From Candidatus Tectimicrobiota bacterium (lineage in GTDB: Bacteria; JACPSX01), in NCBI GenBank assembly GCA_016193065.1, contig JACPSX010000090.1:1-38193 (forward strand): 38,193 bases of DNA, written 5' to 3'. The notes under the pieces are model-generated. The model did not search any database and was not told where the DNA came from. It saw only the letters and a program-made list of their open reading frames with translations. Shown here piece by piece: positions 1 through 38,193 of this stretch. The translations under genes and the position numbers were made by a program. Numbering within the stretch: the stretch's first letter is position 1; each line of letters opens with the position of its first letter.

Positions 1-404
1 TTCCCTTCCTGCTGAGCCTGTCTCTCCCCCGGGGGAACTCCCTTCCCGCGCTCCATCAGAGGAGACCCCTCTTCTTCCCCTTCCCCATCGGAGGGTAAGG
101 GAGGGAGTGAACAAGCCATTTTCAGAGCAGGGAAGAGCGGATGCCAGGCATTTTCGGACCCCCGTTGCCGGGCTGTCAAGGAGTAAATCGGACCCGGAAG
201 GGGAAGCCTTGGACTTCATGAAGGTCCTTGGGCACAGCAAAGACCCAGCGGGGAAGAAGGAGATATCAGACACCTGGCGGTGTGGGAGGGGTTCCGGATT
301 GATAGGGTGGATGATGACAAGCGTGGTTTATGATGGAGTGAATCGGTTTTCGAACCTGGTAAACGGACTGGTGGGGTCAGCGAGCCTTAGGCAGCCATAA
401 GTGA

Positions 405-544
405 ATTATGCCGTCCGTGACGGCAGCGTTTCACGGCCGTGGAGCAACTGCAAGATGCCTTGACAACTCCTTGGAACCGCAGGACAATCTTGGTTGTTAA
501 GGGAATTTTCGGCAACCGGGCTATCCCGACCAGCATACTCAATA
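405..544 (+). promoter_or_regulatory. 140-bp non-coding repeat, copy 1; putative integron Pc promoter/attI region
   Basis: Collinear with 3586-3725 (23 mismatches in 140 by manual alignment). Contains TTGACA(460-465)-17 nt-GACAAT. Homology stops immediately before GTTGGCC (545), a core-site-like heptamer followed by cassette-type ORFs. Confidence 0.55.
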
Positions 545-576
545 GTTGGCCCGGAAGGCAAGAGGAGAAGCCGCAT

Positions 577-807
577 ATGGGAACGAAGTTCGACGAGGTA
601 ACTACCGCTGCGATGGAGCTAAATATTGAAGAGCGAGCGGAGTTGGCCGGCAGGCTCCTGCTCAGCCTGGATGAGCCATCGGAGTCGGAGGTGGAGCGGC
701 TCTGGATCGAGGAGGCTGAGCGCCGCCTGAAGGAGTTCCGCGAGGGCAAAGTCCGAGGCATACCCGCTGACGAGGTATTCCGCCGCGCCATGGATGACAT
801 ATCGTGA
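577..807 (+). CDS. Addiction module antitoxin (TIGR02574/PF09720-like)
   Basis: ATG at 577 after GAGGAG; ERAELAGRLLLSL...WIEEAERR...GIPADEVF motif; overlaps the downstream ParE-type gene by 4 nt. Confidence 0.85.
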   Translation: MGTKFDEVTTAAMELNIEERAELAGRLLLSLDEPSESEVERLWIEEAERRLKEFREGKVRGIPADEVFRRAMDDIS

Positions 808-1130
808 ACTCCGAATTCCTGCCGGAAGCTGAGGAGGAGTTCCGGGAGGCGGCCCGGTACTACGAGAACGAGGCACCGGGGGTCGGCGTGGCTTTTGTCG
901 CCGAGGTTCGGAGGGCAATCACCTCGATTATCGAGAACCCGTATGCTGCCCCAGCGGTGGGTAGCGGCATCCGCAGGAAGGTGCTGAGCCATTTCCCTTA
1001 CAACGTTCTTTACGCCGTCGAGCCGGAGTTGATTGTGATCGTAGCGCTGGCCCACCAAAGAAGGCGGCCTAGGTACTGGCAAACGAGGATCAGACAACTC
1101 AGGGAACGGAGAAGCCGAACAACGGACTGA
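804..1130 (+). CDS. RelE/ParE family toxin
   Basis: FLPEAEEEFREAARYY...IRRKVLSHFPYNVLY...IVALAHQRRRPRYW; coupled to the upstream antitoxin. Confidence 0.9.
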   Translation: MNSEFLPEAEEEFREAARYYENEAPGVGVAFVAEVRRAITSIIENPYAAPAVGSGIRRKVLSHFPYNVLYAVEPELIVIVALAHQRRRPRYWQTRIRQLRERRSRTTD

Positions 1131-1210
1131 ACAGCGGACTGGCCTCCAGCGCTGCGCGCGGCCGGGGGCTGCATCGCCGCGTCACCTGCGGGCCTTGCCA
1201 TCACTTGGCA
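1114..1210 (+). other. Decayed attC-like site (left half recognisable)
   Basis: GCCGAAC inverse-core-like heptamer at the toxin 3' end, then AACGGACTGAACAGCGGAC and CGCGTCACC..CCTTGC resembling the intact attC at 4145-4241; no clean right core site. Confidence 0.4.
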
Positions 1211-1256
1211 GCTCAAATTTTTTGGGGTGAAGGTTAACTGTTCCGGAGGATGGACG

Positions 1257-1853
1257 ATGCCGGGAAGACAACCACGCAATCCGCGTCCGGTAAGGGCATA
1301 TGAGCTGAAGGTTACTCTGCGGGGGGTTCGACCACCGGTCTGGCGGCGCGTTAAGGTCCGGAGCGATATCACGCTGGAGGATTTCCACCGAGTTCTGCAA
1401 GTAGTGATGGGCTGGACCGACAACCACATGCACGCATTCCGAGCAGTTGGCAGAAAGGCGAAGACCCGCGCTGGCCAGGCGACAGTGGAGCGGCCTGAGG
1501 AACGCCAGACGCGGCTGGACGATTTCCTTCGGAAGCCCAAGGATCGCATGGTGTACGAGTACGACTTCGGTGACGGATGGGAGCACGAGATCTTGCTAGA
1601 GAGGGTCGCTGATCATCCGGCGGGAGCCCGCTATCCGTGGGTGCTCGGTGGAGCGAGAGCGTGCCCTCCGGAGGACGTCGGCGGCGTGGGGGGCTACGCC
1701 CGCTTCCTGGAGGCGATGCGGGAGCCGCGACATCCTGAACACGTGGAGATGATGGAGTGGCACGGCGGGCCCTTCGATCCCGCTGCATTCGACGCCCAGG
1801 CGTTGAACCGTGCATTCCACGGTGGATGGGCACCGGCGCAGCAGGACGGCTAA
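1257..1853 (+). CDS. Plasmid pRiA4b ORF-3 family protein
   Basis: YELKVTLRGVRPPVWRR, LQVVMGWTDNHMHAF, YEYDFGDGWEH, GARACPPEDVGG motifs; GGAGG RBS; stop overlaps GGCTAAC (inverse-core-like). Confidence 0.9.
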   Translation: MPGRQPRNPRPVRAYELKVTLRGVRPPVWRRVKVRSDITLEDFHRVLQVVMGWTDNHMHAFRAVGRKAKTRAGQATVERPEERQTRLDDFLRKPKDRMVYEYDFGDGWEHEILLERVADHPAGARYPWVLGGARACPPEDVGGVGGYARFLEAMREPRHPEHVEMMEWHGGPFDPAAFDAQALNRAFHGGWAPAQQDG

Positions 1854-1973
1854 CGGTCTCTTCGTCCGCTGGCCCGTGAACAGGCAGCACGGGTCGGGAG
1901 CCGGTCATGGCTTCACAGTTTGTTGTGAGGCGACGTGTTCAACCGAAGAGGCCGCTTCACCATGGGAGTCCAT

Positions 1974-2297
1974 ATGAAGATCGATATCGATAACCTCACT
2001 GAAGCAGAACTCATCGACCTGAACAACAGGATTGTTGAGCGGCTGAGGTTCCTACATCAGATGCGCGCCCACGCAAAGATGCTAGAATTCAAGATCGGTG
2101 ACCGTGTTTCATTTGAACCAGAAGGCCGTTCCGTCGTGGTTGGCATGCTCACTCGCTATAACAGGAAGACGGTTACAGTTATCACCGACGGCGGCGAGCG
2201 TTGGAACGTTGCACCGAGCCTGTTGCGCCGGCCGGAGGACTCGGGGCGCTCCGAAGATCACGCGCCAAACGTGATTCGCCTGCGCAAGAAGTATTGA
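1974..2297 (+). CDS. Conserved hypothetical protein (possible SH3-like C-terminus), cassette-type ORF
   Basis: GGAG RBS before ATG 1974; natural-looking sequence (FKIGDRVSF...YNRKTVTV...WNVAPSLL). Confidence 0.7.
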   Translation: MKIDIDNLTEAELIDLNNRIVERLRFLHQMRAHAKMLEFKIGDRVSFEPEGRSVVVGMLTRYNRKTVTVITDGGERWNVAPSLLRRPEDSGRSEDHAPNVIRLRKKY

Positions 2298-2340
2298 GGC
2301 GATGGTGGAATCATGTGAGGTGGGAGAACCATAGAATTCT

Positions 2341-2640
2341 TTGGGCGTTGAACTACAGGAAGCTCGGGCTCGACACGTCACGGTCACTGAGGAAGCAGTA
2401 AGCGTTGATCTCGTAGATGGTCGGACCATCATTGTGCCCCAAGTCTGGTATCCTCGTCTGTGGCATGGCACACCTGAGGAGCGCAACCATGTGGAGATCT
2501 TCGGGGACGGGGCGTCTCTTTTCTGGCCGGATCTGGACGAGGATCTGACTGTGGCCGGCCTTCTGGCCGGTCGCCGCTCCGGAGAGAGTCCTCAATCCCT
2601 GAAGAAATGGTTGGAGGCGCGCCCGGCCGAGGGGGAATAA
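2341..2640 (+). CDS. DUF2442 domain protein (antitoxin-like); usual upstream partner absent
   Basis: VDLVDGRTIIVP..WYPRL.HGTPEER...LFWPDLDEDLTVAGLL motif; native start may be damaged (ATAG-AAT-TCT-TTG). Confidence 0.8.
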   Translation: MGVELQEARARHVTVTEEAVSVDLVDGRTIIVPQVWYPRLWHGTPEERNHVEIFGDGASLFWPDLDEDLTVAGLLAGRRSGESPQSLKKWLEARPAEGE

Positions 2641-2716
2641 GCCTCGGTGACAAGGCGGAAGCAGCGGTGGGGCCGTGCTCGGTGGACTCCACGTCGACGA
2701 AGGCCTCAGCAGCGTG

Positions 2717-2899
2717 TTAGCCATGACTCTCCAGCATCTTGATAATGTGCTTGGCCAGGGAATCCTTGATCTCAGTGTGGCGGGGAATCGGTTGGACTAC
2801 TTTCGTGGAGGGATTCTAATACCAGTCGTGCTTCGCACCGTGCCGGATCAGAACACATCCCACTTCGGTTAAGCGTCGAATTAGCTCCCGGCGCTTCAT
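2717..2899 (-). pseudogene. hicA: HicA toxin with in-frame TAG at codon 28
   Basis: Manual translation MKRRELIRRLTEVGCVLIRHGAKHDWY*NPSTKVVQPIPRHTEIKDSLAKHIIKMLESHG; stop at 2816-2818; ATGA overlap with hicB; absent from the ORF track. Confidence 0.85.
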
Positions 2900-3084
2900 C
2901 CTAATTCTAGCTCGGTAACCCGGCGGACATTTGGGATCACCCCGGAAGTCAAGTCATTGTACAGATCCCTCAAGTGTTCTTGCAGGTCCTCGAGACTCAC
3001 TCCCTGGGTCCAGTAGTCTGGAAACTCCTCTAGGTAGCCAAGCCACGTATCGTCTTCTTGCCAATGAACATAACGGACAGTCAT
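2896..3084 (-). CDS. hicB: HicB family antitoxin (short form)
   Basis: WLGYLEEFPDYWTQGVSLEDLQEHLRDLY motif; coupled to hicA. Confidence 0.85.
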   Translation of the reverse strand: MTVRYVHWQEDDTWLGYLEEFPDYWTQGVSLEDLQEHLRDLYNDLTSGVIPNVRRVTELELG

Positions 3085-3134
3085 GGGTTCGCGTTCCTTT
3101 TCTGAGACAATATTATGCCACCACTTCGGTCGGC

Positions 3135-3555
3135 CTACAAGACGTTATCATGGACCGTGTACCAGCATTCCGCCTCGCTGTGGGTCTTGATGGAGCCCAG
3201 GGACGAGGCCATGATCTGGATGCGCGCCGTCTTTACGAGAGGAAAGCCCGTCTCCGAGCGTCTCACATGTCCAGCAAGGCCCGGACTTCCCGGTGGAATC
3301 GCTCCAGTTGCTGCGTGGGGTCCAGGGAAGCAAACATGATGACGGTGCACTTAAAAGCGGCCACAGTCTTCTTGAACCCGATCCAGCGATTGATGACCTT
3401 CGCCACTTCCTTCGCAGGGCCGTAACGACCGCTTGCCTTCAGGGATTCGAGGGCTGGATTTCCCCGGACCTGGAAGAAGCTCTCTCGCACTCTCGTGTTG
3501 TAGAAGCTATGGGCCTCCCGCAGCGCGTTGTCCGGGTCATCGGGATTGAAACCTG
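3135..3555 (-). pseudogene. Collapsed, diverged copy of the 3' ends of the LLM gene (5118-6143) and class II aldolase gene (4402-5079)
   Basis: 3262-3550 aligns with 5116-5405 (RESFFQV.GNPALE...EVR.LLDM*); 3169-3247 aligns with about 4487-4567 (LVKTARIQIMAS.LG..KTHSEAE); the 12-mer GTCTCCGAGCGT (3250-3261) equals 4639-4650 and sits between two deletions. Confidence 0.9.
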
Positions 3556-3585
3556 AAGACGGACTGACGGGGTTGTCGTAAATGG

Positions 3586-3725
3586 ATTATGCCGTCCGTG
3601 ACGGCAGTGTTTCACGGCCGTAGGGGAGTTGTAAGATGTCTTGACAACTCCTTGGAACGGCAGGAAAATCTTAGGTGCTAAGGGAATTTTCGGGGACCGT
3701 GCTATGTTGAACCGTGTACTCAATA
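3586..3725 (+). promoter_or_regulatory. 140-bp non-coding repeat, copy 2; putative Pc/attI region
   Basis: About 84% identical to 405-544; TTGACA(3641-3646)-17 nt-GAAAAT; followed by one ORF and a complete attC. Confidence 0.55.
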
Positions 3726-3762
3726 TCTCGACAGGAGTTGGTAGTCGAGCGTGGGGAGACTG

Positions 3763-4128
3763 ATGAGGCTGAGCGTCAAGAGTCTGACGACTGGCTTGCA
3801 CTTCCACGGAGAGGTGCAAGGCAAGCGCCAGCATTACTACGTCCTGTCCAGCGCGCGGCAGTACTTCGTCATGTCCGTCTCCATCAGTAAGCGGGATGCA
3901 GGGAACTTCAACCTTGTCGGCAGATCCGCCGTACACCAGCTCTACCGTCGGCTTCGTGGTCAGCAGGGGCTGACAGCAAAGGTCGTCTTCACTCGTTCAA
4001 GAAACCGGCGCCTTGTGCCCTCGCATCTGGCGGCGCTGAACATGCTCTACGTCTTGGTTGCCACGGGCCGGGCGAGCATCGATGGGCGTCATAGGTCGCG
4101 AGAGCTCTTCTTCAACGTGAAGGCGTAG
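3763..4128 (+). CDS. Hypothetical protein, integron gene cassette ORF
   Basis: GGAG RBS and ATG 3763; followed 17 nt after the stop by an attC. Confidence 0.65.
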   Translation: MRLSVKSLTTGLHFHGEVQGKRQHYYVLSSARQYFVMSVSISKRDAGNFNLVGRSAVHQLYRRLRGQQGLTAKVVFTRSRNRRLVPSHLAALNMLYVLVATGRASIDGRHRSRELFFNVKA

Positions 4129-4144
4129 GTAGCAGTGGAGAGCC

Positions 4145-4241
4145 AGATAACATGCGCATTCGGCCGCCGGTCTCGCGTGTCACCGCCCTTGCACGGCGAC
4201 GGCCGCTCCACAGGGCCCGGGGCTGATGCGCAGCGTTGGCC
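4145..4241 (+). other. Integron attC site
   Basis: AGATAAC...TGCGCAT(T)CGGCC pairs with GGCTGATGCGCA (one extrahelical base), ending in GTTGGCC; 97 bp, directly after a cassette ORF. Confidence 0.75.
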
Positions 4242-4401
4242 CCAGTCACAGAAATCGATAGGACGGTCCATGAGGCTGCTCGAACGGCGCAAGGTCATCT
4301 GGTGGAGTTTCCTCGGGGGATGTTCAGTACCCCATCGGTGCCATCCATCAGAAACTTGCAGGCGGGCAAAAACCCGCCTGAGTACCACCCCCCGACGTGC
4401 C

Positions 4402-5079
4402 TTAGCCCAAAGTCTCTGAGATGTAGTAATCCAGGAAGCGGCGGCGGCCGCGCTCACCCGACTCCACGTCCACGACGGCTTTTGCCTCGGCCTCGCTGTG
4501 GGTCTTGAGCGTACCCAGAGCCGAGGCCATGATCTGGATGCGCGCGGTCTTTACGAGGGTGATGCCCAGCCGCAGAAGTTCGTCCAGGTCGTCGGCCACG
4601 ACCGTGGCGCCGTGGCCGCGCAGGAGGACGGCATTGCGGTCTCCGAGCGTGCGGGCCAGTTGGTCTCCCAGAGCTTCTGACCTGATCAGCGCGGAAGAAT
4701 CGAAGATGGGGGTTCCCCGGTAGAAAAAGGCGCCGCAATTGGCCACGACCTTGACCCCCTGTCCGACCACGCTCAGGGCGATGAGCTCGTCGGGATGGTA
4801 GTGAAGAATGCACTTTACGTCCGGCCTGGCTTTGTAAATGGAGGTGTGCATGGGGACCTCCCCGTTGGGCTCGCCGGACCCTTCCAGCTTTTCCCCCTTC
4901 ATACTCAGGATGATGAAATCCCGCATGGAGACTTTGCCGGGGGGCATCTTCGGAGTGCTCAGGATCCGATCTTCGGAGATGCGCGTGGTGACGTGACCGA
5001 ACCCGTCCAGCAGCCCCTGGCGATCGAGGATCTTGCAGACCAGGAGAATTTTTTCCTTGAGGGATTGAAGATTTTCCAC
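4402..5079 (-). CDS. Class II aldolase/adducin family protein
   Basis: GFGHVT.R, GEVPMHTSIY.ARPDV..ILHYHP, LLRGHG metal-binding motifs; GTG start after GGAGG. Confidence 0.9.
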   Translation of the reverse strand: MENLQSLKEKILLVCKILDRQGLLDGFGHVTTRISEDRILSTPKMPPGKVSMRDFIILSMKGEKLEGSGEPNGEVPMHTSIYKARPDVKCILHYHPDELIALSVVGQGVKVVANCGAFFYRGTPIFDSSALIRSEALGDQLARTLGDRNAVLLRGHGATVVADDLDELLRLGITLVKTARIQIMASALGTLKTHSEAEAKAVVDVESGERGRRRFLDYYISETLG

Positions 5080-5117
5080 TTTCTTGCCTCCGTAAGATAT
5101 GCCCGGCGCCGACCCTC

Positions 5118-6143
5118 TCACATGTCCAGCAAAGGCCGGACTTCCTTGTGGAATCGCTCCAGTTGCTGCACCGGGTCCAGAGAAGCGAACATGATGACGA
5201 TGCGCTTCAGTGCGGGCACGGTCTTCTTGAACCCGAGCCAGCGATTGATCACCTTCGCTACTTCCTCCGCAGGGCCGTAACAGCCGCTGGCCCTCAAGGC
5301 TTCAAGGGCTGGATTTCCCTGCACCTGGAAAAAGCTCTCGCGCACCCTCGTGTTGTAAAAGCTGTAGGCCTCCCGCAGGGCCTTGTCCGGATCTTTGTCA
5401 ATGTTGAACTGGGTGTAACTGGTCACCGTCAGGTCAAAATCCTCGTCGTTCAGGGAACGTCCCTCCTGGCTCGCTGCTTCCTTGATGAGCGCCATTCCTT
5501 CCCGGCAGGCGTCCAGGTCGGGTCTCCCTCCGGGTATCCAACCATTGGCGAAACGGGCCGCCCGCCGGATCCCCCGGTGGTTCCATCCCGCCTTGCGGTT
5601 GACTCCCGGAGCGCCCCGCTGGATGTTCGTGTAGAGACCGCCCATCAGGATCGGGGGGTAGGGCTTGTGGAGAGGCTTCGGAACCACGATCGCTTCGTGC
5701 AAGCGATAATATTTCCCCTCATACGTCACGTCTTCTTCCGTCCATAGGCGGGTCATGATCTCCAGCGCCTCATCCATCCGCTTGCCCCTCTCCGGGAACG
5801 ATAATCCCATATGGTCGAATGCCTTGGGAATCCACCCCGTACCGACGCCAAACAGAAACCTCCCCCGGGAGAGGTGATCCAGGGTCACAACCCGCCGGGC
5901 CAGATCGATGGGCTGGTACAAGGGGACCTGAAGGACATTCGTCCCCAGCTTGATCTTCTTGGTCTTGGCGGCAGCCGCGCACAGCGTGTCCAGCGTGTCG
6001 AAGGCGGCCACGTCCCTGGCGACGGAGTGGGGCATCCAGAACGATTCGTAGCCGAGCGTCTCCACTTGTTCGGCGACTTCCACGCGCACGGAGACCGGAA
6101 TTTCGTGAATACTCGCCGGCACGGCAAATCCGAACTCCACCAT
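5118..6143 (-). CDS. LLM class (luciferase-like) flavin/F420-dependent oxidoreductase
   Basis: TKKIKLGTNVL, TLDHLSRGRFLFGVGTGW, RGKRMDEALE, PKPLHKPYPPILMGG; start 6143 after AGGAGAG. Confidence 0.9.
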   Translation of the reverse strand: MVEFGFAVPASIHEIPVSVRVEVAEQVETLGYESFWMPHSVARDVAAFDTLDTLCAAAAKTKKIKLGTNVLQVPLYQPIDLARRVVTLDHLSRGRFLFGVGTGWIPKAFDHMGLSFPERGKRMDEALEIMTRLWTEEDVTYEGKYYRLHEAIVVPKPLHKPYPPILMGGLYTNIQRGAPGVNRKAGWNHRGIRRAARFANGWIPGGRPDLDACREGMALIKEAASQEGRSLNDEDFDLTVTSYTQFNIDKDPDKALREAYSFYNTRVRESFFQVQGNPALEALRASGCYGPAEEVAKVINRWLGFKKTVPALKRIVIMFASLDPVQQLERFHKEVRPLLDM

Positions 6144-6160
6144 GGCAGCCTCTCCTCTTC

Positions 6161-7297
6161 CTACTTGCGGGTTAACAAGCGGCCGATCTCTTCTTCCCAG
6201 GCTTGCACTTCCGGCGTGGACTTGTAGCGCAAGCGTTCCTGAGTCCACAGCCAGGGGCGAATCCTTTGCCACTCCGGTCCCAAATCGAAAGAGGATTTGG
6301 CCGGGTAATAGAAATTCGGGTTGCTGGCAACCTCCTGCCAGATTTTCAAACTATCGGGTCCTGCCAGGAAGGCGGCCAGCAACTTGGCAGCGTTGGGATG
6401 ACGGGCATTGGTCCGCACCGCGACGATGTGCTGGCTCACGTAAGCGGCATCCAGCGGCCTGAAGCCTACGGCGAGGCCTCGGGACTTGACCTGATGGGCA
6501 AAGGTTTCGGTGATCAATGCCACCAGGGGGTATTCACCCATGGTAAAGCGATTGATTGCGGTGGGCCACGTGGTGACCGCCGCCCCGTTCTTCAAGATGG
6601 CCTCCACCAACGCGAGGCTTGGCTGCCGGCCCATGGACAGGAGCTGGGTCATCCATGTCGAGGTGTAAGGGGGAATGAGCACTTTCCCCCGCCACTTCGG
6701 ATTGGCCAGGTCCTTCAGGCTCCCGGGTACCTCTTCGGGGCGAACCGCCTTGGAATTGTACAGGAGACCGACAAACGACGTGTTGACCACCAGGCCAGAG
6801 CCGCCAAAGGCAACAATCTCCGGGGGCGTTCCTGGAGTTAGCAAGGATCCCCACTCCACGCGCTCAATGGCGCCTGCCTCGGCGAGTTCCAATATGTGGG
6901 ACTCCCCGCCGGTCATGAGATCGAAGCTCGGGGGGGTTCCGGCCTTGTGCTCCGTGAGGGCCTGCACCTGGATCGCCGGGTAGTTCGTCGTGGGAGAATA
7001 ATTGATCCGCAAATCAAAACCGTACTTTTTCCGAATCGCCTCTTGAACCGCCGCCACCCCTCGGGGGGTCAGCGAGGCCTGCAGCGTGGCATCCACGACC
7101 CCCTCGCGCTTGGCTCCCTCCACGATTCGGGCCAGCGCGTCTGCGGCCGGCGCTCCTCCCGACGATGCGGCCGCTACCCTCTCTGCTTTTTGCGCCATCC
7201 CCTCCAGCGGATGCACCAAGACTCCAGCCCCCAGGATCCATACGACCATGAGGAACAGCACGCTCAGTCGCCACCCGGGCCAAATTCTCCAGACCAT
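6161..7297 (-). CDS. ABC transporter extracellular solute-binding protein (Fe3+/polyamine-type family)
   Basis: Signal peptide; GAKREG, LYNSKAV..EEVP.SLKDLANPKWRGK, ARHPNAAKL motifs. Confidence 0.85.
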   Translation of the reverse strand: MVWRIWPGWRLSVLFLMVVWILGAGVLVHPLEGMAQKAERVAAASSGGAPAADALARIVEGAKREGVVDATLQASLTPRGVAAVQEAIRKKYGFDLRINYSPTTNYPAIQVQALTEHKAGTPPSFDLMTGGESHILELAEAGAIERVEWGSLLTPGTPPEIVAFGGSGLVVNTSFVGLLYNSKAVRPEEVPGSLKDLANPKWRGKVLIPPYTSTWMTQLLSMGRQPSLALVEAILKNGAAVTTWPTAINRFTMGEYPLVALITETFAHQVKSRGLAVGFRPLDAAYVSQHIVAVRTNARHPNAAKLLAAFLAGPDSLKIWQEVASNPNFYYPAKSSFDLGPEWQRIRPWLWTQERLRYKSTPEVQAWEEEIGRLLTRK

Positions 7298-7519
7298 GGG
7301 TTCCTCCCTTCTCAAGACTCCGCAGGGAAAACAACATGCCTACTCTGGCACCAGTGCCGTTTGGTCTAGCAGCAAGCACCGCAGCCTATTGCTGTCTTGC
7401 CCTAACTGATAAACATGAGGTTTTGGTACTTGATCTTCTAACATTGCCCGGCGGAGCTGTCAAGGAGGCCGAGTAATCTCTCCCGGTTGGGAAAGGTGCG
7501 GTCCTTACGCAGTAAAAGC

Positions 7520-8320
7520 TCAAAGGACGAACCGGAGCGTTCCTCCATCAACGATGACATAGCTCCCGGTCAGCGCTCCGGCCCTTTCCGAGGCCAGAAA
7601 AACCACGACGTTGGCCACTTCCTCCGGTTCAGGGAGTCTGCCGATCAGCGTGTTCTCCCGCGCGTAACGCGTCAGTGCCTCCTCAACGGAACTCATACCG
7701 TAACCTCGCGCAATCCGTTCTCCCACGCTCCCGGGTGCCAGGATCCGGTGCGGAGTCATGAAGATCCCCGGGCAGACTGCGTTGACACGGACCCGATAGG
7801 GGGCCATTTCAATGGCGAGTCCCAGGGTGTAGTTGTTCAGCGCTGCCTTAGCCGCTCCCAGGGGAGAAATCTCCCGGGGTCTCTTGGCAGCAACGGAGGA
7901 AAGATTGATGATCGCCCCCGAACGCTGCTCCTTCATGAGACCGGAAACTTCCTGGCAACACCATCTCGCACTGTGCAGGTACTGCCGGAGGTGATCCTCC
8001 CAGCCCTCGTCCGTGCGAGCTCCCTCTCCGCGCACGGCTTCACCCGCGTTGTTGACGAGCACATCAATCCGGCCGAACCGTTCCTTGACGGACGAGATGA
8101 ATGCTTTCAACTGAGCGGGGATGGATACATCGGCCTGGAGGGCCAGCACTTCGGCGCCAAGGCTCTCAATCTCGTCTTTTACGGCTTTCAAGCGCTCCAC
8201 GTTGCGGGCGCAGATGGCCACCTTTGCCCCCTCCTTGGCAAAGAGGCAAGCGCAGGCTTTGCCCACCCCGCGGGTTCCTCCCGTCACGACCGCCACCTTG
8301 TTTGAAAGGCCAAGGTCCAC
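7520..8320 (-). CDS. Short-chain dehydrogenase/reductase, atypical (LxxxK instead of YxxxK)
   Basis: TGGTRGVG, LVNNAG, INLSS, RVNAVCPG; catalytic segment reads SPLGAAKAAL. Confidence 0.9.
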   Translation of the reverse strand: MDLGLSNKVAVVTGGTRGVGKACACLFAKEGAKVAICARNVERLKAVKDEIESLGAEVLALQADVSIPAQLKAFISSVKERFGRIDVLVNNAGEAVRGEGARTDEGWEDHLRQYLHSARWCCQEVSGLMKEQRSGAIINLSSVAAKRPREISPLGAAKAALNNYTLGLAIEMAPYRVRVNAVCPGIFMTPHRILAPGSVGERIARGYGMSSVEEALTRYARENTLIGRLPEPEEVANVVVFLASERAGALTGSYVIVDGGTLRFVL

Positions 8321-8373
8321 TCATCCCCTCCGTAGGGCGATTGCCAGATCCTTCCAACTCCCCGATGGACTTT

Positions 8374-9381
8374 CTACATGAGAGGGAGAACCGTCTTCTC
8401 CAAGCGCTCTACCTGTGCCTTGATGTCGAAGGAGTGGAAGTAGAGAACGACTCTCTCCGCGCCGTAGGAGAGCAGTTCCTTGATTCTCACCGCCAGTTCT
8501 TCCGCCGGACCGTAAACCGCCACCTTCCTTTTCACCTCGAAGGGACGTCCCCCTTGGATGGAGTTCATCTGGCTCTCCCAGAAAACTCTGCCCTCTTCAA
8601 CGGCCTTCTTCGGATCCGGGTTGATGTTGCAACTGATAATGAAGGCGATGCGGATGGATTTCGGGTCTCTCCCTTCAGCCCTGGCGTATTCCGCCAGCTT
8701 GCGGATCGGCTCGTGGGGGTCCACGGTTCTGACCTCGCCTTCGATGTGCTCCATGCCCACGTGGCCCCCCTCCAGGCTTCCCTGCCAGCCGTCTCCGATG
8801 CGGGCGGTCCGCCTCATCGCCGCGTCCGTAGCTCCGCCGATCCAGATGGGAGGATGGGGCTTTTGTACGGGCTTGGGCTCGACGACCACATCCCGAAACT
8901 GGTAATACTTGCCCTGATGGGTCACGGAGGGCTCCGTCCAGATCCTTTTGAGGATGTGCAGGATCTCGTCGGTCCGGCCCGCCCGCTGCTTGAAGGAAAT
9001 GCCAACGTCCTCACACTCCTTGGGCCACCAACCCAGGCCCGCTCCGAAGATAAACCGCCCGTCCGATAGATTGTCTATAGTGCTGATGCGCCGCGCCAAC
9101 TCGATCGGGCTGCGCAAAGGGGTCACGAGAACGTCCGTCCCGATCTTGACGTGCTTGGTGCGCACGGAGAGGGCCGCGATGTAGGTAAGAGCATCATAGC
9201 GCGGCACGGGACGGGAGATGAAGTCGGGGACCGATAGGTAACACAGTCCCATCCGATCAGCCCGCTCGGCCATCTCGATGTACAGCTTGGCGTCGATTTT
9301 GTCTCCTTGAGTCGCCCTCGGGTTGATGTTAAAGCCGATCTTGTACATTTGCTCCGCCATGACTGCCACCTCCATCGTCAA
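8374..9381 (-). CDS. LLM class flavin/F420-dependent oxidoreductase
   Basis: TKHVKIGT, IDNLSDGRFIFGAGLGW, PKPVQKPHPPIWIGG, RTARIGDGW. Confidence 0.9.
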   Translation of the reverse strand: MTMEVAVMAEQMYKIGFNINPRATQGDKIDAKLYIEMAERADRMGLCYLSVPDFISRPVPRYDALTYIAALSVRTKHVKIGTDVLVTPLRSPIELARRISTIDNLSDGRFIFGAGLGWWPKECEDVGISFKQRAGRTDEILHILKRIWTEPSVTHQGKYYQFRDVVVEPKPVQKPHPPIWIGGATDAAMRRTARIGDGWQGSLEGGHVGMEHIEGEVRTVDPHEPIRKLAEYARAEGRDPKSIRIAFIISCNINPDPKKAVEEGRVFWESQMNSIQGGRPFEVKRKVAVYGPAEELAVRIKELLSYGAERVVLYFHSFDIKAQVERLEKTVLPLM

Positions 9382-9572
9382 TGATTTTCGCCGACCCTCC
9401 CGGGAAATCTTCTGGCAACCTGCCTCCCGTCTTGTCCATCATCCGGGCAACAGTCTCCTCTTCAACGAAGCGTGCCTCCCTCCAGGAAGTATCACGGAGA
9501 GGTTCCGGGGAAGAATACGCCGGTGGCCGAGCAGGGGCCCTCCGCGGCGGGAGGCCGGCCTCGTCGGCGGAA

Positions 9573-10529
9573 TCAGCCGCGGAGTGCCGGGACGATTTCC
9601 CGCGCCAGAATCTCCATGTGATCCATCGCGTCGAAGACGGGGTTCAAGAGGATGAGCTCGGCTCCGGCCGCCCGGATCTTCCGCAGCTCCGCGATGATCT
9701 CTTGGGGGTCCCCCCAGATCGCCACGTGGTCCACAAGGTCCGCCTTCCCGTAGTGCCACTGGGACCACTCCCGGAGGCGCTCGATGGCCCGGGTCTTGTT
9801 GGAATCAACGGCCAGGTAGACGCGCTTGGCGATCGCGAACGTGGAGAGGTCCCGCTTGGCCTCCGCCAGGAACCCACGGACCTGAGGGACCCGCTCCACA
9901 AAGCCGTCCGTCGATGAGGAGCCGGCGCCCATCCAGCCGTCGCCCAGTTCCACGGCCCGCTTGAGAGCCGCCGGATGAGCGCCTCCGAACCAGAGCGGCG
10001 GATGGGGCTTTTGCACCGGCTTGGGATTCATCTGAGCGTTGTCCAGCTTCCAAAATTCACTGTCGAACGTGACGCGCTCTTCCGTCCACAGGAGCTTCAT
10101 CAGTTTCAGACCTTCGCTGAAACGGCGCACACGCCTCTCCGCGGAGATGCCGAAGGCGGGATATTGTTGCGTACTGGCCCCGATGCCGACACCGGCAATC
10201 AGCCTCCCGTCGCTGAGCTGGTCCAGGGTGGCCAGGCTCTTGGCCAGTTGCACCGGGCTGCGCACCGGCGTGATCAGCACCGACACCCCCAGCCGAAGAG
10301 TGCGCGTCACGGCGGCCGCGTAGCTGAGCAGCGAGATCGGTTCGAGGCACGAGGCCCCCCGGCCCAGGATCTGCTCCTGGGTCCAGGCGCTGTGGAAGCC
10401 CAGCTCTTCGGCCCGGCGCAGGAACCCCTGAAGCTTGGCCGTGTCCACGCAGGGCCGGTCGAAAAAGATCTGCGGAATGCTGATTCCGAACTGCACCTGA
10501 TTAGCGATCATCACGAATCCTCTCTTCAA
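9573..10529 (-). CDS. LLM class flavin/F420-dependent oxidoreductase
   Basis: TRTLRLGVSV, TLDQLSDGRL, PKPVQKPHPPLWFGG, RAVELGDGW; exact start uncertain. Confidence 0.9.
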   Translation of the reverse strand: MKRGFVMIANQVQFGISIPQIFFDRPCVDTAKLQGFLRRAEELGFHSAWTQEQILGRGASCLEPISLLSYAAAVTRTLRLGVSVLITPVRSPVQLAKSLATLDQLSDGRLIAGVGIGASTQQYPAFGISAERRVRRFSEGLKLMKLLWTEERVTFDSEFWKLDNAQMNPKPVQKPHPPLWFGGAHPAALKRAVELGDGWMGAGSSSTDGFVERVPQVRGFLAEAKRDLSTFAIAKRVYLAVDSNKTRAIERLREWSQWHYGKADLVDHVAIWGDPQEIIAELRKIRAAGAELILLNPVFDAMDHMEILAREIVPALRG

Positions 10530-10859
10530 AGCCCGTGCATGTGTTCCGGCACCGGGGCAAACCGAGTATCATTCCTTCACTTGAGCACTTAAGAAACTGA
10601 GGAAAAATCGAAAGGCTGAAACTCCCTTTTTGCAGGTAGAATATCAGGGTGTTCCCATAAGTCAAGCTTATCCTGTCTCGGCGCGGGAGAGATCCAGAGA
10701 CCGTTCTTTTTTTGACCGAACCCGGACGGCTATAGCTTCGAGGCAAGGGCTCCCGCGTGCGCGCCACGGACCGGGTCGTGCAGATGATCCGGGAAGCGAG
10801 AGGCAAATGAGAGAACATGCCGAAGGATTTGGAACATCATCTGTTGCTTTCCCGCCTTT

Positions 10860-10882
10860 GACGATGTATATTATACATCGTC
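10860..10882. promoter_or_regulatory. Perfect palindrome, probable autoregulatory operator of the vapBC pair
   Basis: GACGATGTATA-T-TATACATCGTC (11-bp arms) overlapping TTGACG, 10 nt before the RHH gene start. Confidence 0.7.
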
Positions 10883-10892
10883 TGGACAAAAT

Positions 10893-11153
10893 ATGAAAAG
10901 AACGCAGCTGTACCTGGATGAGGAAATGGCGAGGACGTTGGCTGCCCTGAGCCGAAAAAAGGGCACAACCGTGTCCGAACTTGTGCGGGAGAGTGTCAGG
11001 GAAAAGTATTTGAGCGGAAAAGACGTGGATAAGGTCGCTCTCGCCAGACAGCTTGCCGGGATTTGGAAGGAGAGAAAAGACCTCGGAGATATCGATCAAG
11101 CTGTCCGCAGGTTGCGCAAGGACACTCGGCGAAAAAGGCTGGGAATTGGCTGA
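10893..11153 (+). CDS. CopG/ribbon-helix-helix antitoxin (VapB-type)
   Basis: MKRTQLYLDE...TVSELVRE motif; overlaps the PIN gene. Confidence 0.85.
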   Translation: MKRTQLYLDEEMARTLAALSRKKGTTVSELVRESVREKYLSGKDVDKVALARQLAGIWKERKDLGDIDQAVRRLRKDTRRKRLGIG

Positions 11154-11532
11154 AATTCTCCTCGATTCGCATGTGATCATTGGCTGGCTCCGGGGGCAGG
11201 ACCCGGTGGCGGAAGTTGTCTCTGCTCTTCTCGAAAGCAGGGACGTTCTTTTGTGGACACCCGTGTCTGTTGCAGAGATATTCGCGGGTGCGAGAAAAGG
11301 AGAAGAGAAACAGTTAGAGAGCCTGTTTCTGGTGCTTGAAACTCTGCCCTTGTCGGCCGAGATAGGGAAAAAGGCAGGGGACTACCTGAGAACTTACTCC
11401 AGATCCCATCACTTGGAGCTGGGTGATGCGCTGATTGCTGCCACGGCTCACGCGCACCAAGTCCCTCTCTGGACTCTCAACAAGAAGCATTACCCCATGA
11501 GCGATGTCCGATTTTTCGTGCCGTCTCGCTAG
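11146..11532 (+). CDS. vapC: PIN-domain VapC toxin
   Basis: ILLDS, SVAEIF.G, LGDALIAATA, LWTLNKKHY; TTG start overlapping the antitoxin end. Confidence 0.88.
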   Translation: MAEILLDSHVIIGWLRGQDPVAEVVSALLESRDVLLWTPVSVAEIFAGARKGEEKQLESLFLVLETLPLSAEIGKKAGDYLRTYSRSHHLELGDALIAATAHAHQVPLWTLNKKHYPMSDVRFFVPSR

Positions 11533-11725
11533 GGCCTGCCTTCTCTATCTAGGGTCCGACAAACGGAGTTCCCCGGCTCCTGTCTCCATTTTTTCTCTTG
11601 AGAGACCGGGACCCTTTCTGGTAGCTTCCATCCACTGGGATAAAAATCCGCCGCTACAGGCTTGTCGGGCTACGAAAAAGAATTTTCCAGTAGTTGCCGT
11701 CACAAGTTTCCCTAAGGAGGAGGCC

Positions 11726-12460
11726 ATGTACTACGGCTGGAGAGGCGTCGTCGGCTACGTGAAGCCGACCCAGCGGCCGGGCACGCTGGAAGATTTCGTC
11801 AAGCTGATGCCCGACGGGGTCGGGGTGATTCCCGAAACCGTGGGAATCCGGATGGGAAGCGAGCAGGAGTTCCTGAAGGCGCTGGAGATCGCCGAGCAGA
11901 AGGTGGCGGAATTGAGCAAGTTGGGCGTGGACCTCGTGCTGATTGCCGGGGCCCCGCCGACCATGGTGCACGGCTACGGCCGCGATCGGGCCAAGGCTCA
12001 GGAGCTATCGCAGAAATACGGAGTTCCCGTTGTCACGGCCACCATGGCCCAGATGGAAGCTTTCCAAGCTCTCGGCGTCAAACGGATCGTGGGGATCAGT
12101 TACTTCAAAGATGACCTCAACCCTACCTTTGCCAAGTTTCTGCGGGATGGAGGGCTTGAGGTCCTGTGCATGAAGGGCTACGAGGTTCCCTTCGGAGAGG
12201 TGCAGAAGATTCCGCCCCAAGAAGTCTACGCTTTTGCCAAGAAGGTGTTCCTGGAAGCCGACCGCCCGGATGGGATCTACATTCTGGGCAACGGCTGGCG
12301 GGTCCTTCCCATCGTGAGGCTGCTGGAGCAGGACCTGCAGACCACGGTCGTCGCCAGCCTTCCGGCCCAGATCTGGGCTACTCTCAGGAGGCTGCACATT
12401 CGGGAACCGATCCCGGGGTATGGAAAGCTGCTCGCCGAGATGCCCTGGGACCTGTCCTGA
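11726..12460 (+). CDS. Asp/Glu racemase superfamily (maleate isomerase/arylmalonate decarboxylase-like), lacking catalytic cysteines
   Basis: YGWRGVVG...LMPDGVG, GVPVVTAT.A..EAFQALGVKRI, LEQDL...VVAS..AQIW..LR.L....PIPGYGKLL; AAGGAGG RBS. Confidence 0.8.
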   Translation: MYYGWRGVVGYVKPTQRPGTLEDFVKLMPDGVGVIPETVGIRMGSEQEFLKALEIAEQKVAELSKLGVDLVLIAGAPPTMVHGYGRDRAKAQELSQKYGVPVVTATMAQMEAFQALGVKRIVGISYFKDDLNPTFAKFLRDGGLEVLCMKGYEVPFGEVQKIPPQEVYAFAKKVFLEADRPDGIYILGNGWRVLPIVRLLEQDLQTTVVASLPAQIWATLRRLHIREPIPGYGKLLAEMPWDLS

Positions 12461-12498
12461 GCGGAGCCTGCCCTGGGCAGCGCCGAAGGGTCGAAGGG
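12451..12498 (+). repeat. Nested 24-bp palindromic micro-elements (CCTG..CTGAGC..TCGAAGGG family)
   Basis: CCTGTCCTGAGCGGAG[CCTGCCCTGGGCAGCGCCGAAGGG]TCGAAGGG; the outer unit supplies the upstream gene's TGA. Confidence 0.75.
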
Positions 12499-12529
12499 GC
12501 CGCTCTGATCGGGAACAATGGAGGAGGAC

Positions 12530-13051
12530 ATGGAAGGCAAGTGGGAAGAGGAGAAATGGGTTACGGACCTGCACATCAAGCGGGCCGAGCGGATGAAGGC
12601 CGACGACCTTAAGAGACGTTCCGGGCGAAAGATCATTCGCAAGTCCGAGGTGAATCTGCAATGGGAGCCCAAGAACGGCATCTGGATCTCCGGCCTGGTG
12701 ACCCGGGAGATGGGTTTTGAGAACCGGATCATCGAGGTCGATCTGCACGTGCTGCCCCCCGGGACCCACTCGATCACCCATAAGCACAACGAAGCGATCC
12801 TGCACATCCTGCGGGGCAGCGGGTACACGTTGATTGACGAGGAGCGCTTTGACTGGGAGGGGGGCGACACGGTGTACATCCCCATCGGGGCCTGGCACCA
12901 ACATTACAACCTGGAATCCGGGGAGGCGGCCGTGATCCTGGCCATCAAGCCGATCCCCTTGCAGGAATACCTGGGGGAGGTCCACATCGAGCGCAAGGGA
13001 GATACGCCGAAGATCAACGAATCCTGGAAGCCCGACTCCCTCGGCCTCTAA
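12530..13051 (+). CDS. Cupin domain protein (metal-binding, gentisate-dioxygenase-like subtype possible)
   Basis: HKHNEAILHILRGSG and GDTVYIP.GAWHQH cupin motifs; GGAGGAGG RBS. Confidence 0.85.
   Translation: MEGKWEEEKWVTDLHIKRAERMKADDLKRRSGRKIIRKSEVNLQWEPKNGIWISGLVTREMGFENRIIEVDLHVLPPGTHSITHKHNEAILHILRGSGYTLIDEERFDWEGGDTVYIPIGAWHQHYNLESGEAAVILAIKPIPLQEYLGEVHIERKGDTPKINESWKPDSLGL
12927..13051 (+). repeat. Cupin 3' tail, copy 1 (currently functional) of a 125-bp three-copy direct repeat
   Basis: Collinear without indels with 18252-18376 and 19877-20001. Confidence 0.95.
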
Positions 13052-13059
13052 TCCGGCTT

Positions 13060-13527
13060 TTAAGCACTCTTTGCTCGTACGACGAGATCGACGTCGCACT
13101 CAAGGACGTGAAGGAGCGACAACACCTGATCGACGGATTTGCGATAATTCGTCTGGTCAAGGAGCCGGTAGAACTGAGCTGCGGAGGTTCCGAGGCGCCG
13201 AATGATTTCCCGCTTGGAAAGAGGACTCGCCTCGACACGTTTCTGCGCTTCGAGTGTCAGCTTGTACAGTAGAAGGTCTCGCAGATAGGTGGGATCCTGA
13301 TTGTACTCCAGCACCTGCTCAATATGTACGGTTCCCTCTCTGCCTGACTGCAGAACGTACGTAAATCCTTCCCGGCCAAGGTCCGCATCCACGGACACCC
13401 GAGCCACGCCATCGTTTCTCGTCGGCTTCGGATCGGCCTTGGCGTACGGGAAAAGAAGGATCTGGGACGAGGTCTTTACCTCAAACGCCCTCTTTCGATT
13501 GTTGGCGGCGACCCTACGGATCTTCAT
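13060..13527 (-). CDS. HTH-containing antitoxin-like protein
   Basis: C-terminal HTH (LSKREIIRRLGTSAAQFYRLLD); start overlaps the stop of a collapsed upstream ORF (ATGA). Confidence 0.65.
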   Translation of the reverse strand: MKIRRVAANNRKRAFEVKTSSQILLFPYAKADPKPTRNDGVARVSVDADLGREGFTYVLQSGREGTVHIEQVLEYNQDPTYLRDLLLYKLTLEAQKRVEASPLSKREIIRRLGTSAAQFYRLLDQTNYRKSVDQVLSLLHVLECDVDLVVRAKSA

Positions 13528-13597
13528 AGAAGGCCCTCGGACTCAAGTCAGGTCTTTCCCGTCGGCTAATGCTACCCTCTGTGGTAACGGTTGTCAA
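13524..13597 (-). pseudogene. Sigma70 promoter plus 39-nt stub of a deleted upstream (toxin-like) gene
   Basis: TTGACA(13597-13592)-17 nt-TAGCAT, then ACG-GGA-AAG...CTT GAG TCC GAG GGC CTT CTA TGA overlapping the next ATG. Confidence 0.55.
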
Positions 13598-13669
13598 GAC
13601 CAGTTCGCTGGACTCTTCTGGTCCGCCGCAGTATTAGCCGCGGGCCATGGAGCGGCCCGTCGGCTGGTA

Positions 13670-13886
13670 GGATCAAGGGGTGGCACCGCTGACGGAAATC
13701 GCCCGACGGTTCAACCGGGACGTCTCAACGCTGAGTCGGGCAGTGGAGGCATTGCAGCGCATCGCCAGCGCGGGCGGGCCTGTCTGCGTGTCCCCGCCTG
13801 CGTGTCCGCGCGGGCAGGCGCACAGGCAGGCCAGAGGCGAAATCATTGTTCAAACGTCAAAAAGCAATTATGCAAGCCTGACCCTT
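13670..13886 (+). pseudogene. C-terminal remnant of a REP-associated (Y1/RAYT-type) transposase with HTH tail
   Basis: APLTEIARRFNRDVSTLSRAV and terminal AAAGCAATTATGCAAGCCTGACCC resemble, from recollection, the ends of this transposase group; no HUH domain present. Confidence 0.5.
13779..13830 (+). repeat. Nested 26-bp palindromic micro-elements (CCTGTCTGCG..CGCACAGGCAGG family)
   Basis: CCTGTCTGCGTGTC[CCCGCCTGCGTGTCCGCGCGGGCAGG]CGCACAGGCAGG; inner and rejoined outer units differ at 4 of 26 nt. Confidence 0.8.
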
Positions 13887-13930
13887 TCTTACGATCTGGT
13901 GTCAATATGCCTTACTTCCTTCGTCTTTTT

Positions 13931-13970
13931 CTGACCTTTCCCCCTGGAGGGGGAAGGTCAGGATGAGGGG
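13931..13970 (-). repeat. CCCCTCA-type REP-like hairpin
   Basis: Reverse strand CCCCTCATCCTGACCTTCCCCCTCCAGGGGGAAAGGTCAG; same family as 24635-24670; downstream of the SWIM gene. Confidence 0.65.
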
Positions 13971-14021
13971 CAACGTGAGAGGGCGATAAGTCAAGGAGTG
14001 TCGGCTGGATTTCGTCCTCTA

Positions 14022-15005
14022 TCATTTGCGGCGGCGAGCCGGTGTGACCTTCTTCGGACTCCGCTTCCGAGTTGACGGAGGAGAGCTCGCAGGAGCCTCC
14101 GAGTTACTCTCGTCGGTCGCCGCTCCCAGGGCCAGCTCGCGGGCCAGCGCAGCGGCGCGCGAGACCGCGGGTTGCAGGAGAGCTCGCGGCGTCTGAGAGA
14201 GCTGCCAGGAGAGCGGGGCCCCAAGCTGGCGGAGGAGGGAGCCCTCGACAGCGGGGGCGCCGATGTGAAAGCTCAGGTCATCCACGGACTCGCGGAAGAC
14301 CTCGTAGCGGTCGGGAGTCATTCGTTGGGACGCGCTGGCGGCGGGAGCAGAAGCCTGCTTCCCGGCGTGTGTGCGCTCGGCGGTTCCCGAAGCGCTGCGG
14401 AGCCGGCGCAGCGCCGCCAGCACCTTCTCCTTGGTCCGCCCGCGCAGCTCGAAGAGGAGGAATGGGTCGCGGTCGAACGCCTCGCCGAGCACGTAGTGGA
14501 CCGCGGCCACATGCTTGCAGGGATTGGCCCAGTCCGGACACGTGCACGCGGTGACGAGATCCTTTTTCGTTTCGGGGAAAAGACTTGCCCGGCAAGCTTG
14601 AAACGCCTCGTCGATCTCGCGCGGCATCTCGCCGGAGAGGAGGCGCGCGGCGAAGACGGCGCGGCCGGCCATCTCCTTGATGGCCTTCTCCCAAACGCGG
14701 GCGCCGAGGGCTGCCAGGCGGATCGTCACCTTGTAGGGGGTCGGGCGCGAGCCGGTCACGCGGGCTGTTACCACTCCGTCCTTGACAGTGAGGTCATGGA
14801 CGCGGCCCTGCCGGGCATAACTTCGTCCCCGCCCGAGCCGGGCCGAGTACTCCCCGCCGAATCGGTCCAGCGCCTGGATCCAGCGCTGCCCCCACCAGGT
14901 GGAGCCGAACTTCTTGACTTTGATCCCGTGCTCGGGAGGTGGGAGCTTGGGCGGAGGAGGCGGGTAAAAATCGCTGTCCCATCCCCAGTAGCCCCGGCCC
15001 ATCAC
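14022..15005 (-). CDS. SWIM zinc finger family protein
   Basis: RLGRGRSYARQG, A.VTGSR..PY.V, CTCPDWANPCKH (CxC..CxH), DPFLLFELRGR. Confidence 0.92.
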   Translation of the reverse strand: MMGRGYWGWDSDFYPPPPPKLPPPEHGIKVKKFGSTWWGQRWIQALDRFGGEYSARLGRGRSYARQGRVHDLTVKDGVVTARVTGSRPTPYKVTIRLAALGARVWEKAIKEMAGRAVFAARLLSGEMPREIDEAFQACRASLFPETKKDLVTACTCPDWANPCKHVAAVHYVLGEAFDRDPFLLFELRGRTKEKVLAALRRLRSASGTAERTHAGKQASAPAASASQRMTPDRYEVFRESVDDLSFHIGAPAVEGSLLRQLGAPLSWQLSQTPRALLQPAVSRAAALARELALGAATDESNSEAPASSPPSTRKRSPKKVTPARRRK

Positions 15006-18000
15006 TTTCGCCCTTTCCTGGAACCCGCCTTGGCGGGCGCTGCCGTCTCGTCCTCGTTATCGGCGACCACCGCATCCCTCGAGAGCGCGAAGAGGCCCCT
15101 CAGCTCGGCGTCTGACAGCTCGGTAATCCACGCCTCACTGGCTCCCACGATTCGTTCGGCCAGGGCGCGCTTGTCCGTGAGAAGCGCGTCAATCTTCTCT
15201 TCCACGGTCCCCGCGGTCAGGAGCCGGTAGACCTGGACGAGCCGCCGCTGGCCGATCCGGTGGGCGCGATCGGTAGCCTGGTCCTCCACCGCGGGATTCC
15301 ACCAGCGGTCGAAGTGGAAGACGCGGGTGGCGTGCGTGAGATTGAGCCCGGTGCCGCCGGCTTTGAGAGAGAGGACGAACACCGGCGGTCCGTCCTCCTG
15401 GAACCGGCGCACCATGGCGTCGCGGGCTGCCCGGGGCACGCCGCCGTGGAGGAAGGGGACCTCGCGCTGGAGCGTTCCTGAGAGGTGGGCCACAAGCCGA
15501 TCGCCCATTTCGCGGAACTGGGTGAAAACGAGGGCGCGATCCCCCGAGGCCACTGTCTCCTCCAGCATCTCGGTAAGACGGTCGAGCTTTCCCGAGCGGC
15601 CCGGGAAGGGGCCCCGCTCGCGGAGATAGTGGGCAGGGTGATTGCAGATCTGCTTGAGCGCCGTGAGTAGGGCCAGGACGATGCCCCGGCGCTGAATCCC
15701 TTCGGCTGCTTCGATTTTGGCCATGACCTCATCCACCTGAGCCTGGTAGAGAGTGGCCTGCTCACGCGTCAGCGTGCAGACCACCGCCATCTCTTGCTTG
15801 GGCGGGAGGTCGGCGAGAATGCCGGGATCGCTTTTGAGACGCCGCAGCACGAAGGGGCGGATGACCCGGCGAAGCTCCTCGGCTGCCCCGTTGTCGCGGT
15901 AGCGCTCGATGGGGACGGCGAACCGCCGCCGGAAACGCTCCAGGGGACCGAGCAGCCCGGGCACACAGAAGTGGAGAATCGACCAGAGCTCGGCCAGCCG
16001 GTTCTCCACAGGGGTTCCGGTGAGGGCAAAGCGGTGGGTGGCTCGCAGAGCCCGTGCAGCGTGGGCCTGCCGGGAGGCGGCGTTCTTGATGTTCTGGGCT
16101 TCGTCGAGGACCGCCACCGCCCAGTCCATCTCGCCCAGCAGAGCCTGGTCGCGTCTCAAAAGGCCGTAGGTCGTGACTACCACAGCGTGGGGAGGTGTGT
16201 GCCGCAGGGCTTTGAGGTCTCGTGCCCGCTCCGGTCCGTGGTGGCGCAGGACGGGCAGGGCCGGGGAGAAGCGCGCGAGCTCCCGCTCCCAGTTGCCGAC
16301 CACCGAGGTGGGGCAGACGATGAGCGCAGGGCGTGGATCGCCGGTCTCGGCCGCCCGCCGAGCCAGGAGGAAAGCGATGGTCTCAACGGTCTTGCCAAGC
16401 CCCATGTCGTCCGCAAGACAACCGCCCAGGCCGAGGCGGGCCATGAGGGCGAGCCAAGACAGCCCTCGCTCCTGATAGGGGCGGAGCGTCCCCTGGAGAT
16501 CAGCCGGAGGCAGGATGGGATCCATCCCGGCCCGAAGCCGCTCGATTACGGAAATGAGCAGCCCTTCGGGAACGACTTCCACCGGCACCCGGATTCCTTC
16601 GCGGGGGAGCGTTCCTCCCAGTGCGGCGGCCAGGGCTTCAGGGATCTGAAGCTTTCCGCCTCTCTCCTTCTGCAGGTGGTGGCGGATTTCGGCAATCTCG
16701 TTCGGGTCCAGAACCACCCACTCGCCGCGCCACTGAACCAGGGGTCGCTTGAGGGCGACCAGAGCACTGAACTCTTGAGGCGAAAGGGTCTGATCGCCGA
16801 GAGCCAGCTCCCAGCGATAGGCGACCAGGCCGTCCAGCGACAGGCGTCCTTCGCCGGACACGGCTCCTGCGACGCCCGGCGCCGCGCCCACCCGCATCCT
16901 GAGCCTGAGCCGTCGCTGCCCGGCGGGGGACAGTTCGGCCGGGAGGAGCACCGTGAAGCCGGCCTCGCTGAGGAGGGGTGCTCCATCCGAGAGGAAGCGC
17001 CATGCTTCGTCGTCACTCAAGGGCACGGACTCCGGGCGCGCGGCCTCGAGGCTTCTCTCGACGGGAGGAAAAAGCCTTGCGGCCTGGGCTAGCCCTTGGA
17101 GGAGCAGTTCCTGAGGCGCCGCGAAGGTCCGGTCCATCCACTGAAGGCGGTCCCCCGGCGCAGCCCAGGCGCGCTCTGCGGGGAGGAGAAGGCTCGGATC
17201 GTCGGCGGCCTGAAGGAAGTAGCGCAGCTCCCAGGGGCGGCCTCTTCCGGCCCGGGTTCCATTGCCGGGTGGGTCCAGCTTGAGGCACACGCGGGGGGTA
17301 TTGGCGGCCAGAGCTCCGCGGACCGGCGCGACCCACCCGCTGATCTCTTCGGGCAGGCCGCGCTCGAGGAATCCGTGGGTCGGGAATACCGGGTCGGACC
17401 CTGTCAGCGCGGCAATGAATTTCCCTTCCCAACTGCCTCGTCCTTGCGCAGGCAGAGGCACCTGGGTCCGAGCTGCCGCCTCCCTGTCCAAGGCGTCCGC
17501 CGTCGCATCCAGGAACTCAGCGAGAAGCGTCTCGGGGGCCCAGAATCGAACGGTCTCTCGATACTGCCGTTGAGGTCTGCGGCCGCGGCTGGGCAGGGGA
17601 TGGTCTTCGCGGTCAGTAGGGACCGCGTGGGCTGCCGGGGGGAAGGCCCGGGCGAGAGCGGTAAATCGCTGGGAGTCATCGGGAAGAGCCAGTGAGACTC
17701 CCCAGCGGGCTTCCGCTCCCTCCGGGGCCGGGAGTACCAAGGGAAGTATCCGCTCCCGCGCTACCAGGTCGAGCGCCAGCTTGGCCGCAAGACTCCAGGC
17801 TGCGACCGATGCCGGAACGCCCTCAAGATCGGCAGCCTCGATCCTGGCCAGCACAGCGACTCCGTCGAGGAGTCCGATCCTGAGCCCGCGGACCTGCTCG
17901 GCTTTCCCGTGGTCAGACACAACTCGAACGGTGGCGCGCCGTCCGGAGGCAGCGAGCCGTTCGATGATACCGGCGTTTGCGCTGCCAGGATCGCTTCCCC

Positions 18001-18055
18001 AGAGAAAAAACTCCGGGCCGCCAACCGGGCGCGGACGAAAAACGAGATGGTTCAT
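15002..18055 (-). CDS. SNF2-family DEAD/DEAH helicase (DUF3670-type N-terminus)
   Basis: LRPYQ, LADDMGLGKT, DEAQ, LTGTP.EN, GGTGLNLT, WNPAVEDQATDRAHRIGQ; 4-nt overlap with the SWIM gene; start uncertain. Confidence 0.95.
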   Translation of the reverse strand: MNHLVFRPRPVGGPEFFLWGSDPGSANAGIIERLAASGRRATVRVVSDHGKAEQVRGLRIGLLDGVAVLARIEAADLEGVPASVAAWSLAAKLALDLVARERILPLVLPAPEGAEARWGVSLALPDDSQRFTALARAFPPAAHAVPTDREDHPLPSRGRRPQRQYRETVRFWAPETLLAEFLDATADALDREAAARTQVPLPAQGRGSWEGKFIAALTGSDPVFPTHGFLERGLPEEISGWVAPVRGALAANTPRVCLKLDPPGNGTRAGRGRPWELRYFLQAADDPSLLLPAERAWAAPGDRLQWMDRTFAAPQELLLQGLAQAARLFPPVERSLEAARPESVPLSDDEAWRFLSDGAPLLSEAGFTVLLPAELSPAGQRRLRLRMRVGAAPGVAGAVSGEGRLSLDGLVAYRWELALGDQTLSPQEFSALVALKRPLVQWRGEWVVLDPNEIAEIRHHLQKERGGKLQIPEALAAALGGTLPREGIRVPVEVVPEGLLISVIERLRAGMDPILPPADLQGTLRPYQERGLSWLALMARLGLGGCLADDMGLGKTVETIAFLLARRAAETGDPRPALIVCPTSVVGNWERELARFSPALPVLRHHGPERARDLKALRHTPPHAVVVTTYGLLRRDQALLGEMDWAVAVLDEAQNIKNAASRQAHAARALRATHRFALTGTPVENRLAELWSILHFCVPGLLGPLERFRRRFAVPIERYRDNGAAEELRRVIRPFVLRRLKSDPGILADLPPKQEMAVVCTLTREQATLYQAQVDEVMAKIEAAEGIQRRGIVLALLTALKQICNHPAHYLRERGPFPGRSGKLDRLTEMLEETVASGDRALVFTQFREMGDRLVAHLSGTLQREVPFLHGGVPRAARDAMVRRFQEDGPPVFVLSLKAGGTGLNLTHATRVFHFDRWWNPAVEDQATDRAHRIGQRRLVQVYRLLTAGTVEEKIDALLTDKRALAERIVGASEAWITELSDAELRGLFALSRDAVVADNEDETAAPAKAGSRKGRK

Positions 18056-18135
18056 AGTAGAAATCCCGGGGGGCACCTTAGCGGAAGGGCTCGCCCAGGT
18101 CAACGGAAAATCCAACAGCTAAAAATTGAGAGGAC

Positions 18136-18251
18136 CTCGGGGCGCGCACTCAGGAGTGTTACACCCGCGCCGTGCGCATGCTTTGTGACTTCTACGGCAA
18201 GAGCCCGAATCTCGTTCGAGATTCTGCACCCCCAGTGAGGGAAAAGACTGC
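18136..18251 (+). pseudogene. Tyrosine recombinase N-terminal (SAM-like) remnant, internally deleted, fused to cupin tail copy 2
   Basis: LGARTQECYTRAVRMLCDFYGKSPNL//EILHPQ*GKRLPAV; homologous to 19721-19876. Confidence 0.75.
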
Positions 18252-18376
18252 CGGCCGTGATCCTGGCAATCAAGCCGATCCCTCTGCAGGAGTACCTGGG
18301 GGAGGTTCACATCGAGCGCAAGGGGGATCAGCCGAAGATCAACGAGTCCTGGAAACCCGGCCCCGACGATTTCTAG
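18252..18376 (+). repeat. Displaced cupin 3' tail, copy 2
   Basis: AVILAIKPIPLQEYLGEVHIERKGDQPKINESWKPGPDDF*; versus copy 1, 8 synonymous and 1 non-synonymous codon differences up to WKP. Confidence 0.95.
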
Positions 18377-18442
18377 ATTCTCTCTCCGTGTGGGGAAATT
18401 GGAACGAAGAAGATCTCTTCGTTTCGTTCGGAAGTTTTTCAG

Positions 18443-18625
18443 CTAGCGCGATATCTGGTAGATCACCGGACGGTAGCGTGGCGGCGGGATCGGCTTCCCC
18501 GCCTTCTGAGCCGCTTCCAGCCAGGCCACCTTGGCGCGCTCCAACTCCTCTAGTGCCTTCTCGGGGGTCTCACCAAAGGCGGAGCAGGACTCCAAGTCCG
18601 TAATGTCGGCGATGGTGTCCCTTCA
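18443..18625 (-). pseudogene. hicB: 5'-deleted HicB family antitoxin
   Basis: IADITDLESCSAFGETPEKALEELERAKVAWLEAAQKAGKPIPPPRYRPVIYQISR*; no intact N-terminus. Confidence 0.75.
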
Positions 18626-18654
18626 AATGACTTGTGCCCTTTGTTGGGGATCGT

Positions 18655-18864
18655 TCATGGGTATTCGTACACAGGGGTCTCGATCACTCTGGCAGGCTTC
18701 TTCCGCCCCTTGATCAAAGCTTGAATGTGCTCCACGGTCTCAGGGGAAAAGGACTGCTCCCCAGTCTCCCGGCACACACGGGCTGGCACATGCTCAATAA
18801 TGTAGAATTTCCCGCCGTGGGCCAAGGTGTACGTGACTTCCGTTTCAATCATTGTTTCCTTCAT
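18655..18864 (-). CDS. YgiT-type zinc finger (MqsA-like) protein
   Basis: VTYT...GKFYIIEHVPARVCRETGEQ.FSPETVE motif. Confidence 0.8.
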   Translation of the reverse strand: MKETMIETEVTYTLAHGGKFYIIEHVPARVCRETGEQSFSPETVEHIQALIKGRKKPARVIETPVYEYP

Positions 18865-18875
18865 GTTGACTCACC

Positions 18876-18962
18876 TCATGGGTCCTGCTTCCTGATCCGG
18901 AAGTCCACCCATAGATCCGGGTCTGGTTCATAGAGCGTGATAATCTTGATCAGCGGACGGCC
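18876..18962 (-). pseudogene. C-terminal stub of DUF4258-type toxin
   Basis: RPLIKIITLYEPDPDLWVDFRIRKQDP* directly upstream of the YgiT-type gene, its usual partner. Confidence 0.7.
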
Positions 18963-19026
18963 AAGTGACCTCAAGGGTGACCGATGGCTGGAGGACCTCG
19001 ATAGGTTAGGCGAGAATTGTTCCTGA

Positions 19027-19257
19027 CTACTTTCCTGTGGTGATGAGATTAAGCACTTTCGCCTGCACCCCTTCCATGATTACATCTCTCACGAAAGTGC
19101 TGGCGTTTAAGATCTCTATCCCAATGAGCTCGCCTTTGTCATTCAGCTCTGCTGTAATGTTGGGACTCAGCTCGATACTGTTTGCTTCTTTCTCATCGGC
19201 AATGACGAGATGCAGAATGTCTTCTTGCTCGAAGTACGCCATCCTCGGTTTCTTCAT
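19027..19257 (-). CDS. DUF2283 domain protein (antitoxin-like)
   Basis: YFEQEDILHL...SIELSPNITAELNDKGELIGIEILNAS; followed by GCCTAAC (19011-19005) inverse core. Confidence 0.85.
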   Translation of the reverse strand: MKKPRMAYFEQEDILHLVIADEKEANSIELSPNITAELNDKGELIGIEILNASTFVRDVIMEGVQAKVLNLITTGK

Positions 19258-19463
19258 GGTCTGAATCTCCCTGTCCGCAGCCGAAAGTTGACTTGCTGCC
19301 GGGTGGTGGCATGAATGGTGATCGGCGTCAGGGTGTCATGCTCTTGTTCATAGGGCACCATAACTAACCGATTCCCGTGTCGTCCAATGGCCACCATGCG
19401 CTGTGTGGCCGTATCGAAGTAGCGTTCTTCAGAAAGTTTCAAGTAGTCGGTCCAGATAATCAT
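19254..19463 (-). pseudogene. DUF4258/BrnT-like toxin, probably internally deleted
   Basis: IIWTDYLK joins directly to LSEERYFDT...LVMVPYE...TPITIHATTRQQ; the helix expected between them appears missing; ATGA overlap with the DUF2283 gene. Confidence 0.55.
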
Positions 19464-19522
19464 TCTCGTTCGCCTGCGTCACCACTCCGATAATCCGGAC
19501 ACGTTTGGATGCTTCTCCTGCC

Positions 19523-19582
19523 GCCTAACGGACTGCCCATAAGCCGACGGCGCAACCGGTCGGCTTCATGGGCTTGTTCAAG
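19523..19582 (-). other. Integron attC site (60 bp, well preserved)
   Basis: Minus strand CTTGAAC-AAG-CCCAT(G)AAGCCGAC-...-GTCGGCTTATGGG-CAGTCC-GTTAGGC, with an extrahelical G and a perfect GTTRRRY. Confidence 0.88.
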
Positions 19583-19720
19583 TAAGCCGCTCCACGGCAG
19601 CATTTTCTTCCCACTGTAACAGACTTCCATCCTCCTGCCACAAAAAAAGTTCCAAGGGCTTTTCGGACCAGCCGGTCATCTGCTTTCCTTTTCCTGGTCC
19701 GCGCCGTCAACGGACACATC

Positions 19721-19876
19721 ATGACCGACTGGTACGAACAATCGGTGGCGGCCCTGCCACTGGACGGATTCGGGGCGCGCACTGAGCAGTGCTACACCCA
19801 CGCCGTAAACATGCTTTTCGACTTCTGCGGCCAGAGCCCGGCTCTCTCCTGCGCGCCCAGCAGGAGAAAGGGCTGC
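19721..19876 (+). pseudogene. Tyrosine recombinase N-terminal remnant fused to cupin tail copy 3
   Basis: MTDWYEQSVAALPLDGFGARTEQCYTHAVNMLFDFCGQSPAL//LRAQQEKGLPAV. Confidence 0.78.
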
Positions 19877-20001
19877 CGGCGGTGATCCTGGCAATCAAGC
19901 CGATCCCCTTGCAGGAGTACTTTGGAGAGGTCCACATCGAGCGCAAGGGGGACCAGCCGAAGATCAACGAATCTTGGAAACCCGACTCCCTCGGCTTCTA
20001 A
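19877..20001 (+). repeat. Displaced cupin 3' tail, copy 3
   Basis: AVILAIKPIPLQEYFGEVHIERKGDQPKINESWKPDSLGF*; 13 mismatches in 125 versus copy 1, 8 of 11 changed codons synonymous. Confidence 0.95.
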
Positions 20002-20019
20002 TCCGCCTCTTCGCGTGGG

Positions 20020-20118
20020 CGACAACGCACTGGCGCTCAGCCGCGGACGGCGCGCCACCGCTGCCAAGTGAACAATGATGCGCGCCGACCGTCGGCTGCA
20101 AACGGTGAGTGGGACGGC
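20020..20118 (-). other. Degenerate attC site
   Basis: Minus strand CGTTT(G)CAGCCGACGGTCGGCGCGC...GCGCGCCGTCCGCGGCTGAGCG..GC-GTTGTCG; inverse core is mutated. Confidence 0.65.
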
Positions 20119-20138
20119 ATAAGGGCACGGATGATTTT

Positions 20139-21866
20139 CTAGGTCGCCAAGGAACTCTGACTTGCTTGGCTGTCGTCATAGCAGCGGCCTTCGGGGCCGC
20201 CGATGACTAGAGAACCTCGACCTGTCTGCGTGCAACGCACAGGCAGATAGGTGTTTGGTGTAGGGCCTCGCGGGCCCAGCATGCTCCTCTTGAGAGACTT
20301 GCTTGTGCGGATGAAAACCCTATCTCTCTGGTAGTCGAAATAGGCACGTTCGTTAACGAACTCGAAGTCAGAAACGGCAAACTTCGCCCGGCCCCACTCC
20401 CGACGGCTCCACTGCGGGCCAATCTCTTCTACCCGAGACACCTGATGGCCTTCGTGGGTCCAGGTCTGGGACTGGTTCAGTGAGGGCTGCTTGGGGCAAA
20501 TGGTGTATAGGAACTCTGTCACCTTCCTCAGAGCAGCACAATCCTCCATGTTGTACGTCGTCAACGTTTCCTTGAAAGCCGCCGAAATGGTCGCCTCCCA
20601 CTTGCGTCTCCAAACGATACTTTGAATGCCTGACGCTTCCGCTTCCGTCCACCTGAATCCCAGATACCTGCCGATGTCCTTTAGACTGTTGGAATAGGTG
20701 GGAAAGTAAACGTGCGAATAAATGATCGAGAGAACGTTTACCGAGCGAGTCAGAATTTTCTCGTCAAGCTCGTGCCGGCCCGATTCCTTTATCATTCGCC
20801 GCAGGAACGCGGACTCATAGCTTCCGTAGGAGTAGAGGCAATAGTCTTCCAACACGTCCATCACATCGAGGAATTGCTGGAACAGTTGGGGCTCCTCGGC
20901 CTGGGTGTCGACCCAGAACGAGTGACGCTCCTCTGTCCCGTTCCGCTCGATGATCACGCCCCCCAGGTATGCGAAGCGACGTTCTGGGTCGCCCTCTATG
21001 TCGAAGTATATCCGAGTGGAGCAGGACGGTAATTCGGGGGGACTGAGCACATAGATCTTCTTGTCGCGAATGGCCAGTGCCTGTAAGGCTGGGTGATGAG
21101 GCTGACTCTTCTGTTTCGACTGCTTGCTCCTCTTCCGGGGTCGGAAGGTGCAGGATAACTGGGTGATCGTGAAGATGCCTCTTTTGTTGTACTTTTTGAT
21201 CTCCTTCTCGCTCATTCTCCGTAGTAAGCTGAGGTCATCCTTCGCTGTCGCCTCTGCGTGACAGTGTTGCCGGAACTCGCAGATCTGGCAATGGCTGTTG
21301 AGCATGAGCCTCGGAGGCATGTCTTGGCCATGGATTTCCCTGATCTCCTGCATGGTCCGCTGGGCATTTTCAACATTCGCGTTCAGCTTGATCCTCCTGA
21401 CATTGCAGCCTCGCCCGTGAATGAGAACCCCGCTGCCGGGGTATCTCCCTTGGAGATCGCCGATGATTAGGCCGCACACCTCTAACAGATCCTTCTGCAG
21501 CCTGCTGGGCCTTTCAGTCTCGTGGAACAACACCGGAATGTAGTGGAAATTGCCTAGCGGTGACGGTCCAGCTTCTTTCTGGAGGGCATCAAAACGGACG
21601 GAAAGCTCTTTATCCTCTACAGAGGCATTCAAGAAAAGTGGCACGCCGTCCATCAACGTCGCAAGCGTCATGGCAAGGCCCCGCAGGATATCATCTTCCT
21701 TGTGCCGGGCCACAAGTTTGTCCGCGGCTGCCAGCCGTATCAGGTTTCTGGACTCTACCAACAGTAACTCATAGTCTGATCGGATACCCTGTTTCTTGGC
21801 CAGCTTCAGGTGTCCCTTGTACTTGCATTGCAAGTAACTCTCCAGAACGGCCCTGGTGATCTTCAT
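20139..21866 (-). CDS. TM0106-family RecB/Cas4-like nuclease with RNase H-like domain, probably 3'-truncated
   Basis: N-terminal YLQCKYK plus HCQICEFRQHC (four-Cys cluster), DDLSLL..MS, GIFTITQL, YFDIEG, YSNSLKDI, YNMEDC.AL; the last ~45 codons run through a palindromic element and a hairpin. Confidence 0.8.
   Translation of the reverse strand: MKITRAVLESYLQCKYKGHLKLAKKQGIRSDYELLLVESRNLIRLAAADKLVARHKEDDILRGLAMTLATLMDGVPLFLNASVEDKELSVRFDALQKEAGPSPLGNFHYIPVLFHETERPSRLQKDLLEVCGLIIGDLQGRYPGSGVLIHGRGCNVRRIKLNANVENAQRTMQEIREIHGQDMPPRLMLNSHCQICEFRQHCHAEATAKDDLSLLRRMSEKEIKKYNKRGIFTITQLSCTFRPRKRSKQSKQKSQPHHPALQALAIRDKKIYVLSPPELPSCSTRIYFDIEGDPERRFAYLGGVIIERNGTEERHSFWVDTQAEEPQLFQQFLDVMDVLEDYCLYSYGSYESAFLRRMIKESGRHELDEKILTRSVNVLSIIYSHVYFPTYSNSLKDIGRYLGFRWTEAEASGIQSIVWRRKWEATISAAFKETLTTYNMEDCAALRKVTEFLYTICPKQPSLNQSQTWTHEGHQVSRVEEIGPQWSRREWGRAKFAVSDFEFVNERAYFDYQRDRVFIRTSKSLKRSMLGPRGPTPNTYLPVRCTQTGRGSLVIGGPEGRCYDDSQASQSSLAT
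20221..20246 (+). repeat. Single palindromic micro-element (CCTGTCTGCG..CGCACAGGCAG)
   Basis: CCTGTCTGCGTGCAACGCACAGGCAG, same family as 13779 and 26653. Confidence 0.8.
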
Positions 21867-22094
21867 GACTTATCTCTAAACCGGAATTTCCTGTTTGATC
21901 CGAAACTTCACGTAAAGATAGTGTCCTATGATTATCTCTGCCACCCTAGCAGCCGTCATAGGCGCCTTGCTCGCCAAACAGATTCTCGAAGTCACACCAT
22001 CGATTCATAGTCAATAGGTGAGACTCCGAGGAAGAGGGAACCATCTGCTCAGAAAGCACCCTCGATCCTAACCATCCCTACTGCGTCAGAGATG

Positions 22095-22231
22095 TCAGCT
22101 AACGGGCCGCTCACGCCTTTGCCGCCCCGGCTTAGAACGAGCGTATAGATCGTGGTGGTCTTGACATCCTTGTGGCCGAGAAGCTCCTGGACGGTGCTCG
22201 TGCTGTAGCTATCTTTCAGGAAAGATGTGGT
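22095..22231 (-). pseudogene. intI: C-terminal remnant of an integron integrase
   Basis: [41 protein letters not shown] matches the IntI consensus [38 protein letters not shown]. Confidence 0.85.
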
Positions 22232-22277
22232 AAGGGTTGGGGAGGACCAGAGAGGACGTCCGTCATCCATACTCAAT

Positions 22278-22372
22278 CCTCCAGACGTGAGACCTGGAAC
22301 TCGGATGGAAGCTGCAAGTTCGCGGTGGGTGGATTGTAAACCCGTCCAGTTCGCGGGCACAAGGAGTTTTTC
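22278..22372 (-). repeat. 95-bp direct repeat, copy A (coding remnant of an unknown gene)
   Basis: 11 mismatches versus 23110-23204; minus frame [31 protein letters not shown]. Confidence 0.85.
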
Positions 22373-22520
22373 CACAGACCTTTTGTCCTGTAGGATGCCT
22401 GTTCACCCCCGCCCTCCCCCTCCACCCGTCAAAAAAGCGATTATGGGAGCCTGATCCTATATAAGCGCGTCCTTTGCAGCGGCAGATCAAAGTGCATGGG
22501 CTCAACAGCCATGATCACGG

Positions 22521-22805
22521 TCACTGAATTTCCAGTCTATTGAGTTTTTTCATCAGCCAACGTTCAAACTTGGCATTCTCACCGAAACGGTGCTTTGCGT
22601 GACTGAGGATTTGATCGCGTTGAACTTGGGGAAGCTCTCGTATAAGCCCCATCCCTTGGTCAATCGCGTCGGGAGATGAATTCGAGAGAAGTTTTCGCAG
22701 AGCCTTGCTGCAAGGATGCTCCTCACCGAGAAGATCCATCGCGACACGAGCCGCGGCCTCAAAATAATCTCGGGGTATGGCAGGTTTGTCGTTTTGCGTA
22801 GCCAT
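22521..22805 (-). CDS. Hypothetical helical protein
   Basis: GGAGG RBS before ATG 22805; lower GC than the flanks; bracketed by the 95-bp repeats. Confidence 0.55.
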   Translation of the reverse strand: MATQNDKPAIPRDYFEAAARVAMDLLGEEHPCSKALRKLLSNSSPDAIDQGMGLIRELPQVQRDQILSHAKHRFGENAKFERWLMKKLNRLEIQ

Positions 22806-23109
22806 AGAATACCTCCGTTGCGTGTCTTGTAATCTAATATCATCAAATTGACAGGCGCGCCGCACTCATTCGTGCGTCGGTAAGCCCTTGCTTAGCCATG
22901 TCCCTTCAGCCTGGCCTTAGCATGCTCGATTTTGTTGATAGCCTGCTGTGGTAGATACAGGAGCGCATTCTTGAAGGATCTGAGTGAATCTTCTCCCCAC
23001 CCGCGCCTTTCCCGATTAACCTCCTGAGCTGCAAGAGAGTAGCTGACAAGTGCGCCGGGCTCCTGGTGCCCTTGCCCCCCCGGTTGAGGATGTGCGTATA
23101 GATCTCGAC

Positions 23110-23204
23110 CCTCCAGACGTGGGACCTGAAACTCGGATGGAAGCTACAAGCTCGCGGTAAGTGGATTGTAAACCGGTCCCGTTTGCAGGTACAAGGAGTT
23201 TTTC
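23110..23204 (-). repeat. 95-bp direct repeat, copy B
   Basis: [31 protein letters not shown]; about half of the differences from copy A are synonymous. Confidence 0.85.
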
Positions 23205-23253
23205 TCCCCCGGCTGGAGAGCCTCCATGTCCGGCCGGTCTCAGGTTTGATAAG

Positions 23254-23687
23254 TCAGGATCGATAGTCGCCGATCCAGCGAACGCGAGAGCCTTTTTCCG
23301 GCAGGCGTTGTAGAAGGCACGGTCTCCAGTCCACACTTCACTGTCCAGCTTCTCTGCAATGGCGAGATAGGCTCCATCATAGGCGGATACCCTCCACTGC
23401 AAGGAAAGCAAGAAGATCCGGGAGGGATCTGCGGGAATTAGCCGGATTCCCGCAGCGAGCAGGGAGGTGAGCCCTTCTTCTGCTTGATGCCTGGAAAGTC
23501 GCAGCCGGCGCGTTGCGGTAACCATCCCATTGGCCAGCTCGTAAACAAGTAGGGACGGCGCAGCGAGGTTGATCCGGCCATGCAGAAGGAAATCATCTCG
23601 CAAGGCAATCGCTTGGGCCACAGCATCTTCATCGTCCAGTTGCCATTTCAGAACTACGGACGCATCAACAACAATCGGGGAGGGCAC
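23254..23687 (-). pseudogene. vapC: PIN-domain VapC toxin with a 1-nt frameshift near the C-terminus
   Basis: VVDASVVLKW, YELAN, SAYDGAYLA.A, WTGD; adding one A in the A5 run (23293-23297) restores the family-like end KGSRVRWIGDYRS*. Confidence 0.75.
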
Positions 23688-24208
23688 TATCTCCGTCTTC
23701 CCTCTCGGATCAGCTCGGAGACGGGAATGTCAATGGCTCCGATCTTTTTGCGGAGACGGTTCATCCGCTCGACGAGAGCCCGGTTGGGTTCTTTCTTTTC
23801 CTTAACAACCGGCACCCTCTCCATCTTTTTGAGCAGATCCCGCAGAAAGGCCCGGATGGTCACGGTGCGCTCTCCGTTCCGGTGAGGGTATACATCGGAG
23901 GGGTATGTCTTTCCTGGCTCATAGATCAAGAGTGCGGGAACGGCTCTTCCAAACAAAAATCCCGAGCGCCTGTTGCTCCCGAACACCTTCCTTACCTGAT
24001 ACTTCTTGTAAACGGCCGGCAGCAAAGCTTCGTCATATAGGTTCGACAATTCTCCGTCCGGCATACTACGGATGTCAATGATCTCGCAGGATATTCCCAG
24101 CTCTTCGAGTCGTCGCAAGATTTCCTCGATTTCAGGGAGGTCAAACCCCTCGTTGACCGGATCGCCCAAGGGGAGCATTTCCGAATGATAGACAAGCTTG
24201 AGTCTCAT
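23687..24208 (-). CDS. Unusual 173-aa VapB-like protein: unknown alpha/beta domain plus C-terminal antitoxin-like helix
   Basis: Stop overlaps the vapC start; C-terminus ALVERMNRLRKKIGAIDIPVSELIREGRRR resembles VapB neutralising tails. Confidence 0.65.
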   Translation of the reverse strand: MRLKLVYHSEMLPLGDPVNEGFDLPEIEEILRRLEELGISCEIIDIRSMPDGELSNLYDEALLPAVYKKYQVRKVFGSNRRSGFLFGRAVPALLIYEPGKTYPSDVYPHRNGERTVTIRAFLRDLLKKMERVPVVKEKKEPNRALVERMNRLRKKIGAIDIPVSELIREGRRR

Positions 24209-24634
24209 CTCGACTACCTCTACCTGTACCCCTACCACATCCCCTCCCACAGGTCAAGCCGATTTTTCTTTAGTAATTCCTGAAGCCTCTGGATTTTCTG
24301 GCCGGCCATATGGCCCGGGACTCGTCGCCGTTAGGTGGCGCCATGAATATAACTTTGCTCGACTTCACGAGGCCCTGGATCTGGCTGTGCTCGCCACACG
24401 CCATCAGCCCAGCCTGCGCTTGTTCCGGGAGAGCTTATCTCCCATGGAATATCCCAGCGAAGTGCAGGTGCGCAAAATGCAGTAAACCGGAGAGGTGTGT
24501 TTCCGTCAGCCGGATTGAATTGCGAAACGTTCCATGAAACTGTTACCTCTGTGCCCGGTACATTTGTTACCATTGACTCCGGTCCGAATAAGGGGAGAGG
24601 ATGGGAAAGAGAGTGGTAGAGAAATGCGAAGGGA

Positions 24635-24670
24635 CCCCTCACCCCGGCCCTCTCCCCCAAAGGGCGAGGG
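24635..24670 (+). repeat. CCCCTCA-type REP-like hairpin
   Basis: CCCCTCACCCCGGCCCTCTCCCCCAAAGGGCGAGGG, just downstream of the hpnD-like stop. Confidence 0.7.
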
Positions 24671-24691
24671 AACTGTTGTGGAGTCCGGACA

Positions 24692-25552
24692 CTAGGGCGT
24701 GAGCTGCAGCCTCAGCCATATCCGGGTGGCCAGGAAGAGTTTCCGGAGCACCGGAAAGTCCACGCGCCCGTCGAAGACATTGAAGTTTCTGCGGGCGATC
24801 TCTTCCAAGATTCTGCTGTACAGAGCCCGCATGGTTTCCGAGACCGCCAGGGTTTTCCTCTCCTCCCGGGGCAGGAAGGAGCGAGCGCGCTGGTAGTAGT
24901 CCTTGGCTCGATCGTACTCAAACGCCATGAGCTGCCGGAAGGAAGGCGTGTAGCGATGGGCTAGGAGATCTTCCTCGGAATAAGAAAACCGCTCCAGGTC
25001 TTCCAGGGGGAGATAGATGCGTCCTCTCAGAGAATCTTCTTTAAGGTCTCGGAGGATGTTTGTCAGTTGAAAACCGATCCCCAGATTCTCGGCGTACTGC
25101 CGGACCTTGGGGTCGCGGTAGCCGAAGACTTCAATGCACAGGAGGCCCACGATGGAGGCCACCCGATAGCAGTACTGGTAGAGATCGGAAAAAGTCGAGT
25201 AGCGGGTTCGGGTAAAGTCCATGGCGACCCCGGCCAGCAGCTCGTCAAAGTACGATTTCGGCAAATGAAAACGTTCCACCTGGGGGCTCAAGGCGCGGGT
25301 GATCGGGTGTGAGGGTCTCCCTTCGTAGGCGTGCTCTAATTCCCGTTGCCACTCCTGGAGCCTTCCCAGGCGCTCCTCCGGGGCGCCCTGGTCGTCGCTG
25401 ATCTCGTCGGAGTAGCGGCAAAAGGCGTAGAGGGCATAAATGGCCCGTCGCTTCTCTGCGGGCAGGAACAAAAAACTGTAATAGAAACTCTTGGAAGTTC
25501 TCTTGGTAAGCTCTTGGCAGTAGAGTTGGGCTTCGAGGAGGCTTTGGTCCAT
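24692..25552 (-). CDS. Phytoene/squalene synthase family, most like presqualene diphosphate synthase HpnD
   Basis: SFYYSFLFLP, YAFCR.SDEISD, YCYRVASIVG, LGIGFQLTNILRDLKED..RGRIYLP. Confidence 0.88.
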   Translation of the reverse strand: MDQSLLEAQLYCQELTKRTSKSFYYSFLFLPAEKRRAIYALYAFCRYSDEISDDQGAPEERLGRLQEWQRELEHAYEGRPSHPITRALSPQVERFHLPKSYFDELLAGVAMDFTRTRYSTFSDLYQYCYRVASIVGLLCIEVFGYRDPKVRQYAENLGIGFQLTNILRDLKEDSLRGRIYLPLEDLERFSYSEEDLLAHRYTPSFRQLMAFEYDRAKDYYQRARSFLPREERKTLAVSETMRALYSRILEEIARRNFNVFDGRVDFPVLRKLFLATRIWLRLQLTP

Positions 25553-25697
25553 TGGGCCTCTGCCTGGGCGGGTGCTTGTCCCGTTAAATGCCCGCTCCTT
25601 GTTATCCTGTAAGGCCCTAGCATAGGGCAGTTTGGGGGCAATTGCAAGAAGGCTCCGGCCCCGGTATGGACTTTTTTCATCTGCGAGGATCTCGCGC

Positions 25698-26555
25698 GTG
25701 CCCGTTTCTGCTCTTGGTCTCCTGGTCGTGGCGGCCTTTCTCCATGCCGGATGGAACACGCTGGTCAAGGAGAGTGGCGATAAGATCACGTTTGCCTGGC
25801 TGGCTCTTGTCGTCTCCAGCCTGGTGGGATTGCCCCTGCTGGCCTCCGGACCGATCCCTCCACGGACCTGGCCCTACGCCGTGCTGAGCGGAGTCGCGGA
25901 GGCCCTGTACTACCTGGCCCTGACCAGAGCTTACGAGCGGGGCGATCTTTCCTGGGTGTACCCGCTCGCCCGGGGCGCCGCGCCTCCCTTGCTGACCCTG
26001 TGGGGGGTCTTCTTCCTGGGAGAAACCCCGACGGGGTTGGGGCTCGCAGGGGTGGCGGTGGTCGCGGCCGGAATTTGGACCCTGGGAGGAGGGAACCTCC
26101 GGCGCGCGGGCCATGAAGGGATCCTGGAGAAGGAGGGCGCCGGCCTCTGGGCCATGCTTGCAGGCCTGATGATCTCCGTCTACTCCGCTGTGGACAAGGC
26201 GGCCCTCGCCGTGGCGCCCGTTCTGGTTTACCTGGAGCTCATCTTCGCGCTGACGGCCCTGTTCCTGTCCCCCGTGATCCTCTTCGGGCCCCGGCGGAAG
26301 GCTCTTCCTGCAGTGGTTGCTGGTTCGTGGCGCTCTATCCTCCTCGTGGGGGTCGCCAACCTGGTCACATATCTGCTCGTCCTGGCTGCTTTCCGCCTTG
26401 CTCCCGTGAGTTATGCGGGCTCTGTGCGGGAGTTGAGCGTCGTCATTGCAGCCATCCTGGGCTGGAAATGGCTTGGCGAACCGGGAGGGCAGCGCAGGGT
26501 GGCCTCAGCCCTCCTCATTTTTGCCGGGATCGCCTTGATTACTTGGAAAGGGTAA
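25698..26555 (+). CDS. EamA/DMT family transporter
   Basis: AAFLHAGWN, AYERGDLSWVYPLARG, YSAVDK, SVRELSVV; about 10 TM segments. Confidence 0.9.
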   Translation: MPVSALGLLVVAAFLHAGWNTLVKESGDKITFAWLALVVSSLVGLPLLASGPIPPRTWPYAVLSGVAEALYYLALTRAYERGDLSWVYPLARGAAPPLLTLWGVFFLGETPTGLGLAGVAVVAAGIWTLGGGNLRRAGHEGILEKEGAGLWAMLAGLMISVYSAVDKAALAVAPVLVYLELIFALTALFLSPVILFGPRRKALPAVVAGSWRSILLVGVANLVTYLLVLAAFRLAPVSYAGSVRELSVVIAAILGWKWLGEPGGQRRVASALLIFAGIALITWKG

Positions 26556-26622
26556 CGCTAAGCGGGATTGGTCTATGGGCGAGGGCCTCGGGAGTGCCCC
26601 CTTGGACTGAAAACTACCATTA

Positions 26623-26717
26623 AGGGCACCCCTGCGCCTGCCTGTGCCGACACCTGTCTGCGTGCGGACGCACAGGCAGGTGGCAGACAGGTCCGCACGC
26701 AGACAGGTGGGTGCCCT
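26623..26717. repeat. Triple-nested palindromic micro-elements inside a GGGCACCC/GGGTGCCC hairpin
   Basis: CCTGCG[CCTGCCTGTGCCGACA[CCTGTCTGCGTGCGGACGCACAGGCAGG]TGGCAGACAGG]TCCGCACGCAGACAGG. Confidence 0.8.
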
Positions 26718-26753
26718 CTTTCGTCGGCCCCGACTGGCCGAGCCGGAATCGCG

Positions 26754-26783
26754 TTGACAGGGTTCTGCCGCGGGGATTAGGAT
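26754..26783 (+). promoter_or_regulatory. Putative sigma70 promoter of the nitroreductase gene
   Basis: TTGACA-18 nt-TAGGAT. Confidence 0.5.
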
Positions 26784-26866
26784 AGGCGTCATCCTCCATG
26801 CGATGACGATTCCATCTGGAGTTTGCGTGGTTCCTCCGAGATCCTAGGAAACAGCAAGGAAAAACC

Positions 26867-27628
26867 ATGACACAGACAGCAAGGAAAGAAGAGGAGAGTC
26901 AGGGAGCGGAGGGCTTCTACGAGCCTCTGATCCGCTGCATCTGCGAGCGCCGCAGCATCCGCTCGTTTCATGAAACGCAGGTTCCGGACGAGATCATCAT
27001 GAAGATCCTGGAAGCCGGACGCTGGGCGCCGTCGGGAGGAAATTCACAGCCCTGGGAATTCATCGTTGTCAAGCGCCGTGACATTCTGGAAAAGATCTGT
27101 GAGATCTTTGTGAAGGACCGGGAGCAGCGCATCCGGGAGAAAGTCAACTTCCCCGGCAGTTCCAAGGCCTATATTGCCAAGGTTCCGGCTATGATCGTGG
27201 TGGTGGCCGATCCCCGCTGGAAGCAAGCGTATCCCAGCACCGACTTCACTCCGACCCTGCGCCGGATGTACGCCAGGAACCGGGAGTTTATCTTCGTGAA
27301 AAGCGTGGCGGCTGCCGTGCAGAACATGTTTCTGGCGGCGGCCTCCCTGGGGCTCGGGATGGCCTGGCTGACGGGCTTTGCCGAGGATCGCATGGGAAAA
27401 AAGCTGCGCCGGTTGCTCAAAGTCCCTGAACCGGTTCGTCTCATGGCCGGACTTCCCGCTGGCTACCCGAAAGTGACTTACCATACGAAGTTTCGCCGCC
27501 CCCTCCAGGATCTCATCCACTATGAGACCTATGACCCGACCCGTCTCAAGAGAGATGACTTCTTCCGGAACTACTGCGAAAACGAGCGCAACCGCATGAC
27601 ATACAGTGCCGGACGCATGGAAAAGTAG
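26867..27628 (+). CDS. Nitroreductase family protein
   Basis: RRSIRSF, AGRWAPSGGNSQPWEF, AVQNMFLAAASLGLG, P.GYP. Confidence 0.92.
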   Translation: MTQTARKEEESQGAEGFYEPLIRCICERRSIRSFHETQVPDEIIMKILEAGRWAPSGGNSQPWEFIVVKRRDILEKICEIFVKDREQRIREKVNFPGSSKAYIAKVPAMIVVVADPRWKQAYPSTDFTPTLRRMYARNREFIFVKSVAAAVQNMFLAAASLGLGMAWLTGFAEDRMGKKLRRLLKVPEPVRLMAGLPAGYPKVTYHTKFRRPLQDLIHYETYDPTRLKRDDFFRNYCENERNRMTYSAGRMEK

Positions 27629-27676
27629 GGTTTCGCCGGGAGTGCCGGAGAGTGGCTGCAATTGCTTCTTGCGGAA

Positions 27677-27714
27677 GGCTTTCCCTTGACGGAAAGCCCC
27701 GAATTGACTAAACT
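27677..27714 (+). promoter_or_regulatory. Putative sigma70 promoter with an inverted repeat around the -35
   Basis: TTGACG(27686)-17 nt-TAAACT(27709); GGCTTTCC/GGAAAGCC arms flank the -35. Confidence 0.55.
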
Positions 27715-27831
27715 TAGCCTACTCTTGCTGCTCTCAGACAGCTCGTTTTACGTGAAAAGCCGGATGCTGCTTCGCCCGCTCAGCAGGATCAAACTTCCGT
27801 TGGGTTGGGTGGAAGAGAGGGAGTTTTTTTC

Positions 27832-28632
27832 ATGCCGACACTGGAAACGGTGGGCCTCTCCAAAGTTTTCCGCAAGAGGGGCGGAGAACAAGTAGAAGCT
27901 CTCCGGGACATCAGTCTCAGGGTCGAGACGGGCGAGTTTGTCAGCATCGTGGGGGCCAGCGGCTGCGGGAAAACCACATTTTTGCGCATTATCGACGGTC
28001 TCCTCGAACCCAGTGCAGGAAAAGTCTTCTTGGACGGCCGGGAGGTGACGAAGCCGGGTCCGGATCGAGGATTTGTCTTTCAGTCTGATAGCCTCTTTCC
28101 CTGGCGGACGGCGGAAGACAACGTGGTCTTCGGCCTCGAGGTCCAGCGCAAGAATCGCAGCGTGGCCCGGCAGCTTGCCCATCGCTTCATCAAGATGGTG
28201 GGCCTGGAAGGATTCGCCGGGCATTATCCCTACGAGCTTTCCGGCGGGATGAGACAGCGGGTCAATATTGCCCGGGCCATGACGATCGATCCCGAGGTCC
28301 TTCTCATGGACGAGCCGTTTGCTGCCCTGGACGCCCAAACCCGGGAAATTATGCAGTACGAACTCCTGTCGATCTGGTCTCAGCAGCAAAAGACCGTGCT
28401 GTTCATCACCCATCAGATCAGCGAGGCGGTCTTCCTGTCCGACAGGGTCGTCGTCTTCACGGCCAGGCCGGGGCGCCTCAAAGAGGTGATCCCGATCAAG
28501 ATCCCCAGGCCGAGGACTCTGGACGTGAAACACACAAAGGAATTCGTGGACTACGAGTACCAGATCTGGAAGATGATCGAAGAGGAAGTCCGCCTCGGCA
28601 TGCGGCTCGAGCAGACCGTTGGGAAGCACTGA
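27832..28632 (+). CDS. NitT/TauT (SsuB-like) ABC transporter ATP-binding protein
   Basis: GASGCGKT, LSGGMRQR, LLMDEPFAALDAQTR, FITH. Confidence 0.93.
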   Translation: MPTLETVGLSKVFRKRGGEQVEALRDISLRVETGEFVSIVGASGCGKTTFLRIIDGLLEPSAGKVFLDGREVTKPGPDRGFVFQSDSLFPWRTAEDNVVFGLEVQRKNRSVARQLAHRFIKMVGLEGFAGHYPYELSGGMRQRVNIARAMTIDPEVLLMDEPFAALDAQTREIMQYELLSIWSQQQKTVLFITHQISEAVFLSDRVVVFTARPGRLKEVIPIKIPRPRTLDVKHTKEFVDYEYQIWKMIEEEVRLGMRLEQTVGKH

Positions 28633-28692
28633 GGAGGACGCCGCTCTTCCAGACACTTAGGTTGTCTCGATCTTTCGCTTTGAAGGGGGAAT

Positions 28693-29697
28693 ATGATGCA
28701 CAGAAAAAATCGGAGGAATTTTGCCGGACTCTCCGGGGTCGCTTTGAGCATCCTGGTTCTGGCCCTCTGGATGTCTCCGGCAGCCTGGGCTCAGGGCTTT
28801 AAGCTCAAAGTGAACTGGACAGCCACCAGTGGAGCCATGAGCCCTTTGTGGGTGGCCATGGAAAAGGGGCACTTTGCCAGGAACGGCCTCGACGTGGAAT
28901 TCACGCATATCACCAGCAGTTCCAAGGCAATCCAGACCATGATTGCCGGGGACATCGTGTTCACCACGATGGACCCCCAGACGGTCATTCAGGCCAACTC
29001 CCAGGGGACGGATGTGCGGATGGTGGTCGCGATCACAAATCGCTTTGCGTTCTCCCTGATGGTCCAGCCCGAGATCACCAAGCCTGAGGACCTCAAGGGA
29101 AAGAGCATCGGGATCACGCGCTACGGATCCTCGACGCACACGGCCACGCTCTATCTCCTGCGGGAATGGGGTCTGGAAAAGGATGTCAAGCTGCTCCAGT
29201 TCCAGGAAGTGCCCGCCATCCTGGCGGGACTGGTGGCCAAGCAGATTCAGGGAGGGACCGTATCCCCGCCCACGAACAGCCGGGCCCGCAAGCAGGGGTT
29301 CCGGGAACTGGTCAACCTGGGAGTGGACGGGCCGGAGTATCCGTCCGTGGCGGTGGGGACCCGCAAGTCCTTCATCGATGCCAACGGAGATGTGGTGCGG
29401 CGCTTCGTGCGCAGTTACTCCGAGGGCTTGCAGACATTCAAGAGCTCAGCGAGCGTCGGCATGGAGGTCATCAAGAAGTACACGAGAGTGGAGGATCCCT
29501 CCATCCTGGAAGACGCCTACAATCAGTTTGCCCGCTACATCTCGGATGTTCCGTACGTGAGCGTGAAGGGAATGGAGGCGATTATTGCCGAACTGGCTGA
29601 GAAGGATCCCAAGGTTCGGGGAGCGAAGCCCGAAGAATTCATGGACATGAGCTTTGTTCGTGAACTGGAGAATCAGGGATTCTATAAGAAGCGTTAG
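28693..29697 (+). CDS. NitT/TauT (SsuA/NMT1-like) ABC substrate-binding protein
   Basis: Signal peptide; PLWVA.EKG.F..NGLDVE, DLKGKSIGITRYGS. Confidence 0.9.
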   Translation: MMHRKNRRNFAGLSGVALSILVLALWMSPAAWAQGFKLKVNWTATSGAMSPLWVAMEKGHFARNGLDVEFTHITSSSKAIQTMIAGDIVFTTMDPQTVIQANSQGTDVRMVVAITNRFAFSLMVQPEITKPEDLKGKSIGITRYGSSTHTATLYLLREWGLEKDVKLLQFQEVPAILAGLVAKQIQGGTVSPPTNSRARKQGFRELVNLGVDGPEYPSVAVGTRKSFIDANGDVVRRFVRSYSEGLQTFKSSASVGMEVIKKYTRVEDPSILEDAYNQFARYISDVPYVSVKGMEAIIAELAEKDPKVRGAKPEEFMDMSFVRELENQGFYKKR

Positions 29698-29816
29698 TTC
29701 TTCTTGGGCCCGGTCTTTCGAGGTTGAGATCTCTGAGAAGTTTCTCCCGGGATCCCGGTGAGGAAGAACTCGGAGGCCTGTCCCGTTCCGGATGATAGGG
29801 TAGAAAGGAGAAAATC

Positions 29817-30845
29817 ATGATCTGGAGCCATAAATACTGGATGAAGGGTGTCGGTATCTTCCTGGCAGTTCCCGCTCTTATTTTGGGATTCCTGGGGGCA
29901 AAGGCCTGGGGTCAGGCAACCAAGGTGAACTTGGGGGTCGAGTTCATCAATGCGCGCGTGGCTCCCCTGTGGGTGGCTGAAAAGGAAGGATTTTTCAAGA
30001 AGCAGGGGCTCGATCTCAAAGCCCTGAAGATCAGCGGCGGAACCCAGGGAGCACAGGCCCTGGTGAGCGGCCAGATCGACGCTTCGTATTCCGCTCCGGC
30101 GGCGTTCATTCCCGCCATCGCGGCGGGAGCCCAGATGGTCGAGGTCATGTCGATCACGGCCACCATGCCTTACTACCTGGTGGGGGCTCCCGGAGTAAAG
30201 TCCCTGGCGGATCTGCGGGGAAAGCGGGTGGGATCCTCGGGCCTGGGGCTTTCTGCCTCCCGTCTGGCGATTCTCGTGGTCTTCGGGCGCCTGGGTATGG
30301 ATCTGGAAAGGGATAAGATCACCCTGGTCGCAGCGGGCGCCGAGCCCGAGAGAATTGCCGGGATCGCGTCCGGTGCCATTGCCGGCACGGTGGTGGCGCC
30401 GGAGTTTCGCAGCAAGGTCGAGCAACTGGGTGTGAGCGTCCTCGCGGATCTGCGCACGATGAATATTCCCTGGGAGAACGATGCCCTGGCGACCTCCCGG
30501 AAATTCATCCAGACGAATCGGGATACCGTCGAGCGGATTGTCAAGGCCCTGGTGGAAGGCAACGCCTACATTCTAAACCCGGCCCGTCGCTCCCAGGTGA
30601 TCGAAGTCCTCATGTCCCGCCTGGGGTTCAAGACCGCGCAAGAGGCGACGGGCGCCTACGATGATCTGATCAAATATTACATACAGAAGAAGCCCTACCC
30701 GAACCGGGAGGGGCTCCAGACCATAATCACCGAGGTCGGCAAGATCGTCCCCAAGGGTGCAAGCCTGAAATTTGAGGATGTGGCGGACTCCAGCATCGTC
30801 GAGAGGCTGGACAAGAGCGGCTACATCGACAGCCTGTACAAGTAG
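29817..30845 (+). CDS. NitT/TauT (SsuA/NMT1-like) ABC substrate-binding protein
   Basis: Signal peptide; PLWVAEKEGFFKKQGLD, DLRGKRVG; C-terminal LDKSGYIDSLY. Confidence 0.9.
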   Translation: MIWSHKYWMKGVGIFLAVPALILGFLGAKAWGQATKVNLGVEFINARVAPLWVAEKEGFFKKQGLDLKALKISGGTQGAQALVSGQIDASYSAPAAFIPAIAAGAQMVEVMSITATMPYYLVGAPGVKSLADLRGKRVGSSGLGLSASRLAILVVFGRLGMDLERDKITLVAAGAEPERIAGIASGAIAGTVVAPEFRSKVEQLGVSVLADLRTMNIPWENDALATSRKFIQTNRDTVERIVKALVEGNAYILNPARRSQVIEVLMSRLGFKTAQEATGAYDDLIKYYIQKKPYPNREGLQTIITEVGKIVPKGASLKFEDVADSSIVERLDKSGYIDSLYK

Positions 30846-30956
30846 GGGCGCAATTCATTGCGCCCGGGCCGTGATCGTGTTCCTGGCACAGGGCCGGGAG
30901 CCCCGCCCCTTGTAGGGGCGCAATTCATTGCGCCCTTAATTCATTGCGCCCGGGCC
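30842..30956 (+). repeat. GTAG-family REP cluster (BIME-like)
   Basis: GTAGGGGCGCAATTCATTGCGCCC at 30842 and 30912, a half copy at 30938, and an intervening GGGCCGGGAGCCCCGCCCCT; the first GTAG overlaps the upstream stop codon. Confidence 0.85.
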
Positions 30957-30978
30957 GGCGGCGGATCATGGAGATAGT

Positions 30979-33120
30979 GTGAGCGGATCCAGCGGTTCCT
31001 TCACAGTCGCAATTGACATCGGCGGCACCCTCACCGACTGCGTCGTCCTGGATGAAGCAGGGGGAGTCACGGCCACCAAAAGCTTCTCCACGCCGGATGA
31101 TCTCACCCGTGGTGTCCCGGATGATCTCACCCGTGGTGTCCTCGATGTGCTCCTCCTGGCCGCTCAGCAGCACGGTCGTTCGTTGCGGGAATTCCTGCAG
31201 GACACCCGATTTTTCATCCATGGGACCACGATTACGACCAATGCGCTCCTGGAAGGGAAGGGGGCGCGGGTCGGATTGCTGACGACCCGCGGGCATGAAG
31301 ATGTCATCCCCATCGGCCGGGTGAACCAGAAGGTGGCCGGCCTCTCGGAGCGCCAGGTGACGCGCGGCGCTTTTCTCGATAAGCCCGATCCCCCCATCAT
31401 CGATCCCCTTTTGATTCGCGGTGTCAGTGAGAGGATTGATTGCGACGGAGAGGTCGTCGTGCCCGTGAACTGGGAGGAAGTGGAAGAATCCCTCGACGAG
31501 CTCCTGCGCGCCGAGATCGAGGCCCTGGCCGTCTGCTTCCTCTGGTCCTTTATCAATCCGGATCATGAGCGGGCCGTCCGCGACTTCTTGCGCCGCCGCG
31601 CTCCCGGCCTCTACGTGACGCTCTCCTCCGAACTCGCTCCCGTGCTGGGAGAATACGAGCGCGCCGTGACCGCGGTGCTCAGCGCTTACCTGGGACCGTC
31701 CATCAGCAAATACCTGGGCGGGCTGGAGGGAGCCTTGCAGAAAGATGGTTTCACGGGGCCGGTTCTGCTCCTGCAGGCCGGCGGAGGGCTCACCACCCCC
31801 CGGGACGCCTGCGAGCGTCCTCTGGTCACCTTGGACTCGGGGCCCGTGGGCGGAATTCTGGGAGCCAAGTTCTTTGCGGACTACTACGGGGAGCGCAACG
31901 TGCTGTGCACGGACGTGGGGGGAACTTCTTTCGACGTGGGAGTCATCCGGGACGGGGAGGTTCTCCTGCAGCGGGCTCCCGTGGCCCGGCAGTATACTTA
32001 TCTTTCTCCCAAGGTGGCGATCCGGACCGTGGGGGCGGGGGGAGGAAGCATTGCCTGGGTGGATCTCCTGGGGATTTTGCGCGTGGGGCCGCAAAGCGCC
32101 GGGGCGGTTCCAGGCCCGGCCTGCTACGACCGGGGAGGGGAAAACGCGACGGTCACCGATGCCAGCCTCCTGCTGGGACACCTGAACCCCGACTATTTCC
32201 TGGGGGGCCGCAAGAAACTGAATTTGGAAAAGGCCCGGCAAGTCCTCCGTGCCCTGGGAGAAAAGCTGAACATGGACGAGGTGCAGGTGGCCCGGGGGAT
32301 CCTCACGATCCTCGACGCGCAAATGAGCGATTTGATCCGCCGGAGCACGATCGAGCAGGGAGTCGATCCCCGAGAATTTGTCCTTTTCGCCTACGGAGGG
32401 GCGGGCCCCCTCCATGCCGCCTCTTACGGCCGGGCACTGGGGGTAAAGGGGATTTATGTGCTGCGGCATGCGGCGGTCTTTTCCGCCTTCGGGATGCTGA
32501 CCGCCTCCCACGTCCACTTTGCCGAAACCTCGGTACCGGGGCCCTTGCCCTGGACCGAGAGAGAATTCTCGCGGGTCAAGGAAGCTTTGGGGAACTTGGA
32601 GGCGGATTTGCGCCGGCGCTTTGATCAGGAAGGGGTGGCGTGGAGCCAGGTGAAGCTCAAGGGGAGCGTCACCGTGCGCTACCGGATGCAGGTTCACGAG
32701 GTGGAAGTCCCCATGGAACTAAAGAACCTGACCTTCTCTCGCGGAGAAGACCTGGTATCTGACTTTGAAAGGCGCTACAGGGTCCTTTATGGAGAAGGGA
32801 CCGGCTACCGGGAAGCGGGGATCGAGATGGTGGGACTGCGCCTGATCGGCAGCCATGAGACCGTGAGGCCGAACCTGATTCCTGCGGAGGAGAGCGGGAA
32901 AGAGAGCAAGGAAGCTCCCCTGAAAGCACGCCGTCCGATGTACTTTGAAGCGGCAGGAGAATTTGTCGACGCCCCCGTGTTTGACGGCGAGAAGTTCGAG
33001 GTGGGCCACCAGGTGAGCGGACCCTGCGCGGTCGAGAGAGTATCGGATACCGTTCTCATCCCTCCCGGAGCCATTGGCGAGGTGGACCGTTTTCTCAATC
33101 TGAAGATCAGTTTTGCCTAA
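30979..33120 (+). CDS. Hydantoinase A/oxoprolinase family protein
   Basis: DIGGTLTD, HGTTITTNALLE, SGPVGG, DVGGTSFD, GAGGGSIA, GPQSAGAVPGPACY, YGGAGPLHA. Confidence 0.95.
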   Translation: MSGSSGSFTVAIDIGGTLTDCVVLDEAGGVTATKSFSTPDDLTRGVPDDLTRGVLDVLLLAAQQHGRSLREFLQDTRFFIHGTTITTNALLEGKGARVGLLTTRGHEDVIPIGRVNQKVAGLSERQVTRGAFLDKPDPPIIDPLLIRGVSERIDCDGEVVVPVNWEEVEESLDELLRAEIEALAVCFLWSFINPDHERAVRDFLRRRAPGLYVTLSSELAPVLGEYERAVTAVLSAYLGPSISKYLGGLEGALQKDGFTGPVLLLQAGGGLTTPRDACERPLVTLDSGPVGGILGAKFFADYYGERNVLCTDVGGTSFDVGVIRDGEVLLQRAPVARQYTYLSPKVAIRTVGAGGGSIAWVDLLGILRVGPQSAGAVPGPACYDRGGENATVTDASLLLGHLNPDYFLGGRKKLNLEKARQVLRALGEKLNMDEVQVARGILTILDAQMSDLIRRSTIEQGVDPREFVLFAYGGAGPLHAASYGRALGVKGIYVLRHAAVFSAFGMLTASHVHFAETSVPGPLPWTEREFSRVKEALGNLEADLRRRFDQEGVAWSQVKLKGSVTVRYRMQVHEVEVPMELKNLTFSRGEDLVSDFERRYRVLYGEGTGYREAGIEMVGLRLIGSHETVRPNLIPAEESGKESKEAPLKARRPMYFEAAGEFVDAPVFDGEKFEVGHQVSGPCAVERVSDTVLIPPGAIGEVDRFLNLKISFA
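31093..31140 (+). repeat. Perfect in-frame 24-bp tandem duplication (PDDLTRGV x2)
   Basis: CCGGATGATCTCACCCGTGGTGTC twice. Confidence 0.95.
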
Positions 33121-33161
33121 GGGAAAGCATTGCAGACCGGGAAAGATCCTCGGTGAAGCTC

Positions 33162-33183
33162 CCCTTCGGCAAGCTCAGGGCAG
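33162..33183 (-). repeat. Palindromic micro-element, same family as 12451-12498
   Basis: CCCTTCGGCAAGCTCAGGGCAG, between convergent genes. Confidence 0.7.
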
Positions 33184-33222
33184 CTTGCCGCACTGCGCAC
33201 AACGGGCCTCTGAGCCCGGCCG

Positions 33223-33681
33223 CTAGGTGGCGACCAAGCGCTTCATGAACATCGCGGTCCGTTCCACCTCGACCACGACGGTGCCGTCCTGCTTGCGGCC
33301 GATGTGTCGGAATCGCACCAGGCCGCGATCCGGATTGGATCGGCTCTCACGCTTCTCCAGCACCTCGGTCTCGACGCGGATCGTGTCGCCGTGAAAGACC
33401 GGATTGGGATGGGAGACCTTTTCATAGGACAAGTTGGCGACGATCGTGCCTTCCGTCAGCTCCGCAACCGTCATACCCACGACCAGGCTCATGGTGAAGA
33501 GTCCGTTGACAATGCGCTGACCGAACTGGGTTTTGGCGGCAAATTCTGCGTCTAGGTGCAGCGGCTGCGTGTTCATCGTGAGGGCGCAAAACAGCACGGT
33601 GTCCGTTTCCGTCACCGTGCGGCCGGTGGCGTGTTGAATCCGCTGTCCTACTTCGAGGTCCTCGTAGTATTTCCCGGGCAT
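33223..33681 (-). CDS. MaoC family dehydratase
   Basis: GKYYEDL.VG, GRTVTETD..LF..LTMN.QPLH.D, PVFHGDTI. Confidence 0.93.
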   Translation of the reverse strand: MPGKYYEDLEVGQRIQHATGRTVTETDTVLFCALTMNTQPLHLDAEFAAKTQFGQRIVNGLFTMSLVVGMTVAELTEGTIVANLSYEKVSHPNPVFHGDTIRVETEVLEKRESRSNPDRGLVRFRHIGRKQDGTVVVEVERTAMFMKRLVAT

Positions 33682-33772
33682 GGCGTTTCCTCCGTTGCCG
33701 CCGAGTTTACACCGAAGCCCCGACCAAATACAGCAATTTGGTTTCGGGTCGCCCGGAGAATGAGGGACGGGG

Positions 33773-34681
33773 CTAGCTGCCTCGGTGGACCAGGCGGCGG
33801 AAGCGGGTCCAGACCTCCACGAGCCCGCCCGGCAGAAGCAGGACGATCAGGATGAAGAGGGTTCCAAAAATCAGCAGGTGAATTTCCACCAGACGGACCG
33901 CCAGGTATTCCTTCAAGATCGTGTAAAAGAGCGCCCCCAGAACCGGACCGTGAACCGTGCCCACTCCCCCGATGAACGACATGAGAATGGCTTCGAACGA
34001 CCACAGAGGCGAGAAGGGATACTGTGGGTAGTAGCTCGCATGGTAGTACGCAAAGACTCCTCCCGCAAACCCGGCCAGACCTGTCGAGATCACCAGGGCC
34101 AGGAGCTTATGACCGAGAACACCTACCCCGGAAGCTGCGGCAGCCGCCTCATCTTCCCGGATCGCCTGCATTCCCAGGCCGATTCGCGAGCGCGCCAGGG
34201 CCGCTGCCACTCCGACCACCAGTGCCGCGAGAGCCAGCCCGAGGTAGTAGCGCGGGAGAAGCGCGTAATTTGTCAGGGCGGTGGATGGAATGGTTGAGAT
34301 CCCCGGCAGGAGGTTGCCCACGATGATCCGCAACATTTCCGCCAGGGCCAGGGTGCCAATGGCGAAGTAGTCGCCGCGGAGCCTAAAGGCCAGACCGCCG
34401 ATCAGGAGACTGAAGGCGATGCAGACGAGGATACCGGGGATGATCGCCAGGAGGATGCCCACCCCGTTCCCCCAGAGGGTGCGCGTGACCAGTGCGCCAA
34501 GACCGAAGAAAGCGGCATGTCCAAGGGTGATCTGTCCTGTGAACCCTCCCAGTACGTTCCAGCTCTGTGCCAGGGCCACCGCCAGGAAGAGCTGAACCCC
34601 GAGGTTCAGGAGATAGTCGCTCTCTGTGAAAAGAGGGATCGCGGTGAATCCCGCACCCAGTCCCAGAAGTGCCCAGAGCAT
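33773..34681 (-). CDS. livM: Branched-chain amino acid ABC permease
   Basis: WNVLGGFTGQITLGHAAFFG, RLRGDYFAIGTLA, AIREDE.AA, IGGVGT..GP. Confidence 0.88.
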   Translation of the reverse strand: MLWALLGLGAGFTAIPLFTESDYLLNLGVQLFLAVALAQSWNVLGGFTGQITLGHAAFFGLGALVTRTLWGNGVGILLAIIPGILVCIAFSLLIGGLAFRLRGDYFAIGTLALAEMLRIIVGNLLPGISTIPSTALTNYALLPRYYLGLALAALVVGVAAALARSRIGLGMQAIREDEAAAAASGVGVLGHKLLALVISTGLAGFAGGVFAYYHASYYPQYPFSPLWSFEAILMSFIGGVGTVHGPVLGALFYTILKEYLAVRLVEIHLLIFGTLFILIVLLLPGGLVEVWTRFRRLVHRGS

Positions 34682-35550
34682 CAGCGGCTCCCGAACAGTC
34701 CCTGGGGGCGGGTGATGAGGATGATGAGGAAGAGTCCGAGCCCCACCGCCTCGCGGTAGGCTCCGCCCAGCAGCAGCCCGCTTCCTGCTTCGGCGAAGCC
34801 CAGGAGGAGGCCGCCGGCGAAGCTGCCAAAGAGCGAGCCCAGCCCAGCCAGCACGGTGACGATGAGAGCCTTCAAGGTCCACTCCAGGCCGATGGTAGGG
34901 CTAATGGAATAGGAAACGCTGACCAGGCCGCCAGCCACGCCAGCCAAAGCCGTCCCCAGGGCAAATGCCCAGAGGTAGGCCCGTCCCACCGGGATTCCCA
35001 TCAGGGAAGCGGCCTCCCAGTCCTCGGCGGTGGCCCGAATGGCTCGGCCCCAACGGGCCCGGTTCAGAAAGATCTGGAGGGCCGCCAAGACCAGAAAGGC
35101 CAACACGACACTCGCCAGGCGGACGAGAGGAATGGCCAACCCGGCGATCTTGATCGCCTCACCGCCGTAGGCGGTGGTCACGGAGCGTTCATCGGCGGTG
35201 AAAAATTGGATTGCCAGGATTTGAAAGACGAGGGTCAGACCGAAACCGATGAGGAGCGAGTTTTTGATGCGGACTTCCTCTCGCGCCCTGACCACGAAGC
35301 GGAAGAGAACACAGTAGAGGATCAGTCCCAGGAAGAAGAGAGACGGGGCGACTGCGGCGAGTGACAGGAACGGGTCCACGTGCCACAGGGAAAACAGCCA
35401 GAAGGTGACGTACCCGCCGAGCATGAGGAGGTCCCCGTGGGCGACATTCAGCACGCGGAGGACGCCGAAGGTCAGGGAGAGACCGGCGGCCGCCAGGCCG
35501 TAGAGTCCTCCCACAAGAAGACCCAGGATGAGCTGCTGAGCCAGGATCAT
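34681..35550 (-). CDS. livH: Branched-chain amino acid ABC permease
   Basis: GGLYGL.A.GLSLTFGV..VLNVAHG, GRAIRATAED..AASLMGI. Confidence 0.9.
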   Translation of the reverse strand: MILAQQLILGLLVGGLYGLAAAGLSLTFGVLRVLNVAHGDLLMLGGYVTFWLFSLWHVDPFLSLAAVAPSLFFLGLILYCVLFRFVVRAREEVRIKNSLLIGFGLTLVFQILAIQFFTADERSVTTAYGGEAIKIAGLAIPLVRLASVVLAFLVLAALQIFLNRARWGRAIRATAEDWEAASLMGIPVGRAYLWAFALGTALAGVAGGLVSVSYSISPTIGLEWTLKALIVTVLAGLGSLFGSFAGGLLLGFAEAGSGLLLGGAYREAVGLGLFLIILITRPQGLFGSR

Positions 35551-35596
35551 TCGACGCTCCTCATTTCCTTGGATTCCCCTACGCCCCCGCTTGGAT

Positions 35597-36346
35597 TCAG
35601 TTGCTTTGACCCCCGCGGGCCAAGGGACCGAGATAGGCCGTCCGGATGTGCTCGTCTTGGAGAAGAGAACGACCCTCTCCGGCGCCGACGATCTTTCCGC
35701 CCTCCAAGATGTAGGCGCGTTGGGCCAGTGTCAGGGCCGCCTGGACGTTCTGCTCCACCAGGAAGATGCTGAGACCCTCCCGATGGAACTCGCCGAGAAC
35801 GGAGAAGATCGCCTCGGCGACCCGGGGAGCCAGGCCCAGGGAAGGCTCGTCCAGGAGGAGAAGTCGCGGCGCGCTCATGAAGGCCCGGCCCAGAGCGAGC
35901 ATCTGCTGCTCGCCTCCGGACAGGGATCCGGCGAGCTGGTCCTGGCGCTCCTGGAGGCGCGGGAAGATCTCATACACTCGATCGAGCCGCCGGCTTTTTT
36001 CTGCTTGGGCCCGCGGTGTGAACGCCCCCAACTCCAGGTTTTCGCGGATCGTCATGCGGGCAAACAGGCGGCGCCCTTCCGGGACCAGAGCCAGGCCGCG
36101 CTCAACGATGCGATGCGGCGGAATCGCGCTGAGTTCTTCTCCCTCCCAGCGGATCGCCCCGGAGCGCGGATGGAGAAGACCGGCAACGGCCTTGAGAAGA
36201 GTCGATTTCCCCGCTCCGTTGGGGCCCACGAGCACCACGATTTCTCCGGAACCAACCGTGAGGCTCACCCCCTGGAGGGCCGTGAGCGCGCCGTAGGAAA
36301 CCACAAGACCCTCGATTTCAAGCACGGGTTTGCTCCAAGTCACCAT
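35597..36346 (-). CDS. livF: Branched-chain amino acid ABC ATPase
   Basis: GPNGAGKST, VPEGRRLF, LSGGEQQMLA, LDEPSLGLAP, LVEQN. Confidence 0.92.
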   Translation of the reverse strand: MVTWSKPVLEIEGLVVSYGALTALQGVSLTVGSGEIVVLVGPNGAGKSTLLKAVAGLLHPRSGAIRWEGEELSAIPPHRIVERGLALVPEGRRLFARMTIRENLELGAFTPRAQAEKSRRLDRVYEIFPRLQERQDQLAGSLSGGEQQMLALGRAFMSAPRLLLLDEPSLGLAPRVAEAIFSVLGEFHREGLSIFLVEQNVQAALTLAQRAYILEGGKIVGAGEGRSLLQDEHIRTAYLGPLARGGQSN

Positions 36347-36419
36347 CCTCCGAGTTCCCGGAGGATGCGCACCTCACGGGCTGAAGATGCGCTCCACCCG
36401 CGAGCCGAAATTCTCCACC

Positions 36420-37148
36420 TCAAGGAAACGGGATACTTCCCAGATAGATCTCCACCACCCTCGGATCCCGTGCGATGGCCGTCGGAGGCCCTTCGGCGAT
36501 CTTCTCCCCTGCGCTCAGAACCACGATGCGCTGTGAGAGTTCCAGGAGCGCCCAGACGATGTGTTCGACCAGGACGAGCGTGAGCCCTCGGGCTTGAAGC
36601 CTGCGGATCAGGCCCATGGCCTCGCTGGTCTCTTGGGGATTCAACCCGGCCATGAATTCATCCAAAAGGAGGAGATCGGGCGACGTGGCCAGGGCGCGGG
36701 CCAGATCCAAACGCTTGCGATCCATGGCGGTCAAGGTGGAGGCGGGCCGGTCGCCCAGCCCCTCCAGTCCCACGGAGGCCAGGAGCTCTTCGGACTTTTC
36801 TCGCGCTGCCGAGCCGGAAAGCGGCCGGCATCCGTAGCCGAGACCGACGAGAATATTCTGGCGAGCCGTGAGCCCGAGAAAGGGACGGACCAGTTGGAAG
36901 GTCCGAGCAATGCCCTGGCGGCAGATCCGATGCGGGGGGAGACCCGTGATCGGGGCGCCTTTAAAGCGGATTGTCCCCGAGTTGGGGACAAGGGCGCCGC
37001 TGACCAGGTTGAAAAGCGTCGTCTTCCCCGAACCGTTCGGCCCCATGACGCCGAGCACTTCTCCGGGCTCGACCTGAAGGCTGACGGACTTCACCGCCAT
37101 CACCCCGCCGAAAGTCTTCGAGACGTTCTCAAGGCTCAACAGAGCCAT
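36420..37148 (-). CDS. livG: Branched-chain amino acid ABC ATPase
   Basis: KTFGG..AV, GPNGSGKTT, GIARTFQ, LLDE..AGLN, LVEH, DPRV.E.YLG. Confidence 0.92.
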   Translation of the reverse strand: MALLSLENVSKTFGGVMAVKSVSLQVEPGEVLGVMGPNGSGKTTLFNLVSGALVPNSGTIRFKGAPITGLPPHRICRQGIARTFQLVRPFLGLTARQNILVGLGYGCRPLSGSAAREKSEELLASVGLEGLGDRPASTLTAMDRKRLDLARALATSPDLLLLDEFMAGLNPQETSEAMGLIRRLQARGLTLVLVEHIVWALLELSQRIVVLSAGEKIAEGPPTAIARDPRVVEIYLGSIPFP

Positions 37149-37161
37149 GAACTCAGGTCGT

Positions 37162-38193
37162 TCAGCGCCGATCAAACGGAGGAGCGGGATATACGAAGGG
37201 AGCGGTGGCGAATTCCTTCGGCCACACCAATTCCTGCTTCCCTTTCTGCCATTGGGGGATAAAGACCCTGACTTCGCCCTTCCCGTCGGGCTTGAAGCGC
37301 ACCGGTCCCACCACGGTCGTCATGTTCGTGGCCGCGATGGCGTCGCGGATCTTCCCGCGATCCAGGGATCCGGCCCGGGCGATGGCGTCCGCCGCGATCT
37401 GCACGCAGGCGTAGGAGGGGCCAACCAGTACATCGGCGGGACGATTCACCCGTTTCCGATGGGACTCGTTCAGCTCGGCCACCTTGGGATAGCGAACTGA
37501 ATTGTGCCACCCGGGCATCAAGAGAACGTAGTCGCCGTTCTTCCCCAGGTTCTGGCCCCAGACCGGTCCGTCGGGTGCTCGAACAAAGAGATAGGCCTTG
37601 GGATTGTAATCGAGCTCCTTCATCTGTTTAAAAATCGTCATCCCGTCCGGGGGGGTGGGAACAGCAAAGACGGCCTCGGCGCCGGCCGACTTGGCCTTCA
37701 GGATCACGTCGGAGAAGTCCTTGGATCCGGGCGCGTATTCCGCTTTCACCACCACCTGATACCCGCTCTTTTTCCCTTCGCATTCCCAGTCGTCGCCGAT
37801 CTCCTTTCCCCAGTCCGTCTTTTCACCATATCGGATGACTTCGGGAAGGGGGAGAAGACGTAGCGGAACCCCTGCTCCAACACTGATTCCAGTGCGAAGG
37901 CGATCCCGAGATACGGGATCTTGTTCTTTTCCGCGATGGAAACCGCGGCGGCGTGGAGATCCGATCCGGCGCCGCCGAGATACACCACGACTCCTTGAGC
38001 CGCCAGCGACTCCAGACGGCTCACGGTCTTGGTGGCGTCCGACTCGTCGTCGAGCATGGCAAGCTCGATCTTCATCTTCTTGCCCCCGACGGTCACCCCG
38101 CCGGCGGCGTTGATGTGCTCCACGGCGATCTCGTAGCCGTTTTTGACCTGAGCGCCCAGGGACGCGTAGCGCCCGGTCAGAGGAACGACGGCA
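37162..38193 (-). pseudogene. livK: LivK-type substrate-binding protein, frameshifted by an internal deletion; 5' end outside the window
   Basis: AVVPLTGRYA...LDDESD...FSPFPKSSDMVK continues in another frame as EKTDWGKE...YAPGSKDFS...QWQKGK..LVWP; junction near 37820-37825. Confidence 0.8.

Follow-up and report, generated by a model that had tools for sequence, protein, structure and literature searches.

The window, that is, the whole stretch of 38,193 nucleotides that was analysed, belongs to a MAG (294 contigs, 86% complete) derived from a groundwater metagenome. The genome is 2.9 Mb in size, and its lineage has one known genus mate (G001), with no closer family in a set of ~200,000 species genomes. 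The gene at the centre of the locus encodes a cupin protein of 177 aa (12518..13051, plus strand; Pfam Cupin_2, E 1.3e-10), is preceded by an arylmalonate-decarboxylase-like gene (11504-12460) and has an orthologue in G001 with 87% identity. A repeat search and BLAST bear out the starting observation of the sequence-only reading, namely, that the final 125 nt of this gene are present three times as direct repeats, with no indels within the tails. Tail copy 1 (12927..13051, plus strand) is the working cupin end, reading ...WKPDSLGL; tail copy 2 (18252..18376, plus strand) and tail copy 3 (19877..20001, plus strand) are displaced ends that read ...WKPGPDDF and ...WKPDSLGF, respectively, the latter as in the cupin of G001. 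All three tails are in frame and stop at the identical position, and the cupin ORF is intact.

The tails delimit two units, island 1 (13052-18251) and island 2 (18377-19876). The cargo of island 1 includes a 155-aa ORF (13060..13527, minus strand) with a weak match to HTH_31 (E 0.0098, below the cut-off), a SWIM zinc-finger protein of 327 aa (14022..15005, minus strand; Pfam SWIM, E 2.5e-4) and an SNF2 helicase of 1037 aa of the SCO1167/SCO6262 type (15002..18115, minus strand; Pfam SNF2-rel_dom, DUF3670 and Helicase_C), which matches NCBIfam NF058637 with an E of 3.6e-255, below the equivalog cut-off. The same island contains a dispersed repeat, HTHseg (13682..13890, plus strand), which consists of the end of an HTH-protein pseudogene and a GC hairpin, has matches on 10 other contigs (among them C188, C131, C199, C116, C198, C233, C292, C73 and C114) and shows a depth ~6 times that of its neighbours in sample X1. 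Island 2 carries only small ORFs of toxin-antitoxin type, all on the minus strand (18443..19463): a YgiT-type zinc finger or MqsA-like protein (18655-18864), a DUF2283 protein (19027-19257) and two ORFs with no family match (18443-18595 and 19254-19463). Pfam and NCBIfam scans of the ORFs of both tail-bounded units yielded no integrase, relaxase or transfer genes. The GC content of the cargo is 0.67-0.71 and 0.51-0.56, versus 0.58-0.62 in the flanks.

Downstream of tail 3 lies a gene for a TM0106-family RecB-like nuclease (20139..21866, minus strand; NCBIfam TIGR03491, E 6.4e-70), part of a wider variable zone that is absent from G001, followed by two copies of a repeat R (copy A, 22252..22372; copy B, 23086-23204). 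Synteny with G001 resumes at 24523..24586, before a squalene/phytoene synthase gene (24692-25789). In G001, a single copy of repeat R is followed directly by the homologue of 24523; more fully, G001 and a 99.5%-identical metagenome contig (L028) have the cupin gene, ~400 nt, and then the homologues of 22286-22372 and of 24523 onwards. Apart from the tail and 57 nt of a dispersed repeat, the segment 13052-20138 is absent from G001. An empty-site allele, with neither unit, is thus found in the sole genus mate, one independent relative.

Logan contigs of two samples span three joins, every arm-tail junction included. In both X1 and X2, contigs connect the cupin gene with tail 1 to the 155-aa ORF of island 1, and others run from island 2 through arm 3 (the segment preceding tail 3, see below) and tail 3 up to 20135; an X1 contig extends from the SNF2 gene through arm 2 and tail 2 into island 2. 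The depth of these contigs is even, 24-30 in X1 and 14-15 in X2. The segment 13728-14490, at the dispersed repeat, is bridged by none of the Logan rows listed, so that continuity within island 1 depends on the original assembly. The joints listed for the samples X1 and X2 include none that would mark excision or a circle, contigs being a form of data that hides rare forms. A contig from a different study (X5) joins an end resembling arm 3 to a further tail variant via CTGC; relative to tail 1, this variant has 5 synonymous differences and two more that alter one codon, 7 in all.

Copies 1 and 2 share 90.7% identity over 108 nt (BLAST, E 5e-37), copies 1 and 3 88.9% over 135 nt (E 1e-44), and arm plus tail of copies 2 and 3 79.9% over 259 nt (E 2e-60); overall, the tails are 85-89% alike, with 14-19 differences per 126 nt. 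By Nei-Gojobori counting up to WKP, the displaced tails 2 and 3 differ by 9 synonymous changes and 1 non-synonymous change (binomial p 1e-5), close to the 8:1 previously counted by eye. When the G001 tail is compared along with the three tails of the window, every one of the 6 pairs shows a synonymous excess (up to WKP, p from 1e-5 to 8e-4), with pS of 0.30-0.43, versus 0.50 for the cupin 5' part between this genome (G000) and G001. Furthermore, the GPDDF end of tail 2 resembles the natural GPGDF end of a metagenomic cupin orthologue (P0002) that is 80% identical. The bias in all tail pairs together with this natural ending upholds the proposal that each tail was once a working gene end. Tail 3 held this role until recently, given that its private changes, as read off the alignments, are about 5 synonymous to 1 non-synonymous, although arms 2 and 3 differ by 20-24%.

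These arms are homologous segments that precede tails 2 and 3, each a frameshifted remnant of an integrase gene; that they are internally deleted recombinase N-termini had been recognized from the sequence alone. Arm 2 (18136..18251, plus strand; 116 nt) forms the right end of island 1 and is without the first 16 codons, and arm 3 (19721..19876, plus strand; 156 nt), at the right end of island 2, starts from the ATG; the stretch directly upstream of arm 3 (19548..19721) recurs at or near the ends of contigs C62, C187 and C207. The arms match the integrase N-terminal SAM-like domain PF13495 at positions 1-39 and 16-38, with E of 4e-4 and 2e-3, both scores falling below the curated cut-off. After the frameshift, they read ..IL(R/H)xQxEK(R/G)LPAV; this portion aligns with RLPVVLT, the linker of an integrase fragment located on contig C41. 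In the N-terminal frame, the arms differ by 3 synonymous and 11 non-synonymous changes, the neutral expectation, and this agrees with the earlier impression that the arms, as opposed to the tails, changed mostly non-synonymously. Arm joins tail at the microhomology GCCGGCCGTG, which, at 10 nt, is longer than first noticed; at this position, the genus mate and all 6 database homologues have Pro-Ala, and tail copy 1 has Ala-Ala. The common 5' boundary of the tails does not point to a crossover site since it may be no more than the inherited end of one microhomology deletion.

All 4 arm copies of the genome, the two in the window and those on C131 and C199, share one internal deletion. Beyond the point where the arms in the window join the tails, the copies on C131 and C199 continue with integrase codons that are native, LS(T/A)Q(Q/E)VR. 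Because arms 2 and 3 have one internal deletion and one junction in common, their common ancestor was already integrase-dead, so that help in trans or RecA was required, as the sequence-only reading had it. Nor is there an intact integrase in the window: the sole PF00589 match is a 32-residue C-terminal fragment (22139..22234, minus strand; E 1e-4, below the cut-off), with 50% identity over 32 aa to the integrase of contig C77. Contig C77 encodes an intact integrase of the SAM_4 type. A tblastn search of the 86%-complete MAG with the arm N-terminus matched pseudogene copies only, no intact cognate integrase was detected among 5.8 billion proteins, and scans of metagenome, genome and viral collections revealed no live element targeting the cupin site.

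Displaced, synonymously diverged tails occur at at least 4 other genes of this genome, which contains 83 same-contig direct-repeat pairs. On C37, the displaced tail has counts of 10:4 and a decayed integrase lies 275 nt upstream of it in the same orientation; on C131, the displaced tail has counts of 23:13 and a C-terminal integrase fragment adjoins the new tail. Genome-wide, PF00589 has 6 fragmentary matches, 3 of which fall within tail-flanked islands. C67 holds a second stacked array, with two cargo units and a tail in three copies (9:0 and 7:0); of the units, G001 has only the distal one, adjoining the gene. Boundaries in this array are not fixed, given that the middle tail is 65 nt long and the distal one 118 nt, and its cargo B is a 2.5-kb ORF pair with no integrase trace. 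Within the window itself, the tail of a luciferase-like gene (5101-5390) has a copy at 3246-3535 (counts 20.5:16.5), the homology of which does not end at the stop codon but also takes in a fragment of the following gene (3169-3239). In all clean cases except one, the repeats end at the stop codon.

We interpret the cupin locus, with a probability of roughly 0.5, as the product of two integrative islands, both decayed, that accreted in tandem at the cupin 3' end. The structural part of this reading is very probably correct: each unit came from another lineage and brought a replacement cupin end, and the earlier end was pushed downstream as a dead repeat. In this respect, the empty site, the cargo GC content, the tail bias and the orthologue with the GPGDF ending support the earlier view of the units as separate, horizontally acquired blocks stacked at this gene. 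Under this scenario, each incoming unit would have supplied the last ~40 cupin codons, which became the working gene end, yielding the order cupin 5' part, tail 1, island 1, arm 2 with tail 2, island 2, arm 3 with tail 3. The arms would be the residue of the elements' own tyrosine integrase gene, located at the far end of the island and reading towards the displaced tail, as in the decayed C37 island. In an ancestral element, ~55 codons would have been lost inside the integrase gene, with a frameshift, and a deletion between two copies of GCCGGCCGTG would then have removed the sequence from the linker codons ..RLPAV up to the start of the displaced tail; both scars being present in both arms, both units would descend from this dead element. 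By analogy with the C67 array, island 1, which adjoins the gene body, would have come last, and tail 3 would be the oldest resident end.

Either a helper recombinase or homologous recombination moved these descendants of a dead element. That the units arrived later as passengers, like cis-mobilizable elements (CIMEs), is a mechanism to which we give an even chance: a live element or recombinase of the same cupin-site specificity might have integrated beside the units or moved composites containing them. Both units are now probably immobile unless helped; the deletion took whatever separated the integrase gene from the tail, and the att-like junction may no longer serve as a recombinase substrate.

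The principal alternative, which we consider doubtful, dispenses with site-specific recombinases acting on either unit: the junction would have arisen once, by an illegitimate microhomology deletion, and the units would then have spread as ordinary DNA by homologous recombination. Stacking could follow when a donor's displaced tail pairs out of register with the recipient's working tail, or when a circle, excised through recombination between tails, integrates by a single crossover of the Campbell type. A GC-rich microhomology of 10 nt is the mark of illegitimate joining, and the failure of the genome-wide tblastn and of the search of 5.8 billion proteins to find a cognate integrase fits as well. 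So do the deviant 5' boundary of the middle tail on C67, the C67 cargo B and the luciferase-like duplicate, whose extension past the stop codon is predicted by homologous recombination and not by an att site. However, tails of only 125 nt that are 85-89% alike are a poor RecA substrate, and of the 5 target genes examined, 3 (cupin, C37 and C131) have integrase remnants within their tail-flanked islands, which homologous recombination alone does not predict. Moreover, the repeats end at the stop codon in all clean cases except one.

It is very unlikely that the junctions reflect a split integrase of the SSV type, in which the attP core GCCGGCCGTG would lie within the integrase gene at the ..RLPAV linker, every arm-tail junction would be a genuine attR formed anew, and C131 and C199 would be unsplit copies. 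The native codons that follow the joining point on these two contigs, the union of old, diverged arms with "fresh" tails and the X5 junction, where an arm-3-like end is paired with a different tail, all fit this model. Such an integration would, however, cut the cupin gene and leave the C-terminal part of the integrase behind the cupin 5' half, where the complete tail 1 lies instead; neither tail 1 nor tail 2 is followed by an integrase C-terminus on the plus strand, the predicted repeat is 10 nt long, not three tails of 125 nt, and the four arms were already dead via their common internal deletion. The intact tail 1 largely refutes this reading.

An origin in place is just as improbable. Tails 2 and 3 would be leftovers of tandem duplication or truncated full-length cupin paralogues between which cargo was inserted later; duplicates and paralogues are common in this genome, as the 83 repeat pairs attest, and a long-functional paralogue would likewise yield a synonymous bias. 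But both truncations would have to fall at the same 10-nt site and be joined to the same dead integrase remnant, the G001 locus has a single cupin with neither arm nor extra tail, the ending of tail 2 resembles a different orthologue lineage, and the two cargo blocks differ in GC content. Finally, an assembly artefact, with strain variants of one locus chained via the shared 125-nt repeat, is hardly credible: the source is indeed a metagenome-derived assembly in 294 contigs, with several dispersed repeats in the region and some joins unbridged among the Logan rows listed, but the copies differ by 11-15%, so that long k-mers separate them, two samples independently provide Logan contigs that connect each tail to unique sequence on both sides at even depth, and the contig leaves and rejoins flanks that are adjacent in G001.

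Several implications follow from the accretion of decayed islands, if correct. Displaced gene ends record the order in which islands arrived, a synonymous signature sets ends with a working past in another lineage apart from duplications in place, and dead elements go on spreading after the loss of their integrase. The locus also documents mobile-element biology in a deep-branching groundwater lineage where nothing is known of it, and the recurrence of this anatomy at at least 5 genes in a 2.9-Mb genome makes the lineage suitable for testing a helper recombinase against homology alone. A more far-reaching idea, which we deem improbable, is that small integrase-less units (toxin-antitoxin, Abi-like and helicase modules) are handled by an organised "gene-end cassette" system, in which the spare host-gene end is a portable attachment site, the junction of dead integrase and tail is an internal att site, and one or a few trans-acting recombinases of the SAM_4 type, which resembles integron integrases, are supplied from other loci, such as that of C77, and stack and shuffle units at several genes. 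If real, this system would be functionally an integron with gene ends, instead of attC hairpins, as recombination sites.

Integrons proper (IntI, attI and attC arrays) resemble the locus in that the arm matches the SAM_4-type N-terminal domain and the cargo ORFs are small and lie on the other strand from the integrase remnant. Unlike in integrons, there is no intact intI at the cupin locus, and the repeated unit is a gene end, not attC. A scan of 12900-24700 for RYYYAAC...GTTRRRY gave one palindromic pair (22500-22625) and no array, and the region contains no significant hairpin (fold z-scores from -1.0 to +1.3). With the integrase a pseudogene, and neither attC array nor significant hairpin, an integron was rejected.

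The SSV-type integrases of archaeal viruses and plasmids have attP within the integrase gene, and the integrated state places an N-terminal integrase fragment against the 3' part of the target gene, as the arms are placed here. The other junction of SSV-type elements, however, carries the C-terminal part of the integrase, and the repeat is the att core only, whereas the cupin gene is followed by a full replacement tail with no matching C-terminal part.

A close likeness is that to the cryptic prophage e14 and phage 21, which integrate at icd of Escherichia coli with a displaced icdC pseudogene. As described in the excerpts of PMC13626634, the element brings an alternative 3' end such that the target gene stays whole, the old end persists downstream as a C-terminal fragment, and the differences between the ends are mostly synonymous, with few conservative residue changes. 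Unlike the cupin units, of whose integrase remnants alone persist, e14 has its own working integrase and excises upon SOS induction; it is a single element and not a stack, and its displaced end has no fused integrase remnant.

A close parallel is the tandem accretion of ICESt1/ICESt3-type elements, with CIMEs, at the 3' end of fda in Streptococcus thermophilus (PMC5704250). There, according to the excerpts of that source, elements likewise occupy the 3' end of a protein gene, decayed units retain att repeats and lack integrase and transfer genes, the next element enters the att site containing the gene end, which results in three att copies and two tandem cargo blocks, and the dead units need a related live element to move (PMC5704250). 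The cupin locus, with three tails all on the plus strand (starting at 12927, 18252 and 19877) and two cargo blocks, has the same layout, as does the second such array on C67. It differs from fda in that a live partner is neither present nor known for the putatively mobilised cupin units. The cupin repeats are 125 nt of coding sequence, 85-89% alike, unlike the fda att cores, which are short and identical. Additionally, the integrase remnant at the cupin locus is fused directly to the displaced tail. The proposal of the sequence-only reading that this might be an undescribed system is therefore not supported, given that, as far as the excerpts of the two sources extend, the anatomy is that of the published three-step accretion of decayed elements (CIMEs; PMC5704250) and the gene-end replacement is that of e14 at icd/icdC (PMC13626634). 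Rather than revealing a new kind of system, the locus shows, at good resolution, how bacterial genomes gather mobile DNA by a route that is already known.

The cupin locus comprises two blocks of foreign cargo, three once-working gene tails and dead integrase remnants at the far ends of the blocks, and the corresponding site is empty in the sister species. The cupin gene (12518-13051, plus strand; Pfam Cupin_2) ends in tail copy 1 (12927-13051), its last 125 nt, which recur on the same strand as direct repeats at 18252-18376 (tail copy 2) and 19877-20001 (tail copy 3). Copy 1 is 90.7% identical to copy 2 over 108 nt (E 5e-37) and 88.9% identical to copy 3 over 135 nt (E 1e-44). The alignments confirm two observations of the sequence-only reading: the three 125-nt tails are free of indels, all in frame and with the stop codon at an identical position, and their differences are mostly synonymous. 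By Nei-Gojobori counts, the two displaced tails differ up to WKP by 9 synonymous and 1 non-synonymous changes (binomial p 1e-5), and the bias has the same direction in all 6 pairs formed by the three tails and that of the only genus mate, G001. At 0.30-0.43, the synonymous divergence of the tails comes close to the 0.50 that separates the two species of this genus in the 5' part of the cupin gene. Tail 2 ends in ..WKPGPDDF, and decay as the source of this unusual end is ruled out by an 80%-identical orthologue in public assemblies that ends in ..WKPGPGDF. The synonymous bias and this natural end together show that each of the three tails once served as a gene end, each in a different lineage.

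Tails 2 and 3 are preceded by homologous integrase remnants, arm 2 (18136-18251) and arm 3 (19721-19876), respectively. Each arm specifies roughly the first 45 residues of an N-terminal integrase domain of the SAM_4 type (PF13495 matches with E 4e-4 and 2e-3, both below the curated cut-off), followed by a frameshift, the loss of ~55 codons and a linker, ..ILRxQxEKxLPAV, that can be aligned with the stretch ..RAKRARRLPVVLTKEEV of a different integrase fragment from the same genome. The arm joins the tail as LPAV-ILAIK. Pro-Ala stands in place of the Ala-Ala of copy 1 in G001 and in all 6 database homologues, so that the microhomology between integrase and cupin amounts to 10 nt, GCCGGCCGTG. The two arms differ by 20-24%, with 3 synonymous and 11 non-synonymous changes, which matches the neutral ratio and bears out the earlier impression that the arm differences are mostly non-synonymous. 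The same internally deleted remnant is present on contigs C131 and C199, where it reads on through native codons of the integrase (LS(T/A)Q(Q/E)VR) before running into HTHseg, a dispersed repeat. Because the internal deletion is common to all 4 arm copies in the genome, the integrase must have been dead already in their common ancestor.

An arm phylogeny of the 4 copies, which bears on single versus repeated junction formation, includes only 4 informative sites (1, 2, 1). The simplest reading is that the arm::tail junction arose once, in which case tails 2 and 3 may just have inherited their common 5' boundary from a single microhomology deletion; the boundary is no evidence for a crossover site. 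The changes private to tail 3 are ~5 synonymous to 1 non-synonymous (read off the alignments), against the 20-24% that separate the arms, which indicates that tail 3 lost its function after the divergence of the arms had begun; arms and tails were re-assorted once this type of junction existed.

A tblastn search of the genome for an intact relative of the arms' integrase yields pseudogene copies only. A protein-database search among longer proteins gave 5 candidates, none significant, and a search for short orphan-tail ORFs gave 0 candidates. The genome holds one intact SAM_4-type tyrosine integrase, a 406-codon open frame on contig C77 (1506-2399; locus L032/L039), and six integrase fragments. 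The C77 contig is 2.6 kb long and ends in repeats, and its integrase carries an insertion, ..ALEQKYKNAAKEFIWQWFFPAK.., that we take to be typical of integron integrases.

HTHseg combines the terminal part of a pseudogene for an HTH protein (..LTEIARRFNRDVSTLSRAV..) with a hairpin rich in GC and a conserved ~35-nt motif. One copy lies at 13682-13890, inside the first cargo block (island 1, 13052-18251, with a 155-aa ORF and SWIM and SNF2 genes), and others are found on contigs C188, C131, C199, C116, C198, C233, C292 and C73; its metagenome depth is ~6 times that of its neighbours. We rejected the idea that the island 1 copy and the arm::HTHseg junction of C131 and C199 are two halves of one opened circle, because the window copy reaches further upstream than the C131 copy and because the repeat is present in many copies with varied truncations. 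On C188, three co-oriented copies bracket a methylase-like gene along with a small gene pair. On C233, a repeat of 125-175 nt that ends in the ~35-nt motif occurs six times within 7 kb (15053-22254), at intervals of 0.7-2 kb, which looks like a cassette-array layout. Other short repeats include 19548-19721, with further copies at the ends of contigs C62, C187 and C207 or close to them; 20209-20281, which matches C164 and falls in a bin with ~6 times the depth of its neighbours; and a 127-nt direct repeat (398-524 and 3579-3705; 86% identical, 3 kb apart) near the PRiA4_ORF3-domain gene (1227-1853).

The source organism is a member of a deep groundwater lineage that has hardly been sampled: among the 60 nearest-relative genomes compared, one is a genus mate and the others share only the domain, with no intermediate rank. 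The cupin gene of G001 ends in DSLGF, as does tail 3, and is followed by ~400 nt with a small two-helix ORF, then by the homologue of 22286-22372 and then by that of 24523 onwards, including the squalene/phytoene synthase gene. G001 lacks 13052-20138 except for the tail and a 57-nt repeat piece. This gene order indicates that the variable zone extends from 13052 to ~24520 and is wider than the two islands. It includes a RecB-like nuclease gene, an integrase C-terminal fragment (22139-22234, minus strand) and direct repeat R (copy A, 22252-22372; copy B, 23086-23204; 84% identical), which flanks a 0.7-kb block of small ORFs; a further 1.3-kb block, with a PIN-domain ORF and a 187-aa ORF, precedes the resumption of synteny. 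G001 has a single R with the homologue of 24523 directly after it. Copy A reads in frame into the minus-strand integrase fragment, and Rfam, a tRNA search and folding return nothing for R. The GC content is 0.67-0.71 in the SWIM/SNF2 block, 0.51-0.56 in island 2 (18377-19876, small ORFs) and 0.58-0.62 in the flanks.

In metagenomes, 42 pattern stretches comprised 2 relatives and 1 orthologue, a contig 99.5% identical to that of G001 and with the same gene order; the pattern search of genome contigs gave 1 stretch, the G001 contig itself, and that of viral contigs gave 0 matches. When the arm and tail DNA was compared with 61 genomes, 3 matched: the source genome, G001 (tail only) and one with a 37-nt match (E 5e-4) that we take as chance.

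Displaced gene tails are found elsewhere in the genome. In 15 of the 83 same-contig direct-repeat pairs examined (~ten loci), one copy ends at most 25 nt from the stop of a frame of at least 150 codons and the other copy lies downstream. Substitutions were counted for eight pairs, of which three were unusable (misaligned; too few changes; 8.5:7.5, p 0.058) and five show a clear synonymous excess: 10:4 (synonymous to non-synonymous) on C37, 9:0 and 7:0 on C67, 23:13 on C131 and 20.5:16.5 for the tail of a luciferase-like gene in the window. On C37, a decayed integrase lies 275 nt ahead of the displaced tail and is oriented towards it, the same layout as that of the arms; on C131, an integrase C-terminal fragment adjoins the new tail.

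The array on C67 (2643-7653; locus L053) is a second stack and contains the last 118 nt of a 772-aa gene three times, the middle copy cut to 65 nt, with two cargo units. In G001 (contig C70), only the distal unit is present, directly adjoining the gene, which implies that the unit beside the gene body in C67 is the newer one; by analogy, island 1 arrived later than island 2. The distal unit is 89% identical to its G001 copy and so is better conserved than the target gene (81-82%). The window itself contains a second displaced gene end: the final 290 nt of the minus-strand gene for a luciferase-like monooxygenase (5118-6272) are repeated at 3246-3535 with 86% identity. This duplicate (3169-3535 versus 4487-5390) is in frame, with a stop, and after it, at 3169-3239, come 71 nt of the aldolase gene located downstream of the luciferase-like gene; thus, the homology extended beyond the stop codon.

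In the scenario that we favour, the ancestral elements would have been integrase-bearing islands that targeted and replaced the cupin 3' end, much as e14 replaces the 3' end of icd (PMC13626634). One such element would then have decayed, and its descendants would have travelled as passengers and been stacked. This course agrees with published steps: a first integration, reduction of the element to a CIME, then accretion at an att in which the gene end is contained (PMC5704250). An origin as integrase-bearing islands is favoured by the finding that 3 of the 6 fragmentary integrase matches in the genome lie in tail-flanked islands. We infer that a helper recombinase moved and stacked the units, with a probability of about 0.5. 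A less probable account, which we hold as a tentative alternative, is that homology alone moved and stacked them: the unequal tails of C67 (middle copy 65 nt, distal copy 118 nt) and the homology beyond the stop codon of the luciferase-like gene both count against a purely site-specific view. A split integrase of the SSV type is unlikely, given that there is no matching C-terminal half and that the repeats are 125 nt long. Duplication in place is also an improbable origin of the displaced tails: two truncations would need to have struck one 10-nt site and joined one dead integrase remnant, G001 has a single cupin gene here with neither arm nor extra tail, tail 2 ends as in another orthologue lineage, and the two cargo blocks differ in GC content.

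The window derives from a groundwater metagenome MAG (294 contigs, 86% complete). Assembly error is an unlikely source of the stacked tails: Logan contigs of even depth over the bridging pieces (two samples, X1 and X2, of one study) connect the cupin gene and tail 1 to island 1 (X1, X2), run from SNF2 across arm 2::tail 2 to island 2 (X1), and extend from island 2 across arm 3::tail 3 to 20135 (X1, X2). Among the matches listed, 13728-14490, 20135-20480 and 22665-23104 are unbridged, all three at dispersed repeats, which qualifies continuity inside island 1. Within island 2, X1 contigs carry 89 extra letters at 18613/18614, amid the small ORFs, and X1 and X2 contigs carry 54 at 19435/19436, inside a 69-aa ORF, both strain-level indels. 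No circle or deletion joints are among those listed for X1 and X2, which come from contigs only and do not imply absence. A contig of run X5, which belongs to another study, links an arm-3-like end through CTGC, as in the window, to one more tail variant, with 7 differences from tail 1 (5 synonymous, the other two altering one codon), so that the arm::tail junction type also occurs in a related population, there with a different tail again. Pieces of islands 1 and 2 are present in X5 and X6 at 90-100% identity; the Amdase flank, the RecB-like gene and the SQS flank are nearly without cover at >=90%, and missing cover says nothing on host range.

Comparison with known systems places the locus outside integrons, as it has neither attC nor an intact intI; an attC-type motif-pair scan of 12900-24700 detects one palindromic pair only. 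When folded as DNA, the three junction regions, the hairpin of HTHseg and repeat R do not differ from shuffled sequences, and no tRNA, tmRNA or Rfam family is found in the window or in 12000-25500. The missing integrase C-terminal half and the 125-nt repeats set the locus apart from SSV-type elements as well. The closest known systems are the accretion of CIMEs and ICEs at fda (PMC5704250) and e14 at icd/icdC (PMC13626634). The suggestion of an undescribed system gives way to assignment to a known kind, and the locus is a well-resolved case from an unsampled lineage.
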